Source: Porticoccaceae bacterium
Lineage (GTDB): Bacteria > Pseudomonadota > Gammaproteobacteria > Pseudomonadales > Porticoccaceae
Direction: 5' to 3'
Length of the DNA stretch: 64,000 nt
Assembly (NCBI GenBank): GCA_002702725.1
Contig: PABE01000114.1
Span: forward strand, 35,843-99,842
Shown here: positions 1-64,000 of the stretch, piece by piece
Layout: each line of letters opens with the position of its first letter
Position numbering within the stretch: position 1 is the stretch's first letter
Notes under the pieces: model-generated
Told to the model about the DNA's origin: nothing
What the model saw: only the letters and a program-made list of their open reading frames with translations
The model's database searches: none
Made by a program: the position numbers and the translations under genes

Positions 1-1
1 C

Positions 2-400
2 TTCGAATTGCACAAGGTTTTGAAGCTCCGCGATCGCGGATACGACTTCGTCAAGAGTCGGCAGTTCTATTCCCTTGGTAGACTCTCCGTGTTCCATGGG
101 CATGAACTACCGCGCGGACTGACGGACCCCGTAAACGTCGCCCGGGGTGTCTGGAATCGGGTGCGCGAATCGGCGATTGTCAACCACTGGCACCGAACAT
201 CGACTCACGTCGATACCAGCGGTTTGAAAACGCGCACCGATGCCTGCTATAGCATAGGCTGCATGTGCGATATGCAGCCGAACTATGCCCCCGTGAACGC
301 TTGGAACCTCGGCTACGCGGAAGTTGAGATCGGCGAGAAGGGCACTTGGAACGTACAGCTGAAGATTGTCGACCGTGGGCAAGTCTATTCGGTGTGTTGA
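2..400 (+). CDS. metallophosphoesterase-like protein, C-terminal fragment (5' end lies outside the window)
   Basis: The frame is open to the window edge. Motifs VFHGHE and NHWHR align with RFHHGDE and GHWHQ of the minus-strand phosphoesterase at 48613-49722. Confidence 0.5.
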   Translation, partial: FELHKVLKLRDRGYDFVKSRQFYSLGRLSVFHGHELPRGLTDPVNVARGVWNRVRESAIVNHWHRTSTHVDTSGLKTRTDACYSIGCMCDMQPNYAPVNAWNLGYAEVEIGEKGTWNVQLKIVDRGQVYSVC

Positions 401-702
401 TGTTCCTGCTAATCAACGGAAAGCGGTATCAACTCAAGTTAGTACGACGCATTGTCAACAATGACAACGAGGCGGACGGAGAGTGTGACGCCCCACACGT
501 CAAAGGTAAACAGATTCGAATTCGGTCGGATCTAACCGGTCGGCGTCTTCTTGATGTGCTGATTCACGAGTTCTTGCACGGCGCGTTTTGGCACCTCAGC
601 GAAGAGTCTGTCGAGCAAACTGCTTCAGAAATGGCGGCCTTTCTGTGGCGGCTTGGGTATCGCCTTCCACCGGACTGGAAGCAACGCAACAAGCTAGGTT
701 AG
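400..702 (+). CDS. small HExxH (zincin-motif) protein, function unknown
   Basis: The ATG at 400 overlaps the upstream TGA (TGATG). The motif IHEFLH is at 565-579. I chose the internal ATG rather than the 346 start given in the ORF track. Confidence 0.5.
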   Translation: MFLLINGKRYQLKLVRRIVNNDNEADGECDAPHVKGKQIRIRSDLTGRRLLDVLIHEFLHGAFWHLSEESVEQTASEMAAFLWRLGYRLPPDWKQRNKLG

Positions 703-716
703 CTTGCCTTTGCGTA

Positions 717-744
717 TTGACCGCTGCTTGTCGTCCGGTATACT
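717..744 (+). promoter_or_regulatory. sigma70-like promoter candidate (TTGACC-N16-TATACT)
   Basis: A near-consensus -35 (717-722) and -10 (739-744) lie in the 85-nt gap upstream of the CDS at 788. Confidence 0.5.
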
Positions 745-787
745 GAGATAGTCGCAAGTAAGTTTTCTTTCGCTATCAGAGTAGATA

Positions 788-1234
788 ATGGCCATTGGAA
801 TCATGCCGGAAGGCAACATCGCGTACTGCGCGGAACACAACCTGCAGACAACACAGAAGCTTTGGTGTTTTTGCGTCGAAGACGGAGAAGAGCCAAACCC
901 AGAGTGCAGCGAATGTGGCGGTGCTGGCTACACACCGATCGTTAAGCGACCCTACGAGGTCTACATCAACGAGGACAATTTCAGACTGATTTGGAATGAC
1001 CTCGGTGTTGAACTCGGCGACGGCATGTTCGGGTTGATCCATCCCGTGATGCTCCGGAGGCGACTGAACAACCCCGAGCTATCCGTAAGGCAACAAGCCG
1101 TAAATACGCAACCCGGGGATGCACCTACGATCTTCGGCGGTATTACCCTGAGTCAAGCCGTCGGGTATTATACGAGGCTTCGGGACATCTGCGACGAGGC
1201 AGAGAAACGCGAAGTACATGTTGTCTGGGGTTAG
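788..1234 (+). CDS. hypothetical protein with a CxxCGGAG zinc-finger-like motif
   Basis: 148-aa ORF that follows the promoter candidate. It contains the motif CSECGGAGYT. Confidence 0.55.
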   Translation: MAIGIMPEGNIAYCAEHNLQTTQKLWCFCVEDGEEPNPECSECGGAGYTPIVKRPYEVYINEDNFRLIWNDLGVELGDGMFGLIHPVMLRRRLNNPELSVRQQAVNTQPGDAPTIFGGITLSQAVGYYTRLRDICDEAEKREVHVVWG

Positions 1235-1239
1235 GCAAT

Positions 1240-1728
1240 ATGGACGATTCACAAACAGTTACGAGGGAACTTGTGGGTAAACAAGAATCGGCCGCTCAGG
1301 AGGTCAGAGCCAAGCCGTTTTCTGACATATTCAGAGAATCGCTCGAAGAGCAGTTCGCTTCTCTCTCCGAGGCCTCGGAGAAAACCGGCGTGTCTCTTTC
1401 CGTACTTACCCGCTACAAGAATGGGACTCGGTCGTTGCGGCTTGATACGGTCGAGAAAGTTTGGCCACACCTTGGCATTCGGCTCGAACCACCGTCATTC
1501 GCAGAGACGGTGCGTACGCAAGGTCTACAGAAAGCGGTGATCGAAATGGTGCAGTCTCTTGCACTCCCGGACTTGGAGCTAGCGCGTCGATGCGGCCTTA
1601 ATCAACCGACCTTATGGCGATTCCTGCATGGCAAGAACGTCATTAAGCTCGAGGCAATGAGCAAGTTGTGGGCGGTGCTTCCGATCCGCGCGTATCGCGG
1701 CAAACGTCGCATCGATCTTATTCAATAG
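1240..1728 (+). CDS. DNA-binding protein with two HTH-like segments
   Basis: Two similar segments: SEKTGVSLSVLTRYKNGTRSLRLDTVEKVW and ARRCGLNQPTLWRFLHGKNVIKLEAMSKLW. Both look like XRE-type HTH. Confidence 0.55.
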   Translation: MDDSQTVTRELVGKQESAAQEVRAKPFSDIFRESLEEQFASLSEASEKTGVSLSVLTRYKNGTRSLRLDTVEKVWPHLGIRLEPPSFAETVRTQGLQKAVIEMVQSLALPDLELARRCGLNQPTLWRFLHGKNVIKLEAMSKLWAVLPIRAYRGKRRIDLIQ

Positions 1729-1764
1729 CGTCATTTGCCGCCATTTGTGCATTTTTGCTATGCT

Positions 1765-1801
1765 GGGCATCAGGGGTATTTCTACCTTGATGCCCTTTTT
1801 G
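1765..1801 (+). terminator. intrinsic terminator candidate
   Basis: Stem GGGCATCA (1765-1772) pairs with TGATGCCC (1788-1795), followed by TTTTTG. It lies downstream of the CDS that ends at 1728. Confidence 0.55.
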
Positions 1802-1819
1802 TTTAGGAGAAACGCACAA

Positions 1820-2023
1820 ATGGCAAATACGTTGCGGAACGTTCAGTTTCCGAATCCATCAGGAAGCACGCAGGGGCAGATGCAGGTGTTCGGTGTCGCC
1901 ACCGGTGCATCACAGCGCGCTAACCGGACTTCCAGCACTCAGCGTGAGTCTGCCTACCGCGCCCGGAAGGCAAATGCCCGGACTGCGGCTGCAGCGTCTG
2001 GCACCATCGACGTCACGCGGTAA
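1820..2023 (+). CDS. small basic hypothetical protein (67 aa)
   Basis: The ATG at 1820 is preceded by TAGGAGA (1804-1810). The longer start in the ORF track (1745) would run through the terminator hairpin. Confidence 0.45.
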   Translation: MANTLRNVQFPNPSGSTQGQMQVFGVATGASQRANRTSSTQRESAYRARKANARTAAAASGTIDVTR

Positions 2024-2030
2024 TTGATAG

Positions 2031-2804
2031 ATGCCGCGTCGGCCAACACGCGCTAACAAGCTGCTTAAGCACAGCCCGCTCGAGGTGATCGAGCGGGCTA
2101 AATCGCATGGGGTCGAGGAAGTAATCGTCAGCTTTTCCGGCGGCAAAGATGCGATTGTTACGTTGGATCTCTGCGTTCAACACTTCAAGCGGGTCGAGGC
2201 ATTCTTTCAATACGTCGTGCCAGGCTTGAGCTACGAAGAGGAGCCGCTGATCTGGGCAGAACGCACGTACGGCATCAAGATCTTCCGTACGCCTCACTGG
2301 GTGCTCAGCCGACTATTCCGCGAGTCGACTTTCAGGCACCCGACGCAAAGATCACGAGAGATGCCACTCGTGAAGGCTAGGCACGTTGAGAACAACGTAC
2401 GTAGGCATTTCGGAATCCGATGGATCGCAAGCGGGGAGAAAACTTGCGACAGCCCGCAACGAAATGGCTACATCAGGCACAGCAAAGGGGTCGAAGAGAA
2501 CCGACTTCGGTTCTATCCGGTCGGATACTGGTCCGACACAGCCGTGCTCAGTTACATGAGTCTTAACAGACTCCCGACCCCCGTGCAGTATCGGATACTC
2601 TCTGGAGACAAGCAATTCGGTGGCTTTGGTATGGATTCGATGGCGGCCGTTTACGAGAAGTTCCCTGAAGACTTTGCGAAGATCCGTAAAGTCTTTCCAT
2701 TGATCGAGGCTCAAGTTGTCAGACACCGTCTCAAGCAAAAAGCGAAGTCAGTTTCAGAAGTACCAGACGCAGACCATTCATCGGTCGCAGTTGAAAGAGG
2801 CTGA
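2031..2804 (+). CDS. PAPS reductase / PP-loop ATP-pyrophosphatase family protein (IbrA/DndC-like)
   Basis: The PP-loop motif VSFSGGKDAIVTLDL is present. The gene lies directly upstream of a ParB-like gene. Confidence 0.7.
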   Translation: MPRRPTRANKLLKHSPLEVIERAKSHGVEEVIVSFSGGKDAIVTLDLCVQHFKRVEAFFQYVVPGLSYEEEPLIWAERTYGIKIFRTPHWVLSRLFRESTFRHPTQRSREMPLVKARHVENNVRRHFGIRWIASGEKTCDSPQRNGYIRHSKGVEENRLRFYPVGYWSDTAVLSYMSLNRLPTPVQYRILSGDKQFGGFGMDSMAAVYEKFPEDFAKIRKVFPLIEAQVVRHRLKQKAKSVSEVPDADHSSVAVERG

Positions 2805-3570
2805 TTACAACCCGCGAAAGATCAACAAGGTCCAGGCCAAACGGCTCAGAGACGGGATCAAGATGCACGGGTTGGTTGGCGGGATTATCTGGAACAAGCG
2901 GACTGGAAACATCGTTTCCGGCCATCAACGGCTTTCACAGCTCGACGAGCTAGAAGGGACGCAGGACTACTCGCTCGATGTCGACGTGATCGACGTGAAC
3001 GAGAAGCGAGAGCGGGCAATCAACGTTCTGCTCAACAACCACACGGCTCAAGGTGAGTTTGACGGCGACAAGCTGGCGGAGGTCATTGAGTATTTGCGCG
3101 AAGAGCAAATCAGCGTTGAGCAGACTGGCTTCAATATGGCCGATTTGCAGGTCATGCTCGGGGATGATTTCCTGACCGGCGAGATGGGCGAGCAACGAGA
3201 TGTCGAGGCTGATGCGATCGCCGCGTTGACAAAGGTGCGCGGCGACAGCAAGGAGAACGAGAGCGAGTTCTTCGGCAACGAAAAAGAGTCGATCAGCACT
3301 ACGGTCCCAACGCCGCCGGTAGAGAAGGACGAGACCGGAGCGCCAATAGGCGAACCAAAGTCCAACTACAAGGACGAGCTGAAGCAACGCAAGGGTGATC
3401 TGCTGGCGGAGAACGCCGAAGAGGAAGACGCAGATTTTGCGGTCACCCTCGTGTTCGACAACAACAAGATGTTAGTCAAGTTCTTGTCGCACATCGGTCT
3501 GGACGTTGAGAAACGGTATTTCGACCGGTTTGAAGTCGAGACGGCTCTCGGTATTGATCTCACCGACTAG
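2716..3570 (+). CDS. ParB N-terminal-domain (ParB/Srx-like nuclease) protein with an acidic C-terminal half
   Basis: Motif GGIIWNKRTGNIVSGHQRLSQL (ParB-type GxxR box). The start is uncertain: a TTG at 2716 overlaps the upstream gene by 89 nt. Confidence 0.65.
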   Translation: MSDTVSSKKRSQFQKYQTQTIHRSQLKEADYNPRKINKVQAKRLRDGIKMHGLVGGIIWNKRTGNIVSGHQRLSQLDELEGTQDYSLDVDVIDVNEKRERAINVLLNNHTAQGEFDGDKLAEVIEYLREEQISVEQTGFNMADLQVMLGDDFLTGEMGEQRDVEADAIAALTKVRGDSKENESEFFGNEKESISTTVPTPPVEKDETGAPIGEPKSNYKDELKQRKGDLLAENAEEEDADFAVTLVFDNNKMLVKFLSHIGLDVEKRYFDRFEVETALGIDLTD

Positions 3571-3578
3571 GTGGTGTT

Positions 3579-4376
3579 TTGGAAACGCAACTTCTAGACA
3601 AGATGGGGAACGAGATAAAGGTTCCCCCGCGATTCAGCGGAGACGCCAAGAGGTTTGCCGCTCTTGTCTCTTCGCTGGAGCCACATCACTGCGCTTTCCC
3701 TACCGGATATCCGCTTCACCCCGACTCTGGCGAGCCGTGCCGATGCAAGAAGACGTCGGAAGGTGTCTGCAGGCTTCATAGCGAGAACCTTTTACCGCGC
3801 GTCATTAACGACGCACCGAGCGGACGGATTCGTGATGGCCTGATCTCCGCGTTCAAGGACTCGCGGCTGACAGATACTCGTCCGAACATCGCGATCGAAG
3901 AGTTTCTGCTCAGCGAGCGGATGAAAATGATCGAGAACGGCGAGTCGCGCCGTTTCATCGAATATGTCGAATCAGCCACATCTCGGCTTCGAGATTTGTT
4001 TGATGCCATGAAGGCGGCAATCAGCGCGGGTGATCAAGAAGAGTTTGCGAATCTGATGAAGAAGCTCGATCGAGCGATCACCAGCATCAACAAAGTCGTC
4101 GACAACCGACACAAGCATCACTCAGCACTTCGGGAGTTGAGCGATGCCAACGGGTCATCGATCCGGATGAAAGAGACGGCCAGTCGCATCGCGATTAACG
4201 AGCGGCAGGTAATCTCATTCGACACCGCCGTGATCACGATGCGGGAAATGGTCGATCTGTTTCACTTGGCCGTAAACTCCGTCGTGACCAGCAAACAGGA
4301 GCGAAACGAGGTCTATCAGAAACTGTCACACAGCATGTATTCGATCGCCGGTCGCCTAAAGCCGGAGACTCAATAG
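3579..4376 (+). CDS. hypothetical protein; candidate small terminase subunit by position only
   Basis: Its stop overlaps the GTG start of the large terminase. I recognised no motif. An alternative ATG start exists at 3603. Confidence 0.35.
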   Translation: METQLLDKMGNEIKVPPRFSGDAKRFAALVSSLEPHHCAFPTGYPLHPDSGEPCRCKKTSEGVCRLHSENLLPRVINDAPSGRIRDGLISAFKDSRLTDTRPNIAIEEFLLSERMKMIENGESRRFIEYVESATSRLRDLFDAMKAAISAGDQEEFANLMKKLDRAITSINKVVDNRHKHHSALRELSDANGSSIRMKETASRIAINERQVISFDTAVITMREMVDLFHLAVNSVVTSKQERNEVYQKLSHSMYSIAGRLKPETQ

Positions 4377-6412
4377 TGTTTCAGAATTTGATTGACGAGG
4401 CTCGTCAGGAAACGTCGCAGAACTTCCTGACCAAGAGCCTCGACAGTTTCTACAACATCGGCGAAGACGCGCGAGTCGAGCACGCTAGAAAACTGGCCGC
4501 AACGGGAAACCCATTTCCGTTGATTGCTCTGCAGTGGCCCGACGACTTGGTCATCAAAGACAAAAAGCTCGAGCAGTATTTCGAAGGAGAGGTCGGCAAC
4601 CCAGACAATCCTTGCCTGCGGATCGACCCGTGGCAGCGGTTGGTGATTCGCGCGGCATTTGACGTTACTGTCGGTGAGATTGCGATGAAGGGCTGTACGG
4701 GGGCCGGAAAAGGCTTCACGTCGGCGATCGTCGCTAATCTCCTGTTTGACGTCTTCAATCCATGCCGGATCAATGTGACGTCCGAGACGTTCCGTCACGC
4801 CAGTGAGAACCTGTTCGGTGAAATCTCGGTGTGGCGCGACAAGATGTCCAACCCTGGGCCCGGCAATCTGGTCAGCTGCCAGCTCGGCGACACAAAACGT
4901 CACTACATCACCGTCCTAAACCCGAGTCCGCACGGGAAAGGGGAGGCGTTTTCGGGTATGCACTCGGAAATGACCGTCTATTTCTTTGACGAGGCATCTG
5001 GCGTACCTGAGATCCACTACACGAACGCGTTGAAGAACGCGCGGAAGATCTTCGCGTTGTCAAACCCGCGTATTACCGAGGGTTGGTTCCGAGACTTGTA
5101 CCGACCCTTGCGTGGGGAAGGCACAAAGGAGGAGAAGAACGATCGTGAAAACGCGACGAACTATTGTACTGGTCGGATCGGCCGCCGACTTTGCGTGACC
5201 ATTCCCGGCGACGCGTGTGCCAATGTTCGATTCGGCCGGATCAAGAACCCGGTAGCTCCCCGCCGTGGAGTCGTGATCGAAGGGAAAGAGTACGGACCGG
5301 CAGAGCGGATCCCAGACGAAGACTTCGAGAAAGTCAAAGCCCTCGTGCCTCGGCAGATCGACTTGGAGCAATACCAGTCGATCATCGACACGTCAAAAGA
5401 GCCTTGGGAAGTCGAATGCTACGCGCACGCAAGGTTCCCGACGGAAGACCCAGTGCGTCAGGTCATTCTCGGGTCCAATCTGGAGCGACACGTCGAAGAA
5501 TACCGAAGACGGGCTGGACGCATTGCCGTAACATGCTTTGGCCTTGACGTGGCCCGGTCAAAGAGCGGTGACGAAACGATTCTGATGGCAGGCAGTGTTG
5601 ATGGCGTGGCAAGAAAGCATGCCTGGAAAGATGACGACAACATGCGTCATGTCAAGAAGATCTTGCGACTTTGTGAATCGGAGTACGGCATCGATCTTCG
5701 TGACGGAACCAACCCGATTTGCATCGACTACGCGGGGGGATACGGTGCGGGCGTAGGCGACCGGCTACAGGAACTTGGCTGTTGGGTGATCAAGTTCCAG
5801 CCGGCTGGTCGAGCGGTTGTCGAGACCGGCGGCATTTACGTCAACGCCCGCGCTGAGTGGTACATGTTGCTAGGCCGTCGTTTTGACCCAAATGACATCT
5901 GGCAAGAAAAACCCTGGCCTTTTCCGCCGGACGATGAACTGATCGAAGAGTTGACCAGTCCCGTCAAATTTCCGGCTCGAGGCGGAACCGCCTGGCAGAT
6001 CGAGCCAAAGGATGACATCAAGAAACGCCTCGGTCGGTCTCCCGACTCGGCTGACGCTATGGTCTGTTTGTACCGAGCCGTGTTCGAGCTCTATGAGCTT
6101 GAGAACGTCATGCGACAACACAATGAGTATGAAGTCATTGCGGAGGCAGCCACTTCCGATCCAATCGTGTTGGGGCAACATCTTGATAACCCTCGCATCC
6201 GCAGAGCAAACGATCCTGTGAAGACGCCGGAAGAGCAAGAGTATGAACGTGTCGACCCACCGGTCCGGATGACAGAGGGGATTGAGTCACGTCCGATTGA
6301 AGAGATCATCGACGATTTCGCTGACTTTGTCAGCGGATACGAAAGGGGATCGAATCAGCGGGTAAAGCCTCCGACGTTGGACTTCTTTGATAACGATGGG
6401 GACGACTGGTGA
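4376..6412 (+). CDS. terL: terminase large subunit
   Basis: 678 aa. It has a Walker A-like GCTGAGKGFTS and a Walker B-like VYFFDEASG, and sits immediately before the portal gene. Confidence 0.85.
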   Translation: MFQNLIDEARQETSQNFLTKSLDSFYNIGEDARVEHARKLAATGNPFPLIALQWPDDLVIKDKKLEQYFEGEVGNPDNPCLRIDPWQRLVIRAAFDVTVGEIAMKGCTGAGKGFTSAIVANLLFDVFNPCRINVTSETFRHASENLFGEISVWRDKMSNPGPGNLVSCQLGDTKRHYITVLNPSPHGKGEAFSGMHSEMTVYFFDEASGVPEIHYTNALKNARKIFALSNPRITEGWFRDLYRPLRGEGTKEEKNDRENATNYCTGRIGRRLCVTIPGDACANVRFGRIKNPVAPRRGVVIEGKEYGPAERIPDEDFEKVKALVPRQIDLEQYQSIIDTSKEPWEVECYAHARFPTEDPVRQVILGSNLERHVEEYRRRAGRIAVTCFGLDVARSKSGDETILMAGSVDGVARKHAWKDDDNMRHVKKILRLCESEYGIDLRDGTNPICIDYAGGYGAGVGDRLQELGCWVIKFQPAGRAVVETGGIYVNARAEWYMLLGRRFDPNDIWQEKPWPFPPDDELIEELTSPVKFPARGGTAWQIEPKDDIKKRLGRSPDSADAMVCLYRAVFELYELENVMRQHNEYEVIAEAATSDPIVLGQHLDNPRIRRANDPVKTPEEQEYERVDPPVRMTEGIESRPIEEIIDDFADFVSGYERGSNQRVKPPTLDFFDNDGDDW

Positions 6413-6777
6413 TATTTCGGCGGATTTTAGAACGAATTCGACAGCGGCGCAGGCAGCGACAAATCGCCAGAATGAAAAGGTGGAGGGATCAAGACTTCCA
6501 GTTCCTCCGGGGCGAATACGTCAAACTCAAATCGCAGTTCAAAGAGTCAGACAGGGTTCACGAGAGCGAGAAGGCTGTTCTGCGTGATCGTCTGGAGGCG
6601 ACCGAGCAGCAGTCAGAGAAGACTTCCAGGGAGCTTGAGCTCGCGAAGATGGAGAATCAACTTCTCGTGAACGTCATCGAACGTGACCGCCGGAGAGTTG
6701 AAGCGGAAACTGCTGCAGCGACCAGGAAAATCAGCGACGCGATGACGGGCCTTCTGCGTGACGACGGTGGTGATTAG
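6409..6777 (+). CDS. coiled-coil, arginine-rich hypothetical protein
   Basis: GTGA overlap with the terL stop. The sequence is charged and heptad-like. Confidence 0.5.
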   Translation: MIFRRILERIRQRRRQRQIARMKRWRDQDFQFLRGEYVKLKSQFKESDRVHESEKAVLRDRLEATEQQSEKTSRELELAKMENQLLVNVIERDRRRVEAETAAATRKISDAMTGLLRDDGGD

Positions 6778-6843
6778 CGCTTTTAGGAGCGGGTGGGCTT
6801 AAGCAGTATTCTGTAAAGTTGGCCCCAATCACACGGATAGAAA

Positions 6844-8295
6844 ATGTCGAGTATCACCCAACACTCTTTGTCGCGCGCTCGCCAACTAAGCGATGGGTAT
6901 CTAGAAACCATCCATCGTAAACGTGCTGATCGCTCGGGGTCTTCTGGCGGTGCTTACGAGCAAGTCAGCGGGATCGGTCTGTTTGGCCAGCGGTCGAATT
7001 TCTCCAATTCGCGGCAGTTCTATGACGCCTTTCGCGACACAGCGTTTACCGCGATCAGACCGGTCGCTACCCGCTTCGCCCAGCAGCCACTCCGTGTTGC
7101 CGTAACGCCACGCCGCTCGCAACGGACGAGTTTCAGCTCGATGGTGAAGTCGCTTCGCGGCGAAGGTTTCATCGGCAGCGGATTCGAGGGCCGGCAGAAG
7201 AGCTACCGGCGCGCCATGCCGGAGGCCATCAAGCAAATGCTGCCGCCTGACAGCATCGTTCTGGATGAGCACATCGTGACGGAGGCCTTCCGGCGCCCGA
7301 ACATCTGGCACAGCGACTACAGCACTTTGTACAGCGTCGCCGCATCGATGCTGTGTTGTGGTTCGGCTTTGATTACCTGGGACGAGGAAAACCTCTCGGC
7401 CGGCGAGAGCGGAGAAGAGTCCCCCTCCGTGTATTACATTCCAATGCACTGGGTGGAGCCCAAGGAGAACGTTCTCCAAGGCTGGACGATTACTCCGCCG
7501 CACACAGGCGAATCGTTTGATGTCGAGCCTGGCGAATACGTTTACTTCCAGATGCCTGACCCCGGGGATCCATTCAACACCGTTTCGCCGATGCGAGCAG
7601 CTGCCCGCGCAATTAACACAGCGGACAAGATCCACGACGCCAACTACAACGGCCTCCAGAACCTAATCAATCCGAGCTACGCGATCGTCGCCGGCAAGAT
7701 CGAGCAGCCTACCGGTGGCCAGGCCAGGCGGCCGGAACTTCGCGGCGAACAGCGCCGGAAGCTGACCGAGTTGATTAAACGGTATGCCGCCGGTGTCTTG
7801 CGGAACGGTGATCCGATCATCCTCGATGGAATCATCGAAGACGTCAAACCACTCGGTACGGTGCAGCGCGACGTCGACTATTCCGGCGGCAATGCGATGA
7901 CCGAGCGGAAGATCATGCAGGCCTTCGGTGTCAGCCCCGTGGTCGCCGGCTACGCAGAGAACGCGAACCGGGCGGGATCAAATGTTGCGCACGAAGTGTT
8001 CTACGACGTCGTTCTAAACCCACTGCTATTGCAAGCAGGCCGATCTCTCACGCATACGCTTGGTCCGAAATACTCTACGGATCAGTATCGTGTGACCGTC
8101 TACATGGAGTCAGCACAGGTTAACGACCCTGACTCAAAGCTTCGTCGCGTGGCGTTGTTCAAAGACCGATTGAGTGACCAGGAGGCTCGCCGCTTCATGC
8201 GGACAGGTGAGCTCGACATCGAGGATGAGGATAAGACATTTGAGCAAGAAAGGCAGCAACGCCAGCGCGAACAGAACAATCCAGTGGGAAGGTAA
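6844..8295 (+). CDS. portal protein (HK97-family-like)
   Basis: 483 aa, lying between the terminase and the prohead protease. The segment RKIMQAFGVSPVVAGY resembles the conserved portal C-terminal motif. Confidence 0.8.
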   Translation: MSSITQHSLSRARQLSDGYLETIHRKRADRSGSSGGAYEQVSGIGLFGQRSNFSNSRQFYDAFRDTAFTAIRPVATRFAQQPLRVAVTPRRSQRTSFSSMVKSLRGEGFIGSGFEGRQKSYRRAMPEAIKQMLPPDSIVLDEHIVTEAFRRPNIWHSDYSTLYSVAASMLCCGSALITWDEENLSAGESGEESPSVYYIPMHWVEPKENVLQGWTITPPHTGESFDVEPGEYVYFQMPDPGDPFNTVSPMRAAARAINTADKIHDANYNGLQNLINPSYAIVAGKIEQPTGGQARRPELRGEQRRKLTELIKRYAAGVLRNGDPIILDGIIEDVKPLGTVQRDVDYSGGNAMTERKIMQAFGVSPVVAGYAENANRAGSNVAHEVFYDVVLNPLLLQAGRSLTHTLGPKYSTDQYRVTVYMESAQVNDPDSKLRRVALFKDRLSDQEARRFMRTGELDIEDEDKTFEQERQQRQREQNNPVGR

Positions 8296-8323
8296 TCCCG
8301 GCGATCAGTTCTATGAATCCGGT

Positions 8324-8527
8324 GTGTTTGTCGGCACGCCTGAAGGCGACCTGAACGAGAGGCGGCAATTGGCTCAGGCCTTACATGGTTTGTATGCCGC
8401 GATCACAGAAAACCTTGGCAAAACCGGCAAATACGCGGAGATCGGATTTGCCGTCCAGATCGTTGACGGCAAGCTCAAGATCTGCGAGGCGTCAACAAAA
8501 AGGACATTCAAGCCAGCAAAAGAATAG
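8324..8527 (+). CDS. possible small ORF (67 aa) downstream of the portal gene
   Basis: GTG at 8324 in the frame of ORF 8174-8527. The upstream part of that ORF overlaps the portal gene, and I recognised no motif. Confidence 0.25.
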   Translation: MFVGTPEGDLNERRQLAQALHGLYAAITENLGKTGKYAEIGFAVQIVDGKLKICEASTKRTFKPAKE

Positions 8528-8645
8528 CGCTTTTTGACTTAAGCGTATGACTTTTGCAAATATCAGATTTGATGCGAATCGCATTTGATCCGAGGTTAGC
8601 ACAAGCAACCCGGTAGCTGCACCAAGCGGCTGCCGGGTTTTTTCG
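8521..8645 (+). promoter_or_regulatory. conserved promoter-box-terminator cassette, copy A
   Basis: It shares three blocks with 21547-21680: TAGCGCTTTTTGAC (8525-8538), TTTGATCC, and the 20-mer GAGGTTAGCACAAGCAACCC (8592-8611). TTGACT lies at 8534-8539 and a -10-like AATAT at 8559-8563. Confidence 0.6.
8607..8644 (+). terminator. intrinsic terminator inside cassette A
   Basis: AACCCGGTAGC pairs with GCTGCCGGGTT (one G-T wobble), followed by TTTTTT. It ends 2-14 nt before the protease start codon. Confidence 0.65.
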
Positions 8646-8657
8646 TTGGGACATGCT

Positions 8658-10163
8658 ATGGCACTCATTGACTTGATTAAACACGCACGCAGTGGCAATG
8701 GACTCATTGCTACCGCTGCCCCGTATCTCAAGGAAATGCAAGCCTGTTTGAAAGGCGAAGGTGCCTGCCCAGCGAAACTGTTCGGTCTCGATAGCGCTGA
8801 TGCCTGGAAGAAGGCTCTGGAAGAGGCCGACGAGAAGCTCACATACTGCGATCCAAACGGCGGGATCAAGAGCGTCAAGTCAGAGAAGGCCGAGCTGAGT
8901 GAAGGTTCGATCCTCGACTACGACGCGATCCTGTCGACAAGTCAAAAAGACCGAGACGGTGACATTCTTCGCACAGAGGGCATGCAGCTTGAGCCTGGCA
9001 TGCCGCTGCTTTGGCAGCACATGTGGAACCAGCCGATCGGCAAGATGCTCAGCATCGTGGAGCAGAACGACCGCCATGTCGTTTGCAAATACGCCGTTGC
9101 TGATACGGAAATGGGACGCGATGCCGCGAAGCTAATCCGCATGGGCGCCCTTCGAAAAAGTCATGGGTTCATGCCAATCCCCGGCTATTTCGAAATGATC
9201 GACGTCGAAAAGTCGGCTGATGGATCAATGACGCCTGCCGGCTATGACATCAAACGCTGCTCGGTGTACGAGTCCAGTGTCGTGAGCATTCCGGCCAACG
9301 CCGGCACACGCATCTTGCGGACCTACGAGAAAGAAGCTTCCGCAATCTTCACGGCGGTTGAGCAAAAGCAGCTTGAGAGTGAAGTGTTCAGCCGATGGGC
9401 CAAGGGCCTGTACGACAACCGTCAGCGGTTCTTCCCTGGAGCCGATTTTGGGCGACTCGAAAAGATGATGACCGAGATGAAAAAGACGGTCGAGGATATG
9501 GTGACTGCCAAGACTCCTGGGCAGAAGGACATGCAGTCCGACAGCCGTCCGAAGTGCAGCGAGTGTGAAGACGGCTATTGCGATGAAAGCGGCACGTGCG
9601 ACCACTGCGGTCATGTCATGCCGAAGTCTGGAAAGTCGGCAGGTCAACCCGCGTTCATCAAGTCATTTGACGAATCGGTTGCGATGACCAAGTCCTACGG
9701 GATGCCAGATTCGCTGCCTGGTTCATTCGAATCCGTTCAACGCGCCCTCAGTCGAAAGGCTGAAGACTACCTCGAGGATAACGGGGTCGATGTCGGCGAC
9801 TACGAGTACGTAACCCTGATCGCCACTTTCAGCGACAGTGCGATCGTCTGCAAGCGGAACTACCGCAAAGACTCTGAGTACTGTTACCGCCTCATGTGGG
9901 AAATGACCGAAGGCAAGCCGGCATTTACCGGCCAGCCCGAGAAGGTCGAGATCGAAGCCACCGTGGTCAGCAAGGCACTCGACGCCAGCGGCGCCCGCAT
10001 CAAAGAGATGGGTGCTGACGCCTACGCCAAGAAGCTTGTCAGTTCGGCTTTCGCCGACGGCGAGCTGAGCGATGAGACCAAGAAATCAATCAACACGCTC
10101 GCGGCGCTGATCAACCAGCCAGAAGAGCAAACCAACCCATTGACCGCTTTGTTTGGCGGTTAA
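8658..10163 (+). CDS. HK97-family prohead protease fused to a long C-terminal (scaffold-like) extension
   Basis: Protease motifs seen: DRDGDILR, PLLWQHMWNQPIG, SHGFMP and YESSVVSIPANAG. The ATG at 8658 is preferred over the TTG at 8646. A Cys/His cluster lies at 9555-9614. Confidence 0.8.
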   Translation: MALIDLIKHARSGNGLIATAAPYLKEMQACLKGEGACPAKLFGLDSADAWKKALEEADEKLTYCDPNGGIKSVKSEKAELSEGSILDYDAILSTSQKDRDGDILRTEGMQLEPGMPLLWQHMWNQPIGKMLSIVEQNDRHVVCKYAVADTEMGRDAAKLIRMGALRKSHGFMPIPGYFEMIDVEKSADGSMTPAGYDIKRCSVYESSVVSIPANAGTRILRTYEKEASAIFTAVEQKQLESEVFSRWAKGLYDNRQRFFPGADFGRLEKMMTEMKKTVEDMVTAKTPGQKDMQSDSRPKCSECEDGYCDESGTCDHCGHVMPKSGKSAGQPAFIKSFDESVAMTKSYGMPDSLPGSFESVQRALSRKAEDYLEDNGVDVGDYEYVTLIATFSDSAIVCKRNYRKDSEYCYRLMWEMTEGKPAFTGQPEKVEIEATVVSKALDASGARIKEMGADAYAKKLVSSAFADGELSDETKKSINTLAALINQPEEQTNPLTALFGG

Positions 10164-10215
10164 TCACTACCCGTCGCCGACCGCATCATGTTCGGCCGCA
10201 AATTAGGAGATCTAC

Positions 10216-11853
10216 GTGATCAAAGTGACGAAGGCGCTTGCTGCGCACGCGGCCGAACATCTCGGCCTCGATTCTGATCTTGCCAAGGACTACAAGGCAA
10301 ACGAAGACGCAATCCGCAAGTGCGTTTCGGAAGCCTTGACCGAAGGTAAGTTGGAAATCGGACAACTGCAAAAGTTGATGGAAACGCCTGCCGAAGACGA
10401 GGCCAGCACGAAGGCCAAGCAGATGATCGGCGAGGCTGTCGGTGAAGCAATGGCTCCGTTTGCGAAGGGCCTGAGCGATTTGACCGATACCCTCAGCAAA
10501 GCGTTTGGCTCCGGCCAAGCGGCCACGGGTGAGACCAAGGAAACCAAGGGCGAAGGCGCTGGCGCCAAGGCCTATGGTGCGGCCGGTTCGAACCAAGGCG
10601 GAGAATCGACCCCTCCCCGCGTGAAGTGTGTCTCCGAACTGTACGACCGCACGACCAAGTCGGCGACTCGTCCCAACGGTATGCCGTACGCGATCAAGGG
10701 CGACGACGACGGAACTCCCGGTCGTGACCTGATGCACCCCAGTCAGTTTGACAAGGCTGTGTCGGGTGCGTGGTTGAAGTTCATGATCAACCGCCAGGCC
10801 AAAGTGGACAACCACAGCGTGCCGAACGGTCTGAAAATGACCGATCACGACTGGGCGTTGGTCAAGTATGCGGCCAACGAGATGCCGTTCCTCGGCCCTG
10901 TCGGCATGAAGAGCGAAGACGACGACGCCAGCTCCGGTTGGGCCAAGGGAACGCGGCTCAACGACATGCAGGTCAAGACGTTGCTTGACGACGCGACCTC
11001 CGGCGGTTTGGAAGCAGTTCCAATCGTGTTCGACGACATCGCCATTCTGACCCCGTTGCTCAACGGCGAGTTGTTCCCCTACGTCGATGTCCGCACCACG
11101 ACCCGTCGTCGTGTGGAAGGCTTCGCGATGGGCAACCCTTCGGTCTACTGGACGGCTGAAGGGTCCACCCCGACCGTGTTCAGCACCGACGACTTCATCT
11201 CGGCCTTCGACACCAACGTCCACCCCTGTACGGGAACGATGGAAGTCGGCCTGGACTTCGAGGCGGATTCGCCCGTCGGCATCGCCGATCTGTTGATCAG
11301 CCGCTACGGCCAGCAAATGGCTACCGAGTTGGACAACGTCATCGCGACTGGCTCCGGCACCGGCCGACCGCTTGGTATTTTCAACACGGTTGGGTTGACC
11401 TCGCTCAGCACCGCGAACGGAACCGGTGGTCCCTGGACGATCGGCGACATCGACAAGCTGTATTACGGCGTCGATGCGGCCTTCCGCCAGGAAGCCGGCA
11501 ACCGATTGGTCTTCGTCGGCAACGACGTGACCTACCAGCGTCTGCGTTCGATCCAAGTCGGAACCTCCGACCAGCGCCGGGTGCTCGGAATGAGCTACCT
11601 CGGAACCGGTCGTCCGATGATCAACGACGTCATGTATGCCCGCAACACGGGGATCGGAAACGGTTCGTTGGCAGCCTGCTGCTTGAACCGCTACGTCATC
11701 TACCGCCGGGCAGGTTTCTCGGTTCGCCGCGAAACCGGTGGTACGACCTTGGCGGCCAAGAACTTGAGCCAGTACATCTTCCGCATGCGGGTAGGTGGCC
11801 AGCTCAACCACAGTTCGGCCGCAGTCATCTACGACGGTGACGGCCAAACCTAA
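10216..11853 (+). CDS. major capsid protein (HK97 fold)
   Basis: The GTG start is preceded by AGGAGA. The gene follows the prohead protease. The segment LLDDATSGGLEAVPIVFDD is typical of HK97-type capsid proteins, and the N-terminal part is delta-domain-like. Confidence 0.85.
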   Translation: MIKVTKALAAHAAEHLGLDSDLAKDYKANEDAIRKCVSEALTEGKLEIGQLQKLMETPAEDEASTKAKQMIGEAVGEAMAPFAKGLSDLTDTLSKAFGSGQAATGETKETKGEGAGAKAYGAAGSNQGGESTPPRVKCVSELYDRTTKSATRPNGMPYAIKGDDDGTPGRDLMHPSQFDKAVSGAWLKFMINRQAKVDNHSVPNGLKMTDHDWALVKYAANEMPFLGPVGMKSEDDDASSGWAKGTRLNDMQVKTLLDDATSGGLEAVPIVFDDIAILTPLLNGELFPYVDVRTTTRRRVEGFAMGNPSVYWTAEGSTPTVFSTDDFISAFDTNVHPCTGTMEVGLDFEADSPVGIADLLISRYGQQMATELDNVIATGSGTGRPLGIFNTVGLTSLSTANGTGGPWTIGDIDKLYYGVDAAFRQEAGNRLVFVGNDVTYQRLRSIQVGTSDQRRVLGMSYLGTGRPMINDVMYARNTGIGNGSLAACCLNRYVIYRRAGFSVRRETGGTTLAAKNLSQYIFRMRVGGQLNHSSAAVIYDGDGQT

Positions 11854-11889
11854 TCGGTAACGGCGGACTGAGCCCATCCGCCGTGTTCA

Positions 11890-11927
11890 CAGCCCCCGGG
11901 GTTTGCTCCACCCTGGGGGCTGTTTTT
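11890..11927 (+). terminator. intrinsic terminator after the capsid gene
   Basis: CAGCCCCCGGG pairs with CCCTGGGGGCTG, followed by TTTTT. A second hairpin, CGGCGGA/TCCGCCG, lies at 11861-11883. Confidence 0.7.
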
Positions 11928-11955
11928 CTGTCAGGAGCATCGAGGGGGATCTCGA

Positions 11956-12546
11956 GTGGTTAATGACTTGATTCGGCTCGTCGCTTTGACAGCCAAAGAC
12001 GAAACGCTGTACCCGGTTCGGGTGAAGCTGCGCGATAAACTCGCCGAGCTCGAACTGCAACCATCAACTCCGTTTGAGCCGCTCAAACCTGGCGAACCGA
12101 CGTCAGTGACTTTCGCGGTCAACCATATCCTGGCGTTCATCGAAAAGACCGTCCTTCCGGGTTGGCTCCCAAAGGACACGAACGAGACGGCCAAAGCGAA
12201 GATGGCGGAACGTTGCGATCTGCTGCAGAAGCTGGCCGCATCCATCAACCTCGACGTGTTGGACAAAGACAAAGAATCGGTGATGGTTTTTGAACCGACC
12301 GTGAAGTCTTCGCCGCTAGGCGTTGAGCCAGCAGTTGAGCCGGAGGCGGAACCAGCGGCGAACATCGTCGACACGTTTGCTCTTCAGGCACGTGTCGCCA
12401 ATCGGCTGAAAGAAATACTCGACGAAAACGACGTTGACGCTACGTCGGTCGATGAAGTCAGAAAGTTCATTGAGTCAGCGAACGTAGACGACATGAAGGG
12501 GATCGGAAAAGCAAGTTTGGAGAAAGTCAGGGCCGCAGTGAAGTAG
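11956..12546 (+). CDS. hypothetical head-module protein
   Basis: 196-aa ORF with a GTG start, placed between the capsid and connector genes. Confidence 0.5.
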   Translation: MVNDLIRLVALTAKDETLYPVRVKLRDKLAELELQPSTPFEPLKPGEPTSVTFAVNHILAFIEKTVLPGWLPKDTNETAKAKMAERCDLLQKLAASINLDVLDKDKESVMVFEPTVKSSPLGVEPAVEPEAEPAANIVDTFALQARVANRLKEILDENDVDATSVDEVRKFIESANVDDMKGIGKASLEKVRAAVK

Positions 12547-12626
12547 CGTTAGTCTCTCACGACCGCGAATCCTGAATAAAACTGAGCTTTTCGCGACTGG
12601 CGAAACCGATCACTTCGAGGGGAAAT

Positions 12627-13244
12627 ATGGCAAACCAAAACAGCACCGGCAGCAGCAACTCCAACAACCAACAAAGCAATCGGCCAGCATCCGTGACAAA
12701 GCAACGGTATGCGATTGAGGTTGCCCACAAGCGGAACAACGGCTTGATGTTCGGGCCGCTCAGCCAACGACTTCGCGGACGCTGGGAGGCGAACAAGATT
12801 GTTCGGTTTCCGATCAGTGAAAACTCAGGCCTGGCCGGATTGATGGATGCTGCTCCGGAAATCCCTGGGATGTACATCTGGATTGACTTGGAAAAACGGT
12901 CGGCCGGTGCAAAAGACCCGCTGGAATGCACTGAGTCCGGCAAACGGATCATGGCCAAGATTCAGTCACACTACAAGCAGGTCGAGAGCGCCGTAGTCAG
13001 TCCGGCCGAACCGATCGAAATCACCGGCATGACCGACGATCAGATCAAAGACTTCCTTTACTGGATGCGGCGATCGGTTGATGACGGCCATGCGGTGGCA
13101 GTGGCAAACAGCCCTGAGCTTCCTCCGATGGAGAAGATCAAGCAAATGCCAGGTCGGCGGACGCTCAACCACGCGTTTCCGACGACGAACCCCGAAACAC
13201 GCCAGTTCGAAGAGCCTTACGAGTTCTTCGTTCCGGCGAAATAG
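12627..13244 (+). CDS. hypothetical head-module protein
   Basis: 205-aa ORF with an ATG start preceded by GAGGGG. The N-terminus is low-complexity and N/Q/S-rich. Confidence 0.55.
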   Translation: MANQNSTGSSNSNNQQSNRPASVTKQRYAIEVAHKRNNGLMFGPLSQRLRGRWEANKIVRFPISENSGLAGLMDAAPEIPGMYIWIDLEKRSAGAKDPLECTESGKRIMAKIQSHYKQVESAVVSPAEPIEITGMTDDQIKDFLYWMRRSVDDGHAVAVANSPELPPMEKIKQMPGRRTLNHAFPTTNPETRQFEEPYEFFVPAK

Positions 13245-13325
13245 CATCCCACCGGTGTCCCCCTCGCCACGGGATACCCACCTCGTGCTTCGGCGCGGGG
13301 TGGGATCAAACAACGGGAGCAAACG

Positions 13326-13454
13326 ATGAAGAAGATGGCTGACATGGTGTGCCCAAATTGCAAGGGCGCCAAACAAAAAGACGGGAAGGTTTGTGGGAAG
13401 TGCGGAGGAACCGGACTTCGAAACAAGAACCCGGTACGCGGGGTTGAGAAATGA
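13326..13454 (+). CDS. 42-aa zinc-ribbon mini-protein (two CxxCxGxG motifs); not in the supplied ORF track
   Basis: My translation is MKKMADMVCPNCKGAKQKDGKVCGKCGGTGLRNKNPVRGVEK. GGGAG lies 8 nt upstream, and the stop forms an ATGA overlap with the next start at 13451. Confidence 0.55.
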   Translation: MKKMADMVCPNCKGAKQKDGKVCGKCGGTGLRNKNPVRGVEK

Positions 13455-14215
13455 CGTTTGTTACCCAGGATGAAGTCGCTCAGGCGGTACTTGGCGTTGC
13501 TGGCTGGTCATCCATGTCAGCAGTCGACCAATACTTGCTCGAGCCGATCATCACTGGGGTCGAGGCTGCCATCGCGGTACACCTCGGTTTGAACACGTCA
13601 CGAACAACGCGTGAAGAGATCCTCGCCCTGCACCATACGTTTCCGAAGCACTCGCTCGAGGTGGACGAGACGCGATGGGGCACGGATCTGATTTACCTGA
13701 AGCATACCCCTGTCACCGTGAGTGGTTTGACGGTCTATGCTCACGAGTCCGAGGAGCCCTCATCGTGGACTTCGAACGAAGAGCTGACTGCTGGCACTGA
13801 CTTCCAGCTGGAAGACGTTGTCTCGATCAGCCTGGATGGCACACCGACTGACATGTCGATGACCGGAGCGCTGCGGCGACTCGGTGGTTCGACTTGGCCC
13901 GTTCGGCCAGGTTGCGTGCGGGTGACATACACCGGTGGGTTTGATTCGACCATGCTCACCAACAACTGGGAACTCGTCAAGATGGCGACGTTCACCTGCA
14001 TCCGGGACCATTACGCGACGGCCAAAAAGGCGTATGGAATTCAAGGTGCTGGAGCGACAGGACCACTTAAAAGCGAATCGATCGGCAAGTATTCATACAC
14101 GATTGACTCAGACGGCAGCCGAACACTGAGTCTGAACGGAACGTCGCTTGGCGGCCTGACCACTTCAGCGCGTGCGATTTTGAGCCCACTGGTTGACTAC
14201 GGGATCTACTTCTAG
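13451..14215 (+). CDS. head-tail connector/adaptor-like protein
   Basis: Called from its position after the capsid block. The N-terminus (QDEVAQAVLGV...) resembles gp6-type connector proteins. Confidence 0.45.
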   Translation: MTFVTQDEVAQAVLGVAGWSSMSAVDQYLLEPIITGVEAAIAVHLGLNTSRTTREEILALHHTFPKHSLEVDETRWGTDLIYLKHTPVTVSGLTVYAHESEEPSSWTSNEELTAGTDFQLEDVVSISLDGTPTDMSMTGALRRLGGSTWPVRPGCVRVTYTGGFDSTMLTNNWELVKMATFTCIRDHYATAKKAYGIQGAGATGPLKSESIGKYSYTIDSDGSRTLSLNGTSLGGLTTSARAILSPLVDYGIYF

Positions 14216-14586
14216 TGAGCGTCAGCACGATAGCTACCGGAGATACGGTCCAGATCTACGCGGAAGCGTCAGATGATTGGACTGACAACCAGCGTGTGAC
14301 TTTGCAGACGGCCGATGTTGACTGCAAAGTTCAGATGCTATCAGCGGACGAAAGCGACGGGTTCCTTTCAGACGCTGAAGCTAAAGGGGTCCAAGTGTTG
14401 TTCGCGAGCGATCCGAGTTTGAACTCGCGTTGCTACTTGAAACATACCGCCAGGGCAGATGGCTCCATCTCTGCGAGATGGTTCAAAGTTATGGGGACGT
14501 TTGAGGAAGGGCGGCCTGGGCAAACATTGCTATGGGTCGCCATGTGCGAAGAGCTTACCGGCGCGGGAGCACCGACAGTTGTCTGA
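14215..14586 (+). CDS. head-tail joining / head-closure-like protein
   Basis: 123 aa. The call rests on position and size. Confidence 0.4.
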   Translation: MSVSTIATGDTVQIYAEASDDWTDNQRVTLQTADVDCKVQMLSADESDGFLSDAEAKGVQVLFASDPSLNSRCYLKHTARADGSISARWFKVMGTFEEGRPGQTLLWVAMCEELTGAGAPTVV

Positions 14587-14941
14587 CATCCAGTACACGA
14601 ACCGAAACGCGGCTTTTATCCGGCGGCTCAAGCGGGACATCGGTCGCAATATGGACGCTACTGGCGACTGGATGGTCAGAGAGATGGCCAAGAAGATGAG
14701 CATTCCGGCTCCTCCAGCCAGTCAGCCTGGAGAGTATCCACGGAAGCGTACTGGCCGCTTGGTAGACAGCATCAAGAAAACACGACGTGGCATGACCATG
14801 CGAGTTGGCCCCCGCGTGAGGTACGCAAAAGACTTGGCGGCCATGCGGCGAAAGCTTGCCCCTGAGTTCTTGCTCGAGAATCGCCGGGCGATCTTCCAAC
14901 GGATTATTGGAGGGCGTAGTGGCTATCGACGCGGTTCTTAG
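14579..14941 (+). CDS. HK97 gp10-like tail/neck component
   Basis: The motif YPRKRTGRLVDSI resembles the gp10-family TGxLxxSI box. A TTG start at 14579 was chosen to avoid a long overlap, so the start is uncertain. Confidence 0.5.
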   Translation: MSDIQYTNRNAAFIRRLKRDIGRNMDATGDWMVREMAKKMSIPAPPASQPGEYPRKRTGRLVDSIKKTRRGMTMRVGPRVRYAKDLAAMRRKLAPEFLLENRRAIFQRIIGGRSGYRRGS

Positions 14942-15356
14942 CGGGCTAGAGGCACTGATCACTGAAAAGAACGGCAGCGGCCAGGATCTGGAGTTTCTGC
15001 AAGGCCTTGGCGTCGAAGTCGTTCCGCCGTCGTCATCTGCGCAGTTTCCATACGTCGTCATCCGCGATGTCGACGAGACGGAGGAGTTTGCGACCGACGC
15101 CAGCAAGTTCCATAGCGTAGGGCTCACGATATCGCTACTCGTCAAACAGAAGGACGATGCTGAAACAAGATTTGCGTCACTGAAAAGTGCGTTAGCCACC
15201 AAACTCGAAGACCCCCAAGCGTTTTCCCAATACATCACGAGTGATCAAGTGTGTGTCTGGGATATCAGTTTCGGTGACACCAATCTTGTGCCGCGCGACT
15301 CTCATATCTGGGAATACGCGTGGATATTAGAGTTTAAGACCAAAACCCTGCGATGA
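14919..15356 (+). CDS. tail completion / terminator-like protein
   Basis: GTG at 14919. The pattern VAIDAVLSGLEALI...FPYVVI resembles the DUF3168/gp11-like pattern. The gene lies directly before the major tail protein. Confidence 0.4.
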   Translation: MAIDAVLSGLEALITEKNGSGQDLEFLQGLGVEVVPPSSSAQFPYVVIRDVDETEEFATDASKFHSVGLTISLLVKQKDDAETRFASLKSALATKLEDPQAFSQYITSDQVCVWDISFGDTNLVPRDSHIWEYAWILEFKTKTLR

Positions 15357-15368
15357 GGAAATTAAGAG

Positions 15369-15815
15369 ATGCCTGCAAATACGGATGTAGCATCTGGACG
15401 GTACGCCTGTGCGAAGCTTTCCGACGACTCGACATTGTACGAGATCACCGGTTGGACGATGCAGGACTCCGAGGATGACGTCAACTACGTCAGTTGTGAA
15501 ACCGACGGCGCACGAAAGCGCGTTGACGGTAACACGGATACCCAAGGCACGCTATCCGGCGTGTTCAACACCGAAAACCCAATCACGGATCAGATCGACA
15601 AGGGAGACCTTGTTGTTCTGCACCTGTTCGTCCGCAAGCCGACGGCCAGCTACACGGGGCTGTACCACAAAGTCCCAGCCAAGATCCTCAGCGTCGATGA
15701 GACAGCCGACGTCGAAGGCGCCGCGCCGCACCGGTGGACTGCCAACTGGGTGTTGCACACGACGACAGCGGATCCGGCGCTGCTGAAGAACCAAACGGTT
15801 CCGGCGTTGACTTAA
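15369..15815 (+). CDS. major tail (tube) protein candidate
   Basis: 148 aa, preceded by a GAGGAA ribosome-binding site. It is the gene before the chaperone pair and the tape measure. Confidence 0.55.
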   Translation: MPANTDVASGRYACAKLSDDSTLYEITGWTMQDSEDDVNYVSCETDGARKRVDGNTDTQGTLSGVFNTENPITDQIDKGDLVVLHLFVRKPTASYTGLYHKVPAKILSVDETADVEGAAPHRWTANWVLHTTTADPALLKNQTVPALT

Positions 15816-15855
15816 TAGTCACAGATCCGGCAGGGTTTACTTTTAGGGGGAAAGT

Positions 15856-16341
15856 ATGAGTGTTGCAGTAGCGTTTGGGACGGATTTGGACATCGAGATC
15901 GGCGGAGAGAAAATCTCTCTCCCGCCGCTCACGATGTACGATCTGGCTCGGCTAGAGAATGCCTACATCGAGCACCTGTTTGAGAAGGTGAAGATCGACA
16001 CGCAGTTGTCTACGCCTGAGGAAAAGAAAGAGGCCGTGGCAAAGGTCCGCGAAACTCGCTTGATGCTCAGCGAAGATGCGATGCCGTTGCTCCAGTGGAT
16101 TGTCAAGAACGGTGAGGGGCAAGTGGCTGCGTTGCGACAGTGTCTGGAGCCCAAATACCCAGGCAAGTTCACAAAGCAAGACATCGCCAAATGGATGTTC
16201 TATGACGCCGTGGACAAGCAGCACTTTCAACGGTGGATGGTCGTCTCTGGGATCTTGGCGGACCCTACGAGTCCGTCGATGACGACGGAACCGGAAACGG
16301 AAGAAAAGACGGTCCAGCCGGATTCAGCATCAACGACCTGA
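15856..16341 (+). CDS. tail assembly chaperone (gpG-like)
   Basis: Acidic 161-aa protein directly upstream of the tape measure. Its 3' end overlaps an ORF in the -1 frame. Confidence 0.6.
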   Translation: MSVAVAFGTDLDIEIGGEKISLPPLTMYDLARLENAYIEHLFEKVKIDTQLSTPEEKKEAVAKVRETRLMLSEDAMPLLQWIVKNGEGQVAALRQCLEPKYPGKFTKQDIAKWMFYDAVDKQHFQRWMVVSGILADPTSPSMTTEPETEEKTVQPDSASTT

Positions 16342-16598
16342 TTTGGTGTTTGTGCCGGCCAGCAGGCATCGCAGGGGTGTCGGGTTACGGCATGCTCCCT
16401 TCAGAGGCTTCGCAGCTGACATTGGCGCAAGTCATGAATCTGCTGCGGCCAGCTGACGAGCACCGAAAAGGAAAGCCAAAACGCGTTGGAAAACGTGAGA
16501 GGTTGGCCTATCAACAGGAGCTTGAGGATTTGAAGTCTGCGGCGGACGATCTCCGCCTTGCGATGGAAGCAATAGAGAGAAAGAACAATGCCCAGTGA
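16233..16598 (+). CDS. -1 frame extension of the tail chaperone (gpT-like part of a putative G-T fusion)
   Basis: This ORF is in the -1 frame relative to 15856-16341 and overlaps it by 109 nt. It ends inside the tape-measure start region. Confidence 0.45.
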   Translation: MDGRLWDLGGPYESVDDDGTGNGRKDGPAGFSINDLIWCLCRPAGIAGVSGYGMLPSEASQLTLAQVMNLLRPADEHRKGKPKRVGKRERLAYQQELEDLKSAADDLRLAMEAIERKNNAQ

Positions 16599-18786
16599 AG
16601 GCGAAATCGGAACTGGGATTGTCAAGATCAAGGTGGACTTCACCTACCTTGACAACCAACTCCGTCGCGTCAACCGCAAAATCCAGTCGTTCAAGTTCGC
16701 GCCGATCCAGCTGAAGCTGGATAACAGCCGAATGATCAAGGACTTGGAGCGGTTTGGCAAAGTCCTCTATCGCTTTAAGGGTGCAGCAGAACGTCCGATC
16801 CACGTCCGCGTGGACACCTACAAAGCCAAGCAGGATCTGCGGCAACTGCGTGAGTCTTATCGCCGGGCGGCGCAAGGCCCGACTTTTCCGACACGCGTTC
16901 CTGGCGCAAATCCAGGCATGGCTCCAGGCAATCGCGGCGGCATTGGTCGTATTGCAGCCGGCGTGTTTGGCGGAAACATTGCATCGAATCTCGGCATGCG
17001 TGCCGCTGGAATGGCCAGGAACGCGGCCGTGTCGTTTGTTGGTGGCGGCCTTCAGCTCAACGCTGAAGTCGAAGCCTACAACAACTCTCTCGGCATTCTG
17101 CTGAAGGACCAAGAAAAGGCCAACAAACTCTTCCGTGAATTGCAGAAGATGGACCTTGAGCTGCCGGTTGATATCGGCATGCTAGCCCAAAACGCACAGA
17201 AGCTTGCTGGTGCGGGGTTTGATCCGAACAAGATCGAAGGCATGATGCGAACGATCACGGATGCCGCATCGATCAGCCCGATGGGGACCAACGAAGGGAC
17301 GTCTCGTCTCGTCCGCGCTCTCACGCAGATGCGTGGTAAAGGCAACATCCAGTTGGAAGACCTCAACCAGATCGCGGAACTCGGTATCCCGATCCGTCAA
17401 TTGATCCAACAGCAGTTCGGCATGTCTGCACAGGATCTTGGCGAGCGGACTCGTGACGGTTCGATGACGGTTGACCAAGCCATTGAGGGGATTCTCGACG
17501 GTTTCGACAGTAGCTTCGGAGGAGCACTCGAAGCGAGGGCCGGAACATTTAGCGGCATGATCGATCAGGTCAACGATCGTTTCAAGGCTCTGCGCCGCGA
17601 GATGATGGAGCCGTTCTTCGAGGCATTGCGATCTCAGCTTGAGGATCTGACTGGCTGGATGGCATCGGCCGAATTCGACAACCTCACTAAAAGTCTCGAA
17701 AACCTCGGTCGTGTTGTCAGCGAAGTTGTCCGAAGAAACACCGGTGGTGGCGGACCGAACAGTGAGGAGGGCTGGTTGAACTGGGGTGCTAGGAACCTCA
17801 CGGCTGGTTTTCAGTTGATGACGATGGATGAAGGTCTAGGCTACGCGCCTGGCGATCCGCGACAAGCACGCACCGAAGACATCGACAAATACCTGCGGCA
17901 ATTCATCCGTGGCGAGGAGATTTCTAAAGCCCAGAGCAAGATGCTGCAGATCGCCTTCGAACAGCAGCAACAATTCCAGAATGCCTGGCACGTAGCCAAA
18001 CGGCGTGGCGACAAAGAGGACATGGCCCGCCTTGAGGCGATTGATACTGAAGTAGGCACGTACGCCAAAGAGGAAAGGGCGGCCGAGGCAAGGCAAAAAC
18101 GGGAAGAGCAGGAATCCAAACGTGCCCAGATGACTTCTCAGGCCATCGAGCGTTTTGCTGGTTCATTCGGGGCGTTAGGGATTCGAGCCGAAGGTCGAAC
18201 CGGCATTTACAACGCATTGGCCTCTGCTGTGCAAGGGTTCGGCGGCGGAGAGGCTCCAACTCCGATGCAACAGGGCCTCAACGGCGGGATCACGACGGCA
18301 ATCAACGGGCTCAACAGCGCCGTCGGAAAAGCGGTCGACTTCGGCAAGAACTGGGGCAAAGGGGCCTCTGAAGCCTACAAAGAACGCCTGATCAACGAAG
18401 GCAAGAGCGAGAACCAGTTTGCTCGAAGCGAGTTTCAGAATCGCCTGGACAAGATGATCGCGGAAAATCCCGCGATCGCAGAGCGGTTGAAGAACACTGA
18501 GTTCTTCTCTGAGATGGTTCAGAACAAGGACGGCACGTTCGATACCAAGTTCAGCGTCGGAAAGCTTGGAAAAGGCGGTCCAGGAATGGCGCAGTTCACC
18601 GGTTTCGAGAGCCTCAACAAGATGCTGCAAGGTCAGGTCGACCAGGCCAACATGACGAAGTACGCGGAGGAGACGGCCAAAGCTGCTAAAGATCTGGTCG
18701 ATGGAATGAACAAGAACAATGACAAGCAGGACAAAGTGATTGAACTGCTCGGGAAAAAACCTGTTGGCATGGTGGGGGAAGGATGA
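16588..18786 (+). CDS. tail tape measure protein
   Basis: 732 aa and alpha-helical. The segment LVRALTQMRGKGNIQLEDLNQIAELGIPIRQLI matches the conserved tape-measure domain. Confidence 0.85.
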   Translation: MPSEGEIGTGIVKIKVDFTYLDNQLRRVNRKIQSFKFAPIQLKLDNSRMIKDLERFGKVLYRFKGAAERPIHVRVDTYKAKQDLRQLRESYRRAAQGPTFPTRVPGANPGMAPGNRGGIGRIAAGVFGGNIASNLGMRAAGMARNAAVSFVGGGLQLNAEVEAYNNSLGILLKDQEKANKLFRELQKMDLELPVDIGMLAQNAQKLAGAGFDPNKIEGMMRTITDAASISPMGTNEGTSRLVRALTQMRGKGNIQLEDLNQIAELGIPIRQLIQQQFGMSAQDLGERTRDGSMTVDQAIEGILDGFDSSFGGALEARAGTFSGMIDQVNDRFKALRREMMEPFFEALRSQLEDLTGWMASAEFDNLTKSLENLGRVVSEVVRRNTGGGGPNSEEGWLNWGARNLTAGFQLMTMDEGLGYAPGDPRQARTEDIDKYLRQFIRGEEISKAQSKMLQIAFEQQQQFQNAWHVAKRRGDKEDMARLEAIDTEVGTYAKEERAAEARQKREEQESKRAQMTSQAIERFAGSFGALGIRAEGRTGIYNALASAVQGFGGGEAPTPMQQGLNGGITTAINGLNSAVGKAVDFGKNWGKGASEAYKERLINEGKSENQFARSEFQNRLDKMIAENPAIAERLKNTEFFSEMVQNKDGTFDTKFSVGKLGKGGPGMAQFTGFESLNKMLQGQVDQANMTKYAEETAKAAKDLVDGMNKNNDKQDKVIELLGKKPVGMVGEG

Positions 18787-19508
18787 TAGAGGTCCACACA
18801 GTTTACTTTGACGGCACGGGGCGGACTCGCACGGACTTCAAGCGACTACGCGACGTGTTCATCCATAGCTTCCGGGCTCATATGCCGGATGCGAGGTTGC
18901 ACGTCCACAACATCCCCCCGTGCGCACTTGGCCGGCAGTACAAACTCGCTAGCAACACGTACAAGCTGACAAAGTGGGCTGAGATCGCCGAGAAGGCGAC
19001 CGGTCCGACAGTCATTTGCGACTGCGACCTCATGTTTGACGGTCGCATCGACGACGCGTTTGACTACGACTTCGACTTGGCCTACGCGCAACGGTACGGG
19101 CGATTCCCCTTCAACTGCGGCGTGATCTTCCTGCGGCCGACGGAGACAGCGCGCGAAGTCATGCGGCAATGGAAGGCGATTAACGACAAGATGTTCGCAG
19201 ACGCCACGTTTCATCTCCGCTACACCGACAAGTATGCGGGGATGAACCAGGCGGCATGGGGATACATGCGCGAGACTGGCAAACTACCTGAGACGGTCAT
19301 TCAGGTGCCGCACAAGTACAACGCTTGTGAGGATGAATGGCTCCGCGTTGAAGACATCCGCGTGTACCACCTGAAGACTACGTTGCGGCAGGCCTGCCTA
19401 ATACCTCCAGATCAACTACGTCGAAAAGACCTCCGGCCGATTGTCGAGAAGTTCCACGCATGGGAAGCACAAGGTGAAATTAATTTCCGAGGAGTACCGA
19501 CAGCTTAA
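18783..19508 (+). CDS. nucleotide-diphospho-sugar (GT-A type) glycosyltransferase-like protein
   Basis: DxD-type VICDCDLMFD and NCGVIFLRPT motifs. ATGA overlap with the tape-measure stop. Confidence 0.5.
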   Translation: MIEVHTVYFDGTGRTRTDFKRLRDVFIHSFRAHMPDARLHVHNIPPCALGRQYKLASNTYKLTKWAEIAEKATGPTVICDCDLMFDGRIDDAFDYDFDLAYAQRYGRFPFNCGVIFLRPTETAREVMRQWKAINDKMFADATFHLRYTDKYAGMNQAAWGYMRETGKLPETVIQVPHKYNACEDEWLRVEDIRVYHLKTTLRQACLIPPDQLRRKDLRPIVEKFHAWEAQGEINFRGVPTA

Positions 19509-19992
19509 CGCCGAGCTCCACCAGAGGTCGGATGTCGGGTACGGGGGAAAAGGATACCGGCACGCCTCGGATGTGAGGAAGTTCGCCGACCGCCTGTCCG
19601 CGCGAACCGTGCTCGACTACGGGTGCGGCAAGGCAACGTTATCCGAGCACTTGGCGATGAAGGTCATCAACTACGATCCAGCGATAGAAGAGTTCGCGTC
19701 TCCCCCAGATCAACAAGACATCGTAGTTTGCACCGACGTGCTCGAGCACATTGAGCCTGACCTCCTCCAGAACGTGCTTCGACACATTGATGGGTTAGCG
19801 ATCTCCGGAATCTTTGCCGTGATAGCAACCCGGCCAGATGGCAGCAAACTTCTGGCTGATGGGTCAAACCCACACAAAATCATCAAACCAGCGCGGTGGT
19901 GGGGAGAAACGTTGGCCAGTGTTTGGGGGAGGTTGAGTTTGATCGAGAGGAAAGGCGAAGTGCAGGTCACAGTCGATAAGGTCTTGGGTTAA
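19474..19992 (+). CDS. class I SAM-dependent methyltransferase
   Basis: Motif I VLDYGCGKATL and VVCTDVLEHI. The start is uncertain (GTG 19474 or TTG 19441). Confidence 0.65.
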   Translation: MKLISEEYRQLNAELHQRSDVGYGGKGYRHASDVRKFADRLSARTVLDYGCGKATLSEHLAMKVINYDPAIEEFASPPDQQDIVVCTDVLEHIEPDLLQNVLRHIDGLAISGIFAVIATRPDGSKLLADGSNPHKIIKPARWWGETLASVWGRLSLIERKGEVQVTVDKVLG

Positions 19993-20900
19993 TGGCACAG
20001 GTCGTAGAAGGCGGATCAAACGGTTGGGTTGAGGTTGGCGGTCACCCCGACCTCAGCATGAAGCTGGTCATGAGCCGCACTACGCGCAGCATCACCCGCG
20101 TGTTCATGATCGAGTCGCCGACCGGCGTGTACGATGAGGTTAATGCCTTCTTGGCGGAATGCCGACCGGCTTTTTCCCCGCCGGGAAAATACCCGATCCT
20201 CGGCGTGCAGCTGTACGTGGACACCGTCAACATTGAACCATACGGAGCGGTCGGCAAAGATGACTTAGGAAAGCCTGTCCAAATCAACGGGTTTCCGTCG
20301 TACGAGTCGTTCAAAGCGACTGTCACCTACACGCCGTTGCCGTACCAGCCGAAAAACCCAAACCAACCTTCTCCCGATCCACTTCTGGACAACCTCGAGA
20401 TCGTCGCGAATGTCGGCGCCGAGGCGATGTCCCTCCCTGGCTCTCAGTTGTACTGGGCCGGCGGAACAAAGGTCACGAACGATCCAACGGTTGCCGCGTC
20501 GATCCGGATCGACACGATCGACTACCAGATCACGAAGCATCACCTCAGGCGAACTGACATCCCGTGGGATGCGATCCGTACGATCAACAGTCGAGTCAAC
20601 GAAGCCGCGTTCAGTGACTCACACCCCATCTTCCCTGGAGTCAAGCAGGAATCGCTGCTGTTTCGTGGCGCGCAGATCTCAATTCGGTTTTCTGGTGACG
20701 GGACGATCGAGAACTCGTTGACGTACAACTTCTCGGAGCGTACAGCGACGCACGACGGGGTGGACGTGAGCTGGAACCACCTGTACGACTCGCAAGCGGG
20801 TCAGCAGAAATTCCGGAAGGTCTACAAGGACTCGGCGAACAACAAGCCGCTCTACTCTACGTCCACTCAATCGGAAATTGAGGCGATCTTCGACACATGA
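19992..20900 (+). CDS. tail-distal structural protein candidate
   Basis: 302 aa. TAATG overlap with the upstream gene. Called on position alone. Confidence 0.35.
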   Translation: MAQVVEGGSNGWVEVGGHPDLSMKLVMSRTTRSITRVFMIESPTGVYDEVNAFLAECRPAFSPPGKYPILGVQLYVDTVNIEPYGAVGKDDLGKPVQINGFPSYESFKATVTYTPLPYQPKNPNQPSPDPLLDNLEIVANVGAEAMSLPGSQLYWAGGTKVTNDPTVAASIRIDTIDYQITKHHLRRTDIPWDAIRTINSRVNEAAFSDSHPIFPGVKQESLLFRGAQISIRFSGDGTIENSLTYNFSERTATHDGVDVSWNHLYDSQAGQQKFRKVYKDSANNKPLYSTSTQSEIEAIFDT

Positions 20901-21544
20901 TGTTGAGCATGCGGCAATCTGGGGCCGGCCCTCTTAAGCGGTGGTCGGCCGGCGATGCTATCGTTCAGTCCAGGCTGAACGGTATGGTTGACGGTATTAA
21001 CCGCGCCAACGCGTTGTCGGTAGGCAATACATCCGGCAGCGTGCTGCTCGCGCAGACTGTGGCCGAGAGCTCGAGCTACCCCGCCGCATCGACAAACCCC
21101 AATGTCTACCCGTTCCGATGGTGTGGTTTAACGGATCCGGCTGACACGCGATTTACGGCCGCCGGTCGTGTTTCGCTGTCGGCAGACACGGCAGTATTCG
21201 GCATCAGCGGCTATGTCCTGAACATCGCGGCGACAAGTTCTGACGACCCTAGCAATTACATCCCAGAAAACTCACTGATCCTTCTTTCCCCGTGTAACCT
21301 CGGGTTCTGGGTCACCTTCTACAGCGTCTTTCGGCTGTATCGGTTCACTTTGACCTCAGTGTTCACGAGTAATACGGCGACGGCCAATATCAGCGAGATG
21401 TCCGGGACTTCTGCGTTCACGGGGGTTGATCTCAAAGACCCAGAGGCAGTGTTTGACACTCTGGAGTCGGGAGATACCGGCCTCTGCGTGTATCAAGACG
21501 GCCAGTGGTTTGCGATTCAGGCCCCATGCCCCGTGACGACCTAA
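20897..21544 (+). CDS. hypothetical structural protein
   Basis: 215 aa with an ATGA overlap. I recognised no motif. Confidence 0.4.
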   Translation: MMLSMRQSGAGPLKRWSAGDAIVQSRLNGMVDGINRANALSVGNTSGSVLLAQTVAESSSYPAASTNPNVYPFRWCGLTDPADTRFTAAGRVSLSADTAVFGISGYVLNIAATSSDDPSNYIPENSLILLSPCNLGFWVTFYSVFRLYRFTLTSVFTSNTATANISEMSGTSAFTGVDLKDPEAVFDTLESGDTGLCVYQDGQWFAIQAPCPVTT

Positions 21545-21546
21545 CC

Positions 21547-21680
21547 AGATTAGCGCTTTTTGACCTATCTGGTTTATCTGCGAATATGACGTTTGATCCA
21601 TAGAGATATTCGAGGTTAGCACAAGCAACCCGAAATTCTGCCAGTGCGCAGGGTTTCGGGTTTTTTCGTGCCTTGAGGGG
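21547..21680 (+). promoter_or_regulatory. conserved promoter-box-terminator cassette, copy B
   Basis: It carries TAGCGCTTTTTGAC (21551-21564), TTGACC (21560-21565), AATAT (21583-21587), TTTGATCC and the 20-mer GAGGTTAGCACAAGCAACCC (21612-21631). Confidence 0.6.
21627..21667 (+). terminator. intrinsic terminator inside cassette B
   Basis: AACCCGAAA pairs with TTTCGGGTT, followed by TTTTTT. It ends 19 nt before the ATG at 21686. Confidence 0.65.
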
Positions 21681-21685
21681 TTCAG

Positions 21686-21886
21686 ATGAACAAAGCAAAG
21701 GTTTGGAAATTCGTAAAGGGTGCGTTGATCGCATCCGCTGGCGCCGCCCTGGCTTATTTGGGCGGACAAGTAATTCCAGCGTTGGAAGTAGCTGGTACGT
21801 CGGCCACGATCGTCGCGATCGCTTCGGCATTGGTGAACCTTGGAAAGGTGATCCTGCAGAAGATCGACGACGGGGCCGCACAGTAA
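21686..21886 (+). CDS. small two-TM membrane protein (holin-like by size, topology and position)
   Basis: 66 aa with two hydrophobic stretches (GALIASAGAALAYLGG and TSATIVAIASALVNL). It is the first gene after cassette B. Confidence 0.5.
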   Translation: MNKAKVWKFVKGALIASAGAALAYLGGQVIPALEVAGTSATIVAIASALVNLGKVILQKIDDGAAQ

Positions 21887-22176
21887 TGCTCTGGATAATT
21901 CGTCGATTCAACGCCCGCAGGAAACTGCGGGCTTTGCCGCCTGAGCAGCGCGAAGTCGCTTTGGCGATGGCGGCCGATTGCTGCCACAACGCGGCGACAG
22001 CCGAAGACTGCGAACTGCTCGCCAAGAACAAACTTGAGAGCGATCCGCCTGTCGGTTTCGGCGTCGTCGAGATTCTCGCAGTGATCCAAGTACTCATTGC
22101 GATCTGGAAGTTCATCGACTCGATGGGCTGGCTTGATCGTGCAAACCGACCAATGCTCGAGAAGGAATTGCTGTGA
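21886..22176 (+). CDS. small protein with a C-terminal TM segment
   Basis: The ATG at 21886 forms a TAATG overlap. The TM segment is VGFGVVEILAVIQVLIAIW. This is an internal start within track ORF 21673-22176. Confidence 0.45.
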   Translation: MLWIIRRFNARRKLRALPPEQREVALAMAADCCHNAATAEDCELLAKNKLESDPPVGFGVVEILAVIQVLIAIWKFIDSMGWLDRANRPMLEKELL

Positions 22177-22436
22177 CCTATTTCTTTGTCGCGCTCGTCG
22201 TCATGAGCCTCGTGTATTTCGCGTGGCAGGCGTTTGTCAAATTCCGTCCAAAACGTGAAGTCCAGCAATTGGATGTTGATCCTGCGGACGTCGATCGCAA
22301 TCGGATGGAAGCGCACCGATGTTACGAATGGCTGCGGAAATACCTTGAGTTTGCTGGTGAGACGGAAGCACGGCAGCACCTCAACAAATCTGCGGCCAGC
22401 CTTTACACCAGCGAACCCAAAAGCACGCAGTCATGA
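22173..22436 (+). CDS. small protein with an N-terminal TM segment
   Basis: GTGA overlap. The TM segment is YFFVALVVMSLVYFAW. Confidence 0.5.
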   Translation: MTYFFVALVVMSLVYFAWQAFVKFRPKREVQQLDVDPADVDRNRMEAHRCYEWLRKYLEFAGETEARQHLNKSAASLYTSEPKSTQS

Positions 22437-22867
22437 ACTTAAACAAAACCGTTGGGCTGGTTTTGGCATTGAGCTTAGCGTTCCTCGCCGGGCAGTTCTT
22501 CAGCGGCAGTGGCGGCTTCTCGATTCCGGACTTTGGCGGTGTCATTCCGATCGTCGAACCGAAGGTCAACGGCGAAGGCTGGTTGGTCATGGTCGACGAG
22601 CTAAGTGATCCGCTGACGGTGACTGTCGATGCCGCCAGGAACATGGAGTGGCAAGAGAAGCTGACCAGCAAAGAGATCAAGTTCGCACGCTACGACGATG
22701 ACGACGCCGTGGCGGAGAGCTACGTCAAAGCGCTCAGCGAAAAAGTACCAGGCGTGTTGCTTATGGAAGACGAAGCCGACGGCAGGAAGGTCGTGGCGAC
22801 AAAGGCTTTGACCAAAGACGACACGCTCAGTTCGATCACCGCATTTGTGGACGCCCATACCAAATGA
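22433..22867 (+). CDS. membrane-anchored or secreted protein
   Basis: ATGA overlap. The N-terminal anchor is VGLVLALSLAFLAGQFF. Confidence 0.5.
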   Translation: MNLNKTVGLVLALSLAFLAGQFFSGSGGFSIPDFGGVIPIVEPKVNGEGWLVMVDELSDPLTVTVDAARNMEWQEKLTSKEIKFARYDDDDAVAESYVKALSEKVPGVLLMEDEADGRKVVATKALTKDDTLSSITAFVDAHTK

Positions 22868-23745
22868 CGAAAGTCGGCGAAATCGTAAAGACGGCTCCTG
22901 GCCAGCTTGATGAAATCATCGGGCCAGAGGGTAACCGGATCAAACTCGGGCTGCGGAAGCCGCCAAAAGAGTTGCCGGTCACATACGCGCCGTTGGTCGG
23001 GGCTTTGCCTCGCCTGTTGACCTACGATGAGATTAAGGCAAGGTGCGAAAGCGTCGACCGCCGCCCCTCCCGTGATCGATGGGGCCCAGACACGATCAAG
23101 GACCAAGATGGCCGAGGAGCCTGCCAAGGGTATGCGTCTGCCGGCATGGCCGAGCGTGTCCGAGAATCTAGCGGTCAGAAGCGAGTCGTCTTGTCTGGCG
23201 ACTTCTCTTACTCGCTTGCCAATGGCGGCCGAGACCAGGGGTCTGCTTTGTCGCGCGGCTTCATGGCGGCTACCCAGGTCGGCTATGCCCCTGAAGACAC
23301 GCCCGGCCTGAAGCGATGGGAATACCGCAAATCGCACATGCCGCAGGCTGCGTTCGCGGCTGCTAGCCGGTTCAAGGGTATCGACGGATTCTACTGCGAA
23401 ACGCAGCAGGAATTCTTCACGGCTCTTGCCCTCGGCATGATCGGCGTGATCGCCGTACACGTTGCCGGCGCTTTTTCGCAACTCGACAACTACGGGATCA
23501 GTCAAGGCGGCAACGGCGATGGTAACCACGCCGTGTGTGCGGACGACTTGGTCTACGACCGTCGGCTCGGCGGATTCAAGATCGACTCACCAAACAGTTG
23601 GAAGCGGACTTGGGGGGATAACGGACGTTGTTACTACACGTTCGAACGTCACCTTCGCCGCACTATCGAAGTTCACAAGTTCTACGTCTTCCCGATTCTT
23701 ACGCAGGATCCACAAGGCGATAACCCACCTCAGGTGCTCGTATGA
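22864..23745 (+). CDS. papain-family (C1-like) cysteine peptidase; candidate lysis enzyme
   Basis: Three papain-type segments are present: QDGRGACQGYASAG (Cys box), GDGNHAVCADDLVY (His box) and NSWKRTWGDNGRCYY (Asn/Trp box). Confidence 0.65.
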   Translation: MTKVGEIVKTAPGQLDEIIGPEGNRIKLGLRKPPKELPVTYAPLVGALPRLLTYDEIKARCESVDRRPSRDRWGPDTIKDQDGRGACQGYASAGMAERVRESSGQKRVVLSGDFSYSLANGGRDQGSALSRGFMAATQVGYAPEDTPGLKRWEYRKSHMPQAAFAAASRFKGIDGFYCETQQEFFTALALGMIGVIAVHVAGAFSQLDNYGISQGGNGDGNHAVCADDLVYDRRLGGFKIDSPNSWKRTWGDNGRCYYTFERHLRRTIEVHKFYVFPILTQDPQGDNPPQVLV

Positions 23746-24434
23746 AAACTCTAGCATGGATGTTCAGCTCGGCGACCGTCGCCGCGCTTGTCTCTTTGAT
23801 CGGCGTCACGGACCAAGAACCACAGACCGCTGTCGACGTCCCTGTCGCAAGCGCGCCAGTTGAAGCCGAAGTAGCTCCGGCTACGACGGTGGAGAGTTCA
23901 GACTGCTGCAGCGGGAGCTGTAACTGCTGCACGTGCGACAAAGACGCGAAGGCGGAAGCGGAGCCGGCCGAAAAGGCTGAAGTCGAGACTGCAAGTCGCC
24001 CGGAACCGAAGTTCGCGGTCGGAGAGATCGTCAGTGCAAACGGCGAGAAGTTGCGAATTAAAAGTGCCTTCTACGACGGCGATGAGTGGAAATATAAGGC
24101 TGAAGCCGTAGCGAGTACACCCGTGTACTCCTCGTCAACCGGTTCGATTGCTTCCGGGTTCTACGACGGTACGAGCAAGTGGGATTACCCAGGCGACATC
24201 GCCCAACACTTGCTGAATCATCCGAACCATCAGTTCAGCTACTCGCAAGTGGCCGGGAAGTCCAAGGACGAACTCGAGGCAATGCACGACGCTCACCATG
24301 ATCAGATGTCCGGCGTCTCTGGCCAAAGTGTTGGGGCATACCGGGTCACGAGCCCTGGGCTGTTGTCGTATCCGATGTTCCAGAGCTCTGGTCGCAGTTC
24401 GTATTGCCCCAGCGGTCGCTGCCCGTTTCAGTAA
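23742..24434 (+). CDS. secreted protein with a signal peptide and a CC/CxxC cluster
   Basis: The N-terminus MKTLAWMFSSATVAALVSLIGV is signal-peptide-like. A cysteine cluster SSDCCSGSCNCCTCD follows. Confidence 0.55.
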   Translation: MKTLAWMFSSATVAALVSLIGVTDQEPQTAVDVPVASAPVEAEVAPATTVESSDCCSGSCNCCTCDKDAKAEAEPAEKAEVETASRPEPKFAVGEIVSANGEKLRIKSAFYDGDEWKYKAEAVASTPVYSSSTGSIASGFYDGTSKWDYPGDIAQHLLNHPNHQFSYSQVAGKSKDELEAMHDAHHDQMSGVSGQSVGAYRVTSPGLLSYPMFQSSGRSSYCPSGRCPFQ

Positions 24435-24446
24435 CACGGAATCAGC

Positions 24447-24650
24447 ATGCCGACAAAAGTAAGTCTCGACGAGGCCACGACCGAGATCTCACGGCGAGCC
24501 TCGCACAAACGCGACAAACTCTGCAAGGTTGACACCGAAGTCTGCCTTGCAGCGTTTTTTGATTACCTGAATGAACTTCCGGCAGACGAGGCCTTTGCTC
24601 TGGTGAGTAAAGGCATGGCTGCGTCAGTACGGCGTAAAGCCCGAGGGTAG
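24447..24650 (+). CDS. hypothetical protein (67 aa)
   Basis: ORF only. Confidence 0.4.
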   Translation: MPTKVSLDEATTEISRRASHKRDKLCKVDTEVCLAAFFDYLNELPADEAFALVSKGMAASVRRKARG

Positions 24651-24652
24651 AG

Positions 24653-24973
24653 ATGCCAAGTAAATCCATTTCAAGCACGACGTCTGGCCTCGGCCCGGAT
24701 GGCATCTACTGTCCGTACGAGAAGACGCAGCTCTACATCACAGCCCCTGATTGGAGCGGCAGTAAGGCACTACAGCTTTGGACCGCGCCAACTGACGCGG
24801 ACTCCAACGACTTTGTTCCAGAAATGGCATCCACCTCTGACGACACGGTCTTCGAGACCAGTGCCGACGGCCGCGTGCAGATCCTGGGCCCCTGCTGGGT
24901 TCGACCTTATCTGACGAACCCTGGCACCGGCGTGACTCTCACCGTCTCCGATCCGACCACTGGCATCAGCTAA
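24653..24973 (+). CDS. hypothetical protein (106 aa)
   Basis: ORF that starts 3 nt after the previous stop. Confidence 0.45.
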   Translation: MPSKSISSTTSGLGPDGIYCPYEKTQLYITAPDWSGSKALQLWTAPTDADSNDFVPEMASTSDDTVFETSADGRVQILGPCWVRPYLTNPGTGVTLTVSDPTTGIS

Positions 24974-25007
24974 GCCGGAACCAGCAGAGCACTAGGAGAC
25001 ACCAGCC

Positions 25008-25832
25008 GTGACGATCTCTAGAACACTCGAGCGATGCGTTCAGCGCCCTCTACGGCGCGGTGTTTCACGCGATGGTGTGTTATCCGGTTCTGGCTATACG
25101 TTTTCAGACTCGGACGCCGAAGCCTACGTCACATTGGTCGAAACCGCAGACGGAGAAACGCTTGAAAATGGCGTTAAAGAGGCAATCGACAATTTTGTCG
25201 CCGGGTGCAAGACGGATGGGATTTGGGCGGATATCAACGCTGCGGTGATACTTGCAGGGGCAAGAACCCTAACAGGGGCACTGGTGCCGTTGAAGGGAAC
25301 CGCACCGACGAACGTCAACTTTGTCAGTGGCGACTATAGCCGCACCAACGGATTGACTGGTAATGGGAGCACGAAATACCTGAACAGCAATCGAGCTGCC
25401 GATGCCGATGACTTCGAGGATATGCACCTGTCGGTATACGTCACAGGCAGCAGGGAAACCGGAGTCGGCGGTTACATTGGCGGTTCTGCATCATCGCCGC
25501 ACGCGGTGCTTGGTAACGCAACGGGGTTTAGAGCGCGAGTCAACTCGGCGACACTGAGAACACTTGGCACTGGAACAACAGTCCCTAGCTGTATCGCTGT
25601 TAGCCGTCCCAATGCTGCAGGCTATGACTGGTGTGGCCTTGGCCAATCGGGAAATCAAGTAGACGCGAGAGTCGGCGGGGAGACTGGAGACATCACAGTT
25701 TTTGCCCGTGGCGGAGCGTCGCTTTCCGCGTGTCGACTAGCGTTCTACTCAATTGGATCGGCGACGACGCTGGCTGACTTAGACTCGCGGATTGCAACTC
25801 TCGTTTCAGCAATAGGGACGGCACTGGCATGA
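25008..25832 (+). CDS. hypothetical virion-associated protein
   Basis: 274-aa ORF with a GTG start. G/T/S-rich and likely beta-rich. Confidence 0.45.
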   Translation: MTISRTLERCVQRPLRRGVSRDGVLSGSGYTFSDSDAEAYVTLVETADGETLENGVKEAIDNFVAGCKTDGIWADINAAVILAGARTLTGALVPLKGTAPTNVNFVSGDYSRTNGLTGNGSTKYLNSNRAADADDFEDMHLSVYVTGSRETGVGGYIGGSASSPHAVLGNATGFRARVNSATLRTLGTGTTVPSCIAVSRPNAAGYDWCGLGQSGNQVDARVGGETGDITVFARGGASLSACRLAFYSIGSATTLADLDSRIATLVSAIGTALA

Positions 25833-26224
25833 GTGAGCAAGAACTGGCCATTATTGTTGCTATTGGTGATGCGTTGCGTGCGAGTCCTCTTTCATGGAAC
25901 CAAATCCCAGAACAGCAAAAGGCAATGATCATCGAGATCATGCGCCCCAAGCCAACCTTCGACAACGAACAGAGGACATTTCTTGAGCGTTGGTGGATGG
26001 CCATTGATGATGCAGAACTTGCTTCGATTAACGCCAAACTTCCAGCAAACACGGTAGTTAGCCCCCGCATTGATGGCGACGGTGGCAAGTGGATTTGCGC
26101 GGACTTGTTCACCGACGCAGTTGAGGCCAGCGGACGACTACACGCGATTCTTGATGACTTGCTTGGACTGACGCTGCACTATCTGACCGAGGACTACTGG
26201 ACAGTTGATGATTCGCCGCCGTAA
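25829..26224 (+). CDS. hypothetical protein (131 aa)
   Basis: ATGA overlap with the upstream gene. Confidence 0.5.
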   Translation: MSEQELAIIVAIGDALRASPLSWNQIPEQQKAMIIEIMRPKPTFDNEQRTFLERWWMAIDDAELASINAKLPANTVVSPRIDGDGGKWICADLFTDAVEASGRLHAILDDLLGLTLHYLTEDYWTVDDSPP

Positions 26225-26349
26225 CTCCCAGAAACCCGTAGTCAGAACAAGAGAACGACACCACTAACGCTTAACGATCCATTATCTGAAGAACACAAGA
26301 AGTGACGCTTGCTAGTCAGTAAGCATTCTAAATAAGGAAGGAACCTGAA

Positions 26350-26697
26350 ATGCCAGCAGCTGGGCGAGCGAAAGTGGAGATCTCCGAAAACGGAGACACG
26401 TACGACGACAGTGAAGAGTATCTGGACTGTGAGTTCGAGGGCTGGTACGTCATCGAGATTGACGGGACTGTCGACACGAGCACAGTCATCAAGCCGTGGA
26501 TTTCATTTGGCGGAACGAGCACGCCGAACTGGAAAGAAATCCCAGATCCGGATGCAAGTTCTTACACGCCGTTCACATTCACGGCAACTGGCGTCAAGAC
26601 ATTGATGGTGCCTGGAAACTCGAAAGTCAAATTCGTAACTACTGACTACGATTCTTCTACCGGAACTAATGCGCGAAGGACTCGCGCCGCAAAATAA
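26350..26697 (+). CDS. hypothetical structural protein (115 aa)
   Basis: Preceded by AAGGAAGGAA. It is the first gene of a tightly coupled block. Confidence 0.5.
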   Translation: MPAAGRAKVEISENGDTYDDSEEYLDCEFEGWYVIEIDGTVDTSTVIKPWISFGGTSTPNWKEIPDPDASSYTPFTFTATGVKTLMVPGNSKVKFVTTDYDSSTGTNARRTRAAK

Positions 26698-26707
26698 AGG
26701 TGCCTAG

Positions 26708-27148
26708 TTGAGTACCACATCTCACTACGACATCTTGCAGCGTGTGATCACAAAGCTGAAAGCACTCAGCTTATCTCCGGTGTCGTCATCTCAAATATAC
26801 GCCTGTGAATTTCCCTTCGACAGGCATGTGGTTCCTGGAATCGCATGCAGCGAAATAGAGGAACACGAAGGCGCTGGAACAAACGAGAAGGATGACTTCA
26901 TGTACGGAGTCATGCTCACGAGGGTGTTTGGCGGATCCGGCCAGGGCGATTACCACCAGGATCAGTCTGCGTGGAGGCAGAAAGTTCGCAGCCACTTTCA
27001 TCGCCAGCTTCTTGGAAATATCGACAACGAGATCATAACAAAGGTGAGCCCAGGAAGAATCAATCTCACTAAACAGTGGAGAGACTGGGGCATCGACGGT
27101 AACACAATGGAAATCTGGACTTGGGTCAGGGAAGGCCGAGATAGCTAA
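26708..27148 (+). CDS. neck / tail-completion-like protein (weak call)
   Basis: 146 aa. The N-terminal pattern (YDILQRVITKLKAL...) resembles tail-completion proteins. This is a memory-based resemblance only. Confidence 0.3.
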   Translation: MSTTSHYDILQRVITKLKALSLSPVSSSQIYACEFPFDRHVVPGIACSEIEEHEGAGTNEKDDFMYGVMLTRVFGGSGQGDYHQDQSAWRQKVRSHFHRQLLGNIDNEIITKVSPGRINLTKQWRDWGIDGNTMEIWTWVREGRDS

Positions 27149-28098
27149 TGTCAACTTGCATGTCAATCGGATCGGCAGCAAAGCTTGCCGTACAGGGCGG
27201 CGGAACTGCACCAAGAACATTCAACTCCAGCAGCGAGCGGTACGACTTTCTGTATGAAACGCTGACAAAGAAGCAGCGCCGCGTAGGCAATCGCACCATC
27301 AAAGGCGACTTGTCTGACTGGGAAGAGCGAAACGTCGAAGGCGCATCGCTATGCTCTGGGGTAATTGCTTTCAACGCAAGCCCACTGTGGTTTTCCAACT
27401 GGATGACCAGAATCATCGGAACCACAACGAACGGCAACAATGGTGACGGCGATGCGATTTACGAGCCAGGCACATCGCTTCCTTCGTTCGATGTTCTGAT
27501 CGACAAAGAGGCTGACACGTTCCACTTCTACGACTGCATGGTCAATCGTTGCATCATTCGCGGCCAGAATGTCCCAAGCGAAGAAGAGCCAGAAGTCATC
27601 AATGTTGTTGTTCAGTTGATCGCAAAGCAGCGAGTCCTGACCACCTCTTGGCCTGATCCAGAGCCTTCTCTCTCGACGAGTTCCAACGCGCTACCGGACG
27701 TAATGGGCAAATCTGTGCTCACGATGGACAGCACTGAATACGCATACGACAGTTTCGTGCTATCGATCGACCACGGTCTTATTCCGAAGTTCCGGAACAG
27801 CCTGAACATCAGCTGTATTCGTCCTGGGATGCGAAAGGTTCGCCTGCAGACGAACAACCCATTCTTGTCGGCAAGCTTCTCTGCGCTGCACGACACTCTT
27901 GCCTCTCCGATCGGCGGAAGCCTGAAGTTCGAGAGGGGTGATGCTTACACCGAGTTTGCTTTCGGCACCTTGGACAACATGGGCGAAGACCCGAATGTTC
28001 GTGGCAAAACTGAAATTGTCCACGCACTTGACTTCCAGTGCCTGAAGGACGCTAGCGCCGGATCGCCTGAGATCACAGGGACCACCCACCTGGGATAA
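27148..28098 (+). CDS. tube-like structural protein (weak call)
   Basis: 316 aa with a TAATG overlap. The pattern AKLAVQ...FLYETL...GVIAFNASP...MTRIIG resembles ~300-aa phage tail-tube proteins. Not verified. Confidence 0.3.
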   Translation: MSTCMSIGSAAKLAVQGGGTAPRTFNSSSERYDFLYETLTKKQRRVGNRTIKGDLSDWEERNVEGASLCSGVIAFNASPLWFSNWMTRIIGTTTNGNNGDGDAIYEPGTSLPSFDVLIDKEADTFHFYDCMVNRCIIRGQNVPSEEEPEVINVVVQLIAKQRVLTTSWPDPEPSLSTSSNALPDVMGKSVLTMDSTEYAYDSFVLSIDHGLIPKFRNSLNISCIRPGMRKVRLQTNNPFLSASFSALHDTLASPIGGSLKFERGDAYTEFAFGTLDNMGEDPNVRGKTEIVHALDFQCLKDASAGSPEITGTTHLG

Positions 28099-28106
28099 TA
28101 TAAGCC

Positions 28107-28925
28107 TTGGAAGAATACATCGACGAAAGCCGACGCAGGAAGCTGCGCAATACCCCGACGATCGAAGAGATTGAACGTCGGGATATGGTCGCCATGGCCT
28201 ACATGAACTCGACTGCTTTTGGCAGTGGCATGAGTGTCATGGGCGCTGTGAGAGCGCAAAAGCCCATCGATGTACCAGAGCCAAAGTTTGTTGAGAATGA
28301 CACTGGCACATTCAAGCCTGGCACTCTCACTCACATGGTCATGGCAAACGCTGATGATCTCGCCACTGAGATCCCAAGAGAGCAGTTTGACCCGATTGAC
28401 ACAAATGTTGCTCCGTCACCACGCGAGCCGCTGCCGAGCGTTGATGATTTTCCGCTCGGTTTACCGGGGGAACAGGTGATGGCTGGCGCCGTGAGCCCCG
28501 AAGCTCCGGCGCCAGTCTCCCCCACTCCTATATTTGTGCAGCCTGAGCCTCAGCCTCAGCTTGACAGAATAGTGGAGCCGCCACCTCCACAGCCGCCACC
28601 AGCCGTTCCAAGAAGTTCAGTTCCAGATATTCCGGAACCGGATATTGGATTCGAGCAGTCACCGCCTCTGCCGTGGCTTCCTTTTGTTCCTCCTGTCCCG
28701 ATGGAAGCCTTTGAGAAAGATGCTTCCAGCAACCAAGAGGGGATTAACGGCCCGCAGGAGTACACAGAGGAGGCATTCCAGAGATTTGCCTACTCCTACA
28801 AGAACTTCCTGCACACGCTCGGCAGCATTCTTTACGGAATGACCGACAGGACGGACGAAGCCTTGGCGAGAATCCGCGAGCTTGAAACTCAGCTCGACCG
28901 AAGATACAAGAGGCGTTATCAGTGA
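28107..28925 (+). CDS. proline-rich hypothetical protein
   Basis: 272 aa with a central P-rich tract (PPPPQPPPAVP) and a C-terminal coiled-coil-like end. The TTG start is uncertain. Confidence 0.45.
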   Translation: MEEYIDESRRRKLRNTPTIEEIERRDMVAMAYMNSTAFGSGMSVMGAVRAQKPIDVPEPKFVENDTGTFKPGTLTHMVMANADDLATEIPREQFDPIDTNVAPSPREPLPSVDDFPLGLPGEQVMAGAVSPEAPAPVSPTPIFVQPEPQPQLDRIVEPPPPQPPPAVPRSSVPDIPEPDIGFEQSPPLPWLPFVPPVPMEAFEKDASSNQEGINGPQEYTEEAFQRFAYSYKNFLHTLGSILYGMTDRTDEALARIRELETQLDRRYKRRYQ

Positions 28926-29665
28926 TTATCAAGTACGGAAGCTATTCATTCGCTGATGGTGAATGCTCGATGATCAACTTCTCTGCGCAGCCAAAGCTAA
29001 CGCCTCGGCGAGTCAGAAGGAGCACGATCGTTCGGATGCAGTGCGCTGGCGAGTTTTGCTTTTCTGGTGCCGTAGATCAAGACGCTGTCAAGGCAAAGAT
29101 TGTTACTGCAAAGGCTGCGCTCGACCAAGACTACCAAGACTTGGTGATGCTACATAGCGACGGAACGACAGAGAGTCCGTATAAGCTTGAGAGTGGCGCA
29201 GCAAACAATGCCACTGGAAACATTGTCTATTACCAGAACTGGCCGTCCACGGCTCCAGAAGATTACGCCACGACGAAGCAGTTTCAGTTCGGCGTAGAGG
29301 CTGAATTCTACGATCCAAACCTGAGCCTCCTTGATTTCAGTCAGTCGATTCGGATTACCGGGACTACTGGTCCGATCAAGAGATGGATTCGCCTGCTGGA
29401 TGGAACATGGCAATCTCGCGTCATCCATACATCAAGCACGAAGAGGATCATCCAGGAAGGAAGGGCACTTGGTTTTGGCGCCTATCCTGTAGAACCGCCG
29501 CCAATTCTTGCTGAGATCTATGAGCATCTTGACCAAAGGCAGATCTTCCAGGAAGGCCCAAGCATTTTCTACTCTCGGCCTTACGAGTATCTGAAGACGT
29601 GGAGATATGTCTTCGAGACTCCGCTTGAGTTCACCCCGCTCAATGTCTATCCGCTGCTACGATGA
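28922..29665 (+). CDS. hypothetical structural protein (247 aa)
   Basis: GTGA overlap with the upstream gene. Confidence 0.5.
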   Translation: MIIKYGSYSFADGECSMINFSAQPKLTPRRVRRSTIVRMQCAGEFCFSGAVDQDAVKAKIVTAKAALDQDYQDLVMLHSDGTTESPYKLESGAANNATGNIVYYQNWPSTAPEDYATTKQFQFGVEAEFYDPNLSLLDFSQSIRITGTTGPIKRWIRLLDGTWQSRVIHTSSTKRIIQEGRALGFGAYPVEPPPILAEIYEHLDQRQIFQEGPSIFYSRPYEYLKTWRYVFETPLEFTPLNVYPLLR

Positions 29666-31089
29666 CCATCAAGATAACCTACGGCGATGCCAAGATCTGG
29701 AGCGCCGACCTTCTCATCAGTGCTGGCGCTCAACCAAGTCGATTTATCCTTGAAGGTGATATCCAAGGTGATCTCGATGATGTCGCGCCGATTCTCAGAA
29801 TTGACGATGGCGACACAGAGAGGATATTCGCAGACACTAGACTTCTGTCGATTGAGAACCGGCCATGTAGGTGGGGCGACGAGCTTTCATCCTATTACGT
29901 CATTGAAGATAAGAGATGGAAGTGGTGGGACATATTTGCTTCCTGTGACTACAACCGCCTGAAGTGCGACGGAGACAGGTATAACGACGCAACGTGTGGC
30001 GAGATCTTCGGAGATCTGCTGACACTCGCTGGCGAGGCGATCTTTGATGTCGGCAGCGCTAGTGACGCAATCTATCCGGTACTGCACTATGACGAGCAGG
30101 TTCCTGTTGGCAGGATGCTTCAGGACCTCTGTGAGCTGACAAAGCATACCATCGGATTCAAGGAAGATGGCAGCGTTAAGGTTTTTCAGCTAGGCCAGGG
30201 AAAGCTCCCGAATATCTCTGCGATCAAGAGTTTTCGACAATACACCAACCGAACAATCAATGACTTCAAAGTCATATCCAAGCCCACTCTTTTTGAGAGC
30301 CTGATCTCTGTCAACCCAGTTGGGATGGAATCAACTGGCGAGATCGTTGATCTGGATTCCGTCAGCTACAAGCCTGCTGCGGGATGGAGCGGAGAATGGC
30401 CAGGGCAGTTTAGCGGAGTTGCCTCTGCTTCTCAGTGGCTGGCGAACAAAAGCGTTTACCGACTGTTTGAGCCAAGCAGTGTGGAGAACGACCAGACGGC
30501 AGCTGCGTTCCCGCTAGATGGTCTGGAAATACTGGAAAACGGCGATTGCGCATATAACAGTATGAGAGGAGGAGTTTGCATTGACTATGTCATTGGCGAA
30601 TTCTGGCCTGAGTACCACCGAGGGGATGTCGAGACATCTGCAACAGACCACTGGTTTGGCGATGTTTCCGTAAAGGAAAACATCTTTCAGTTCGGCAGGC
30701 CTGTATTCAAGGTTGATGACGGCGCCGTATCTGAGCCAGTGCTGAAGATCAAGGCTTGGCATCGGCAGCGAGATGACGCCAATGGAGACTTCATTTTCGA
30801 GAGCCTTGGAAACGGTCCTGTTCGCGAGGCTTCTTGGGTTCAGCCTGTTGTCATCCACGATGAAGGGACAAATCTGACTGATGTTGGGAATCAGCTGACT
30901 GAATACAGGCGGATCTGCATCCAAGAGTCCAATATCGACACATCGATGGTTGTTTATGACGGGATCCAGAGTGTCGAAGTCAATGGAAATGTAAGGTCAA
31001 TTCGGCACAAGCTCAATCTGACAGCAAGCTCTGGTGGCGCTGACACGGAAGTTTACATAGGCGATGGCTGGGACGGCCTGCAGGTATGA
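29662..31089 (+). CDS. hypothetical large structural protein (475 aa; hub- or fibre-like by size)
   Basis: ATGA overlap. Its Arg codons are mostly AGA/AGG. Confidence 0.5.
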   Translation: MTIKITYGDAKIWSADLLISAGAQPSRFILEGDIQGDLDDVAPILRIDDGDTERIFADTRLLSIENRPCRWGDELSSYYVIEDKRWKWWDIFASCDYNRLKCDGDRYNDATCGEIFGDLLTLAGEAIFDVGSASDAIYPVLHYDEQVPVGRMLQDLCELTKHTIGFKEDGSVKVFQLGQGKLPNISAIKSFRQYTNRTINDFKVISKPTLFESLISVNPVGMESTGEIVDLDSVSYKPAAGWSGEWPGQFSGVASASQWLANKSVYRLFEPSSVENDQTAAAFPLDGLEILENGDCAYNSMRGGVCIDYVIGEFWPEYHRGDVETSATDHWFGDVSVKENIFQFGRPVFKVDDGAVSEPVLKIKAWHRQRDDANGDFIFESLGNGPVREASWVQPVVIHDEGTNLTDVGNQLTEYRRICIQESNIDTSMVVYDGIQSVEVNGNVRSIRHKLNLTASSGGADTEVYIGDGWDGLQV

Positions 31090-31778
31090 CGCGCGGAGTA
31101 TCCGACCCTTTATTCATGGGGTCGCAGTGGCACGACTGTAAAAACGCCAGCGGGTCTAGCATCCCTCCGTACGGTGTAGCCGAAACGGTTGGCATGACGA
31201 CGATCACCGTCGATGGTGTGTCGAAGCCAGCGATATCCGTCCAGGCGCCAACGACAAACAATCCGGAAAAGCTGGTGTTTACTGGTCCGATGGGATGCCC
31301 GGCTGGTGGAACCGGGATTTGCCATGCGGAAGTTATTGGGTATGCAGCGCACTCCGGAACGCTCAGTACAAGCGCCAACTACGGGCTAGATGATGACGGC
31401 CCGCTACTTCAGGAAAAGGTTGGGAATTTCCGGGGGATTGGCGGAACATTCACGTCTGGTGGAAACAGCGTATCGCTCTTCTATCGGACGCCGAACACTG
31501 GCGCCAAGAAGATACTATTCACGATTGTTTCCGCGAGTGGATCGTCTGCAACAGTTCAGGTCAACAAGGCTACATGCAACCTGACGGAGATTGATGGGAT
31601 TGGCGTCAGTTGTTTGCTGACTGTGTACGACGACCTCGGGTGCCTATTGTCAGCTGCGGATTCCGCTGCGTGGGTCGGAAAGAAGGGAACTGCGGTGTTG
31701 ATGCAGTCACTTGACGAGGACTCCTGTGAGCCAACTGGCTCGTGCAGATGGGTCATTGACGCACTGTGCTGTCCATAG
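31086..31778 (+). CDS. hypothetical structural protein with a Cys-rich C-terminus
   Basis: ATGA overlap. The protein ends ...CRWVIDALCCP. Confidence 0.5.
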   Translation: MTRGVSDPLFMGSQWHDCKNASGSSIPPYGVAETVGMTTITVDGVSKPAISVQAPTTNNPEKLVFTGPMGCPAGGTGICHAEVIGYAAHSGTLSTSANYGLDDDGPLLQEKVGNFRGIGGTFTSGGNSVSLFYRTPNTGAKKILFTIVSASGSSATVQVNKATCNLTEIDGIGVSCLLTVYDDLGCLLSAADSAAWVGKKGTAVLMQSLDEDSCEPTGSCRWVIDALCCP

Positions 31779-31787
31779 GAGAGATAT

Positions 31788-32372
31788 ATGTCACTCCTGA
31801 CAATGCTGTGCTGTTGCGACGAATCGAGCAGTTCTTCTTCATCCAGCAGTTCATCAAGTTCGAGCAGTAGTTCGTCGAGTTCTAGCAGTTCGTCCAGCAG
31901 CTCGGAAAGCTCAAGCAGTTCTTCGTCGTCAAGCTCAAGCAGCGATTCATCAAGCAGCAGTTCGTCTTCGTCGAGCAGTTCGTCGTCAAGCTCCAGTAGC
32001 AGTTCGTCGAGCAGTTCGAGTTCATCGAGTTCGAGCAGCTCAAGTAGCTCAAGCAGTGACTCGTCTAGTAGCTCGTCCAGCGATTCGCTCAGCAGCGAGA
32101 GTGCCAGCGAAAGCACAAGCTCTGAATCTGTCTCGTTAAGCGACAGCGTGCCTAGCGAGGAGGATCCTTGCGCCTGCCCAAGCCCTCCTGTTGTTGTGCC
32201 CGGTGGACCACAGCCTCCATGCGGCGATGTGTATTTCGGCCCATGCGTGGCAACGCTTCCAGGCGAAAACTGCGACAGCCTGCAATGTACGTTTGAGTTT
32301 GATGGAACGAGATGGAGATTGATCCTTAACTGCTACGGCGAGAAGGTAGAGGAGATCCCAAGTTGCCCATAA
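31788..32372 (+). CDS. poly-serine repeat protein with a Cys-rich C-terminal domain
   Basis: AGGAGAG lies 7 nt upstream of the ATG. The product is MSLLTMLCCCDE, then a tract of about 125 residues that is mostly Ser with sparse D/E, then a Cys-rich ~60-aa domain. Confidence 0.7.
   Translation: MSLLTMLCCCDESSSSSSSSSSSSSSSSSSSSSSSSSSSESSSSSSSSSSSSDSSSSSSSSSSSSSSSSSSSSSSSSSSSSSSSSSSSSSDSSSSSSSDSLSSESASESTSSESVSLSDSVPSEEDPCACPSPPVVVPGGPQPPCGDVYFGPCVATLPGENCDSLQCTFEFDGTRWRLILNCYGEKVEEIPSCP
31824..32160 (+). repeat. low-complexity serine-coding tract
   Basis: Near-continuous Ser codons using all six codons (AGC, AGT, TCG, TCA, TCT, TCC) in an irregular order. Confidence 0.9.
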
Positions 32373-33580
32373 GCACCCAATGTGAGCATCTTAGTGACGG
32401 AAAATGCGAGATCGCATCAAAGCACGCTGGAATGCCGATCGTGGTAAACAGCAGTGGATGCGAGGCGTGCCTTGCTAATCCGAATCCAAAGCAGATGAAC
32501 CACCCCATGGCAAGCATGTGCGTTGTTGCCATGATCAAAGCCGATAGGTTCAGGACGCCTGAGTATCGCGAGATATCAAAGCACATCCAGTCGCCCGAGG
32601 AAAGGTGCGAGAACACTGGAACCTGCAAGGAAAATGCATTCGGCCCAGGAACTGAACTTAAAGAGATCGTTCCCAAGTTCTTCGAGCGAGGCAAGTGTTC
32701 GTGCAAGAGCTACGCTGCCAAGATGGATCGGTGGGGCGTAGACGAGTGCGAGCAGCGATTTGAAGAGATCGTCGATCACTTAGTCAAGCAGGCAAGCGGA
32801 TGGGCGGTGCCAGCCTTTGCTTCTCGCGTTGTCGCGCGGCGATGGCTGCGCATGGCAATCGATAATGCAAAGTCTGACTGGCCTTTTGTGTGGGCATACT
32901 ACGCAAAAGAGGCAAAGGGAGATGAGCTTCGGTACTCGATTCGATCGCTTCTCAAATGGAAGCCTGACGCGAGAGTGATCTTAATTGGCGACAAACCTGA
33001 CTGGTATGGCGGAGAGTTTTACGAGAAGCCAAGGATCGGACCAACGAGCTTTCAGGCATTCAAGGACTGCTACTCGAAGCTCCAGATGGCAGCAACGATC
33101 GTAGACAAGTTCGTCTGGATGATGGACGACATATACTGGGTCAGCGACTTTAAGATGTATCACGCCACTAGCCCGAAGTATGTTCGGCATGTTACACAAG
33201 AGCAGTTCTACAACTGGAAGCCAAAGAATGCTTGGGCGAAGACTCGCGCCAACGCCTATTCATACCTACTTGAAAACAGTCTTCCGACGTACGACTTTGC
33301 TGGTCACCTTCCGCAGCCAATCCGATCCAAGACATTCTTGGAAATGGAAGACGAACTTGGGTTGCTGGAAGAGTATCGAAACTGGGAGTGCATTTACTTC
33401 AACAAGTATTACTCTCAGCACGCCATACCTTACGCAAGCAAGTATACAAGAGTTACCAAGGAGCCGAAAAGAATCTCTCCGAAAGGTGTTCTGCTCAATC
33501 ACACGAGTTCGACGTACGGCGGGATGGTGCGCGAGTATCTTGAGAGTGCATTCCCAGAAAAGTGCGCGGTGGAGAAATGA
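32363..33580 (+). CDS. Stealth-like hexose-1-phosphate transferase with a Cys-rich N-terminal region
   Basis: GDELRYSIRSL, RVILIGDKPDWY and FVWMMDDIYWV match my recollection of Stealth conserved region 2 (ELRYSLRS ... IVTD.Q.P.WL ... F.Y.NDD.F). The start is uncertain (TTG 32363 or ATG 32432). Confidence 0.5.
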   Translation: MPISTQCEHLSDGKCEIASKHAGMPIVVNSSGCEACLANPNPKQMNHPMASMCVVAMIKADRFRTPEYREISKHIQSPEERCENTGTCKENAFGPGTELKEIVPKFFERGKCSCKSYAAKMDRWGVDECEQRFEEIVDHLVKQASGWAVPAFASRVVARRWLRMAIDNAKSDWPFVWAYYAKEAKGDELRYSIRSLLKWKPDARVILIGDKPDWYGGEFYEKPRIGPTSFQAFKDCYSKLQMAATIVDKFVWMMDDIYWVSDFKMYHATSPKYVRHVTQEQFYNWKPKNAWAKTRANAYSYLLENSLPTYDFAGHLPQPIRSKTFLEMEDELGLLEEYRNWECIYFNKYYSQHAIPYASKYTRVTKEPKRISPKGVLLNHTSSTYGGMVREYLESAFPEKCAVEK

Positions 33581-34212
33581 CATACGATGCCACAGTGATT
33601 ATCCCGTGGAGGGAGTGCCCATCGAGGCGACCCGGATTTGACTGGGTCCTTCGGTACTATCGCCATCGTTTTGACAAGGTGATTGTCAGCGAGCAAAGCG
33701 ACGGAAAGTTCAACAAGTCAGCTGCAATCAACAGCGCGATCAAGCACTGCAATCCAAAGCCAGAGGACGTTTTTGTAATAGCTGACGCCGACTGTTTTAT
33801 TGCTGACTGGGCAATGGAGGCTGGGATCAGCAAGGCGAAAGTGTCAAACAAGCTCGTCAGGCCGCACAAGAGATATCTTCGCACGAGCAAAGAACAAGCA
33901 GAATTTATCCTTCAGCAAGACCCAACCAAAAAGATATTCTTTCACTGGTTCCACAAGAAATTCAACCGCTTCAAAGCAAAGGGCGGTGTGTGGATCATTC
34001 GATTTGAAGTCTTCGATAGAACTGGCTGGATGGACGAGGGGTACGTTGGATGGGGTGGAGAGGATAGCGATTTCATTGCGAGATGCGGATCCGTTGTGAT
34101 GAATGGACCGCTCTACCACATCTGGCATGAGCCAGCGCCAGACAAGAGTTTTTCAAGTCCTGGATGCAAGCGTTTTCACGAGAAGTTTCGCCGCAGGAAA
34201 AAAAGACGATGA
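33577..34212 (+). CDS. GT-A fold glycosyltransferase (GT2 / beta-4-GalT C-terminal type)
   Basis: Motifs TVIIPW, FNKSAAINSAI, DxD-type VIADADC, GWGGEDSDF and LYHIWH. ATGA overlap at 33577. Confidence 0.7.
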   Translation: MTYDATVIIPWRECPSRRPGFDWVLRYYRHRFDKVIVSEQSDGKFNKSAAINSAIKHCNPKPEDVFVIADADCFIADWAMEAGISKAKVSNKLVRPHKRYLRTSKEQAEFILQQDPTKKIFFHWFHKKFNRFKAKGGVWIIRFEVFDRTGWMDEGYVGWGGEDSDFIARCGSVVMNGPLYHIWHEPAPDKSFSSPGCKRFHEKFRRRKKRR

Positions 34213-35027
34213 AGCGAGCGATCTTCTTTGAAGTGAAGAGATGCTACAGAATTTACATGTGGCCTATCTTCCGCGAGATGGAAAGGCGTGGCTACAAGTG
34301 CTATTTCGCTGGTCCTAAAACTAGACGATCGAAGTGGTACTGCGACTACGGTTTTGTGTGGAATGGGCATGATCACCGAGTGTCTAAGTTCAACAGATAC
34401 CTCAAAGAATCTGGCATTCCACATTCGTTCATTGAGTCTGGGTATTTCTCGCAACTGAATCACTCGTTTGTCAGCAGAGCTGGGTCAATCGGACGGTTTC
34501 TCTTCCTTGACGAAAAGATTGAAGATCCAACTGGAGAAGACATGGATCTGGTACAGCGCAAGAGCAGTTCATACGTCCCAGGATACACATACAAATACCT
34601 TGGCCATATTGCTGGGATGCTTCAACTGCAAAAGGACACATCGATCAAGACGCAGAGCGACTTCAAGGACTCGCAAGAATTCGTTGACAGGGTTGAGTCA
34701 GATCACCCGAATGACAATGTGATATTCAGGCCACACCCTTACGAACGAAACGTGAGACTGCGAACCAGTAGCCCATTGAGTAGAAGTAGAACTATGTGGG
34801 ATCACGTTCTTCCAGCACGGAAGGTTGTCGGAATCAATAGCACTTCGCTTTACGAGTCGGTTCTCGCGGGTAAAGAAGTCGTGGCTTACGGAGATTGTGC
34901 TTTAAGCAGGAATCCTGACAACCACATTGGCGTCGTTGCTGAAATCATCAAGAGGGAAATCCACGTCGATGCGGACAGGTGTGGGGATCAGCTCGAAAGA
35001 AGCCTTGGAGACGAAGCACCACGATGA
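34209..35027 (+). CDS. capsule-synthesis-like (KpsC/KpsS- or TagF-like) glycosyl/phosphotransferase
   Basis: FRPHPYE ... KVVGINSTSLYESVLAGKEVVAYGDC resembles the HP ... NSTvGfEAl..GkpV..G signature. ATGA overlap at 34209. Confidence 0.45.
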   Translation: MKRAIFFEVKRCYRIYMWPIFREMERRGYKCYFAGPKTRRSKWYCDYGFVWNGHDHRVSKFNRYLKESGIPHSFIESGYFSQLNHSFVSRAGSIGRFLFLDEKIEDPTGEDMDLVQRKSSSYVPGYTYKYLGHIAGMLQLQKDTSIKTQSDFKDSQEFVDRVESDHPNDNVIFRPHPYERNVRLRTSSPLSRSRTMWDHVLPARKVVGINSTSLYESVLAGKEVVAYGDCALSRNPDNHIGVVAEIIKREIHVDADRCGDQLERSLGDEAPR

Positions 35028-35578
35028 GGCAAAAGATTACGGAGATATTCAGGCTTGCGAGGCTTTGTGGATCGCTTGGGTGCGAGAGCTACCTTGAGGT
35101 CGGATGTGCTGACGGAGAGACTTTTCTTTCGATCGGAAGCACGATGAAGAAAGCCGTGGCTGTAGACATGCCCGGAATGAAATGGGGGACCGTCAAAACT
35201 GGCCCAGTTCTGGCGAGAAGAGTTTCAGACATGCGAACAAAACTCGGTGTCGACTCGCACCTCATAATTGGCGATTCTTCTGACGACAGTGTTGTTGACA
35301 GAGCGATGAAGCTTGGACCGTATGATCTTGTTTTCATAGATGGTGACCACACATACGATGGAGTTAAGCGTGACTACGAAAACTATGGCCCTATGGCAAC
35401 AAAAGCCATCGCGTTTCATGACATCATTGGAAACGGCATGAAGTTTCGTGACGGAAGCAAGGTTGAGGTTCCTATCCTATGGAAAGAGATATCTTCGTCT
35501 CTAAAGACAGTCGAGTTCTCGGAAACTTGGGGCCAGATGCCAATGGGGATCGGCGTGATCCTTGTCGGCGAGAGATAA
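35024..35578 (+). CDS. class I SAM-dependent methyltransferase (Methyltransf_24-like)
   Basis: Motifs YLEVGCADGETF and VFIDGDHTYDGVKRDYENY. ATGA overlap at 35024. Confidence 0.65.
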   Translation: MRQKITEIFRLARLCGSLGCESYLEVGCADGETFLSIGSTMKKAVAVDMPGMKWGTVKTGPVLARRVSDMRTKLGVDSHLIIGDSSDDSVVDRAMKLGPYDLVFIDGDHTYDGVKRDYENYGPMATKAIAFHDIIGNGMKFRDGSKVEVPILWKEISSSLKTVEFSETWGQMPMGIGVILVGER

Positions 35579-35910
35579 AGTCCTGGGGAATAGCAACCAG
35601 CGTCTTCACGAACAAAGACACTCACGTTTCGGTTGCTGAGATTCTGTCTGGAGGGAAGTCCAGCGTTCACAGGCACATCAAGTTCGACAACATCCTGTGC
35701 GTAATAAGTGGGCAGATTCGAGTCGATACCGACAAAGACAGGTACTTTCTTTCGCGCGGCGAGTCAGTGAGGATTCCATCTGGATTGCTCCATTCGTTTT
35801 TTGCAGAGCAGGATTCGGTGGTGGCAGAAGTCTATGTTCCTCCTGGGACCATGGGCGGCGCAGAGTTCAAAGATATACACAGGGTCATTGGCCCTTCAGA
35901 AGGAAACTAG
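35479..35910 (+). CDS. cupin-domain protein
   Basis: Motifs GGKSSVHRHIKFDN and GESVRIPSGLLHSF (G-x5-P-x-G-x2-H). The start is uncertain: an ATG at 35479 overlaps the methyltransferase by 100 nt. Confidence 0.55.
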   Translation: MERDIFVSKDSRVLGNLGPDANGDRRDPCRREIKSWGIATSVFTNKDTHVSVAEILSGGKSSVHRHIKFDNILCVISGQIRVDTDKDRYFLSRGESVRIPSGLLHSFFAEQDSVVAEVYVPPGTMGGAEFKDIHRVIGPSEGN

Positions 35911-35921
35911 GGAGAAGTGAA

Positions 35922-37994
35922 ATGGCATACGGTGGTAACAGCTCTGCTGCAGGGTACGGATACAGTACTGCTGGAAACAAATCAATTGGCGATGCTGCCA
36001 GGAAATACATGAGCAAGCAAACTCCAGCGCAATCGCGCTATCAATCCAGCCAGTACGATTACAGTGGCGTTCTTGGTCAAAACAGTCCGATCAATCGAGA
36101 TCCAAACTCCGCAGCAAGGGCAAGGTCACTGCCTGGAAGCCAGTACAGCGCAGCTGCAGAGTCTGCTTATCAATCCAGCCAGCCTCAAATCAGCAGTGGA
36201 GTGCCAAACTCGCAGTACGGCGAGGCGGCAAGGCAACTTGCTCAGCAGCAACAAGCATTGCAGCGAGATCAACAAGCGCTGAATAGCTTTCGCGCGGACG
36301 CAAACGATATCCACCAGCAATCCCTGTCGAGTGCTGCTGCGCGACGTGCGTCAAATCCTGCTTTGCAAACCTACCAGAACATCCAGGACTCAATGCAGAA
36401 ATCTGGCCAAGCTGCGATGGGTGACTACGCAGGGCAGACGAATGCGCTTGCAAACTCGATGGCAAGTCGTGGCGCTGCTGCCGAAGCTTACGGCAACGCT
36501 CGATATCAGGCTGCGCAAAATCCAGTGACGTACAAGGGTGTTACTGTCAACCCTGCTGCAATCGCTGCAAATAAGACGATGAGCCCTGGCCGTGCTGCGA
36601 TGCTTGCGGCAAACGGGTACGAGGTATCTCCCGAGGGTGTTGTGCAGCAACAGGGACCAAAGAAGATCGTTGGCCAGAACATCGGCGGGACCGCTGCGGA
36701 AGTTGCCCAGCAAATCTACGGAGGCACTGGCGCTGATCTTGCCGCAGAGGCTCGTCGGATCGGCCAAGCTCGTTATCGCTACGGGATTCCTGAGGATGGT
36801 GGAGGATCTACTCCACAGACTCGGGAGGATCTGATCAATGCTCGCAATGATTTGACTATGCAGGAAAAACAGGATTACATTTCCAAGAGTCAACAGCGAG
36901 ACAATCCTTACAGTCCCGAACGGATGGCTCGCATGGAGCGATACAACAATCGCCAACAACAGAAGGCGACTGCTGGTCAGATCGCACAACAGCAGGCGAG
37001 AAACGCACAGCTCGGTCAACTTGCTCAGGCCGCTGCGATGGGAAGTGCTCCTGCGGCAGAAGCGTTGGGGCAGATTGCGAGGAGCCAAGCGTACGCACAG
37101 CAGGGCATGATGCAGAACCAACTTGGCTATGCTCAGATTGCGTCCGATCAAGCTGCGCGGCAAGCAGAGCAGCAGTGGAGAGAAAAGCAGTCTGAAAGAC
37201 AGAACCGACTGGACATGGCGAATGCTGCAATTCAACAAGCCGAAGTCGAGAGGGCTCGTGCGAGAGATGCGAGGGAATCCAAAATTGCAGACGCAAAGCT
37301 AGCGCAGGCCGAGTTCGAGTTGGACCAGGCAAAGAGGGAGGCTGGCAATCAGGCTCCTGGGTTTAACGATCTAGTGAACCAAGCGCTGACGCAGTACCCA
37401 GAAGCAACTCCGGCTGACGCAAGACAGATGGCGATGGTTGCCCAAGGAACCGACTCGATTAACCGTGCTGTTGAGGCAGGTGATCGCGGAGCTGCTTTGT
37501 TATCGACCGTTCCGGCGAGCGCTGAATATGGCCAAGCGATGGAGCCGATGGCTGCTGTCGATGACTACCTAAGCCGAGTATCCCAGTCGATTGGACTCGG
37601 CAATGAAGGCATTGGCAGTGTATCACCAGAGATGCTGATGAATGGATTCTCGGAGAACGGATTGAGCGCTGCTGATGCTCGCAAGTTTGCAGAAAAGCAA
37701 CTGAAGGGGATTGGCGCGAATAACACCATGAATGCGTCTCCTGGTGTTCCGACAATCGAAGAGCTTCACTCAGTTGGCCAAGTGACAGACGACACCTTCG
37801 ATCGCATCCAAAGATTGAATGCCGCAAGGAAGGCGATTGGCATGCCGCTGCTAACTCTCAGTGGAAAGGCGCTGCCGAAAGAAATGGGGCGAGCAAAGAC
37901 TTATGAAAGCGGATATGCAAGCGTTCCAGGGCCAGTTGGCGCTATTTCTGAGTTCGCTATGACCCTTCAGGATCTGCTCGAAGGCAATAAATAG
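35922..37994 (+). CDS. Q/A-rich 690-aa protein (internal-virion or ejection-protein-like by composition and position)
   Basis: The ATG at 35922 is preceded by GGGAGAAG. The upstream part of track ORF 35697-37994 overlaps the cupin gene. The product is extremely Q/A/S-rich and coiled-coil-like. Confidence 0.6.
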   Translation: MAYGGNSSAAGYGYSTAGNKSIGDAARKYMSKQTPAQSRYQSSQYDYSGVLGQNSPINRDPNSAARARSLPGSQYSAAAESAYQSSQPQISSGVPNSQYGEAARQLAQQQQALQRDQQALNSFRADANDIHQQSLSSAAARRASNPALQTYQNIQDSMQKSGQAAMGDYAGQTNALANSMASRGAAAEAYGNARYQAAQNPVTYKGVTVNPAAIAANKTMSPGRAAMLAANGYEVSPEGVVQQQGPKKIVGQNIGGTAAEVAQQIYGGTGADLAAEARRIGQARYRYGIPEDGGGSTPQTREDLINARNDLTMQEKQDYISKSQQRDNPYSPERMARMERYNNRQQQKATAGQIAQQQARNAQLGQLAQAAAMGSAPAAEALGQIARSQAYAQQGMMQNQLGYAQIASDQAARQAEQQWREKQSERQNRLDMANAAIQQAEVERARARDARESKIADAKLAQAEFELDQAKREAGNQAPGFNDLVNQALTQYPEATPADARQMAMVAQGTDSINRAVEAGDRGAALLSTVPASAEYGQAMEPMAAVDDYLSRVSQSIGLGNEGIGSVSPEMLMNGFSENGLSAADARKFAEKQLKGIGANNTMNASPGVPTIEELHSVGQVTDDTFDRIQRLNAARKAIGMPLLTLSGKALPKEMGRAKTYESGYASVPGPVGAISEFAMTLQDLLEGNK

Positions 37995-38167
37995 CCGATC
38001 CGGCGAGTATCAGCAGCGGAAGAACCTCTCCGGCTATGACAGGATCAAATCTCCGGTCTTCCCTTCTTCCAGCTCCATACTTGAGCGAGTTGTGATGGTA
38101 ACTAAACAGTATCCACGCAGCAACAATCGCAATAAAAAGCACGACAAGACGACGTACTAGGGCCATC

Positions 38168-41100
38168 ATGGTTGATCTTCTCCGAGCTGCTAGGCTAGGC
38201 ACTACGCCAGCCATCCAGGACAACGAAAAAAAGCAGCAGCGACTAACTCCGATCAGGGCGGCTACTAACCGCGCTGAGCCAGATCAGTCTATCTTATCAA
38301 GTCTTGCTAGTACAGGCTTGAGTGGACTGGCGAAAGTCGGGAACTTTTTGGACCTTCCTGGTTCGGTCGTGCGCGATGTCAGCACCTGGCTCCCAGGCGG
38401 AATCGAAGCGCAGAATCCAGTCGATCAGTTTCTTTCCCCATTCACTTCAGAGAACCGTGTCTCCGGCGAAGACATGCTCCAGTCAGCAGGTCTTGCTGGC
38501 GAGAACACTTGGGGCGGATTGGCTGGTGGAATCGCAACCGAAATCGCGCTTGACCCTTTGACTTATTTGAGTTTTGGCGCGTCGGCTGTCGGAAAAGCTG
38601 GAACAGCCGCTGGCAAGGCTGGCCTCACTAAGAACGCCAAGTCGGTCGCGAACGAACTTGCTGGCCGAACTCTAGGCAAGGAGTCAGGCAAAAGGCTTGG
38701 TGCTACCAGCGCGAGGCAAACGCTAACGCCGCGCAATCTGATTGACGCTGCTGCGGATCCAGCGGAAGCGATGAAGCGATTCAAGGTGGCTGGTGGCACT
38801 GATGCGATGCTCGATGAGAAGCTCGGTGGAGTTGCGAAGTTTTCTGTTCCATTCTTGTCGAAGCGATACGGAGATACTGTCCCCGCCCTGCGCGAACGAG
38901 TCCTGGGGACTACCGACCTGACGCCTTCGCAGCTCGGCGCTAAGCCTTGGATGAAGGGTGGCGATGGCCCAAGCGGTCCCGATGCAGGTAGTGCCGCAAA
39001 GCCAAAGTCACCTCTGGATCCGAATGCTGACACTGGCCTGAAGAACCCGACGCCTGAAGAGTTCTCGGCTATCTCTCCGAACCACGCTCGGTTCAACCAA
39101 GAACTAGATGGTCTTCAACAGAGTGGTATTCTTGACGACGCTGACTCTGAGATCCTTCGCGGAATCTTTAGCCAATCAGACCTTGGCGGATTCGATCGAG
39201 TTTACTTCCGTCCAGTCAAAGAGATCTCGCCTGAGGCTACTCCCGAGATCGTGTCTGCATACGGCGCGAATGTTCCAGAAATTGGCGGTGCTGCAACAAA
39301 GACTCCCGATGGCGGATTTGATATCCAGCTTTCTCAAAAGGCGCTGGCTGATGGAAACTACGTCGACACCGGAATTGACACTCTCGTTCATGAGATCGGC
39401 CATGCTTTTTTGGAGACAACGAAGAAGCCACAGGGCGAGGCTGGCGTTGATGTTGTTTCTGAGTTCGACAATCTGATCAAAGACGGGACTCTCGGTCGAT
39501 ACTTCTCCGACAACTACGGCCCTGAGAAGGCAGCATACTTCGGACAAAATCCGCACGAGGCATTCGCTCAACTGTTCGCCGACTCGGTTATCAAGCGCAA
39601 GGGCCAAGAGATGCCCAAGCCAATCGAGTCATTCTTGGGCAAGGTGCGCAAGTTTGTTTCAGACATGCTCTCAAAGGTCCTTGGAAACAAGCAGCTGAGC
39701 GGTGAGGCAAGGCTGCGAACCGATGCGATGATTGACTTGGTCGGAGGATTTATCGGTCCAGATCAATACAAGTCGATTATCGGAAAGGCTGACTCTGCAT
39801 CGTCCAAACTGGATTTCTACAAGCCAGCTACGAGAAAGATGCCTGGCATCGAGCCTGATGCCACTGGGATGTTCAGTCAAGTCGCCAGATCTCTTGACGC
39901 CATATTCCGCGAGTCGAGTTCGCTTCCTGCTGACCAGATGCTTGCTAGGCTGAGAAAAATGCCTGGAGTCAAAGAGGAGGAGATTGCTGACCTTGGTCTT
40001 GACAAGCTCAGTGGAAAGCGACTCAGTCGAAATGACATCACTGACCACCTCAGCAAAAACATGCTCACCATGGAGGAGGCGATCAATACTGGAGACCGCG
40101 CTGGTTTCAGTGATCTTGCAGTTCCTGGTGGCGATGATGGAACTTACCGAGAACTTATCCTCAAGGCCAATGCAGGTGGAAAGCGAATTGAGGGCGGCGC
40201 CGATACTCACTGGATGGGCGATGATTCGATTGCGCATATCCGGCTTGACGATGTTTCGCTTGCGAACGGAGAGAAGATTCTGCGAGTCAATGAGATCCAG
40301 AGCGATTGGATCCAGGGGCTGCGCAAGTTCGGAACGAAAACCGAAGATTTGCAAAGCGAAGCGAAGTCCATCAAGAAGGAAATGTCTGGCAACGCAGTTG
40401 AGCTTTTTCTCACAAGGCAGCAGATCAAACAGCTTGGAGAAAACGCACCCCCAGAGTTGCTTGCAAAAGAACAGTCATTGACTCAGAGTGTCGAGCAAGC
40501 AAGCTCTCGCATAACTCAGATCGGAAAGATGCCAGCCGATGCCCCGATGAAGAAGTCGTGGGACAGCATGGCCATCAAAAAGATCTTCGACTATGCAGTC
40601 GCAAATGGGTATGACGGAGTTTCATTCGTCGACGGCCAGGATATCGCAAAGGTTGTTCAAGGTCCTGCTGATGCACTAAGTGGCTTCTATAACAAGGTTC
40701 AAACTCTCGCCGGAAAAATTGCAAAGAAATACGGAAGCGGAAAGGTATCGAACGAGAAGCTGGCCGGTCAATTCATCAACGACAGCGAGGAATTGCGCCG
40801 TGGTGTGACGTTCCCTGTCACGGACGAGATGCGAAACACGATTGGCTCAGGTGGACAGCCGAGATACAAACCAGCGGAAAAAGTGGCCGAAGCCGCCAGC
40901 GCTGCTAAACAAGGAGCAACTAAGGCGGCATCGTACGCAAACGACATGGCAAGGAGAGCGTTGTCGTCAGTCGGTGAGCTTGCGCTAGATAAAGATCTTG
41001 GTGCTGCTGTCGGCGCCACAATGGACACTGTTGGAGGATTCTTCAAAAACTCTGCGCCAGTGAGATACCTTCGCGCCACCATCACCCCAGAGATGCTTGG

Positions 41101-43966
41101 CGCTTCAACCGAGCTTGGGCAGGAGATCGGCCAAAAGCGATTCGAGGCTTTGCAAGAGACGAAATATGAGATGCGGAAGCGAATGTTTCCGATCGCAAAG
41201 CAATTCCTCCAGAGCGAAGCACTTGACTACGAAAAGCTCGTCGAAAAGCTTGGCGATGCGAAGAAGGCAAGAGGCGTTCTTAACACGAATTACCTGGAGG
41301 TGACTCGCTATCTTGAAGGTGGCACGGAACTTCTGGCTAAGGGCCAATCTCCAAAACTACCCGACGAACTGAAGCCGCTCATTCCTGCGATGGATGACAT
41401 TCGCACTGCGCTGGATGAGATCAGGCAGACCGAAATCAACAGCGGCCTCAAGTCTCCTCAGCTGGACGACATGTTCATCGACTACTTGCCTCGCCAGTTA
41501 CAAGGGTTCCCGAACGACAAGTCGACTGGTTCTGGGAACTTAGGCAAGTTGTTTGAATTCGGAACTCCTTACCAGAAGCAACGCAAAGAATTTTTGCGAA
41601 ATCTTCCAGGCGGAACATCCTCGATCAACAAACTGTCTCTTGATCCGCTTGTTTCGGGAATCGCCCATAGCTACCCTGGGTCTAAGATACCGGACGATGT
41701 CCTTCAGGAAGCAAAGAAGTACCTGCGTGAATCATACGGCGGTGGTCAAGCAGGAAATAGAGAGCGAGATAGTATCTTCCATCTTGACATGGATGACAAC
41801 AACAACGACTTGGATAAGCTTGCTCGGTGGATCACTGGTCTAGATCCAAGACATGCTGAACTCCAGGTTCCTGTATTCAAGCTTGATCCTGTTCAAAACG
41901 TGATGAACCGAATCGAATCTGGGCTTGCAGCGTCTTCGGCTGCTGATTTTACCACTGCGATGATTGCAAAAGCGGCTACCGAAGCTGGCGAAAATATATC
42001 AGATCCGAACTTGTACGATATCCTGGTGGATAAGTTTGCAGTCGACGGCGCGGACGGCGACAAGATCAAGGAAATCGTCATCGGAAAGATGGGAGAAACC
42101 TTTCAGACTAAGCGTTTCGCGATGCAAGATGCTGCTGACAAGCTTGCGAGATCTCAGGTCGATGAATTGATTGCGAAATCGAATGTTACTGAAGATGGGA
42201 TCTTGTTTGACGAGCCAGTCGTTGGTTCGATCGGTACAAGCAAGGCTAAGTTCCTCGGTGTCAAGGGTGATCAAGTTATCTATCAGTCTTCTGGCAAGAA
42301 AGGCTATGCTCCGCTTGACTCCATCGGTGGAAAAACTGTATCAGAAAACGATGTTCTCAAACAGTTTTCTATTCCTCAGCAACTGAGTGATGCGACATTC
42401 AGGTATCTCAAGGGGTTTACTTCGCCTGAGGCACCCGATGCTATTCGCAAAGCACTGGGTCAAATCACTAGCCTATATAAGAGTCAGTTGACGATTCCTT
42501 GGCCAGCGTTCCATGTGCGCAACCTGCTGAGTGGTCAGTATGCAAACTGGCTGAACAACGCAACTGACCCTCGATATTCCGGTCCTCGCGCGATGGTCGA
42601 GCCGATTCGCGATGCGGACAGAGTTTTCAGAGGAGAATCCATACCTGACATCCTGAGCATTCCAGCGATTAAGGAGCTGGGGATAACCGATGAGTCTCAG
42701 GCTATGGAGTGGCTGCGCCAGGAGATCTTTGCAAACAAGCTTGTCGACTTTGGCCAAGGGATTTCAGCAGAGGCAGCTGCGAACAACTTGTCAGATATTC
42801 GCTCTCAGGTTGTCGGCCAAGTTCCGAAGAAGCGACGAGACATACTCGCTAAGTTGCCTCCGAGGCCGATTGGCGCATCGAAAGCGCAATCGTTCAATCC
42901 GTTGGCCGGAGCAGGAATCCTTGGTGCGACAGAGGATACATTTGGTCCGTATCGCTGGGGTCGGCAGGTTGGTGCATACACCGAGGGAATGAACCGCATT
43001 GCTCCTTTCATAGCATTTCTTCGGCAGGGGATGGACTCGCAAGAAGCTATGCGTCGAGTTCTTGCTGCACAGTTCGACTACAGCAAGATGACTCCGGCAG
43101 ATCGTGACATCAAATTGTTGATTCCGTTTTATGGATTTTCGCGAAACGTCCTGCCGTTCGTCGTCGGCAATCTTGTTCGCGATCCAGGCGGCGCGTTAGG
43201 GATGACAGTTCGCGCCACAAGAAACGCATCGGCAAGTCAGCCGTTGCCAGACTATCTTGCTGGCCAAACTGCAATCCCGTTTGGTACGCGAGGTGATGTG
43301 TCGGAGGGTAATTCGTCGTTCCTGACAGGATTTGGATTGCCGCACGAAGACACTCTTGGTCTGGCTGGTCTAGTAACAGGCGATCCAGCAGATGGCTTCA
43401 GGAATATTTTGTCTCGGATGAATCCGCTTGCCAAATCGCCGCTTGAATTGGCGTTTGGTGAGTCTACTTTCTTTGATGCCCCTGGAGGTGGGAGAGCACT
43501 GAAAGATCTTGATCCATTGGTTGGCCGTATTGGATCGAATATCAAAGACTTGGCGACTGGGTCTGATACCATGCGTGCTCAACCAGTCATGGGATCTCCA
43601 TTACTAGAGCATGCGTTAGCTAACAGTCCGTTCAGCCGCGTCTTGACGACAGCGAGAACTATTACCGATCCAAGAAAGTGGAAGAACCCACTGAAACTTG
43701 GCCTCAATCTAGGCACAGGGATGAGAGTGACCGACGTAAGCGAAAGCTCATGGGACGCAACAGTCAGCGACTTGATCTCAGAGAGAATGAGAGAGCTAGG
43801 CAGTCGCGATTTTGTCAGGAGCTATTTTCCGCAATATGCGCAAGAAGCAATGACAGACGAACAGCTTTCAGAAGCAAACTCACTGGAAGAGTTGATGAAC
43901 TGGTTAGCGAATAGAGCTAAACAGCGCAAGGCCGATCGAGAGGCTAAAGCCAATGCGCAAAACTAA
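38168..43966 (+). CDS. giant 1932-aa protein with a zincin HExxH motif (polyvalent/ejection-protein-like)
   Basis: Uninterrupted 5.8-kb ORF. VHEIGHAF lies at 39386-39409 (HEIGH at 39389-39403), with a downstream NPHEAFAQLF at about 39548-39577. It is the last gene of the plus-strand arm. Confidence 0.75.
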   Translation: MVDLLRAARLGTTPAIQDNEKKQQRLTPIRAATNRAEPDQSILSSLASTGLSGLAKVGNFLDLPGSVVRDVSTWLPGGIEAQNPVDQFLSPFTSENRVSGEDMLQSAGLAGENTWGGLAGGIATEIALDPLTYLSFGASAVGKAGTAAGKAGLTKNAKSVANELAGRTLGKESGKRLGATSARQTLTPRNLIDAAADPAEAMKRFKVAGGTDAMLDEKLGGVAKFSVPFLSKRYGDTVPALRERVLGTTDLTPSQLGAKPWMKGGDGPSGPDAGSAAKPKSPLDPNADTGLKNPTPEEFSAISPNHARFNQELDGLQQSGILDDADSEILRGIFSQSDLGGFDRVYFRPVKEISPEATPEIVSAYGANVPEIGGAATKTPDGGFDIQLSQKALADGNYVDTGIDTLVHEIGHAFLETTKKPQGEAGVDVVSEFDNLIKDGTLGRYFSDNYGPEKAAYFGQNPHEAFAQLFADSVIKRKGQEMPKPIESFLGKVRKFVSDMLSKVLGNKQLSGEARLRTDAMIDLVGGFIGPDQYKSIIGKADSASSKLDFYKPATRKMPGIEPDATGMFSQVARSLDAIFRESSSLPADQMLARLRKMPGVKEEEIADLGLDKLSGKRLSRNDITDHLSKNMLTMEEAINTGDRAGFSDLAVPGGDDGTYRELILKANAGGKRIEGGADTHWMGDDSIAHIRLDDVSLANGEKILRVNEIQSDWIQGLRKFGTKTEDLQSEAKSIKKEMSGNAVELFLTRQQIKQLGENAPPELLAKEQSLTQSVEQASSRITQIGKMPADAPMKKSWDSMAIKKIFDYAVANGYDGVSFVDGQDIAKVVQGPADALSGFYNKVQTLAGKIAKKYGSGKVSNEKLAGQFINDSEELRRGVTFPVTDEMRNTIGSGGQPRYKPAEKVAEAASAAKQGATKAASYANDMARRALSSVGELALDKDLGAAVGATMDTVGGFFKNSAPVRYLRATITPEMLGASTELGQEIGQKRFEALQETKYEMRKRMFPIAKQFLQSEALDYEKLVEKLGDAKKARGVLNTNYLEVTRYLEGGTELLAKGQSPKLPDELKPLIPAMDDIRTALDEIRQTEINSGLKSPQLDDMFIDYLPRQLQGFPNDKSTGSGNLGKLFEFGTPYQKQRKEFLRNLPGGTSSINKLSLDPLVSGIAHSYPGSKIPDDVLQEAKKYLRESYGGGQAGNRERDSIFHLDMDDNNNDLDKLARWITGLDPRHAELQVPVFKLDPVQNVMNRIESGLAASSAADFTTAMIAKAATEAGENISDPNLYDILVDKFAVDGADGDKIKEIVIGKMGETFQTKRFAMQDAADKLARSQVDELIAKSNVTEDGILFDEPVVGSIGTSKAKFLGVKGDQVIYQSSGKKGYAPLDSIGGKTVSENDVLKQFSIPQQLSDATFRYLKGFTSPEAPDAIRKALGQITSLYKSQLTIPWPAFHVRNLLSGQYANWLNNATDPRYSGPRAMVEPIRDADRVFRGESIPDILSIPAIKELGITDESQAMEWLRQEIFANKLVDFGQGISAEAAANNLSDIRSQVVGQVPKKRRDILAKLPPRPIGASKAQSFNPLAGAGILGATEDTFGPYRWGRQVGAYTEGMNRIAPFIAFLRQGMDSQEAMRRVLAAQFDYSKMTPADRDIKLLIPFYGFSRNVLPFVVGNLVRDPGGALGMTVRATRNASASQPLPDYLAGQTAIPFGTRGDVSEGNSSFLTGFGLPHEDTLGLAGLVTGDPADGFRNILSRMNPLAKSPLELAFGESTFFDAPGGGRALKDLDPLVGRIGSNIKDLATGSDTMRAQPVMGSPLLEHALANSPFSRVLTTARTITDPRKWKNPLKLGLNLGTGMRVTDVSESSWDATVSDLISERMRELGSRDFVRSYFPQYAQEAMTDEQLSEANSLEELMNWLANRAKQRKADREAKANAQN

Positions 43967-44130
43967 CATCCTCCAGCTCGAACACAAATCTGTCTACGAA
44001 TGTTTTCAATCTTGTCCGGTGCAGCAGCAGGTCAGCACTAGCGCCTCCGCAGTATACTCCCTGCATGGCACTTCGCATTCCTATGAACTGATGCTTGGAT
44101 AGTCGAAGCGTTGACATGAGTGGAGACATT

Positions 44131-45045
44131 AAAAACCTTGACTTATCTTACCATGTCGTACCATAACGTAACCCAACCCAACGGAACATGCTTTAACTTA
44201 ACAAAGCAAAACTCGCGTTAACCGGCGATACTACTTATTGAAAAGACTAAGTGTCTCTCCAATAGAAATCTCACTTGTAGACTTCTGGACCTTTGTTGCG
44301 ATCTTTTTCGCAGATGTCTTCTTTGAAAACAGCGATATAGCTCCCATCTGCGCCGAAGCTACCACATGCTGTCTCTTGTAATCTTCCGGAAGAGAGTCGA
44401 ACTTAACGACACTCAGTTTGTCGAGAGTCCTTTTTGACGCCCGAAGTATCCTAACTCTGTCGCTTTCGGTTGTGTCGACAATCTCCTCGTCATCGAGTCG
44501 CTTTAGCCCAACCCCTCGCTCTACCCCGAAGACAATACCACATTCGAGCAGTAAGCTTCGCCTCGCCGTGACTAGCGATGAAGATGCATGCTTACGCACG
44601 TCCCGGCCAATGGCCGTGCTAATTTCATCGTATGTTATTAACTGACCGACACTGGCAGCTTTGAGCATAGACTCAATAATTCGAGTGTCGGATGATTTTT
44701 CGTGGATCATGGTGCATCTTCATCCTGAAAGGATCGTTATCCGAAAAAACCTTGACTTGTCTTGGCGCACTGCAACCAAACGAAACATAACGCAACAGGA
44801 CCAAACAAAACGAGCCCTAACGAAACGCAATGCGTTGAAATAAAAAACCTTGACTTGTCTTACCAAAGCGCAACTCAACTCAACGAAACCAAACCCAACC
44901 TGACCCAACGAAACTAAACGCGACTAATTGTATTGTTGTTGTGTTAAAAAGCCTTGACTTACCTCTCCGTGTCACAACGCAACTCACTCCAACGCAACCA
45001 TACTCAGCACAACGCATCTAAACACAACGAGAATCAGTGCCAAGA
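44131..45045 (+). repeat. array of A-tract+CCTTGACTT motifs with AACGNAAC-rich, A/C-skewed spacers
   Basis: Motif AAAAA(A)CCTTGACTT(A/G)(T/C)CT at 44131, 44744, 44842 and 44946, with a degenerate fifth copy at 45753. At least 11 AACG(N)AAC-type words on the plus strand lie between 44770 and 45035. Confidence 0.8.
44231..44710 (-). CDS. winged-HTH-like regulator candidate (159 aa)
   Basis: The segment LITYDEISTAIGRDVRKHASSSLVTARRSL is HTH-like. The gene is flanked on both sides by the CCTTGACTT motif. Confidence 0.45.
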   Translation of the reverse strand: MIHEKSSDTRIIESMLKAASVGQLITYDEISTAIGRDVRKHASSSLVTARRSLLLECGIVFGVERGVGLKRLDDEEIVDTTESDRVRILRASKRTLDKLSVVKFDSLPEDYKRQHVVASAQMGAISLFSKKTSAKKIATKVQKSTSEISIGETLSLFNK

Positions 45046-45684
45046 CTAAACCCAGTCAACATCCTCAACGGAAAATCGACCGTAATAGCCGTTGTTTCTT
45101 GGGCGGAATCTGCCAACTCCGATGAACGAACCGGCGTCACGAAGGTGCTCAGTGAATACGTCTTTCGTGATAATCTCGTCAAGCACTAGGAACTCAACGA
45201 CACCATCCCAATTCTGAACAAGCGGAAAGCACTTCTCTACTCGCTTGCTTCCTCCGCGCCGACCGTCGCTTGGAACGTGCAGCCATTCTCCGTGGATGTC
45301 GTCGATCTTTGTGTCAAGAACGAGCGGCTCGACCACAAGAATCCCGGCTTCAAAGTGCTTTGTAAATGTTGACTTTCCTTTGCCTGGGATCTGGATTGAT
45401 TTGTACTTTGCGGCTTCGGCCAGGCAGTTCTTAAAGCACATTGGTGGAATGAACAAATTGCCTTCTTTTGTAACGTGGCAGCGTTCTTTCCACACTCGCT
45501 TTTCAAAGTCTGCGTGAGTCTCGTCGCGACTCTTTTCGGACTGAATGAATCGGCCTTGGGAGTACGGGCTTGCACTCTTCAGGCGGCAGATTGCTTTCTT
45601 CACAGGTATTCTCGCATCTTCAAGTATCACAGCAGACGAAAGGCACTGCTGACTGCCTTTGTGCTCATGCACATGACAAGACAA
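45046..45684 (-). CDS. hypothetical protein (212 aa)
   Basis: ORF with a conserved-looking C-terminus GVGRFRPRNNGYYGRFSV. I could not identify the family. Confidence 0.5.
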   Translation of the reverse strand: MSCHVHEHKGSQQCLSSAVILEDARIPVKKAICRLKSASPYSQGRFIQSEKSRDETHADFEKRVWKERCHVTKEGNLFIPPMCFKNCLAEAAKYKSIQIPGKGKSTFTKHFEAGILVVEPLVLDTKIDDIHGEWLHVPSDGRRGGSKRVEKCFPLVQNWDGVVEFLVLDEIITKDVFTEHLRDAGSFIGVGRFRPRNNGYYGRFSVEDVDWV

Positions 45685-45848
45685 TCATACCCAAGTTGCG
45701 GAAGACGTCAACCAAAATCCACAAAAAAATCCCAGGCTTGGGACCTGGGATTAAAAACCATGACATACCGTGACAGAACTCATCGTACTTTAACACAACG
45801 CATCTTGACGTATCAGGACGTGCTACGCCGTACGTCGACGTGTTGATC

Positions 45849-45901
45849 AAAAAACCCAGCGCCGCAAGCTAGGAGGGTGGCATTGTGCCCGCGGCGCTGG
45901 G
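45849..45901 (-). terminator. intrinsic terminator (minus strand)
   Basis: Inverted repeat CCCAGCGCCGC (45855-45865) / GCGGCGCTGGG (45891-45901), with a T-run on the minus strand (45849-45854). It lies 16 nt after the stop of 45917-46423. Confidence 0.6.
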
Positions 45902-45916
45902 GTGCTGGTTGAATCG

Positions 45917-46423
45917 CTATGCGCTGTAGTCAGGCAGCGCTTCGCAGACCTCGTAAAGAAACTCGACGGTCACGAGACCGCCAGCAGTGAATTTCTCGTC
46001 CGATGCAGTTCCACCAGTCTGGCAAGTGTAGAGCGATACTGTCGTTTCACTTGCAATGACTGCATGCGCAATCATGCTTGTGACTTTCGTATTCGCTGTC
46101 AGCGCAGACGTGAGCCCGTAAAGATCTGGATCTGCGGCAGTTCCAACTCCGATTTTTGCGAAATTGTCTGACCCGGAGCCGTCGCCGGTTACAGCCGTGT
46201 CGATTCGAGCACGAACTGCCTTGACAACAGCCCCCGCTGGAAGAGTATTTGTCAAGTCGACCTTGAGCGAGTTTGTCAATGTGACTTGCTCGCTGAAAGA
46301 CACCAAGTCTGTGATGTCTTGCTCGACCTCAACCTCTTCCAAGATCTCCTTGATCTCGTCCGCAGCTGCCTTGTTGCCAAGCGCCGTCTGTAGGGACCGC
46401 ACGGTCCCGCTCTTCAGTGTCAT
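45917..46423 (-). CDS. hypothetical protein (168 aa)
   Basis: ATGA overlap with the upstream gene, and followed by a terminator. Confidence 0.55.
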   Translation of the reverse strand: MTLKSGTVRSLQTALGNKAAADEIKEILEEVEVEQDITDLVSFSEQVTLTNSLKVDLTNTLPAGAVVKAVRARIDTAVTGDGSGSDNFAKIGVGTAADPDLYGLTSALTANTKVTSMIAHAVIASETTVSLYTCQTGGTASDEKFTAGGLVTVEFLYEVCEALPDYSA

Positions 46424-46953
46424 AAATCCTCGTCTCCTTCAAATCGCGGCATCTGCGCCGCTAAAGCACCTTCGATATCTGGGCCACGCCACCCAGGTGG
46501 TTTCCTTACTTTTCCGTTCTCGTCTTTGTGGGCGCCGGGGCCAAACTTTCGGTCGTTTGCGTCACACACTTCCAGCGTCGGAAGAAAGTCGCTTACTCCC
46601 ATCGCAAGAAGCATCCAGTGGCAGACGTATTGGGTATCAATGCAGCCGTCAGTTGATTCCTTCAGGCTGAACTGGCTATCGGCCAAGTTGATCAGATCGA
46701 GCTTTCCGGCGTCGTTGAATCCGATCTTAAACCCAAGAGCCTCGATAGTTTCCCTTGCCTCTTCAAGGATCAGCGAAGCACCCAAGCGTCTGACATCAGC
46801 CCCCGGATCTCCGGGGAATGGCAAGACTGGCTGGTTTCCTTGATCCATAAAAGCAAGAACTCGCTTGGCCACATCGCTCTTGCTGCAAGGAGCAGACGAT
46901 TTGATAAATTCGCGGTATTCATCCTGCGCCTTAATCTGTTCTTCGCTAAGCAT
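46420..46953 (-). CDS. MazG-like nucleotide pyrophosphohydrolase (all-alpha NTP-PPase)
   Basis: RRLGASLILEEARETIEAL ... DGCIDTQYV ... ENGKVRKPPGWRGPDIE follows the pattern of phage MazG/HisE-like proteins. Confidence 0.5.
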   Translation of the reverse strand: MLSEEQIKAQDEYREFIKSSAPCSKSDVAKRVLAFMDQGNQPVLPFPGDPGADVRRLGASLILEEARETIEALGFKIGFNDAGKLDLINLADSQFSLKESTDGCIDTQYVCHWMLLAMGVSDFLPTLEVCDANDRKFGPGAHKDENGKVRKPPGWRGPDIEGALAAQMPRFEGDEDL

Positions 46954-47467
46954 TGAGTGCGTCCCTGCAAGTGATAGCTACGGCAAGTGCCTGCCAAACG
47001 TGACTTGAGATTCCGTACAGCGGGCCTTGGTTTTTCTTTGTTCCAACCTGCGGTACTTTTCCACCACCAGTTGGTTCGTACATGTCGATTATGGCCTGAC
47101 GGACGTTCGAGTCGCCTGCTCTGCTGTTCTTGCAAATATGTAGCAAGATAGCCGGTATCCCCTCAGAATCCTGCTTTCGGTAGAGTAGCTTTGCAGGTGT
47201 GCCAGAAGAGCCAAGTTCATAAGCCTCCTGGAATCTCCCAATCCAGCGTACCGTCTCGAACGTGGATGATCCGACAGCGAGCCCATAACTGGCCACCATT
47301 TCGATTGCTAGCTCTGATTCGCCAAAGTACCGATCACGAATCATCTGCAGCAAATCTTCGTTCGCGCAGTATCCGTGCTCGATTACTTCCGTTCCGTCGA
47401 TCCAAGCCCAGGCGCTTTGCCAAGTACCTGGATCAACACCAACGACTCTCGGTCCAATCCTTGACAC
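46946..47467 (-). CDS. RuvC-like Holliday junction resolvase
   Basis: Motifs VVGVDPG, ELAIEMV and HVWQALAVAI. A GTG start at 47467 was chosen so that the gene does not overlap ssb. Confidence 0.55.
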   Translation of the reverse strand: MSRIGPRVVGVDPGTWQSAWAWIDGTEVIEHGYCANEDLLQMIRDRYFGESELAIEMVASYGLAVGSSTFETVRWIGRFQEAYELGSSGTPAKLLYRKQDSEGIPAILLHICKNSRAGDSNVRQAIIDMYEPTGGGKVPQVGTKKNQGPLYGISSHVWQALAVAITCRDALNA

Positions 47468-47477
47468 AAATGGCTTC

Positions 47478-47897
47478 CTAGAAAGGAATGTCGTCAGCAG
47501 TTTCGTAACTTGAACTGCTTTGCTGCTGCTGTCGTGGCTTTCCGTTCGACTGGGCGCCACTGCCATCGCCCTTGCCGCCAAGCATCTGCATCTTGTCGCC
47601 GATGACACTCAGCTTGGATCGCTTCTGGCCATCAGATTCCCACTGGTCAAGTTTGAGACGCCCTTCAACAAGGATGTTCGATCCCTTCTGCAGGTATTCG
47701 CCGCACACTTCAGCCGTTCGCCCAAAGAACGTCACGTCGACAAATGTCGTTTCATCTGTCCACTCGCCGTTCTTCTTAACGCGATCATTTACCGCGAGAC
47801 CAAGCGTTGTGATCGCAGTTCCGCTTTGCGCGTACTTGATCTCGATGTCTCGCGTGACGTTTCCGGCGAGAATAACTCTGTTGAATGACGCTGCCAT
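47478..47897 (-). CDS. ssb: single-stranded DNA-binding protein
   Basis: The OB-fold N-terminus is NRVILAGNVTRDIEIKY, and the acidic C-terminal tip is ...DDIPF. Confidence 0.9.
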   Translation of the reverse strand: MAASFNRVILAGNVTRDIEIKYAQSGTAITTLGLAVNDRVKKNGEWTDETTFVDVTFFGRTAEVCGEYLQKGSNILVEGRLKLDQWESDGQKRSKLSVIGDKMQMLGGKGDGSGAQSNGKPRQQQQSSSSYETADDIPF

Positions 47898-48535
47898 TAC
47901 GCAACTGCCTCTTCTTCTGGGGTGCTGATTCCAACAGCCTCAAGAACCTTGACTTCCAGTTCGTGAAGCGTTCCACTGTTCTCGATCTTGCAGTCAGCCA
48001 TCTGGGCAACTGCCATCTTTTCGCTAGCGTGACTGACGTTCGTATCGATTCGTGGATTCTCTACCCACAAGATGATCCCACCCAGCGACTTGATGTACTC
48101 ACCTTCGTTCGGAAAACGAACATCGCTAATCACGAAGCAAGGTGGAGGCATCTTCGCAGCCTTCGCAAACTGCTCAAGATCCTGAATCTTCTTGTCAACT
48201 TGCTTGATCCAGCAGTCGGCGCCGAACATGTTCCGGCAAACCTCAGTGCCGAAATACTGCAAGTGATGACGAACATCTTCGGACTTCTTCGCCTCATCCC
48301 AGCCAACTGCGTCAACAAGTTTGCTGAGACGATTGAGCCAGGTAATTGGGACATCAGGATCGTTTGTGATCCCGTTGCTGCCCTGCCTGGCAACGACAAT
48401 CGGGTCGAGCTTTAGAAGCCCATCTCTGACAGAGTCCGCAAAAGCAAGCTTTGTGTACCCTCTCTCAACCAGGAAAGACGCGGCAGTATCTTTGCCGTGC
48501 CTCATCTTCCCGCATATACCTACTAAATTTGCCAC
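47897..48535 (-). CDS. dNMP-kinase-like P-loop protein
   Basis: Motifs GICGKMRHGKDT, LQYFGTEVCR and ISDVRFPNEGEYIK. The GTG start is preceded by GGAGGA. Confidence 0.65.
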   Translation of the reverse strand: MANLVGICGKMRHGKDTAASFLVERGYTKLAFADSVRDGLLKLDPIVVARQGSNGITNDPDVPITWLNRLSKLVDAVGWDEAKKSEDVRHHLQYFGTEVCRNMFGADCWIKQVDKKIQDLEQFAKAAKMPPPCFVISDVRFPNEGEYIKSLGGIILWVENPRIDTNVSHASEKMAVAQMADCKIENSGTLHELEVKVLEAVGISTPEEEAVA

Positions 48536-48576
48536 CGCTATCCTCCGGGTGCGTTTGGAGAAATTACATTCGCCAG

Positions 48577-48605
48577 ATTCTACGTCCGGTTGCGAAACTT
48601 GTCAA
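48577..48605 (-). promoter_or_regulatory. sigma70-like promoter (TTGACA-N17-TAGAAT, minus strand)
   Basis: -35 at 48600-48605 and -10 at 48577-48582, in the gap upstream of the kinase-ssb-ruvC-mazG genes. Confidence 0.6.
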
Positions 48606-48612
48606 CCAGAAT

Positions 48613-49722
48613 TTAATCGCAAAAAACTTCGCGAACGTCAACAGCGCCTGGCCGGTCCCGGTCAATCACGATGAATGTCTGCGATGGATGCGAGAAAGCA
48701 GCCTTCACTCGGCGCTGTGCGTAGGCGTTGTACCCAATCAAGCAATTGCAGCTGACGAACTTCGGGTGGCGAAGGAATTGGTGCCAATGGCCGAAGACAT
48801 CCAGGTCGCTCTTTAGGCCATCGTCCCAGTTGCGGATTGCCTTCAGGACAGGAATGGTGATCCCCCCTACCCCGCCGTTGTATCGAATCTCGTCTCCGTG
48901 GTGGAAGCGAACTCGCTTGCCTTCGATGTTGGCGAGATTGAAGTAGGAGTTCACAACGTGCCATTTGACTTTTGGCTCGTTGCGATAGTCCTTCTCCATC
49001 CACTTGTAAAGCAGCCACTCGTAGCTCTGCTTATGCGCCGTGGAGACGCGAGGCTTCTGGGAGATTCTCCCGTGGTTTCCAGCCGACGTGTAAATGTCGA
49101 CCTGCTCAACCCCAGTCTCCTTCACGATCGTATCAATCGCCGAGTGCAAGTGATCACGAGCGAACATCAGCGCCTCGGTTGGCGACAGGTAGTTCGATTC
49201 CTTCTGATCGTCGTGGAGGTGGCCGGTGATCATGTCACCGAGGACCGGAATCGCAATCCGATGGATGTTTGAGATCGACCGGACAGAATCCAGCAGCAGC
49301 AAGAACCGCTGTACGCATTTTTCAACACGCTTCGCAGCAATGTCCAGGTTGAACTCGTTAAGACCGTTGATCGTTGACGGATCTACCTGTTCTTCGCAGT
49401 GCCAGTCAGTCAAGACCAACATTGCAGTTGCGTCTCCACCGGAGTAACTCGGCTCTGGCTCATAGGTCTCGTACATCTCTGGAGTGGAAGAATCCAAAGA
49501 CTCCAGGACTTCTGATTGGGCGAGAAGCAACTCGACATCGTCTTCAAGCTGTTTGCGCTGCGCTCTCTCGGTCGTCAGTTCTCTGTAGTAGCTCTTGGCC
49601 TTTTTCTCGGCATCAAGGGCGCGACGAAGGAACAGTGCTGGCTCCACGCTGTTTGGGGGCATGGCTGCCAAGTCAGTGAGCGGGACCTGTGAAAGCAAGT
49701 CTGCTGGGGGTGCATCGGTCAT
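48613..49722 (-). CDS. calcineurin-like metallophosphoesterase
   Basis: Motifs LVLTDWHCEE, VLGDMITGH, AGNHGR, FHHGDE and GHWHQ. Confidence 0.75.
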   Translation of the reverse strand: MTDAPPADLLSQVPLTDLAAMPPNSVEPALFLRRALDAEKKAKSYYRELTTERAQRKQLEDDVELLLAQSEVLESLDSSTPEMYETYEPEPSYSGGDATAMLVLTDWHCEEQVDPSTINGLNEFNLDIAAKRVEKCVQRFLLLLDSVRSISNIHRIAIPVLGDMITGHLHDDQKESNYLSPTEALMFARDHLHSAIDTIVKETGVEQVDIYTSAGNHGRISQKPRVSTAHKQSYEWLLYKWMEKDYRNEPKVKWHVVNSYFNLANIEGKRVRFHHGDEIRYNGGVGGITIPVLKAIRNWDDGLKSDLDVFGHWHQFLRHPKFVSCNCLIGYNAYAQRRVKAAFSHPSQTFIVIDRDRPGAVDVREVFCD

Positions 49723-49901
49723 CGCTGGGGGCCTTTGAGATAGCGCGTGAAACGATCGAAGGTGAATGTCAGACCCATGCGAGCCTTGGCGGCTTCGTAC
49801 AGGAACCTCCGAGAGTGATGAGAAAGCTTTCCGGTGTGGTAGTCACTTAGAAAACTGTCCCATTCTTTCTTCTTAGCGCCACTCAATTCGCTGACTTTCA
49901 T
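49719..49901 (-). CDS. small hypothetical protein (60 aa)
   Basis: The internal ATG at 49901 is preceded by GGAGAGAGAAGG. The stop overlaps the next start. Confidence 0.4.
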   Translation of the reverse strand: MKVSELSGAKKKEWDSFLSDYHTGKLSHHSRRFLYEAAKARMGLTFTFDRFTRYLKGPQR

Positions 49902-49981
49902 CGGCCTTCTCTCTCCGTGAAAAGGAAAAGGGCGTCCCTGCCCAAGAGAAGAGAGCGTCATGCTCTGGGGTGGTGGTCTCT

Positions 49982-50326
49982 CTACACGCCTTGAAGGACG
50001 TGCTTCCTCTCGATGGTTAGTTTACCGAGAGATGGGTGGTCGACGACATCGAGCTCTTCAGTGGCCAGGAACGATCGAGTAAACGAATCTCCAGGGCGAC
50101 CTGAGTAGAACGGCGTGACGAGGATATTGACTTCTGCGCCTTCATTGGCTGCAAATCCAAACCCGCTGCTAGCCGCAGGGATCTTTTGAGTTGAGACCCG
50201 GCTTCCGTCCGAGTAAACCTCAATCTGCCAGGAGTCCAGATCAGCGCCGCAGCAATCTCCACCGCAGCACTGGTTAATCTCTTGTCTGAAGTAAAGGATT
50301 TCAGTGTCTTGCACGCTTGCCTCCAT
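49982..50326 (-). CDS. hypothetical protein (114 aa) with a CCGGDCCG motif
   Basis: The ORF is preceded by AGGAAG and by the TTTGCGCATATAA motif. Confidence 0.5.
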   Translation of the reverse strand: MEASVQDTEILYFRQEINQCCGGDCCGADLDSWQIEVYSDGSRVSTQKIPAASSGFGFAANEGAEVNILVTPFYSGRPGDSFTRSFLATEELDVVDHPSLGKLTIERKHVLQGV

Positions 50327-51177
50327 GATGATGAACTTCCTCTCTCACAATGTTATATGCGCAAAGCCCAAAGTGACGCCAATCAGATGGTGGAATTTTC
50401 TGAAGGGGATGAGTCGTTGCAGGTTTTTTCCATTGAGGGAAGTGAATATGGATTGTTGTGCAGAGTAGCACGGCAAGATGAATCACCAGTTGCGTGACTT
50501 CCGAGAGGAGCCACAAACAAACTGAATCTTCCCTTCTTCCATGGAGAATTCCTCAGCGGCGCGAACCAAGAATCTATCCCAGTGTTGACTCATGCCAGCA
50601 GAAAACTCAGTTAGAACACACATCATTAACGACTCAACCATCGCATTCGAGTGTCCACCCTCTGAAAGACTTCCTGCCTTGCGCGCGAATTTTTTTCAGT
50701 GCATTGAGTGATTTGCAGAAGAGAGTCGGTCTGTTGCGCGCGCAAAGAGTCGTTTGAGTAGCAAAGTCGCTGAAGGGTTCATACGCGCGCACCCTGGGCC
50801 TTAGTGGGGCGGCCAAGATGGCAAAAGACACTCTCGCGTAGTACCAAAAGCCGGGGTTTCCCCTCGACACCGAAGCAAAGCTAGCGTATTTCAGCCCTTA
50901 TAGGTGCAGTACATCAACTGTTATCACCGTCCGGTAACTGCGCGTCCACTAGCTCGTCGGCCTGCTAACCCAGTGCGCCACTCATAGCTTAGGAGCCTTG
51001 GCGTAGTGATGCCTACGTTTCCGACTCGGTCGCTTACTTGCCATCGCTGACAAGTGGACTTCCACAGATTGGGTACAACGCTCAAACGAGTGCCCCGGCA
51101 AGCACGCCTGTGGCGTATTACACTCGCCGGTTGCAGCCTGACATTTGGGATCAGGCGCCCATGTCTGACATGCGGGT

Positions 51178-51447
51178 TCAGACGCCCGTTGCGGTCCCAT
51201 GGTTTTTCGGGGGCCACTGCTTAATGAGATTGCCGTCCTTGTCCTTCTTGTTGTCTTCGTATATTCGCTTGACAACTCCGCTGGCGTGCAGCCAGTCCCA
51301 GTATTGCTTATCTCTGACGCGAACCTGCGACAGCCGAAGGCCTGCGTGTTTTCCGAACATGACGATGAGCTTAGCCTCTGCTTTGGCTCGCCTCATGCCG
51401 ACTATGTTGTTCGCGCCACGCTTGCGATATTTCTTTTTCTTAGCCAT
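51178..51447 (-). CDS. DUF3820-like small basic protein
   Basis: VMFGKHAGLRLSQV...YWDWL resembles the FGKYKG...L..V...Y..WL signature. Confidence 0.4.
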   Translation of the reverse strand: MAKKKKYRKRGANNIVGMRRAKAEAKLIVMFGKHAGLRLSQVRVRDKQYWDWLHASGVVKRIYEDNKKDKDGNLIKQWPPKNHGTATGV

Positions 51448-52144
51448 TTGTTTCCGCTTCTAAACGCTTTGCTGCCTGATCGCACCAAGCTTCACTGCAT
51501 TCAATGCCAATAGCCTTTCTGCCCTCGCGCACTGCCGCAATCAGTGTTGACCCTGATCCCGCAAATGGATCCAAAACAGTCTCCCCGAATCGCGAACTGC
51601 TTTCGATCATCTCCTGCAGTAACATCACTGGCTTCTCCGTTGGATGGTGCCCTTTTCGCCCATTCCTGCGCTGGTATCGAAGGATACTCCCTTTTCGCAG
51701 TTTTGACGCCAAGCCCTCCTTGCCGCGATGCCTAGAAGCCCTATCCGCCTTGGCGAAGAACATAATCGGTTCGTGCTGTTTCGCCCATGGCGATTTAAGG
51801 TCGCCACCAGACAGTGATACCTTGTCCCAGATCAGCTGGACTGGCTTCGTGATCTTCAGTGTTGACAAATCAAATTCGCCAAACACGTATGCGTGCCTCG
51901 CAATATTCAGTTTTCCGACTGCCAGATCTAGGCACGCTGCAACATCCAGCGACCCGTCATCACCTGGTATCTTTTCGCCGTCGGTCCATCCTGATTTATA
52001 ATCAACGCCGTATGGCGGATCGGTGACAATTAGGTCAACCGTCTGAAGCAATGGCAAAACGTCACGGCAGTCACCGTGATACAGCACCGCCTCATCGCTC
52101 TCCCAGTATGGAGACAATGCCTGTGCAATAATGCCATCAACCAC
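51440..52144 (-). CDS. DNA N6-adenine/N4-cytosine methyltransferase (beta class)
   Basis: The motif order is IVTDPPYGV (motif IV) and then VLDPFAGSGST (motif I). The GTG start is preceded by AGGAA. Confidence 0.85.
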   Translation of the reverse strand: MVDGIIAQALSPYWESDEAVLYHGDCRDVLPLLQTVDLIVTDPPYGVDYKSGWTDGEKIPGDDGSLDVAACLDLAVGKLNIARHAYVFGEFDLSTLKITKPVQLIWDKVSLSGGDLKSPWAKQHEPIMFFAKADRASRHRGKEGLASKLRKGSILRYQRRNGRKGHHPTEKPVMLLQEMIESSSRFGETVLDPFAGSGSTLIAAVREGRKAIGIECSEAWCDQAAKRLEAETNG

Positions 52145-52208
52145 AGATCATTCCTCAATAAATACTTTCAAGCTGTTGCTTCATTCTATGATAACCGGCC
52201 TCTTGTAG

Positions 52209-52273
52209 TGGCGTGTGCCGGAGTCGAACCGACGTTTTCCTCTCACGCCCAATTGCCAGTAGCGGTGACTGGC
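52209..52273 (-). other. tRNA-like fragment: acceptor/T-arm minihelix plus an upstream 6-bp hairpin. It is not a complete tRNA.
   Basis: The minus strand reads GGCGTGA-GAGGAAAAC-GTCGG-TTCGACT-CCGGC-ACACGCC-A. This is a canonical T-loop with a 5-bp T-stem. The 3' acceptor strand pairs with a 5' strand only 9 nt upstream. I could not fold a D-arm or an anticodon arm. Confidence 0.5.
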
Positions 52274-52309
52274 GGAACCACCAGCTAGGGAATAATCCGA
52301 TGCATGTTG

Positions 52310-52480
52310 CTATGGGTAAATCCGCCCGACGTGGGCGCCGAGAAAAATCGCGGCTCCATACGACAGTGCAGTCATAAAGTTTGAGAATTCAGTGCCGCCT
52401 GTGATTTCTGCGCACGCAAAGAAAACAAGCATTGATAACAACAAAGCAACTGTCGAAAGCAAGAACCTGGTTCTGCTCAT
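52310..52480 (-). CDS. 56-aa membrane protein or lipoprotein candidate (not in the ORF track)
   Basis: My translation is MSRTRFLLSTVALLLSMLVFFACAEITGG...AAIFLGAHVGRIYP. It has a lipobox-like VFFAC. Confidence 0.35.
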   Translation of the reverse strand: MSRTRFLLSTVALLLSMLVFFACAEITGGTEFSNFMTALSYGAAIFLGAHVGRIYP

Positions 52481-52492
52481 TGCTGACCCATT

Positions 52493-52744
52493 TTATCTGG
52501 TGTTTTTTGGTGCGTACTCGCGCAGCTCGGAATCTGCGTATCCTTCGTTGTCTAGCCACCATCCATACATGTCGTTGTCGCAGCGAAGGAACGGTGGCTT
52601 TTCGTCGTGACTGTCTCGCTCTCTTTCGATGTACCAGTCAAAGCCGACGCTGTTCCACCAGTTTTGCCAGCGGTGGATGGCATTTTCCAGTTCTCTTCTT
52701 CTTGGCTTACGCCTGAACAGTCTCGAAAGCATCCGCCTACCCAA
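52493..52744 (-). CDS. hypothetical Trp-rich protein (83 aa)
   Basis: ORF only. Confidence 0.4.
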   Translation of the reverse strand: MGRRMLSRLFRRKPRRRELENAIHRWQNWWNSVGFDWYIERERDSHDEKPPFLRCDNDMYGWWLDNEGYADSELREYAPKNTR

Positions 52745-53222
52745 TCAAGTGCGAAATCCGATTGCCAGCATCTACCTGCTCATGCTGATATCGACACTGC
52801 ATCAAGTACGCATCCTCAGGCGAATCCTCGTAGAAGTCCCTTAGGATTGAGATCGCTCTGAAGCCAAGCTTCTTGAGGAACAGTTGTGCTGGAAGGTTTT
52901 TCTCGCGAACCTCCAGCATGATTCGGTTTCTGCGGTCGGCGCTGAGCTTTCCCTGAAGCTTTGCGATCATCGACCTGCCAACCCCATTATTGCGGTTTCC
53001 TGGCAGCACAGCCAAATTCAGTAAGTGAAGCCTGTTTTTGTGCAGCTCGTAGATCATGAACCCGATGACTTGTTCATCCTCTTCGGACACCATGCCGATG
53101 CAGTTTCTTTGGCGAAGGCAGCGGATGAACTCCTCTTCGCTCCATGGAAACTCAAAGCTTTGGTTCTCGATTTCCAAGACCTGCGGCATGTCCCGACGAA
53201 TCATCCAGCGAATGTGTGCCAC
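52737..53222 (-). CDS. GNAT N-acetyltransferase (RimI-like)
   Basis: Motifs VLEIENQSFEFPWSEEEF, LLNLAVLPGNRNNGVGRSMI and LEVREKNLPAQLFLKKLGF. Confidence 0.75.
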   Translation of the reverse strand: MAHIRWMIRRDMPQVLEIENQSFEFPWSEEEFIRCLRQRNCIGMVSEEDEQVIGFMIYELHKNRLHLLNLAVLPGNRNNGVGRSMIAKLQGKLSADRRNRIMLEVREKNLPAQLFLKKLGFRAISILRDFYEDSPEDAYLMQCRYQHEQVDAGNRISHLIG

Positions 53223-53257
53223 CAGTTCACTCCTTGATTGCAGACTATCAAGCTATA

Positions 53258-53446
53258 TTACTTGCCGTCATCGGTAGGGTTTTTCTTAATTGCCTCAAGA
53301 ACCTCATCGAGGTTGTACTTGTTAAAACGACCGATTCTGTAGAACGGTATCTTTCCGTCGCTTGCAAGTCTGCTGATGCAGTTTGGAGTGACTCCGAGCT
53401 TTTCAGCAATTTCGTTTCTACTGAGAAGATCTTCCGCTGGATTCAT
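53258..53446 (-). CDS. excisionase-family / MerR-like HTH protein (62 aa)
   Basis: LSRNEIAEKLGVTPNCISRLASDGKIPFYRIGRFNKYNLDEV is the Xis/AlpA-type pattern. GGAGG lies upstream of the ATG. Confidence 0.65.
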   Translation of the reverse strand: MNPAEDLLSRNEIAEKLGVTPNCISRLASDGKIPFYRIGRFNKYNLDEVLEAIKKNPTDDGK

Positions 53447-53498
53447 GCTAGGTCCTCCACAATCTATATGCGCAAACCTGATCGTCCGTGAACGAATG

Positions 53499-53578
53499 TG
53501 AGAAGATTTGGGAAGATGTGGGAAAATATGAGAAGATGTGAGAAAACTTGAGAAAATCTGGGAATGGATCGGAATGTC
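53499..53578. repeat. eight direct repeats of TG(A/G)GAA(A/G)AT(N) with an exact 10-bp period
   Basis: The units are tgagaagatt, tgggaagatg, tgggaaaata, tgagaagatg, tgagaaaact, tgagaaaatc, tgggaatgga and tcggaatgtc. Confidence 0.9.
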
Positions 53579-53638
53579 GCGATGTATGCAATGTTTCGTG
53601 GCAAAACCGAAACTCGCCCGAAATCTATATGCGCCAAG

Positions 53639-54010
53639 TCATAATCTCTTGACCATGTCTGCTGCTTTTTCGAGCAAGATGACTCGCGGAGCTACCGATG
53701 CCTTCAGTGCTTGGCTACCACCGATCATTGCTGGGGTGACAAGCATTACAGCGACCATGAGTGGTGCAATGATGATCGGCTCCATTTGGTTTTCCTTGAT
53801 GGCTTTCCACTTCCAGATCGGAACAAAAACCAGCACAAGGATTGCAAATAAGCAAGTCAAGAACAAAAGCATCCCTGACCAAAACATCCAAGAAACGTAC
53901 TCCTGCGCCACTAACGGCGCCTGGTCCATGACAAATCCACCAGCGTCATTCGCTGCGGACTCGACTGCATCCAAGTATCCGTTGATTCTTTGCTTGATCT
54001 CTTCGTCCAT
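53639..54010 (-). CDS. two-TM membrane protein (123 aa)
   Basis: Hydrophobic segments WMFWSGMLLFLTCLFAILVLVFV and IIIAPLMVAVMLVTPAMI. Confidence 0.55.
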   Translation of the reverse strand: MDEEIKQRINGYLDAVESAANDAGGFVMDQAPLVAQEYVSWMFWSGMLLFLTCLFAILVLVFVPIWKWKAIKENQMEPIIIAPLMVAVMLVTPAMIGGSQALKASVAPRVILLEKAADMVKRL

Positions 54011-54025
54011 CTTCCTGGCCTTTGG

Positions 54026-54595
54026 TTATTTGTGCAGCGGGAACGGCGACACGATGATATCTGGCTCCATGTAGACAGGCTTTGCTTGACCATCTGGTCC
54101 TTTGAGCATGATCCAGGTAGCAGCAAGGCCTTCAGGCATGAACAAGCCGTTCGGGTCTGCTTGCGGCATCTGTTGCACTCGACCGTTATCGCTCATTGTG
54201 TGAATGCCCAAAAAGCGGTCGGCATCCACTAATGTTTTCGGGTTAGTAAACTGCACGCTATACGGGAGGCCAAATCCGATTGCTTCGCCGATAAAGATGA
54301 GTTCCCCGTTCAGGTTGACGATGTAGCAGTACGTCGTGATTTCTTTGTCGCGAAGCTCAAGGATGTCCTTTGCTAGCTTTCGCTCTGTGAATCGAGTGAT
54401 ATCGGGCATCCCGATCTGGCGATCTGCCTCTGCCAACCTTTGCTTTGTTTCGGCTGACTGTCGTGTATCTGCATCGTTTCCTGACAGCGCATTTGATCCG
54501 TCGAAGCTGCGGATGGCGCCTATGATTAAGCCTGCAAGGATCGCGATGATTGCAATCACAACAAGAGCTTCAACAACTGAGAATGCCTTACGCAT
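54026..54595 (-). CDS. prepilin-type (type IV pilin / pseudopilin-like) protein
   Basis: The N-terminus MRKAFSVVEALVVIAIIAILAGLIIGAI has a class III signal-like shape, with Glu at +5 after the predicted cleavage site. Confidence 0.6.
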   Translation of the reverse strand: MRKAFSVVEALVVIAIIAILAGLIIGAIRSFDGSNALSGNDADTRQSAETKQRLAEADRQIGMPDITRFTERKLAKDILELRDKEITTYCYIVNLNGELIFIGEAIGFGLPYSVQFTNPKTLVDADRFLGIHTMSDNGRVQQMPQADPNGLFMPEGLAATWIMLKGPDGQAKPVYMEPDIIVSPFPLHK

Positions 54596-54920
54596 CTTTC
54601 AAATCCTCCAGGAAATCGCGAACGTCAGACGGGAGACGATCCCAATCAAGTTCGTTCGCGCGGTGCAGAATCAGGCTTCTCAGCGCAGACTTGTGGTCTT
54701 CGCCTGCCTTGGTGTATTCAACTTGCATCTCTCGAAGGTCGCGAACTGTACCTTCTACATAGCTTTTGTTCTCTCGGTAGATGTCGGTTTTCACTGACTC
54801 AAGTTCAGTTCCGTAGGTCCGCATCACCTGAAGCTTCAGCCAAAGTGCGCCAAAGGCTATGCCGCCAACAACTGCGACAGCCAGAACCAACCCGCCGATC
54901 CAGGTAAGCGCATCTTTCAT
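54588..54920 (-). CDS. N-terminally anchored membrane protein (110 aa)
   Basis: TM segment WIGGLVLAVAVVGGIAFGALW. 8-nt overlap with the pilin-like gene. Confidence 0.5.
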   Translation of the reverse strand: MKDALTWIGGLVLAVAVVGGIAFGALWLKLQVMRTYGTELESVKTDIYRENKSYVEGTVRDLREMQVEYTKAGEDHKSALRSLILHRANELDWDRLPSDVRDFLEDLKDA

Positions 54921-54947
54921 TTGATTTGATCCGTAAGCGGTTAAATG

Positions 54948-55190
54948 TCATTTTCTGCGGAACGCATTCACATCTATAACGACCGTCTCGTATGGTCCGT
55001 ATGTTTCTCTGTCGATAATCTCGCTTGATTCACTGTCGATGATGACGAATGTCCTGCTAGGAAGTGATTTGACAACATCGCCACCTGTATGCGAATCAAA
55101 TAAACCTGTGAATTTTACAATTTGCATAACACCAATTGAGAGCAACAAGCAAAATGCGATTTCCACTAAATCATCGGCAAGCTCTTTCAT
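54948..55190 (-). CDS. small N-terminally anchored membrane protein (80 aa)
   Basis: An internal ATG at 55190 avoids overlap with the upstream gene. TM segment VEIAFCLLLSIGVMQIV. Confidence 0.4.
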   Translation of the reverse strand: MKELADDLVEIAFCLLLSIGVMQIVKFTGLFDSHTGGDVVKSLPSRTFVIIDSESSEIIDRETYGPYETVVIDVNAFRRK

Positions 55191-55201
55191 GCTTTCCCTT
55201 G

Positions 55202-55630
55202 TCACAAAGGCCAGTCTGGAGGAGTTGTTTCTCCAGTCTTTTCGTACTTGTTTTTGTCGCCGACAAAGCGAACCGCAATTGCTAGGCTTTCTGAGCATTG
55301 CTTGTTGAATGTGTGGTCAAAAGCACTGAGAAACTGGAATTCAAATCCGCTGCCGCTAAAAAGACACTCAACCATACTCCATTCACAAGAAAGGGAATCG
55401 TACCCCCATTGTCCAGGAAGCGGATCGGATAAAATCCAAATCGGAATTACGCAGAATCTCTCGTTGCATGCGTTGATGTTGTCAACGATCGTAGAGACAA
55501 TTTTGATAACTTTCTCTGAACTTCCGCCGTGCATTTTGTTTGCATTTGAGGAGACTTCTATCAAGGCCTTCTCTCGCGCGCTTTTGTACTCGCCGATCAC
55601 CCTCTCGGTTCTGCTTGTCATTTCAGCCAC
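55202..55630 (-). CDS. hypothetical protein (142 aa)
   Basis: ORF only. Confidence 0.45.
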   Translation of the reverse strand: MAEMTSRTERVIGEYKSAREKALIEVSSNANKMHGGSSEKVIKIVSTIVDNINACNERFCVIPIWILSDPLPGQWGYDSLSCEWSMVECLFSGSGFEFQFLSAFDHTFNKQCSESLAIAVRFVGDKNKYEKTGETTPPDWPL

Positions 55631-56069
55631 CCAGTTTTCTTAGGATTCCAAGTCTTGCTTCACGCCAAACAAGATCCACCACCTTTAGTGGCCTGAAGCA
55701 GTAATTACAGGCAAGTCTTCCGTTCTTCCAGACGCTTTGCCAAGAGACTGGAAGGTCGTTCGCTGCGTATTCTTCGAGTTTCTGATGCACCTCACTCCCG
55801 GCTTTGGCTTTGGTAACATCCACAAACTTGACGCTGACGAACTTGTCAGTGAACACCTCGAAGTATCCATCCCCATGAGCTACAACAAGAACCTTTGCTC
55901 TGCCGTTTGCCTTAGTGATCTTCTCTTGCCACTCAAGACCTTCGTCTGTCTCAAGCCACACTGGCATTTCTTCTGCCATGCATGACCGCAATAACGCACG
56001 TCCTTTCTCGCTTCTAACAAGCCACTCTCGGAGTGACTTCTTGGAGTTGAACGAAACCTTGCGAGCCAT
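55623..56069 (-). CDS. hypothetical protein (148 aa)
   Basis: ATG at 56069 (MARKVSF...). Confidence 0.45.
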   Translation of the reverse strand: MARKVSFNSKKSLREWLVRSEKGRALLRSCMAEEMPVWLETDEGLEWQEKITKANGRAKVLVVAHGDGYFEVFTDKFVSVKFVDVTKAKAGSEVHQKLEEYAANDLPVSWQSVWKNGRLACNYCFRPLKVVDLVWREARLGILRKLGG

Positions 56070-56107
56070 GACATTACCACAGATGGACAAAAACCGCAAC
56101 TACAAAA

Positions 56108-56275
56108 TCAGGAAAACCACTGATTGCCTTCAAGCGCCTTGTACCAAATGCCAAGCTTGTGCTTGATTTTACGCTGCAATTCGAGTCGGTCTTCGCGGTG
56201 CATGTCTAGCTTGTTCGTGGCGAGAATCAGCTCGGTCGCCGTGAACTCGATGTCTTCTGCGTTGAGCCCTCTCAC
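56108..56275 (-). CDS. small hypothetical protein (55 aa)
   Basis: The GTG at 56275 forms a GTGA overlap with the upstream stop. Confidence 0.3.
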   Translation of the reverse strand: MRGLNAEDIEFTATELILATNKLDMHREDRLELQRKIKHKLGIWYKALEGNQWFS

Positions 56276-56601
56276 TGTTGGCGTCTGGTGCGGAGTCCGA
56301 CCAGGTCGTTTAGGCTCTTTGCCCAGAATTCGTCTGGCGCTCGTGGCGCTGGTGGGTTGCCTTTCCATTTTGCCTTTATGAACTCCGGGTCGTAGTAGTC
56401 TGGGTCCCAAACGGACTTGAGCCAGATAGCATTGGAATTGTCAATCGTTGGCCACTCTTTGCCGCCGATCTTTAGTGTCGGTGTCTTGTCGCGGTCAGCC
56501 ACATGCAGCATGTGCAGCAGCGGGCAGAGACAAATCACCATTCTTCGGTCGTCAACCCTCACCATGGAGCCAGAGCCAGATCCAAGGTGAGCAGCCTGCA
56601 T
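56272..56601 (-). CDS. hypothetical protein; start uncertain
   Basis: ATG at 56601 within track ORF 56272-56757. The longer form would overlap the upstream gene. Confidence 0.35.
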   Translation of the reverse strand: MQAAHLGSGSGSMVRVDDRRMVICLCPLLHMLHVADRDKTPTLKIGGKEWPTIDNSNAIWLKSVWDPDYYDPEFIKAKWKGNPPAPRAPDEFWAKSLNDLVGLRTRRQQ

Positions 56602-56686
56602 GTACCAGGGGGCGAACCAAAAGCTTGGTCTTTGCGATATCCCGCTGGCCCAGCAGAAGTTTCTACCAGAAAGGCCGACTACAGTT

Positions 56687-57106
56687 CTAGCCGCGAGCCT
56701 TGACTGCTCGGACTGCGTCTCGCATCTTTCCGCTTGCGATTCCTTTGTCGAGTGCATACTGCAACACTTCCTTGCGCGCTATTGGTTTGAGTCTCACTAC
56801 CTCTCGGTGGTGCGTCCAGCTGAGTTCCGGCCATCGCTCGGAGGCTTTGAAGGCTCGTGCAATAGCAGCATGTCTTCCGATCATGTCCGCAGTGGTTGGG
56901 TCTGGGACGATGTTGTTGTAGAACGCTTCGCCGAATCGTGCTTCGCCGTAGGTCACAAGATCCCCGATCCACCACGGATGGTTCCTTGCAATCCAGAGCA
57001 GGAAATTGAGGGCGTTCTCCCAATCTTCTCCTTCGGGAGCGCCTTCCATTTCAAGCTGCGTTGGCCTGAGTACAAACGGGCCGATCTTCAGTTCAGGTGC
57101 TTCCAT
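56687..57106 (-). CDS. conserved phage protein of unknown function (WWIGD...YGE...SWTHHREV pattern)
   Basis: ATG at 57106 (MEAPELKIG...). The motifs are remembered from uncharacterised phage and plasmid proteins. Confidence 0.45.
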   Translation of the reverse strand: MEAPELKIGPFVLRPTQLEMEGAPEGEDWENALNFLLWIARNHPWWIGDLVTYGEARFGEAFYNNIVPDPTTADMIGRHAAIARAFKASERWPELSWTHHREVVRLKPIARKEVLQYALDKGIASGKMRDAVRAVKARG

Positions 57107-57332
57107 TTTCGTCGATCTCCTTGAGTTTCTTCTTGGCAAACTGGCGCATCATGTCGCCGATCTCATCGCTAGCTTCGTGATTCACAAACAGGCAGATACA
57201 GAAATGCCATCGCTGTAGCTTTTTGATCCAGCGCTCGCCGTTGCCTTGGCAGTGCTTGCACTTCTGGTACGGCTCGTACTTCGCCGACTCTCCAAGCCCG
57301 TACTTATTCTTCAGTTCGCTCAGACTTGGCAT
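57093..57332 (-). CDS. small zinc-finger-like protein (79 aa)
   Basis: Contains CKHCQGNGERW. Confidence 0.45.
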   Translation of the reverse strand: MPSLSELKNKYGLGESAKYEPYQKCKHCQGNGERWIKKLQRWHFCICLFVNHEASDEIGDMMRQFAKKKLKEIDENGST

Positions 57333-57651
57333 GCTCTTCCTTGATTATGTTGTAGATCTTCATCGCCGCTTCATCGGAAAGCTTCGATGTGTTTACGATC
57401 GAAATTTCACTCCTCGCTTGCTGAACTTTTGCCTCATGAATAATTTCCGGTGTTGCAATTTCTCCCCTGTATGGCCCCCATGCGTTTCTCCTCCCACGAA
57501 TCAAAAGGTCTGGGTTTAGGGTGTACGTGCCACACTTGATGAATCCTTTCGGAGTGATCCTTTCGACAGGAACAATTTGCCACTGTCCAGTGCCGTACCC
57601 AGCCCTGAAAGCTATCTTGTCACCGACTTTCAATTCAGGTGCTTCACTCAT
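57304..57651 (-). CDS. hypothetical protein (115 aa)
   Basis: The N-terminus MSEAPELKVG is shared with the gene at 56687-57106. Confidence 0.45.
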   Translation of the reverse strand: MSEAPELKVGDKIAFRAGYGTGQWQIVPVERITPKGFIKCGTYTLNPDLLIRGRRNAWGPYRGEIATPEIIHEAKVQQARSEISIVNTSKLSDEAAMKIYNIIKEEHAKSERTEE

Positions 57652-58013
57652 GACACAGTGTCCTCCTCGGCTTTTGATTCAAACTTCTGTTTCAGCCTGA
57701 GGAACTCTGTGTATTCTCGTTCCTCGCGCATCTTCTTGTATTCTTCTCGCCTTTTCTCTTCGGCCTGCCTTGCTGCTTCGTATTCATCGTCACCAAAGAA
57801 TCGTCGCATCTTGTCTTCTCGGAAGTTCATCCAATTGAACTCGCCGTATTCGGTGATTTCTCCACGTTCGCCGTCATAGCCTGGGGAACCTTCCAGGCAT
57901 GAGAATGTACCATCGTCGTATCCGATGAAGAGATAGTCTTCTTCGTGCGATACAGTGTGGATTGTCTTCCCTACACAGTTATTGATCATGACTGGATCGT
58001 CGTTGATTCCCAT
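57648..58013 (-). CDS. hypothetical acidic protein (121 aa)
   Basis: ATGA overlap with the downstream gene. Confidence 0.45.
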   Translation of the reverse strand: MGINDDPVMINNCVGKTIHTVSHEEDYLFIGYDDGTFSCLEGSPGYDGERGEITEYGEFNWMNFREDKMRRFFGDDEYEAARQAEEKRREEYKKMREEREYTEFLRLKQKFESKAEEDTVS

Positions 58014-58016
58014 GGC

Positions 58017-58934
58017 TCAATCCAAAACAGGGGTAACGGACCAGTCGAAGTCGATCTCCAACCGGCGATTCAAAGTGTGACAAGTGCGAGCAACCCAGTA
58101 GTGTGGCGCGAACTGCTCGACTGCTTCGCGTTTCTTTTCTGTGAGGCTATGGCGGTGGTCGTAGATCCCAATGAAATCACCGTGCTCTTTCAGCCACTGG
58201 GCTGCCGTCTGCGGTCCAATCCCAACGGCTGACGGAACGTCGTCCTTTCCGGTCAAGCACAGGTAATCCACGATCTGATTAGGCTTAATCCCAACCTTCT
58301 CCTCAACACCTTCTGCGTTCGTGTACTCACCTTTAGACCAAGCGACCACACCGCGACAGATGATTTGGTAGTAGTCTTTGTCTGAAGTGCAGACGACCAC
58401 CTGCCCTCCCCTGACGATGCATCTGGTTGTCATCGTTGCGGCAACATCATCAGCCTCATGCCCGTCAATTTGAATCCACGGAACCTGATAGAATTCACAG
58501 CTGGCTGCGATTACCCTGGCGATGTTGGTGATTTCTTGTGGCCGATCGTTCCTGCTCTTCTTGTACTCAGGGCAGATGTCCTTGCGAATCAGTCCATCTC
58601 TTTCGTCAGATGCGATGACAATCCACCGAGGCTGAACTTTCTTTTCAAGCATTCGGACTCGCCGCATGAACGAGTCCTGCGCCTGCCCCATGTCCTGTGA
58701 CTGTGAGAAATCAGCGCGAATCCAATTCATCGCATCGACAATCAGCATCTTGGGCTTGTCTTCGCCAAGAAACTCCTTCCTCTTCCTGACGACAACCGGC
58801 CAGCAGGCTTGTCGATACCACGGTTGACTTGACAGCAGGATGTCCGTCCCGATTGGCTCAAGTTCCTCGATCGACTTGGTCTTGTCGATGTCGGCCTGTG
58901 CCTGTGCAACTGTTTGAGCTTGCCAATCATTCAT
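58017..58934 (-). CDS. 5'-3' exonuclease / flap endonuclease (PIN-like, Pol I N-terminal type)
   Basis: Motifs MLIVDAMNWIR, ASDERDGLIRKDICPEYKKSR, GHEADDVAATM, CTSDKDYYQI and LTGKDDVPSAVGIGPQTA. Confidence 0.85.
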   Translation of the reverse strand: MNDWQAQTVAQAQADIDKTKSIEELEPIGTDILLSSQPWYRQACWPVVVRKRKEFLGEDKPKMLIVDAMNWIRADFSQSQDMGQAQDSFMRRVRMLEKKVQPRWIVIASDERDGLIRKDICPEYKKSRNDRPQEITNIARVIAASCEFYQVPWIQIDGHEADDVAATMTTRCIVRGGQVVVCTSDKDYYQIICRGVVAWSKGEYTNAEGVEEKVGIKPNQIVDYLCLTGKDDVPSAVGIGPQTAAQWLKEHGDFIGIYDHRHSLTEKKREAVEQFAPHYWVARTCHTLNRRLEIDFDWSVTPVLD

Positions 58935-60577
58935 ATCAGATCCTCCCTGGCGACTTCGCGTACCTTGCTCCGCACGTCATTTGGATTGCGAGGCATGTTT
59001 CTCAGGTTCCTTGGTGGCCAAAACCCGTGTCGCTTTTTGAATAGCGTGAATGCCTGGGCAAAAGACATTGGCCTGTTGGACTTTGACTTCTTGCATGCCC
59101 AATACATCCGGTCCCAAAGCTCCTGGGCAGAGTATTCCTTGGGTTCATGGCTCTTGCGAAGCTCCTCCTCGGAGACGATTCGCATCTTCCCGCTTTTCTC
59201 GATAATCTTTTTTCCGCGAAACGAAGACTCTTGACCGCAACCAACAGGAGGCTCTGGGCATTTAGCGCCAGACATCCGCATCGTCCCGCAGTTGGTGCAG
59301 GTAATGGGCGGTGCCTCAGCCATTTCCTTTTCGATCTTCTTTTGCTCTTCACAGAGCTGCTCCTCAGTCATGCCGAAGATCTTCTGCCAATCTCGATCCA
59401 TGTTTGGTGAACCGAATCGCCAACAGTTGCCACAGTGGTCTGTGATAATGACGTGGTTTGGTGTTTCTGGCGAATAACGAAGCACCCTGCCGACCACTTG
59501 GACGAACGTCTTCAGCGTTCCTATGGGGCAGGCGAGGACGAGGTGATAAGTCGAACATTCATCTATCCCCTCCCTGAGTACAAAACGATTGCATAGGACT
59601 TTTATCTCGCCATTCCGATAGAGAGACATAATCTCGTCCCTTTTGTCCCCCTTAGGGTCTTTTACCAACTCCCCGTCGTGCCACACATCTGTGCCATCAA
59701 TGTGCGCTGCTGGAATTCCTCGCTTGCAAAACTCTTCAGCCATCCAGATCGAAGACTTGACGCACGGAGCAAATAGGAATGTTGGCTTTCGTGCTGGATT
59801 TGCTATCAGCCACTCGTCGATAATTTTTCCGACGACAGCCTGCGAGTAAACATACTTGGTGACATCGCCAACCCGGTATTCTCCCGTAGCCTCCCTGCCA
59901 ACCTTGGAAAGGTCAAGCTCAGAGAATACCTTCACAATGGCTGGTACATGCGCTCCGCACTTGCGCAATTCAGTATTAGTTCCAGCGACGATAATGTCCT
60001 GGTACTTCTTCATTCCGACTGGGCTAGCGGTGATCCCAACTATGCACGCGCCATTGTCTGCTTGCTGTTGCAGGATGTTCATGGCCTGCGGGCCAAGCTG
60101 CGTGTGGGCCTCATCCACCAAAACAATGTTGGCCTTGTGAAGCTTCAGTACAGCATCGTCGCCAAGGCATCTCGAAGCTTCTGTTGGCATCGAGGAGATC
60201 TGCACAGGGTGATCGTGGTCCATCCTGTCAGGCATTGATGCTGCCCGAACACCGAAGTCCATGCCCGACCTTGAGAACACTTCAACCAGCTGCTTGAGGA
60301 GCATCTTTCGGTTGACTTTCAAGTCCACTCGCAGATCGTTTGCTACTGCCCAGCGAGTGACTGCCTCCATGATCTTAGACTTGCCGCCACCAGTAGGGCT
60401 TTGCATGCAGATCCACTTGCCAGGCTCAATGGATTTGATGATCTCTTCAGCGCCGTACAACTGGTGAGGCCAAGGCTTTACCGAGAAATATTTTTCGATG
60501 GTTTCCACCCGCTTACCCCCGAAACTTCCTTTGCCTCGTCCCTGAATGTTTCCCAAGCAAGCTTGAATTCTTTCCAT
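58931..60577 (-). CDS. SF2 DEAD/DEAH-box helicase
   Basis: Motifs QSPTGGGKS (Walker A), VLVDEAH and VVGRVLR. The start may be the GTG at 60508 instead. Confidence 0.8.
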   Translation of the reverse strand: MERIQACLGNIQGRGKGSFGGKRVETIEKYFSVKPWPHQLYGAEEIIKSIEPGKWICMQSPTGGGKSKIMEAVTRWAVANDLRVDLKVNRKMLLKQLVEVFSRSGMDFGVRAASMPDRMDHDHPVQISSMPTEASRCLGDDAVLKLHKANIVLVDEAHTQLGPQAMNILQQQADNGACIVGITASPVGMKKYQDIIVAGTNTELRKCGAHVPAIVKVFSELDLSKVGREATGEYRVGDVTKYVYSQAVVGKIIDEWLIANPARKPTFLFAPCVKSSIWMAEEFCKRGIPAAHIDGTDVWHDGELVKDPKGDKRDEIMSLYRNGEIKVLCNRFVLREGIDECSTYHLVLACPIGTLKTFVQVVGRVLRYSPETPNHVIITDHCGNCWRFGSPNMDRDWQKIFGMTEEQLCEEQKKIEKEMAEAPPITCTNCGTMRMSGAKCPEPPVGCGQESSFRGKKIIEKSGKMRIVSEEELRKSHEPKEYSAQELWDRMYWACKKSKSNRPMSFAQAFTLFKKRHGFWPPRNLRNMPRNPNDVRSKVREVAREDLI

Positions 60578-60963
60578 GCCTGCACGACTTCATTGAGATC
60601 GATAGTGTCTTCCCAGCCGTGGAGAATCCCGAACTCTTTGATCCACTCTCGGGGGTCCACTTCGCAGTATCGATCCACAAGGTGCTCTAGCTCACTCGCG
60701 TCCTCTCTGTCGACAAGCGACTTGTTGGTATCTGTTTTTGCAGACATACCTTCCACTTCATCCAGGCAGGACGACGTGGTCATGTATCTTCCTGAAGCAA
60801 TCTTCCTGCTCAGCTCCCGCACTTTCGATGGAGACAGCTTCGCTATTCGCTTGGCATCCTCTCGGTTTATGTGGATTCCGCCATCCTGAACCACCGAATA
60901 TGCCAGCGGCTCAAGTTTTTCGAGCGGGTTTTCCCCATCGACTTGGTACTTATATCGGATCAT
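60478..60963 (-). CDS. hypothetical protein (161 aa)
   Basis: ATG at 60963 (MIRYKY...). It overlaps the annotated 5' end of the helicase. Confidence 0.4.
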   Translation of the reverse strand: MIRYKYQVDGENPLEKLEPLAYSVVQDGGIHINREDAKRIAKLSPSKVRELSRKIASGRYMTTSSCLDEVEGMSAKTDTNKSLVDREDASELEHLVDRYCEVDPREWIKEFGILHGWEDTIDLNEVVQAWKEFKLAWETFRDEAKEVSGVSGWKPSKNISR

Positions 60964-60991
60964 TCTAACACAGGTAGACAAAAAACGCAAC

Positions 60992-61426
60992 CTACGGCGC
61001 AATACTGAGCCGCTTCCCCTTGCTGATGCTATCTGCGGCGCCGACGACACGGTCGATCATGTTTTTGATCTCGCTTGAGTCCTCCGCGCTCCAGCCGGTG
61101 TCGGTCTTGATTGTCACAAAGCAATCACCGCCGTTTCCTGCTTCTGTCAACTGGTACTCGCATTTGATTTCCAGTTCTTCGGTGATTTCTGTCGTTCCAA
61201 GGGTGTTTCCTTCTTGGACAAACTTGCACGAGAGTTCGCATACCTCTAGGTCGCGCTTCTCTGCTTCCGATGGCGAGTGCCCAACTCTCGACGGCTCGAC
61301 GTACCCAATGCCGTCCATGTAGACAGCGATGTTTCCGCCCAGTACTCGCTGCAGACTGTTGATTCCTTCCTCGGTTTCGTGGAACAGGATTTGGTGTCCA
61401 GAAACCAGTCTCCATCGGCTTTGCAT
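60992..61426 (-). CDS. hypothetical protein (144 aa)
   Basis: ORF only. Confidence 0.45.
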   Translation of the reverse strand: MQSRWRLVSGHQILFHETEEGINSLQRVLGGNIAVYMDGIGYVEPSRVGHSPSEAEKRDLEVCELSCKFVQEGNTLGTTEITEELEIKCEYQLTEAGNGGDCFVTIKTDTGWSAEDSSEIKNMIDRVVGAADSISKGKRLSIAP

Positions 61427-61436
61427 GTCGTGCCCC

Positions 61437-63035
61437 TTAGATTAAAAACCGTCCGTGTTCGTCGACCAGAAACTCGCTCCAGTCATCGCCCTCTAGTATA
61501 ATATATGCCAAACGCTGCTTTGCGCGAGTTGACATGACGTACAAAAGTCGCCGCTCTTCCTCTCGGCGCCTGCCTTTTTTGCTTCCTGGCATCTTTCTTT
61601 GGCATGGTCCAGCAACGAAGACGGTGTCCCACTCCAGGCCCTTTGCAGCATGGCCCGTCAGGACTGCAACGCCATCTTCGGCAACCTGCTTTTCTTGCAT
61701 GTCCATTAGCAGCGACTCAGGAACTGCGGAGAATTCCATGCCCTGGAATTTCATCAGGATCTTGTCCCGCACTGGCTCGTACCGCTCAAGTGTGGTTGTT
61801 CCGAAGATGCCACGAATGACATCCCACGCACTGTGGATCATCTGCTTTGTGAGAGATGGTCCAGTCTTTGTGATAGAATCCGCTATCAGCGTCCCAATTT
61901 CGCCTCCTGCTGCGTCTCGCAGGAACGAATGGTCTAAGAACCCTAGCTTTGCGATGTCGTTCGCTACAGAGCGTTTCTGAGCGTCTGTGATGGTCTTGCC
62001 TAGATACGCACACAGTGAGATGGCGTTCGTTTGATCTGCCATGAAGTTGCAGTATGCACAGAATCTTTCGATGTCGCTGTTTTCTATCGGCAGCGGCCTT
62101 GCAACTGGGATGTTTTCTGACTTCAGGTATCGAGCAATCTCATCGGCCTCTTGGTTGTACCGACAGAGGACTGCAAAATCCTCGTATCCCAAGAGTTCTT
62201 CATCGGACAATTCTTCGATTCGAGCGCGAATTGAGGCAGCGATGTCGTTAGTTTCGATAAAGCTGACCGATCCTTCGCCGCAAGATTCATCTGCTTCCAT
62301 CGGCTCGGAGAACCCGCCGCATGCAATGAGCCGGTTGGCCATCTCGATTATCTCGGACCCGCTTCTGTAGTTCCTCGATAGGTAGTATCGCTCGACCCCA
62401 GGCCTTGCGCAGAACTCTTCCCCCATTTCAGGGCTTGCGCTTCTCCACTCATAGATGCTTTGCCTGAAGTCACCGACGACCATGAGTGATGCAGTTCCAG
62501 GAAAGTCTGCCATCAGGTTTACGCACTGCCACTGGTCGGACGAGTTGTCTTGCGCCTCGTCGACAATAATGTGGCATCCTTCGGGCAGCACCAGTTCAGG
62601 TGATTTTGTAAGCAGTCTATTGCCGTACTGAATGATCTGATCAAAGCCGACGAGTTGCAGTTCCGCAGAGAACCGCTCGTCAAATTTTCTCCCGGTGACT
62701 GGTTTGCATTCCTTTTGCTCTGCTTCGTTGATTACTCCGTTGAATCCGTACGGGAACCCGATTTCACCTGCATGATCTTTGATCCACTGTAGGCAGATTG
62801 CATGGAATGTATCGCACACGACCAGTGGGTTATCAATTCGCTCTCGGATTTCCCTGGCTGCTTTGCGAGTGAATGTGAAGACGATGATGTTTTCTGGTGG
62901 GATGCTAGTATCGATAAGCCATCGCACCCTTTCTTCGAGCGTCCGTGTTTTACCAGATCCAGCGCCAGCGAAGACAGCAGAGACTCTTGCGTCTGTGTGG
63001 GCGATAGCCTGCTGTGTTTCCGAAAGTCCAGCCAC
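61437..63035 (-). CDS. UvrD/Rep-type SF1 helicase
   Basis: Motifs AGAGSGKTRTL, IIVDEAQD, RNYRSGSEII, GHAAKGLEWDTVFV and YVMSTRAKQRL. Confidence 0.85.
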   Translation of the reverse strand: MAGLSETQQAIAHTDARVSAVFAGAGSGKTRTLEERVRWLIDTSIPPENIIVFTFTRKAAREIRERIDNPLVVCDTFHAICLQWIKDHAGEIGFPYGFNGVINEAEQKECKPVTGRKFDERFSAELQLVGFDQIIQYGNRLLTKSPELVLPEGCHIIVDEAQDNSSDQWQCVNLMADFPGTASLMVVGDFRQSIYEWRSASPEMGEEFCARPGVERYYLSRNYRSGSEIIEMANRLIACGGFSEPMEADESCGEGSVSFIETNDIAASIRARIEELSDEELLGYEDFAVLCRYNQEADEIARYLKSENIPVARPLPIENSDIERFCAYCNFMADQTNAISLCAYLGKTITDAQKRSVANDIAKLGFLDHSFLRDAAGGEIGTLIADSITKTGPSLTKQMIHSAWDVIRGIFGTTTLERYEPVRDKILMKFQGMEFSAVPESLLMDMQEKQVAEDGVAVLTGHAAKGLEWDTVFVAGPCQRKMPGSKKGRRREEERRLLYVMSTRAKQRLAYIILEGDDWSEFLVDEHGRFLI

Positions 63036-63386
63036 TCAGTGATCTCCGTAAAAAATGACGTGAACCGTGATTCTTTTTGCAACTGCCCTGCGAATCATGT
63101 CGCGAGTTCCGCTCGACTTGCCGTCCCAGAATGCAATCAACTGTTCTGCGTAGTCTGCCATCTGCTGGTTGCGGATTGGTCCAGCGGCTTTACCATGAGC
63201 GCCCCAGTCAGCTGGGAATCCCTTGACTGGAATTCCATTTTCATTGGCCCATCGTTCGCCTTCTGAGTCAGCGCCGCGAGCCTTTCCGCTGACGACCTCG
63301 GTGATTGTTGGACGAAGGATGTCTAGCATGCGCCGTCCTTCGTCGGTCAGCTTGTAGTCTCTTCCGCCAGCGATGATTGTTTTCAT
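63036..63386 (-). CDS. SLOG-superfamily DUF2493-like protein
   Basis: VVSGKARGADSEGERWA ... PADWGAHGKAAGPIRNQQM ... IAFWDGKSSGTRDMI. Confidence 0.6.
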   Translation of the reverse strand: MKTIIAGGRDYKLTDEGRRMLDILRPTITEVVSGKARGADSEGERWANENGIPVKGFPADWGAHGKAAGPIRNQQMADYAEQLIAFWDGKSSGTRDMIRRAVAKRITVHVIFYGDH

Positions 63387-63401
63387 GTTGCTTCCATTGA
63401 G

Positions 63402-63473
63402 CAGGGTGCTAGGGAATCGAACCCCAATTGTCCGCTCAGAAGGCGGTTGTCTTATCCATTAGACGAGCACCCC
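63402..63473 (-). tRNA. tRNA-Arg (anticodon UCU)
   Basis: Hand fold of 72 nt: GGGGTGC-TC-GTCT-AATGGATA-AGAC-A-ACCGC-CTTCTGA-GCGGA-CAAT-TGGGG-TTCGATT-CCCTA-GCACCCT-G. There is one A-A mismatch at the top of the anticodon stem, and no CCA is encoded. Confidence 0.8.
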
Positions 63474-63502
63474 GTAGGTTATATTTTTCTCAGAATCAGT
63501 CC

Positions 63503-63886
63503 TTATACGTTAGCGGCAGTCTCAAAGGACCGACGCAACTGTGGGTCGATCCTCTCCAACAGATTCGCCAAGAAATAGACCATTTCACGGCCATCGTATT
63601 TGCCGTGCTTGTAAGCCTGATCCACAAGGTCGCTTGCCGTGTCGACAATTCGTTCGTCTTCGCTGGTTCGATCTTTTGTCTCCGCCTCGTGGATAGCCTG
63701 CCATCGCCAACAAGCCTCCTCTTCAGTGACTTCCAGCTCGTCGAACATGGCAGCCAAATTCTTCTTTTCGTGAGCGAGTAATCGGAATTCGTTTTCCACG
63801 TTTTTCAGACGCTCGTGAACGTCATCAGCGTTGCGATTTAGCTGCTGAATCGCTACCAATCGAAAATACTTTTCCCTCTCGTTCAT
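63503..63886 (-). CDS. hypothetical coiled-coil protein (127 aa)
   Basis: ORF only. Confidence 0.45.
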   Translation of the reverse strand: MNEREKYFRLVAIQQLNRNADDVHERLKNVENEFRLLAHEKKNLAAMFDELEVTEEEACWRWQAIHEAETKDRTSEDERIVDTASDLVDQAYKHGKYDGREMVYFLANLLERIDPQLRRSFETAANV

Positions 63887-63913
63887 TGGTTGCCCTTTCA
63901 GAAGTATCTTCCA

Positions 63914-64000
63914 TTAGGTGTTATCGGTAGCCACGAAGACGTGTTCAGATTCACTGAAATGCCGCCTTGCCGTTTCTTCACCCACGTCGTCGTACCATTT
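63914..64000 (-). CDS. 3' end of a minus-strand CDS that continues beyond the window
   Basis: The frame is open from the window edge (KWYDDVGEETARRHFSESEHVFVATDNT-stop). Confidence 0.3.
   Translation of the reverse strand, partial: KWYDDVGEETARRHFSESEHVFVATDNT

Follow-up and report, generated by a model that had tools for sequence, protein, structure and literature searches.

A conserved RNA hairpin overlapping an intrinsic terminator in two late-gene cassettes of an uncultured marine siphovirus: a candidate antitermination switch

To our knowledge, the timing of late-gene expression is understood in just a few model phages, and the antiterminators that we know of (N, Q, put, p7, and gp39) are all processive and act on RNA polymerase. 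Among the understood phage switches, lambda N and Q, as well as the Q-like BrrG of the Bartonella GTA, are of this processive kind (10.1101/2024.11.20.624540). In Stx phages, early termination of the PR' transcript gives rise to a small RNA, StxS (PMC7547250). No phage late-gene switch in which a hairpin overlaps the terminator was found to be described in full-text literature searches. The element presented here is compact (∼120 bp) and conserved, with a testable design in which a promoter is followed by a 24-nt hairpin and a terminator that overlaps it, and it heads two blocks of late genes in the same phage.

The window, i.e., the whole stretch of 64,000 nucleotides that was analyzed, contains most of an uncultured siphovirus-like phage, with late genes on the plus strand (1-43966) and early and replication genes on the minus strand from 44231 onward. 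The same protease gene is present on a 100-kb contig, and the window may thus hold just part of the phage genome. A megablast of the 6 kb around the first cassette returned no match, hence no close relative, among the GenBank phages (INPHARED). DNA identical to the protease gene plus the element was found on TARA-labelled marine metagenome scaffolds and on other marine metagenome contigs, and we therefore consider this phage as marine. The features referred to in the text are the following:

4376-6412, plus strand: terminase, a late gene.
6844-8295, plus strand: portal, a late gene.
8240-8527, upstream of the protease gene: gpS, a small ORF adjoining copy A.
8525-8538, plus strand: block TAGCGCTTTTTGAC of copy A, overlapping the -35 hexamer and shared with copy B.
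8534-8563, plus strand: promoter-like box of copy A, with TTGACT (8534-8539), an 18-nt spacer, and TGc plus AAATAT (8555-8563).
8571-8585, plus strand: small 5' leader hairpin of copy A, GAUGCG-AAU-CGCAUU, from RNA folds.
8590-8613, plus strand: hairpin P1ext of copy A, CCGAGGUUAGCACAAGCAACCCGG, containing the 20-mer; best fold of the 24-mer, -9.2 kcal/mol.
8607-8643, plus strand: intrinsic terminator of copy A, with a 14-bp stem (8607-8639) and T6 (8638-8643), -26.7 kcal/mol.
8658-10163, plus strand: prohead protease/scaffold fusion (Peptidase_S78), the gene under copy A, from a PHROG match and from Pfam PF04586 on homologues.
10216-11853, plus strand: major capsid protein, next after the protease, from a PHROG match and from Pfam PF05065 on homologues.
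16588-18786, plus strand: tape measure, a late gene.
21551-21564, plus strand: block TAGCGCTTTTTGAC of copy B, shared with copy A.
21560-21587, plus strand: promoter-like box of copy B, with TTGACC (21560-21565), a 16-nt spacer, and TGc plus GAATAT (21579-21587).
21610-21633, plus strand: P1ext of copy B, UCGAGGUUAGCACAAGCAACCCGA, with a U-A outermost pair that is C-G in the other copies.
21627-21666, plus strand: intrinsic terminator of copy B, with a 15-bp stem (21627-21662) and T6 (21661-21666), -22.6 kcal/mol.
21686-21886, plus strand: first gene under copy B, encoding a 66-aa protein (ORF translation), with GAGGGG 6 nt before the ATG.

The two cassettes, copy A (8525-8643) and copy B (21551-21666), have in common a -35/-10 promoter-like box, the identical 20-mer GAGGTTAGCACAAGCAACCC (8592-8611 and 21612-21631), and a terminal GGGTTTTTTCGT. 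Each 20-mer leads into its own GC-rich hairpin of 14-15 bp, and these two hairpins are unrelated in sequence. All statements that an earlier note on this DNA had made about the sequence, from the shared blocks, the 20-mer, and the TTGAC and AATAT boxes to the hairpins followed by GGGTTTTTTCGT, could be confirmed in both copies. The 20-mer, when searched in the window with up to three mismatches, has two matches, one in each cassette (0.00 expected from 100 shuffles), and the promoter-box pattern is found on the plus strand of the window in A, in B, and at one intragenic site. Some of the shared blocks are less constrained: the TAGCGC part of TAGCGCTTTTTGAC occurs in this phage alone, its relatives keeping only TTGAC, and TTTGATCC, although present in both copies, lies at different distances from the 20-mer and is therefore not a collinear block. 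The transcription start of copy A (∼8570) is placed from the -10 position alone; the small 5' leader hairpin starts near it, and its sequence is not kept in the other copies. In copy A, the last position of the T-tract is 8643; a TTG follows after 2 nt and, after 14 nt, the ATG at 8658, which is the likely start of the protease since the proteins of the relatives begin with M(A/S)LIDL. A third, partial match had been noted before the portal gene, and GATTAGCGCTTTT is indeed found at 6772-6784, where the third of three matches to the 12-mer ATTAGCGCTTTT (at most one mismatch, 0.19 expected) begins at 6773. Yet it is no copy of the element, as this site shows no TTGAC, hairpin, or terminator, gives no match to the covariance model, and carries a TAGCGC that is absent in relatives; it may be a phage-specific site or a remnant.

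Seven further copies of the element were found in six related uncultured phages, which amounts to nine distinct copies in seven phages. These relatives were linked to the window by a prohead protease that is 47-62% identical or by a small upstream ORF that is 33% identical, and the sequence of the P1ext stem is nearly invariant among them. In one IMG/VR contig, whose protease is 51% identical to that of the window in a global alignment and 47% in a local one, the exact 20-mer precedes the protease gene and is followed by a third, different terminator stem. The same contig carries a second copy, B' (GAGGTTAGTACCTACAACCC), that is syntenic with copy B: both lie where the tail module ends and small membrane proteins come next. 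Four more lineages (R2-R5) were obtained via protease homologues in a large protein collection and their contigs, and the seventh phage (R6) through a homologue of the small upstream ORF. The R6 contig ends inside the terminator, and this ninth copy is not counted among the eight complete ones. The variants are:

R2 (locus L099): 20-mer variant GTGGTTAGCAAAAGCAGCCC.
R3 (locus L101): 20-mer variant GTGGTTAGCAACAGCAGCCC.
R4 (locus L102): 20-mer variant GAGGTTAGCAACAGCAACCC.
R5 (locus L103): 20-mer variant GAGGTTAGCAAGAGCAACCC.
R6 (locus L113): CCGAGGTTAG-TT-ATAT-AA-CAACCCGG, with an apical stem 2 nt longer.

All nine distinct copies match the pattern TTGAC-N-N16-18-NANNAT-N14-34-GGTTAG, and their layout is the same throughout: TTGAC[T/C/A], 16 to 18 nt, nAnnAT, another 16-31 nt, and then P1ext overlapping the terminator. 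A TGn precedes the -10-like hexamer in five of them, and GGG[T/C]TTTTTTCGT and a ribosome-binding site follow in the eight that are complete in sequence. Conservation of the 20-mer in related genomes had been suggested as a check, and its hairpin is present in the six related phages; they likewise keep the arrangement of promoter, short leader, and terminator flush with a late gene. The P1ext covariance model detected no copy in 39 more distant protease relatives and none beyond the known ones in the window (filters off) and 49 related loci; the 20-mer, with up to five mismatches, had no match across 80 protease loci, and the exact 20-mer had none in 185,579 species genomes. Several of the hairpin-less distant relatives nevertheless have a terminator before the protease gene. 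The relaxed pattern GGTTAG-N6-CAACCC-N18-40-GGGTTTTTT, scanned in viral contigs and genomes, recovered the known relative and a locus (L095) with a loosely similar terminator-flanking hairpin. We regard as due to chance two matches to it in Anaerolineae MAGs, which are intragenic, and the 12 matches of an 18-mer in JGI metagenomes, all of which lie outside any hairpin or terminator context.

The 20-mer forms the core of a 24-nt hairpin, P1ext, that extends 2 nt beyond it on each side (CC-G-A-GGUU-A-GC/loop/GC-AACC-C-GG). Its pairs are C-2:G22, C-1:G21, G1:C20, G3:C19, G4:C18, U5:A17, U6:A16, G8:C15, and C9:G14, with A2 and A7 bulged and a loop of 4 nt. In each complete copy, the 24-mer has P1ext as its minimum-energy fold (-6.8 to -9.2 kcal/mol), and the covariance model scores the hairpin at 44.3 bits in copy A (E = 1.2e-10) and at 42.2 bits in copy B. 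Variation between copies centers on the four middle positions, giving the loops ACAA, AAAA, AACA, AAGA, ACCU, and AUAU. In the alignment of the nine sequences, 82 of 82 stem cells are paired, and this falls to 18-46% of cells in a control with slid 3' partners. Compensatory double changes from C-G to U-A affect two pairs and three cells, namely C9:G14 in two copies and C-2:G22 in copy B; moreover, U5:A17 becomes U:G in R2 and R3, and R6 carries a symmetric insertion of 2 nt, one base per arm, that adds a U:A pair. The observed covariation score was reached by one of 500 column shuffles, and, with nine related sequences and approximately four independent events as its base, covariation gives good but not overwhelming support for an RNA helix. 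The 20-mer is therefore more than the box before a terminator that had been described in the earlier note. Since the stem and both bulges are near-invariant and the loop is free to vary, the pattern suggests sequence-specific recognition of the lower stem of P1ext.

The terminator stem begins at A16 of the 20-mer in every complete copy, and the 3' arm of P1ext, AACCCGG, is at the same time the basal 5' arm of the terminator, with an overlap of 7 nt in the eight complete copies (8607-8613 in copy A). This AACCCGG (AGCCCGG in R2 and R3, AACCCGA in copy B) pairs with CCGGGUU (UCGGGCU and UCGGGUU, respectively) before the U-tract. As the 3' arm of P1ext is shared with the basal 7 bp of the terminator, the two structures are mutually exclusive. 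Substitutions in the shared arm are matched on both sides: the G22-to-A change of copy B by a C-to-U change at -2 in P1ext and another in the 3' arm of the terminator, and the A17-to-G change of R2 and R3 by a change from GGGT to GGGC in the terminator and by a U-G pair with U5 in P1ext. Helices that exclude each other would be expected to show such doubly matched changes. Between lineages, the upper terminator stems differ wholly, and the overlap is always retained. Energy calculations point to an order of folding: as long as the 3' arm of the terminator is not yet made, the nascent RNA of each of the eight complete copies folds best into P1ext, and once the short RNA is complete (56-79 nt) the terminator is favored by 5.1-10.4 kcal/mol (-17.5 to -26.7 kcal/mol for the terminators versus -6.8 to -9.2 for P1ext). 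When P1ext is held, the leftover upper hairpin ends 7-11 nt before the U-tract, a geometry established not to support intrinsic termination. Given that the 20-mer hairpin shows covariation of its own and lends its 3' arm to the terminator stem as its base, we read the two as a putative antiterminator/terminator pair, in which P1ext is the proposed antiterminator and factor-binding hairpin.

Strong terminators are rare on the late strand: three only were found on the plus strand between 1 and 44000, those of A and B and a post-capsid one at 11889-11923. The start codons lie 14 nt (A, 8658) and 19 nt (B, 21686) beyond the U-tracts, and each gap holds a ribosome-binding site. There is thus no room for a promoter past either terminator, and the protease and capsid genes, as well as the block after B, need read-through, which makes regulated read-through, as had been supposed, the natural reading. 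The post-capsid terminator, which is strong and conserved, has no P1ext-type hairpin and no promoter behind it; it fits a processive mechanism better than action at a single terminator, and in this respect it speaks against the switch proposed below. The 66-aa protein encoded after copy B, with two apparent membrane-spanning segments, looks like a holin by composition only. Its gene is followed by genes for more membrane-anchored proteins and then by one for a papain-like peptidase (weak match, 22864-23745), and we infer that this block is a lysis-like module. Separate from the cassettes, a promoter-like site rated good (TTGACC-16-TATACT, 717-744) could be the driver of the upstream operon, which encodes an HTH protein, terminase, portal, and gpS.

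We propose that each cassette combines a late promoter with a hairpin-dependent antitermination switch of the RAT/terminator type, worked by a sequence-specific factor, and tentatively assign to this reading a probability of about 45%. The analysis itself shows the sequence elements and their conservation, the covariation of the hairpin, the overlap, and the energetics; that the promoters are active, that transcription terminates, that a factor exists, what it is, and when it acts are inferred, with promoter and terminator function extrapolated from general bacterial rules. Each cassette would be the entry point of a late transcription unit made of three parts: a promoter of the host sigma70 type with a good -35 and a weak extended -10, a leader of approximately 10-25 nt leading to the conserved 24-nt P1ext, and a strong intrinsic terminator that has AACCCGG, the 3' arm of P1ext, as the 5' arm at its base. 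In the default state, P1ext would give way to the terminator and RNA polymerase would release an RNA of approximately 55-80 nt, so that neither the protease and capsid (after A) nor the lysis-like membrane proteins (after B) would be expressed. Binding of the factor to P1ext would block the basal 7 bp of the terminator, and the polymerase would read into the late genes; polymerases arriving from the upstream terminase-portal operon would be subject to the same switch. The factor would most likely be a phage-encoded RNA-binding protein made earlier in infection. A more specific version, in which a marine siphovirus clade uses a dedicated phage RNA-binding protein of a new family to clamp the double-bulged hairpin as a passive, RAT-type head/lysis switch, is possible but doubtful. 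As with StxS, the short RNA could also be functional in its own right. If true, the proposed switch would bring a different logic to phage developmental control, and would suggest that abundant uncultured marine phages have an RNA-binding regulator yet to be discovered. The cassette could be synthesized and might serve as a bait for the factor or as a portable genetic switch, and the element could be used in annotation as a signature for late-operon starts in this clade.

Candidates for the factor were sought among the genes of the window. In its 87 called ORFs, Pfam (E ≤ 1e-3) detected no domain of the CAT/PRD, ANTAR, N, Q, NusG-like, sigma, or RNA polymerase families, neither Pfam nor PHROGs gave a lead among all called ORFs, and a PDB sequence search with four small upstream ORFs had no match. 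The small protein gpS, whose family has seven representatives, co-occurs with the element in the seven phages; it is not supported as the factor, as it is also found without the element in two distant lineages (L112 and L114). No structural or family clue to gpS was obtained, the AlphaFold model made without an alignment (pLDDT 54) being unusable. Several other ideas about the cassettes were dropped. A promoter for a phage RNA polymerase was rejected, no such polymerase having been found and the site lying in the late region, as was a riboswitch of the preQ1 type, for which Rfam gave no signal. In Rfam 15, only a tRNA-Arg reaches the threshold in the whole window, and permissive scans of both cassettes gave matches with E > 0.1 only, on the terminator. 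A leader peptide is not supported either: no start codon follows GAGGU, and GAGG is GUGG in two copies. No antisense partner was found in the phage, and a CRISPR-repeat mimic was discarded on the basis of a scan for exact matches, in which the 20-mer had no genomic match.

The main rival to the proposed switch is processive antitermination, in which a phage protein would bind P1ext as a nut-like site and stay with the polymerase, the overlap being secondary; the polymerase would then resist the adjacent terminator and later ones, e.g., the post-capsid one. This seems rather unlikely to us, even though it has the precedents on its side, the understood early/late switches of phages (lambda N/Q, BrrG) working in this way. 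It is favored by the post-capsid terminator at 11889-11923, which is promoterless downstream and has to be passed for 10 kb of head-completion and tail genes, and the presence of two sites per genome, each heading a long gene block, is reminiscent of nutL and nutR. However, siphoviruses commonly read through post-capsid terminators in part, with no antiterminator involved. The strictly conserved overlap disfavors the processive reading: overlap and zero spacing are kept in nine of nine copies despite replaced terminators, and a recruitment site needs neither. The recognition features, moreover, lie in the bulged lower stem while the loop is variable, the opposite of boxB, and boxA and N-, Q-, or NusG-like proteins were not detected.

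Three further explanations are less likely still, given the points against each. A factor-free leaky attenuator or insulator, in which P1ext forms first, delays the terminator, and lets a fixed fraction of polymerases through (maybe tuned by polymerase speed, NusA/NusG, or NTP, and balancing local and upstream transcription), would agree with P1ext being the best nascent fold everywhere, with the moderate gap of 5-10 kcal/mol to the terminator, and with searches of the window ORFs not yielding a regulator gene. We find it quite unlikely, as it does not account for a stem and two A bulges that stay near-invariant at ∼50% protein identity while the upper terminator stems are replaced. The cassettes could instead be stand-alone genes for two sibling small RNAs of ∼55-80 nt acting in trans, for instance by targeting a host mRNA, sponging up a protein, or mimicking a host RNA, with their position before late genes incidental; in a variant, such an RNA would be a functional by-product of the switch. 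Each cassette does have its own promoter-like box and its own terminator, three copies from two phages agree in all of 20 nt, and the short PR'-tR' transcript of Stx phages is a precedent (PMC7547250). Still, a strong terminator 14-19 nt before essential, highly expressed genes would silence them unless it is read through, the conserved part is mostly paired stem rather than a single-stranded seed, no complementary target was found in the window, and the exact 20-mer is missing from the 185,579 species genomes, all of which makes this explanation improbable, slightly more so than the leaky attenuator. Finally, the 20-mer might be recognized as double-stranded DNA, for example by a Q-like loader or a late activator, as its location ∼10-50 nt from the inferred start and a layout like that of lambda PR'-tR' would allow; Q families are, in addition, too diverse to be excluded by Pfam (10.1101/2024.11.20.624540). 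A duplex site would hardly explain why substitutions concentrate in the loop and preserve pairing, with a U-G pair and a symmetric insertion among them, nor why the two half-sites differ by an extra bulged A; the -10 box is 16-31 nt away, depending on the copy, and on inspection no -10-like pause element was seen at a conserved position. We consider this explanation very improbable.

The proposed switch can now be set against the described systems. Its layout resembles the lambda PR'-qut-6S-tR' unit, with a constitutive-looking sigma70 promoter, a short leader, and an intrinsic terminator directly before lysis or head genes, and, as with PR'-tR', the default product would be a short terminated RNA and late-gene expression would depend on read-through. 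The interpretation in the earlier note is borne out in this architecture, but not in the nature of the conserved box. Unlike qut, a DNA site in the promoter that goes with a promoter-proximal pause, the conserved element here is an RNA hairpin fused to the terminator; the -35/-10 spacers are unrelated between copies, and P1ext, fixed in its overlap with the terminator, lies at a variable 16-31 nt from the -10, which speaks against a qut of the lambda type. NANNNT strings, a weak pattern, were seen by inspection in the leaders at no common position. There are two units per genome here against one in lambdoid phages, and the Pfam matches of the 87 ORFs include no Q-family protein, Q-like folds being able to escape sequence searches. 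With lambda N/nut, the cassettes share a small RNA hairpin soon after the promoter and two sites per genome, ahead of terminators and long operons. However, boxB has a conserved GNRA-like pentaloop on a plain 5-bp stem, whereas P1ext has a variable loop on a conserved bulged stem, and the cassette lacks both a boxA-like block conserved across relatives and, in contrast to nut, any spacing from the terminator. HK022 put is likewise a cis-acting RNA just after the promoter, present in two copies per genome, that defeats terminators, as is proposed for P1ext; it is a two-stem RNA of ∼65-70 nt off the terminator, whereas here a single 24-nt hairpin follows a leader of 10-25 nt that is unrelated between lineages. 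The RNA-polymerase-binding antiterminators p7 and gp39 are also near, and so is the bipartite conAn system of conjugative elements (PMC8191782). As for StxS, the short RNA ending at the late terminator would be the default product and possibly functional (PMC7547250), but no target was found in the window and no single-stranded seed of the Hfq type is seen.

In its working, the proposed switch comes closest to the RAT elements of BglG, SacY, and LicT, in which a weaker hairpin with conserved bulges in its lower stem has a 3' arm that is the 5' base of a stronger terminator. As in RAT, the hairpin would be the first to form and would need to be stabilized, and its conserved sequence implies a specific binder. 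The sequences resemble each other only loosely (GG-UU...GCAA-CC), and P1ext seems to fall short of a match to the RAT consensus. P1ext is also shorter (24 nt versus ∼29 nt), no CAT-PRD protein was found in the window, and the genes concerned are phage late genes rather than sugar operons. The element is a new RNA motif and would be a new version of a known regulatory principle: the cassette appears to be a member of neither the lambda Q/PR'-tR' family nor the RAT family, and would combine a RAT-like working with a PR'-tR'-like genomic role.

Around copy A of the P1ext cassette (a promoter-like box, the P1ext hairpin and an overlapping intrinsic terminator, ahead of the prohead protease/scaffold gene), three further features of the head region stand out:

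6773-6784: third occurrence of ATTAGCGCTTTT, just past a stop codon and ahead of the portal gene
8240-8527: gpS, a small ORF of about 75-95 aa flanked by the portal gene and copy A
11866-11923: two conserved hairpins 3' of the capsid gene

The site ahead of the portal gene is followed on its 3' side by CTTAAGCAGTAT, which resembles CTTAAGCGTAT of copy A, and it carries neither TTGAC nor a hairpin nor a terminator. The small ORF gpS is kept in all phages with the element (7/7) and has no known domain; its family is tiny, with 7 representatives among 1.8 billion proteins. The two post-capsid hairpins are found in all relatives (L099, at 10264-10364, L101, L102, L103 and L104). The first has the loop GAGCCC. 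The second, whose conserved loop is GGTTTGCTCC(A/G)CC, is the strong terminator; the ribosome-binding site of the next gene comes directly after it, with no promoter in between. Because their loop sequences are conserved, these hairpins suggest a role beyond that of a plain terminator.

A set of repeats occupies the region that separates the late module from the early one, on the opposite strand from the genes there:

44131-44965, + strand: AAAAACCTTGACTT(A/G)TCTT, directly repeated four to five times at intervals of ~100 nt

A weaker copy lies at 45753, and a strikingly A/C-rich, G/T-poor tract (e.g., caaccaaacgaaacataacgcaac) lies 3' of each repeat. The repeats resemble an array of promoter boxes of the -35/UP type, although no -10 is clear, and may drive non-coding RNAs rich in A and C.

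Elsewhere in the window, we noted the following:

717-744, + strand: sigma70-like promoter match TTGACC-16-TATACT, the best such match on this strand
31824-32096: dense in-frame TCGAGCAGTTC-like repeats with 18-24-nt periods, inside the ORF 31788-32372
38168-43966: ORF of 1932 aa at the end of the late strand
63401-63473, - strand: tRNA-Arg (anticodon TCT) at the end of the early region

The promoter match lies upstream of an operon encoding an HTH protein, a PAPS-reductase-like protein, a ParB-like protein, the terminase and the portal. A run of AGC/TCG repeats similar to those at 31824-32096 occurs in the relative L106 (4780-4839), where it gives a poly-Ser-like tract. The 1932-aa ORF has no PHROG match.

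Terminator-like hairpins directly 5' of the protease gene are also present in more distant relatives (L020, L010, L014, L016, L017 and L018), and an unrelated viral contig carries a comparable structure:

L020 (IMGVR_UViG_3300006899_000036), about 3760-4000: promoter, leader and terminator-like hairpin upstream of the protease gene
L095 (IMGVR_UViG_3300017692_000002), about 409-463, - strand: intergenic GGTTAGCCTAGCCAACC, fused with a terminator (AACCCCGTAGA...TCTACGGGGTTTTTT)

The L020 leader is structured, about 115 nt long and preceded by a near-consensus promoter (TTGACA-17-TACACT); GGGCCGGGCGGA...TCCGCCCGGCCC closes it, and TTTCGTTTT comes next. These arrangements suggest that the head operon is under leader/terminator control more widely than the P1ext hairpin family occurs. 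The L095 site, which is devoid of a promoter box, shows the same GGTT...AACC/terminator overlap as the element, of which it could be a distant cousin or a chance likeness.

What the first reader, a model, noticed from the sequence alone, without database searches (positions are those of the whole stretch)
21686..24434. Lysis-like cassette in the middle of the structural arm uses a papain-family (C1) peptidase
Four consecutive overlapping small genes encode membrane proteins: one two-TM 66-aa holin-like protein, one C-terminally anchored, and two N-terminally anchored. A 293-aa protein follows with the three papain signature segments: GACQGYASAG (Cys), GNHAVCADDLVY (His) and NSWKRTWGDNGRCYY (Asn/Trp). 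After it comes a signal-peptide protein with a CC/CxxC cluster.

Established knowledge: phage endolysins with cysteine-peptidase activity are normally CHAP or NlpC/P60 enzymes, not C1 peptidases. I saw no muramidase, amidase or transglycosylase motif anywhere in the window.

Inference: the C1 peptidase may be the lytic enzyme, perhaps aimed at a proteinaceous envelope layer. Alternatively it is a virion- or host-protein-processing protease. The position of the cassette, splitting two structural blocks, is also unusual.
Basis: partly seen in the sequence, partly recalled or inferred. Interest (0 to 1): 0.6.

Follow-up and report, generated by a model that had tools for sequence, protein, structure and literature searches.

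The report
Papain-type protease phage lysis cassette
This uncultured 100-kb phage has no recognisable cell-wall enzyme, and its best candidate for bursting the host is a widely conserved gene block of small membrane proteins, an exported thioredoxin-like helper and a genuine papain-family protease; no activity has been tested.

Summary
Seven translationally coupled genes (21686-24650) lie behind their own late regulatory element. They encode a 66-aa two-segment membrane protein, a tail-anchored protein, an N-anchored protein, an N-anchored Cys-less thioredoxin-fold protein, a 293-aa C1A peptidase, a secreted Cys-rich protein and a conserved 67-aa protein.

The peptidase is a real papain-family enzyme. 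Gln81, Cys87, His222 and Trp246 are invariant and Asn244 is kept in nearly all of 25 aligned homologues. The AlphaFold model (pLDDT 88) matches xylellain and the cathepsins.

The family is large (772 clusters) but has no cultured-phage member. In 71 of 73 loci the thioredoxin-fold gene is present. It sits directly upstream in 60 and is fused behind a signal peptide in 4, so the enzyme acts in the periplasm. A secreted CxxC thioredoxin or Cys-rich protein often follows.

In other phages the module sits where lysis cassettes normally sit. Nine endolysin Pfam families gave no hit on this contig or in 24-36 related phage records, including 11 that are at least 90% complete.

Best reading (about 0.6): a lysis cassette whose lytic enzyme is the C1 peptidase, with redox helpers. 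The substrate, peptidoglycan peptides or envelope protein, is unknown. It is not the prohead protease, because an S78 enzyme is present.

The parts
21547..21680 (+). Late regulatory element, copy B: a conserved promoter-like box, a conserved 20-mer and a hairpin followed by a T-run, directly upstream of the cassette
   Evidence: It aligns with a second copy at 8521-8645 in front of the S78 protease/capsid genes, with long identical blocks. The hairpin at 21627-21662 followed by TTTTTCG scored as terminator-like.
21686..21886 (+). 66-aa small membrane protein with two Ala/Gly-rich hydrophobic segments and a charged C-terminus; holin candidate
   Evidence: ORF and GAGG ribosome-binding site. Hydropathy gives segments at about 12-33 and 35-58. 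Small 60-67-aa homologues lie in the same position in 6 other loci (5 distinct phages: L005, L008 = L011, L017, L023); the model's other 4 hits are long Ala-rich proteins and not comparable. No Pfam or PHROG holin family matches.
21886..22176 (+). 96-aa tail-anchored membrane protein: cytoplasmic N-terminal part and one TM near the C-terminus
   Evidence: Start at the ATG of TAATG. TM at residues 54-82. Homologues occupy the same slot in L002, L008 and L011.
22173..22436 (+). 87-aa N-terminally anchored protein with a polar, helical-looking C-terminal part; possible i-spanin-like or antiholin component
   Evidence: TM at residues 1-24. The local profile finds homologues about 350-430 nt upstream of the peptidase in 16 loci.
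22433..22867 (+). 144-aa N-terminally anchored, Cys-less thioredoxin-fold protein; the obligate partner of the peptidase
   Evidence: AlphaFold model pLDDT 87, with helix 5-24 and then a thioredoxin-type fold. Foldseek's best matches are E. coli thioredoxin, the PDI b' domain and Wind. There is no CxxC. The gene is present in 71 of 73 loci, within 60 nt upstream in 60 and fused to the peptidase in 4.
22864..23745 (+). 293-aa papain-family (C1A, xylellain-type) cysteine peptidase with a conserved N-terminal extension of about 65 aa and no signal peptide; proposed lytic enzyme
   Evidence: PF00112 over nearly its full length and phrog_16701. Gln81, Cys87, His222 and Trp246 are invariant and Asn244 is kept in nearly all homologues. 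AlphaFold pLDDT 87.8. Foldseek matches xylellain 3OIS at E 4e-11, followed by procathepsins.
23742..24434 (+). 230-aa secreted protein with a CC/CxxC cluster, a W-x-Y-P-G...H-L...H...L-H-D..H motif domain and a C-terminal CPSGRCP
   Evidence: Signal-like segment at residues 3-23. Homologues lie directly after the peptidase in L004, L008/L011, L010, L045, L053 and L069. In other loci the slot holds a secreted WCGPC-type thioredoxin.
24447..24650 (+). 67-aa soluble basic protein conserved with the cassette
   Evidence: A homologue lies at the same relative position in L002 (E 6e-47 with the local profile). Function unknown.

Best explanation
The block 21686-24650 is the phage's lysis cassette, and it uses a non-canonical lytic enzyme.

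**Proposed mechanism**
1. It is transcribed late, from the same promoter/hairpin element that precedes the head genes.
2. The cytoplasm accumulates a papain-family (C1A, xylellain-type) cysteine peptidase, probably held inactive by its 65-aa N-terminal extension.
3. The small membrane proteins (a 66-aa two-segment holin candidate, a tail-anchored protein and an N-anchored protein) permeabilise the inner membrane at the end of infection.
4. The peptidase then reaches the periplasm. There it meets its membrane-anchored, redox-inactive thioredoxin-fold partner (a docking or chaperone subunit) and a secreted Cys-rich protein. In many relatives that position holds a WCGPC thioredoxin. These partners keep or make the catalytic thiol reduced, or open disulfide-linked substrates.
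5. The peptidase cleaves peptide bonds of the envelope, either peptidoglycan cross-links or structural envelope proteins, and the cell lyses.

**Shown:** the gene anatomy; the intact C1A fold and catalytic residues; the thioredoxin fold of the partner; the near-universal pairing and natural signal-peptide fusions; the genomic positions; and the absence of recognisable endolysins.

**Inferred:** the timing, the holin role, zymogen behaviour, the redox role, the substrate, and lysis itself.
For: **Enzyme is real**
- Catalytic residues are conserved across 25 homologues.
- The model is confident and its best structural matches are all C1A enzymes.

**The module is a unit**
- A local profile finds the thioredoxin-fold gene in 71 of 73 loci, within 60 nt upstream of the peptidase in 60.
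- In L043, L066, L068 and L073, and in 10 long representatives, the order is N-terminal signal or anchor, thioredoxin-fold, then peptidase in one chain. This puts the site of action in the periplasm.
- 0 of 167 stand-alone members have an N-terminal hydrophobic segment. This mirrors the split between holin-dependent and secreted endolysins.
- Secreted CxxC proteins, many with WCGPC or GCxPC motifs, follow the peptidase in 29 of 73 loci. In L025 and L031 a CxxC domain is fused to its C-terminus.

**Position**
- Between RusA and the terminase in L009.
- Directly upstream of TerS/TerL in L010.
- After the last large tail gene and before the recombination genes in L075 and L076.

**No alternative lysin**
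- A Pfam scan of every ORF of at least 75 aa on the 100-kb contig found none.
- The complete lambda-like relative G001 (DTR, 100% complete) has none in its flanks or its centre.
- PF00959, PF01510, PF01464, PF05708, PF00877, PF13539, PF00182, PF05838 and PF01520 gave 0 hits in 24-36 related IMG/VR records, including 11 at least 90% complete.

**Other support**
- The cassette has its own copy of the late regulatory element.
- BFVD holds phage proteins with the same fold that are annotated 'Peptidoglycan binding-like' and 'N acetylmuramidase (Fragment)' (ranks 14-15). This suggests that C1-like domains occur in modular lysins.
Against: - No activity data exist for any member.
- C1A enzymes are not known to cut peptidoglycan. 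Cysteine-peptidase lysins are normally CHAP or NlpC/P60 enzymes (PMC10318531).
- The negative endolysin searches have limited power on these divergent phages. The Phage_portal control hit only 2 of 36 virus records, and the PF00182 and PF05838 controls rang nowhere.
- The 66-aa protein matches no known holin family.
- No lipoprotein o-spanin is evident in this window's cassette.
- In this phage and in L002 the module lies inside the structural region, which is not a typical lysis position.
- One relative (L004) has a Peptidase_C92 gene just upstream that could be its wall hydrolase.
- The host is unknown.
Confidence: 0.6

Rival explanations
1. The module is an accessory envelope protease system and not the endolysin. 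Possible roles are cutting outer-membrane to wall tethers or envelope proteins (a spanin-like last step), or destroying receptors to block superinfection. Peptidoglycan would then be degraded by an unrecognised enzyme encoded elsewhere.
For: C1A enzymes are proteases of ordinary peptides. The partners are periplasmic. No lipoprotein/i-spanin pair is evident in the window. L004 carries a Peptidase_C92 next to the module. Pfam sensitivity on these phages is limited. Many ORFs have no annotation at all.
Against: Nine endolysin families are absent from this contig and from 24-36 related records, including 11 near-complete genomes. Peptidase_C92 is absent from all 36 records searched. In the complete lambda-like G001 no other candidate enzyme was found.
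Confidence: 0.2
2. It is a host-takeover, anti-defence or prophage-encoded defence protease that processes specific host or competitor proteins and is unrelated to lysis.
For: The module moves between genome positions like a moron. Here it has its own regulatory element. Papain-like effectors are common in conflict systems (general knowledge).
Against: No PADLOC defence model matches any of the eight proteins. The partners are exported, the architecture resembles a lysis cassette, and the module is near-universal in phages that lack endolysins. The regulatory element is shared with the head genes, which points to late expression.
Confidence: 0.1
3. It is a virion or prohead maturation protease, or an ejected virion protein, in keeping with its place in the structural arm.
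For: In the window it lies between tail genes. In L002 it lies between the portal and capsid genes.
Against: A canonical S78 prohead protease lies next to the major capsid gene at 8646-10163; L010 also has S78 and G001 has S49. The obligate partner carries a signal peptide or anchor, and fusions are secreted. In other phages the module lies outside the structural genes.
Confidence: 0.03

Closest known systems
Xylellain (Xylella fastidiosa cysteine protease, PDB 3OIS) and the 'short' bacterial C1A peptidases (MEROPS C1A, Pfam PF00112)
   Same: Best structural match (Foldseek E 4e-11, 286 aligned columns). Same Gln/Cys/His/Asn/Trp catalytic set. Similar length, and a short N-terminal extension in place of the long eukaryotic propeptide. 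The literature notes that xylellain-type C1A genes were acquired by Caudoviricetes (PMC10380794).
   Different: Sequence identity is only about 18%. The window protein falls just below the Pfam cut-off. This family is phage-borne and is always paired with an exported Cys-less thioredoxin-fold protein and small membrane proteins. No function has been published for the phage members.
Holin-endolysin-spanin lysis cassettes of phages of Gram-negative bacteria (lambda S, R, Rz/Rz1)
   Same: A tight, translationally coupled late-gene block that combines small membrane proteins with one soluble enzyme lacking a signal peptide. In relatives it occupies the same genomic slots: between the nin/RusA region and the terminase, or after the tail genes. 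Both stand-alone and signal-peptide-fused forms of the enzyme exist, as with canonical and secreted or SAR endolysins.
   Different: The enzyme is a C1A protease, not a glycosidase, amidase or CHAP/NlpC/M15 peptidase. There are additional thioredoxin-fold and CxxC or Cys-rich periplasmic components. There is no homology to known holins or spanins. No activity has been shown.
Papain-fold cell-wall hydrolases used as lysins: CHAP, NlpC/P60 and the pseudomurein endoisopeptidases PeiW/PeiP
   Same: These are cysteine peptidases of the papain-like superfamily that cut wall peptide bonds and serve as phage lytic enzymes (PMC10318531). They show that a Cys-His papain-fold enzyme can be a lysin.
   Different: They belong to different families within the superfamily. 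The window protein matches C1A specifically, with the Gln-x5-Cys, Gly-Asn-His and Asn-Ser-Trp segments. PF00877 (NlpC/P60) was searched by name and found neither on the contig nor in related phages. CHAP was covered only by the general Pfam scan of the contig's ORFs, which found neither family.
P1 Lyz-type SAR endolysin regulated by disulfide isomerisation
   Same: This is a precedent for thiol/disulfide chemistry controlling a periplasmic lytic enzyme (my own knowledge: Xu et al., Science 2005; not checked with tools).
   Different: In P1 the cysteines lie within one lysozyme polypeptide. Here separate thioredoxin-fold and CxxC proteins accompany a cysteine protease. The redox role is inferred only.

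Membership tests
Papain family, MEROPS C1A / Pfam PF00112 | Catalytic Cys preceded by the oxyanion-hole Gln six residues upstream (papain Gln19/Cys25) | tested here: met
   Gln81 and Cys87 are invariant in 25 homologues. Cys87 aligns with the catalytic Cys of Der f 1.
Papain family, MEROPS C1A / Pfam PF00112 | Catalytic His, and the Asn-Ser-Trp segment (papain His159, Asn175, Trp177) | tested here: met
   Gly220-Asn221-His222 and Trp246 are invariant, Ser245 is at least 90% conserved, and Asn244 is kept in nearly all homologues.
Papain family, MEROPS C1A / Pfam PF00112 | Score above the curated Pfam gathering threshold | tested here: not met
   The window protein scores 17.1 bits against a 20.7-bit cut-off, although 14-216 of 220 profile positions align. 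Homologues do carry PF00112 (P0130 scores 23.8 bits).
Papain family, MEROPS C1A / Pfam PF00112 | Two-lobed papain fold | tested here: met
   AlphaFold pLDDT 87.8, pTM 0.88. The top 50 PDB matches are all C1A enzymes, with TM-scores up to 0.72 on the target.
Papain family, MEROPS C1A / Pfam PF00112 | Thiol-dependent, E-64-sensitive peptidase activity | not testable with these tools
   Requires purified protein.
Phage endolysin (functional class) | Encoded in a lysis cassette next to holin-type small membrane proteins | tested here: inconclusive
   Three small TM proteins lie upstream, and relatives sit in classical lysis slots. No member matches a known holin family.
Phage endolysin (functional class) | Catalytic domain from a known muralytic family | tested here: not met
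   Only C1A matches. No lysozyme, amidase, CHAP, NlpC/P60 or M15 family was found.
Phage endolysin (functional class) | It is the only candidate wall- or envelope-degrading enzyme of the genome | tested here: met
   The whole contig was scanned. Nine families gave no hit in 24-36 relatives. Caveat: the control showed limited sensitivity.
Phage endolysin (functional class) | Degrades the host wall or causes lysis | not testable with these tools
Thioredoxin superfamily (144-aa partner) | Thioredoxin fold | tested here: met
   Model pLDDT 87. Foldseek matches E. coli thioredoxin, the PDI b' domain and Wind.
Thioredoxin superfamily (144-aa partner) | CxxC redox active site | tested here: not met
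   The mature part contains no cysteine, and no Cys column is conserved in 20 homologues. It resembles redox-inactive PDI b/b' domains.
Spanins (Rz/Rz1 type) | An outer-membrane lipoprotein with a lipobox, plus an N-anchored periplasmic coiled-coil protein | tested here: inconclusive
   No lipobox was seen on reading the six window proteins (one search prints the sequences; the lipobox pattern itself was run only on relatives). The 87-aa N-anchored protein could be i-spanin-like, but coiled-coil content was not tested. In L008 the thioredoxin-fold partner does have a lipobox.
Caudovirus prohead protease | S78, S49/ClpP-like or U9 protease adjacent to the portal and capsid genes | tested here: not met
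   That role is filled by the S78 enzyme at 8646-10163. The C1 peptidase belongs to a different clan and has exported partners.

The most novel reading that the evidence does not exclude
A previously undescribed, protease-based lysis mechanism: a papain-family peptidase, helped by periplasmic thioredoxin-fold and CxxC proteins, opens a protein-rich, disulfide-stabilised envelope instead of hydrolysing peptidoglycan. The group of uncultured phages involved includes prophage-like loci in Gemmataceae (Planctomycetota) genomes.
Probability: 0.25. Interest if true: 0.85.

Novelty: new variant of a known kind. Interest (0 to 1): 0.66.

Why it matters
All characterised phage endolysins attack peptidoglycan or pseudomurein with a limited set of enzyme families. 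Here a genuine C1A protease, with redox-type helpers, appears to fill that role in a large group of uncultured phages. The group comprises 772 sequence clusters and has no cultured representative.

If this is confirmed, three things follow:
- A new enzyme class is added to phage lysis.
- It explains why these phages seem to lack an endolysin in annotation pipelines.
- It gives a handle on the envelope biology of hosts that are hard to culture, possibly Planctomycetota, whose wall composition has long been debated.

It would also provide a new type of regulated periplasmic cysteine protease. The hypothesis can be tested directly by expression and sacculus or envelope digestion assays.

Tried and rejected
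- **Prohead protease idea:** rejected, because an S78 enzyme lies next to the capsid gene.
- **Defence-system idea:** no PADLOC hit.
- **Peptidase_C92 as a general partner or endolysin:** it was seen in L004. tblastn found none on the contig and PF05708 was absent from 36 records. My visual call of a C92-like protein in L010 was not confirmed by Pfam.
- **Cultured relatives:** only one unannotated huge-phage record among 50,697 phage records holds a homologue, so no slot-for-slot comparison with a cultured phage was possible. The neighbouring 274-aa gene leads only to cyanosiphophage head/neck-region hypothetical proteins.
- **Host assignment:**
  - The MAG's pilins are proteobacterial in type, and only the phage contig carries a PVC-style prepilin N-terminus.
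  - No spacer-like matches to other contigs were found, apart from an 84-nt identity with the end of C137 and a 37-nt, 95%-identical match to C135 that was not followed up.
  - The GTDB scan gave only Gemmataceae (2 loci) and Kapaibacterium.
  - The host stays unresolved.
- **Peptidoglycan-binding motifs inside the family:** none found.
- **Pfam and PHROG annotation** of the small proteins and the downstream genes gave nothing.
I therefore could not check whether the N-terminal extension occludes the active site.
Full report
**Setting**

The window is bases 35843-99842 of a 100,062-bp contig, C155. It is the longest contig of a 3.56-Mb metagenome-assembled genome.

The whole contig reads as a tailed-phage genome with no host flanks. 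Identified genes include:
- RadC, gp88, helicases, DNA methylases, PhoH, ThyX and dNMP kinases;
- the large terminase at 4376-6412;
- the portal at 6844-8295;
- an S78 prohead protease at 8646-10163;
- the major capsid protein at 10216-11853;
- the tape measure at 16588-18786.

The finding lies after the tape measure and two tail-distal genes, and before a further block of virion-type genes.

**Check of the observation**

The six genes are present as described. They are chained by a 1-nt overlap (TAATG, second gene) and by 4-nt overlaps at the other junctions. A GAGG ribosome-binding site precedes the first ATG.

Hydropathy confirms the membrane features:
- two moderately hydrophobic Ala/Gly-rich segments in the 66-aa protein;
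- a C-terminal TM in the 96-aa protein;
- N-terminal TMs in the 87-aa and 144-aa proteins;
- a signal-like segment in the 230-aa protein, which carries CCSGSCNCCTC.

A conserved 67-aa gene (24447-24650) belongs to the same block. It recurs at the same relative place in a related phage.

A 134-nt element directly upstream (21547-21680) is a second copy of an element that precedes the protease/capsid genes (8521-8645). It combines a conserved promoter-like box, an identical 20-mer and a hairpin followed by a T-run. The cassette is therefore a late unit regulated like the head genes. Timing itself is inferred.

**The peptidase is a genuine C1A enzyme**

Sequence evidence:
- Pfam PF00112 aligns over 14-216 of 220 profile positions, just below the cut-off (17.1 against 20.7 bits).
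- PHROG 16701 'peptidase' matches at 1e-5.
- The best PDB sequence matches are the mite allergens Der f 1 and Der p 1.
- 42 homologue clusters were found by word search, and 772 representative clusters at E ≤ 1e-3 by exhaustive HMMER.
- In an alignment of 25 homologues, Gln81, Cys87, Gly-Asn-His222 and Trp246 are invariant, Ser245 is at least 90% conserved, and Asn244 is kept in nearly all. This reproduces papain's Gln19, Cys25, His159, Asn175 and Trp177.

Structural evidence:
- The AlphaFold model is confident (pLDDT 87.8, pTM 0.88).
- Its 50 best PDB matches are all papain-family enzymes. Xylellain (3OIS, E 4e-11) comes first, followed by procathepsins K, L and B.
- Among predicted viral structures the best matches are 'Peptidase C1A' proteins of uncultured Caudovirales, with TM-scores up to 0.91.

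A published survey already notes that xylellain-type C1A genes were acquired by tailed phages, but assigns them no role (PMC10380794).

**The conserved module**

I collected 73 loci with a homologue:
- 64 from IMG/VR;
- 3 from reference genomes, namely two in one Gemmataceae MAG and one in a Kapaibacterium MAG;
- six look-ups of single homologues; three more were fetched later and used only for the position argument.

Local profiles built from the window's proteins gave these results:
- The 144-aa protein's family is present in 71 of 73 loci. It lies within 60 nt upstream of the peptidase in 60 of them.
- Its model (pLDDT 87) is an N-terminal helix plus a thioredoxin fold. The best matches are E. 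coli thioredoxin, the redox-inactive PDI b' domain and Wind. It has no CxxC.
- In L043, L066, L068 and L073, and in 10 long representative proteins, a signal peptide or anchor, this thioredoxin-fold domain and the peptidase form one polypeptide.
- None of 167 stand-alone peptidases has an N-terminal hydrophobic segment.

The fusions place the enzyme's site of action in the periplasm. The two architectures parallel holin-dependent and secreted endolysins.

Downstream of the peptidase:
- 29 of 73 loci encode a secreted or anchored CxxC protein, often with classical WCGPC or GCxPC thioredoxin motifs.
- L025 and L031 carry such a domain fused to the peptidase C-terminus.
- The window and a subset of loci instead have the Cys-cluster protein with a W-x-W/Y-P-G...H-L...H motif.

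Small proteins with N- or C-terminal TM segments precede the pair in most loci.

**Genomic position in relatives**

| Locus | Position of the module |
|---|---|
| L009 | Between RusA and the terminase |
| L010 | Immediately upstream of TerS, TerL, portal, S78 and capsid |
| L075, L076 | After the last very large tail gene, before the YqaJ-type recombination genes |
| L002 | Between the portal and head genes |

The first three rows are the classical slots of lysis cassettes. The window and L002 are the unusual cases, so the module is mobile.

**Absence of other lysins**

- A Pfam scan of every ORF of at least 75 aa on C155 found no lysozyme, transglycosylase, amidase, CHAP, NlpC/P60, M15 or M23 family.
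- A complete, DTR-bounded, lambda-like relative (G001, 40.8 kb) carries integrase, gpA terminase, a lambda-type portal, an S49 protease and gpZ. Its peptidase is 58% identical and it has the same seven-gene cassette. It shows none of these families either. Its centre is covered by precomputed hits and its flanks.
- Six-frame searches with PF00959, PF01510, PF01464, PF05708, PF00877 and PF13539 gave 0 hits in 36 related virus records. Searches with PF00182, PF05838 and PF01520 gave 0 hits in 24. Each set includes 11 records that are at least 90% complete. None of the nine families hit C155.

Caveats:
- A Phage_portal control hit only 2 of 36 records.
- Two families rang in no control genome.
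- These negatives are therefore suggestive rather than proof.

**Interpretation**

The simplest account is a lysis cassette in which the C1A peptidase is the lytic enzyme. It would be released by small membrane proteins, or secreted directly in the fused forms. In the periplasm it would be assisted by an anchored thioredoxin-fold subunit and a thiol-active partner.

These steps are inferred: the holin role, zymogen control by the conserved 65-aa N-terminal extension (by analogy with xylellain), the redox role, and the substrate.

Two lines bear on the substrate.
- Structure search finds phage proteins with this fold that are annotated as peptidoglycan-binding or as N-acetylmuramidase fragments. 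This hints at use in wall-directed modular lysins.

Rivals:
- An accessory envelope protease alongside an unrecognised endolysin (0.2).
- A host-takeover or conflict protease (0.1); no PADLOC match was found.
- A virion maturation protease (0.03), excluded in practice by the S78 gene and the exported partners.

**Host**

The host is not resolved. The MAG's own pilins are proteobacterial in type. The only PVC-style prepilin N-terminus is on the phage contig. The contig's GC content is 54.5% against 57.7% for the bin. Binning of a free phage contig is weak evidence of host identity.

**Relation to earlier notes of this scan**

Several AI notes on other genomes describe the same peptidase/thioredoxin-fold pair in lysis-like positions. 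They agree with this report, but they are not independent evidence. The claims I rely on were re-derived here.

Noticed in passing
homologues P0006, P0078, P0080, P0111; L073:8651-10699: Several family members carry an intein, some with a LAGLIDADG homing endonuclease. In L073 it is inserted exactly in front of the catalytic cysteine (..DQDGRGA | C-intein..HN | C-VGHG), so the catalytic Cys doubles as the +1 extein nucleophile. Inteins usually mark conserved, important phage genes.
   Followed up: partly
window 54026-54595 (-): A phage-encoded 189-aa protein has a prepilin-type N-terminus (MRKAFSVVEALVVIAIIAILAGL), a style I know as typical of Planctomycetes and Verrucomicrobia. The MAG's own six pilin-like genes are proteobacterial in type. 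The phage contig may therefore be mis-binned.
   Followed up: partly
window 25066-25149 (= C155:60908-60991): An 84-nt stretch is 100% identical to the very end of contig C137, and the 274-aa gene has a 69%-identical N-terminal fragment there. This suggests a second, related phage or a strain variant in the same bin.
   Followed up: no
window 23742-24434; L004:10931-11728, L008:10887-11495, L010:10822-11271, L069: The secreted partner carries an unannotated conserved motif, W-x-W/Y-P-G-(D/T)-(L/I)..H-L...H ... E-L..L-H-D..H, followed by a C-terminal CP(G/S)G.CP. No Pfam or PHROG family matches. It may bind metal.
   Followed up: partly
L025:3718-4860, L031:9965-11113: Here the peptidase has a C-terminal CxxC (CAWCKRW) thioredoxin-like extension. 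This is a third way in which a thioredoxin fold is attached to the enzyme.
   Followed up: no
L004:7897-8475: One relative, on a 265-kb contig, has a Peptidase_C92 (permuted papain-fold) gene just upstream of the module. C92 is absent from the other 36 records searched.
   Followed up: yes
window 25008-25832: The 274-aa protein (phrog_17104, E 4e-64) has 42-46%-identical homologues only in Synechococcus siphophages (KBS-S-2A, S-CBS4, S-SRP02, S-CBWM1). In KBS-S-2A it lies among head and neck genes.
   Followed up: partly
window 8521-8645 and 21547-21680: A duplicated regulatory element (promoter-like box, identical 20-mer CGAGGTTAGCACAAGCAACCCG, and a hairpin followed by a T-run) precedes both the head genes and the cassette. 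The two hairpin stems differ in sequence but keep their pairing.
   Followed up: partly
L054-L062, L064 (IMG/VR records estimated 7-18% complete, GC 31-34%) and LR756511.1: A distant branch of the peptidase/thioredoxin-fold pair occurs in low-GC fragments of apparently very large phages, and in a 595-kb uncultured phage record.
   Followed up: no

Follow-up and report, generated by a model that had tools for sequence, protein, structure and literature searches.

A gene whose product is mostly serine lies in the late block of a marine phage, directly ahead of a gene for a Stealth-like enzyme, within the 64,000-nucleotide stretch of DNA analysed here (the window). The question raised by this arrangement is whether the serine-rich protein is the substrate of the enzymes encoded behind it, and what kind of modification they would place on it.

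The serine-tract gene and its surroundings

The Ser-tract protein reads, in order, as MSLLTMLCCCDE, the Ser tract and a Cys-rich C-terminal part, and the AGGAGAG ribosome-binding site, the ~125-residue mostly-Ser tract and the Cys-rich domain described in an earlier note on this sequence were all found where it had placed them (Table 1). Serine makes up 97 of the 125 residues of the tract (83 of 86 at its start), the C-terminal part of ~68 residues contains 8 Cys, and no hydrophobic segment was found in the protein. All six Ser codons are present (AGC 33, TCG 22, AGT 20, TCA 13, TCT 8, TCC 4) in proportions similar to those of the neighbouring genes, and tandem repeats within the gene are weak, indicating that the tract is maintained at the amino-acid level; the same codon mix and weak repeats rule out a slipped trinucleotide repeat as its origin. 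A 186-aa antisense ORF rich in Leu, Glu and Asp over the tract is the mere complement of the Ser codons.

Table 1 Features of the Ser-tract locus, in window coordinates
Feature	Coordinates	Strand	Remarks
All-beta virion protein (predicted)	31086..31778	+	230 aa; ends ...WVIDALCCP
Ser-tract protein gene	31788..32372	+	194 aa; AGGAGAG 4 nt before ATG
N-terminal Cys cluster CCC of Ser-tract protein	31809-31817	+	
Ser tract	about 31824-32160	+	
Cys-rich C-terminal module of Ser-tract protein	about 32164-32369	+	
B, Stealth-like hexose-1-phosphate transferase candidate	32363..33580	+	405 aa
C, predicted GT-A glycosyltransferase, GT2/GT7-like, DAD motif	33577..34212	+	ATGA overlap with B
D, retaining beta-Kdo-transferase-like glycosyltransferase (KpsC/KpsS/WbbB type)	34209..35027	+	
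E, predicted class I SAM methyltransferase (Methyltransf_24)	35024..35578	+	Pfam 7.9e-10, above cut-off
F, small cupin, sugar isomerase-like	35479..35910	+	start codon uncertain

Five translationally coupled genes (B, C, D, E and F) come after the Ser-tract gene. Gene B starts at a TTG codon with its own AGGAG and overlaps the stop codon of the Ser-tract gene. As noted previously and borne out here, genes C, D and E each begin in an ATGA overlap (33577, 34209 and 35024) and the cupin ORF overlaps gene E; from all these overlaps together the coupling of the cassette follows. No promoter-like or terminator-like site was found on the + strand from 30040 to 36852. The cassette sits in a + strand late block running from the terminase gene to about 44 kb. 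Its proposed location inside the virion module holds by strand and operon, and the fibre may sit on either the head or the tail.

The preceding gene is in frame with the Ser-tract gene, with TAG and three codons between them, and the ALCC ending of its product is common to 7 of 7 homologues. The fold of an AF2 model of this protein (pLDDT 77) weakly resembles (E about 1e-3) those of phage capsid decoration proteins, the phi29 head-fibre base, DUF2190 and Mtd-N or tail-fibre N-terminal domains. The protein is likely the base or anchor to which the Ser-tract protein is joined. Among related loci (designated L), L004 and L054, and probably L082, have a Ser tract fused to a virion-type protein from upstream, and the L004 fusion bears the C-terminal motif of the upstream protein of L002. 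In L001, L012 and L088 the Ser-tract gene is the last of the structural genes or close to it. Structural placement of the fibre depends on the weak fold matches and on neighbours that are PHROG-negative, a point against the proposal made below.

Families and folds of the cassette enzymes

In the B protein, residues 1-172 form a 4-Cys, zinc-ribbon-like part with a helical extension and residues 173-405 the catalytic domain. In the public gene model, B is 382 aa long and begins too far downstream, as the 23 residues before that start are conserved in homologues. The Stealth_CR2 score of B by itself (13.7 bits, E 0.073) is below the Pfam cut-off of 39.4 bits, and the assignment of B needs family profiles and structure. 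The family profile matched GNPTAB (PDB 7s6n, E 3.3e-10) and CpsY (8j2n, 1.7e-4), Stealth_CR2 was matched by 18 of 39 relatives, and an AF2 model (pLDDT 89.9) had CpsY and GNPTAB as its best Foldseek matches. D255, D256 and H315 are invariant and align with D407, D408 and H956 of GNPTAB, the Stealth active-site residues having been defined previously (PMC9388126). By family profile and predicted structure, B is a Stealth-fold, Stealth-family enzyme with its Asp-Asp and His catalytic residues intact, which upholds the earlier description of a Stealth_CR2-like protein at the level of family and fold but not at that of single-sequence Pfam significance. Substrate recognition is probably the task of its Cys-rich N-terminal extension.

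Judged by sequence, C is a GT-A glycosyltransferase, with matches to Pfam Glyco_transf_7C (9.3e-8, above cut-off) and PHROG 1721 'galactosyl transferase' (2.7e-22) and, in the PDB, weak similarity to beta4GalT7, ppGalNAcT and chondroitin synthase. For D, 585 homologues were found, and a profile of 50 of them matched WbbB (5fa0, E 7.5e-15) and KpsC (6mgd, 3e-11); Capsule_synth was matched by 46 of these 50 homologues, D itself scoring 18 bits, just below the cut-off of 20. The invariant E76, Q139...D143 and H176-P177 align with Glu158, Gln228/Asp232 and His265 of WbbB, which are the absolutely conserved catalytic residues of this class (PMC10148158, PMC9587256). By profile and alignment, D belongs with the retaining beta-Kdo transferases of the KpsC/WbbB type and keeps the three residues needed for catalysis; of the two likenesses first suggested for it, KpsC/KpsS was recovered by the profile search and TagF was unsupported. 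The cupin matched Cupin_2 (2.7e-9) and MannoseP_isomer (6.1e-6) and, weakly, the NCBIfam GMP_PMI C-terminal region. Every enzyme motif quoted in the earlier note is present in the sequence, its Pfam expectations for C, E and F (Glyco_transf_7C, Methyltransf_24, Cupin_2) were each significant, and profiles and models together establish a predicted family and fold for each cassette enzyme, with catalytic residues intact.

Pairing of the serine-tract gene with one Stealth-like clade

Far from never co-occurring with a Ser-rich gene, the outcome named beforehand as telling against the cassette, loci whose Stealth-like enzyme carries the Cys-rich N-terminal extension have directly upstream, in 47 of 49 cases, a gene that opens with a CxCxC motif and runs on into a Ser-rich tract, compared with 2 of 36 Stealth-like loci without the extension (Fisher p 6e-19, a statistic that ignores shared ancestry). 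The pairing persists at enzyme identities down to 24-30%, and a poly-Ser ORF ends 6-31 bp upstream of each full-length B homologue. In L001, L002, L003, L007, L085 and L088 an equivalent of the Ser-tract gene immediately precedes the Stealth-like gene, shorter S/P/E-rich upstream proteins occur in about 40 further loci, and members of the close clade share C-terminal motifs of the Ser-tract protein. The relatives are overwhelmingly from Planctomycetota, and one of the paired loci belongs to a prophage of the isolate Rhodopirellula halodulae.

The genes further downstream turn over. Homologues of C occur in 4-5 other loci (L001, L002 and L082, plus L081 and L088, where it is part of a fusion with the Stealth enzyme), while D and E were detected in one other locus, L001 (E homologue 1e-55), whose cassette also holds the only other cupin found; a Methyltransf_24 domain is fused to GT8 in L088. 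Other enzymes encoded downstream are Glf, FkbM methyltransferase and GT8, along with weak matches of sulfotransferase-like and rhamnosyltransferase-like type. In L012, the one locus with a short tract that was inspected, the Stealth-like gene is followed only by a weak rhamnosyltransferase-like match and a methyltransferase. The Ser-tract gene and the Stealth-like gene thus form the conserved unit, with variable tailoring genes; of the enzymes first grouped in the cassette, only the Stealth-like one is constantly linked to the Ser-tract gene.

Proposed phosphoglycosylation and its relation to known systems

From computation, and with modest confidence, we propose that the Ser tract of a virion fibre is phosphoglycosylated in the cytoplasm. 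The Ser-tract protein would be a component of the virion surface fibre, joined by its short N-terminal Cys cluster to the preceding beta-rich virion protein, with the Ser tract as stalk and the small Cys-rich module as distal part. Late in infection, the Stealth-like enzyme would move sugar-1-phosphate from a nucleotide sugar onto Ser hydroxyls, giving Ser-O-phosphate-sugar and releasing nucleoside monophosphate; the GT-A enzyme, the beta-Kdo-type transferase, the methyltransferase and the cupin would then extend and tailor the glycan, so that the fibre would carry a dense brush, anionic and similar to mucin or teichoic acid. Dozens of phages, distantly related to one another, carry this gene pair, so phages may cover a fibre in a brush of sugar linked through phosphate. 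We infer Ser as the acceptor, the phosphodiester linkage, the order of the enzyme steps, the roles of the Cys motifs and the purpose, which may be stalk stiffening and protease protection, adhesion to host or particles, or masking. No signal peptide or membrane segment was found in any cassette protein, which leaves the secreted decoy of the earlier note unsupported. Other phages have shorter Stealth-like genes that lie among nucleotide-sugar genes and lack a Ser-tract neighbour, an observation that counts against phosphoglycosylation.

The acceptor of B is presumed to be protein Ser and not a glycan because B adjoins the Ser-tract gene. The Stealth acceptors characterised are capsule polymers and N-glycan mannose, and we know of no Stealth enzyme shown to act on protein Ser. 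Mycobacteriophages glycosylate capsid and tail-tube proteins, and the GT-A enzyme of the window and its closest relatives could initiate a glycan, so that virion glycosylation might take another form: the Stealth enzyme would act on a protein-linked sugar (O-glycoside), the phosphodiester lying within a glycan that another transferase started, or the acceptor would be the C-terminal module or the capsid. This we consider unlikely, even though the characterised Stealth enzymes all use sugar hydroxyls as acceptors (PMC1285062, PMC9388126). With C homologues in few other loci, and with the gene content of L012, the Stealth-like enzyme is the only one consistently linked to the Ser tract, and it is the tract, not the C-terminal domain, that is conserved beside it.

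A glycan acceptor is possible because a Stealth enzyme with a KpsC/KpsS-type beta-Kdo transferase is the set for a Kdo-linked hexose-phosphate capsule of the meningococcal serogroup A/X type. The enzymes might accordingly modify a host envelope glycan (such a capsule-like polymer, or LPS) in lysogenic conversion or host-surface remodelling, adjacency to the fibre gene arising only because accessory genes commonly insert where the structural operon ends. An integrase-like gene follows the L001 cassette, a typical position for lysogenic-conversion genes, the tailoring genes vary like those of O-antigen loci, and the distant short Stealth-like phage genes have no Ser-tract partner. We nevertheless regard this as improbable: the Ser-tract/Stealth pair stays adjacent, co-oriented and usually overlapping while the downstream genes change, the clade-defining N-terminal domain tracks the presence of the Ser-tract gene, the window cassette is embedded between structural-block genes and not at a prophage end, and no transport, flippase or membrane components or TM segments are encoded. 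Very unlikely is an unmodified flexible linker whose adjacency to glycan genes has no substrate-enzyme meaning, for although poly-Ser linkers occur unmodified in bacterial proteins, resemble this tract in carbohydrate-active enzymes of Cellvibrionales (the order of Porticoccaceae, to which the window record is binned) and, in the fusions described above, do connect domains, neither the near-obligate pairing with a single Stealth-like clade nor the translational coupling would be explained, and the relatives are mostly planctomycetal.

B shares its fold, CR2/CR3 signature and Asp-Asp and His residues with the meningococcal capsule polymerases CsaB/CsxA, M. tuberculosis CpsY and the eukaryotic GlcNAc-1-phosphotransferase GNPTAB, its best sequence-profile and structural matches, but has a compressed CR1-CR2 region without the canonical CLND/CIND tetrapeptide and a novel 4-Cys and helical N-terminal extension, and is phage-encoded beside a Ser-tract gene. 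Group 2 capsule synthesis, in which KpsS/KpsC build a beta-Kdo linker before a polymerase acts (Stealth-type in meningococcal serogroups A and X), likewise brings a Stealth enzyme and a retaining beta-Kdo glycosyltransferase together, whereas the phage cassette has no KpsMTED export genes or lipid-acceptor context, has D in one related locus only (L001) and is paired with a protein gene.

Gram-positive serine-rich repeat adhesin loci also place a Ser-rich substrate beside a core initiating enzyme (dedicated GtfA/GtfB) and variable tailoring glycosyltransferases, with cytoplasmic glycosylation before assembly or export, as proposed for the phage. The phage cassette differs in having no signal peptide, LPXTG, accessory Sec system or GT4 GtfA/B, in its Stealth-type initiating enzyme, and in a product that would be a virion part. 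In the O-glycosylation of mycobacteriophage capsids and tail tubes and in the glycosylation of giant-virus fibrils, virus transferases similarly adjoin structural genes and modify particle surface proteins, but these are ordinary GT-A/GT-B enzymes acting on short C-terminal segments or fibrils; no virus glycosylation system known to us brings a poly-Ser tract and a phosphosugar transferase together, and no published description of a phage poly-Ser and Stealth-type system was found in the literature.

The protist linkages are GlcNAc-alpha-1-P-Ser and Fuc-beta-1-P-Ser in Dictyostelium and Man-1-P-Ser in the proteophosphoglycans of Leishmania. For these phosphodiester-linked sugars on Ser, Stealth proteins have been proposed as the enzymes (PMC1285062). 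The phage cassette would share with them a Ser-rich acceptor tract and sugar-1-phosphate on Ser, whereas the protist systems are eukaryotic and belong to the secretory pathway and the phage enzymes are predicted to be soluble and cytoplasmic. If the proposal is true, phosphate-linked sugar on protein, a modification so far known, to our knowledge, only in protists, occurs in phages.

The serine-tract gene and its neighbours

The open-reading frame for the Ser-tract protein, preceded by AGGAGAG, encodes MSLLTMLCCCDE, followed by a tract in which 97 of 125 residues are Ser and by a Cys-rich end of about 68 residues. Six of the six Ser codons are in use, at proportions roughly those of the neighbouring genes, and tandem repeats are weak, indicating that serine is selected at the protein level and ruling out a slipped trinucleotide repeat as the origin of the tract. 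An antisense ORF of 186 aa is a by-product of the Ser codons, and lanthipeptide-like Ser/Cys chemistry was a thought only, with nothing in its support. Gene B, which encodes the Stealth-like enzyme, starts at a TTG (32363) with its own AGGAG in front, overlapping the stop codon of the Ser-tract gene. Genes C, D and E start in ATGA overlaps (33577, 34209 and 35024) and the cupin gene F overlaps E. No promoter-like or terminator-like sites were found on the + strand within the cassette. The earlier note had described this Ser-tract gene and the chained frames behind it, both of which are seen here, and had offered a secreted decoy as one destination of the product; this is rejected because neither a signal peptide nor a membrane-spanning segment was found in any cassette protein.

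The public gene model of B (382 aa) begins 23 codons (32363-32431) too late; homologues conserve the upstream C-x-H-x-x-D-G-x-C-E-I segment of its 4-Cys module and the TTG has a ribosome-binding site of its own. Nearly all such proteins have a very short Cys motif at the N-terminus, ahead of the Ser-rich tract, in the variants CCC, CxCC or M-L-L-G-C-C-H-C and usually with an acidic residue next, and it is also present in the upstream ORFs of loci L001-L047, numbered among those with relatives of B (for example L012, 8994-9749); possible roles are those of a metal site, of a disulfide junction and of a recognition tag. The Cys-rich C-terminal module consists of two motifs, DP-C-x-C...PG...F-x-G-[EQ] and C-x-[YF]-E-[WY]-x-G-x-x-W, which stand in one order in the window, L002, L003 and L007 and, as judged by eye where alignment did not resolve them, in the opposite order in L001, L085 and L088.

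Features of the window, in order of position
Feature	Position	Strand	Remark
Terminase	4376-6412	+	
Portal	6844-8295	+	
Prohead protease	8646-10163	+	
Major capsid	10216-11853	+	
Tape-measure-like protein	16588-18786	+	
Structural-block protein	22864-23745	+	weak papain-like (Peptidase_C1) match
Tail-tube match	27148-28098	+	borderline
230-aa upstream virion protein	31086-31778	+	
Ser-tract protein	31788-32372	+	194 aa
N-terminal Cys motif	31809-31817	+	in Ser-tract protein
Cys-rich C-terminal module	32164-32369	+	in Ser-tract protein
B, Stealth-like enzyme	32363-33580	+	predicted sugar-1-phosphate transferase
C, GT-A glycosyltransferase	33577-34212	+	from sequence
D, beta-Kdo-transferase-like	34209-35027	+	predicted
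E, methyltransferase	35024-35578	+	from sequence
F, cupin	35479-35910	+	
690-aa Ala/Gln-rich protein	35922-37994	+	after cassette; no family match
1932-aa protein	38168-43966	+	after 690-aa protein; HEIGH motif, zinc-metalloprotease-like; no Pfam, PHROG or NCBIfam match
tRNA-Arg(TCT)	63401-63473	-	close to window end

Predicted activities of the cassette enzymes

Gene B contains GDELRYSIRS, which fits the CR2 signature [ND]ELRYS[IL]RS of Stealth proteins, and its single sequence matches Stealth_CR2 marginally (E 0.073, 13.7 bits versus a cut-off of 39.4). The protein database holds 89 homologues; in a search with a profile built from 39 of them, the GNPTAB catalytic domain scored E 3.3e-10 and CpsY of M. 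tuberculosis 1.7e-4, and 18 of the 39 relatives match Stealth_CR2 (PF11380) individually. When the AF2 model of B (pLDDT 89.9) was compared with the PDB by Foldseek, the top 11 matches were CpsY and GNPTAB chains (E 1.6e-8 to 4e-5), with GT6 and GT8 GT-A enzymes ranking behind them. Residues D255, D256 and H315 are invariant in the 39 sequences and align with D407/D408 (NDD) and H956 (HMP) of GNPTAB, where the aspartates bind metal and ribose and the histidine is the general base; Stealth proteins conserve these residues strictly (PMC9388126). Two further GNPTAB residues, the phosphate-binding R986 and the Mg-binding N1151, lie outside the span of the profile alignment. We therefore assign B to the Stealth family, with a predicted Stealth/GNPTAB catalytic fold and a predicted sugar-1-phosphate transferase activity that would release a nucleoside monophosphate. 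Two of the conserved regions appear atypical in sequence. Pfam CR1 (IDVVYTF-like) gave no match among B and its 39-relative set, and PFVWAYY stands immediately before CR2 in B (family consensus FVWxY). The CR4 tetrapeptide CLND/CIND is absent from B, with Pfam CR4 matching weakly in 2 of the 39 relatives, and the only CR4-like element is LLNH followed by FP..S..E, aligned with the GNPTAB C-terminus.

By its sequence, C is a GT-A glycosyltransferase of the GT2/GT7 type, with a DAD within VIADADC, a match to Glyco_transf_7C (9e-8, 32.1 bits versus a cut-off of 23) and one to PHROG 1721, 'galactosyl transferase' (2.7e-22). For D, a single-sequence search of a word-indexed database gave one match, and an exhaustive search was needed to reach its 585 relatives. 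The resulting family profile matches WbbB (E 7.5e-15) and KpsC (3e-11), and Capsule_synth (PF05159) is matched by 46 of 50 relatives (D alone scores 18 versus 20 bits). The residues invariant in 50 sequences, E76, Q139...D143 and H176-P177, include those that align with Glu158, Gln228/Asp232 and His265 of WbbB, which in enzymes of this class are the base, the QXXXD nucleophile motif and the HP-motif histidine and are absolutely conserved (PMC10148158, PMC9587256). From the profile matches and catalytic residues, D is predicted to be a KpsC/KpsS/WbbB-like retaining beta-Kdo transferase of the GT99/GT107 type, which would use CMP-Kdo. E is assigned from its sequence to the Methyltransf_24 methyltransferases, and F is a small cupin that weakly resembles mannose-6-phosphate isomerase.

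These results agree with most of what had been read from motifs: the Stealth CR2-like assignment of B is matched by family profile, fold and the Asp-Asp and His residues, the GT-A reading of C by its DxD motif and a Pfam score above cut-off, and those of E and F by Pfam. The proposal that D is KpsC/KpsS- or TagF-like stands in its first half and falls in its second, as a TagF-like polyol-phosphate transferase is ruled out by zero matches to Glyphos_transf/TagF in Pfam, NCBIfam and PDB searches of D or its family.

Pairing of the two genes across phages and the probable place of the Ser-tract protein in the virion

Two IMG/VR contigs whose B homologues are 45% and 39% identical each carry, directly upstream, a 279-aa poly-Ser protein with CCC or CTCC ahead of the tract and a Cys-rich C-terminal module. 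A profile-based scan of IMG/VR found relatives of B in 494 of the first 600 pattern-matching candidate stretches, and the best 80 loci from IMG/VR were examined together with 7 from GTDB genomes (five of them Planctomycetota). At every locus with a full-length homologue (L001, L002, L003, L007 and L085), a poly-Ser ORF ends 6-31 bp upstream. At about 40 loci with approximately 30% identity, the upstream ORF abuts or overlaps the enzyme gene and begins M-[LF]-[LIV]-G-C-[CG]-C-[HQ]-C, and after this start come a shorter tract rich in Ser, Pro and Glu and a domain that contains Cys. It is precisely at these loci that the enzyme has a Cys-rich N-terminal extension, of the pattern C...C...CxxC, and the shorter Stealth-like phage enzymes are without it. 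An absence of Ser-rich genes from homologous cassettes was looked for; a Ser-tract gene lies directly upstream at 47 of the 49 loci whose enzyme has the extension, versus 2 of the 36 whose enzyme does not (Fisher p = 6e-19, with loci counted without phylogeny correction). The Ser-tract gene and the Stealth-type gene thus form a well-supported conserved gene system.

It has to be weighed whether the cassette enzymes instead modify a glycan of the host, as in lysogenic conversion. A Stealth and a KpsC/KpsS-type enzyme together make up a capsule enzyme set, and the cassette of L001 abuts an integrase, but such a role leaves unexplained why the cassette is almost always paired, and translationally coupled, with the Ser-tract gene and why an enzyme domain tracks this gene, and we consider it unlikely.

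Among the cassette genes, only B is constant across loci. C recurs in five, fused to B in two of them, and D and E were detected in L001 only, as was the sole other cupin. Other loci have instead UDP-galactopyranose mutase, FkbM methyltransferase or a GT8-methyltransferase fusion, with weak matches to sulfotransferase-like and rhamnosyltransferase-like proteins. The tailoring set of L002 (12398-15943), consisting of UDP-galactopyranose mutase, DUF3431, a phosphoribosyltransferase-like protein and FkbM methyltransferase, implies that a fibre of the same kind bears glycans with galactofuranose. In the prophage of the Rhodopirellula halodulae isolate (L088; GCA_020966775.1, contig JAJKFV010000007), a 238-aa protein is followed by a 524-aa poly-Ser ORF (8423-9997), a Stealth+GT-A fusion and a GT8+methyltransferase fusion. 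No gene is recorded in the collection for this poly-Ser ORF, the list jumping from 8421 to 10001, and annotation probably misses fibre genes of such low complexity too often.

In L001, L012 and L088, the Ser-tract gene follows the tape measure and one to three structural genes and is the last before the enzymes. A single polypeptide unites an upstream virion-type protein, the Ser tract and a distal domain at L004, L054 and probably L082, and the upstream part of the L004 fusion bears the C-terminal motif of the upstream protein of L002. These fusions indicate that the tract serves as a linker or stalk, with a virion-bound domain on one side and a distal module on the other. Where the parts are separate proteins, the upstream one ends in Cys (ALCCP for the window family, AIQAPC elsewhere) and the Ser-tract protein begins with CxCxC, which suggests a Cys-mediated junction, by metal or disulfide, between the two. 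The model of the 230-aa upstream protein (pLDDT 77) weakly matches capsid decoration proteins, the phi29 head-fibre base, DUF2190 and Mtd-N/tail-fibre N-terminal domains, matches that would fit a fibre base and are compatible with head and tail alike. The upstream and Ser-tract genes share a frame in the window, with TAG and three codons between them, and in L002 (8501-9136 and 9137-9976), with the stop codon alone between them; read-through in either would yield a fusion like that of L004 and L054. The arrangement is not conserved, because the genes are out of frame in L001 and L088, and programmed read-through as a conserved feature was rejected.

The window is a tailed-phage genome or prophage, with a late block on the + strand that runs from the window start to about 44 kb and includes the cassette, and a - strand block with helicases, a 5'-3' exonuclease and a DNA methylase. 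The 690-aa protein may be a tape-measure-like or ejection protein. The gene order is unusual: from the tape-measure-like gene it is about 8 kb downstream to the sole tail-tube-like match, across about 10 ORFs without family match. PHROG, Pfam and NCBIfam searches of the flanking structural proteins (those of 230, 475, 690 and 1932 aa and the neighbour proteins in L001, L002 and L012) gave nothing useful apart from the borderline tail-tube match at 27148-28098, and a DNA similarity search of 31000-37000 against 50,697 GenBank phage records gave no match. The window proteins are recorded from a MAG labelled Porticoccaceae (Gammaproteobacteria). In a comparison with L081-L085 and L088, nearly every genomic relative of the cassette belongs to Planctomycetota (Pirellulales, Planctomycetaceae, Rhodopirellula, Laterigemmans), and the Porticoccaceae host assignment of the contig is doubtful. 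Identical copies also occur in marine (Tara) metagenome assemblies (L089-L091).

Possible serine phosphoglycosylation and its relation to known systems

The evidence for Ser phosphoglycosylation of the protist type, with sugar-1-phosphate diesters on the Ser residues, consists of the Ser tract, the Stealth-type enzyme and the conserved linkage of the two genes. We tentatively propose that a Stealth enzyme, mainly of Planctomycetota phages, uses a zinc-ribbon-like docking domain to load the Ser tract of a CxCxC-tagged fibre with sugar-1-phosphates, giving a tailored anionic brush. Late in infection, the soluble enzyme would phosphoglycosylate the tract in the cytoplasm, with the N-terminal extension of B as the likely substrate-recognition module. 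The GT-A enzyme, beta-Kdo-type transferase, methyltransferase and cupin would then elaborate the glycan, and the variable tailoring enzymes could place Kdo, hexose, galactofuranose or methyl groups onto the loaded sugar-1-phosphates. The product would be a dense anionic glycopolymer stalk, giving the virus particle an anionic brush that is anchored to protein and resembles teichoic acid or mucin. Its candidate roles are adhesion, masking, and the stiffening of a stalk that would otherwise be disordered, with protection against proteases. There is a small chance that the acceptor of the Stealth-like enzyme is rather a sugar first placed by another transferase, or another part of the virion. That the Ser tract is an unmodified linker is quite improbable.

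Nothing relevant on a phage system of Stealth or Ser-tract type came up in literature searches. Phosphoglycosylation of the tract, if true, would be the first of Ser outside eukaryotes and would provide the first protein acceptor for the Stealth family and, if confirmed, would add phages and the bacterial cytoplasm to the few protists with protein phosphoglycosylation. A further consequence would be a new phage route to build and diversify a surface fibre, with a glycopolymer stalk and not a folded protein shaft, and the defined acceptor tag and soluble transferase could serve glyco-engineering. The substrate-enzyme pair recurs widely, in at least 47 of the examined loci, and its presence in a cultured isolate, Rhodopirellula halodulae, makes a direct test possible.

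Among known systems, the closest are the Stealth capsule polymerases and GNPTAB, mycobacteriophage and giant-virus virion glycosylation, the glycosylation loci of Gram-positive serine-rich repeat adhesins, and Ser phosphoglycosylation in protists. The cassette works like the adhesin loci but is not a member of them: those adhesins have a signal peptide, a cell-wall anchor, an accessory SecA2/Y2 system and the initiating pair GtfA/GtfB, whereas no hydrophobic N-terminus was found in the Ser-tract protein (maximum hydropathy 0.45) and no SecA2/Y2 or GtfA/GtfB genes in the window block. For the protists, Stealth proteins have been proposed as the enzymes, and the enzyme that places sugar-phosphate on Ser in Dictyostelium and Leishmania was still unidentified as of 2005 (PMC1285062), so a compact two-gene model from phages could help to answer that question.
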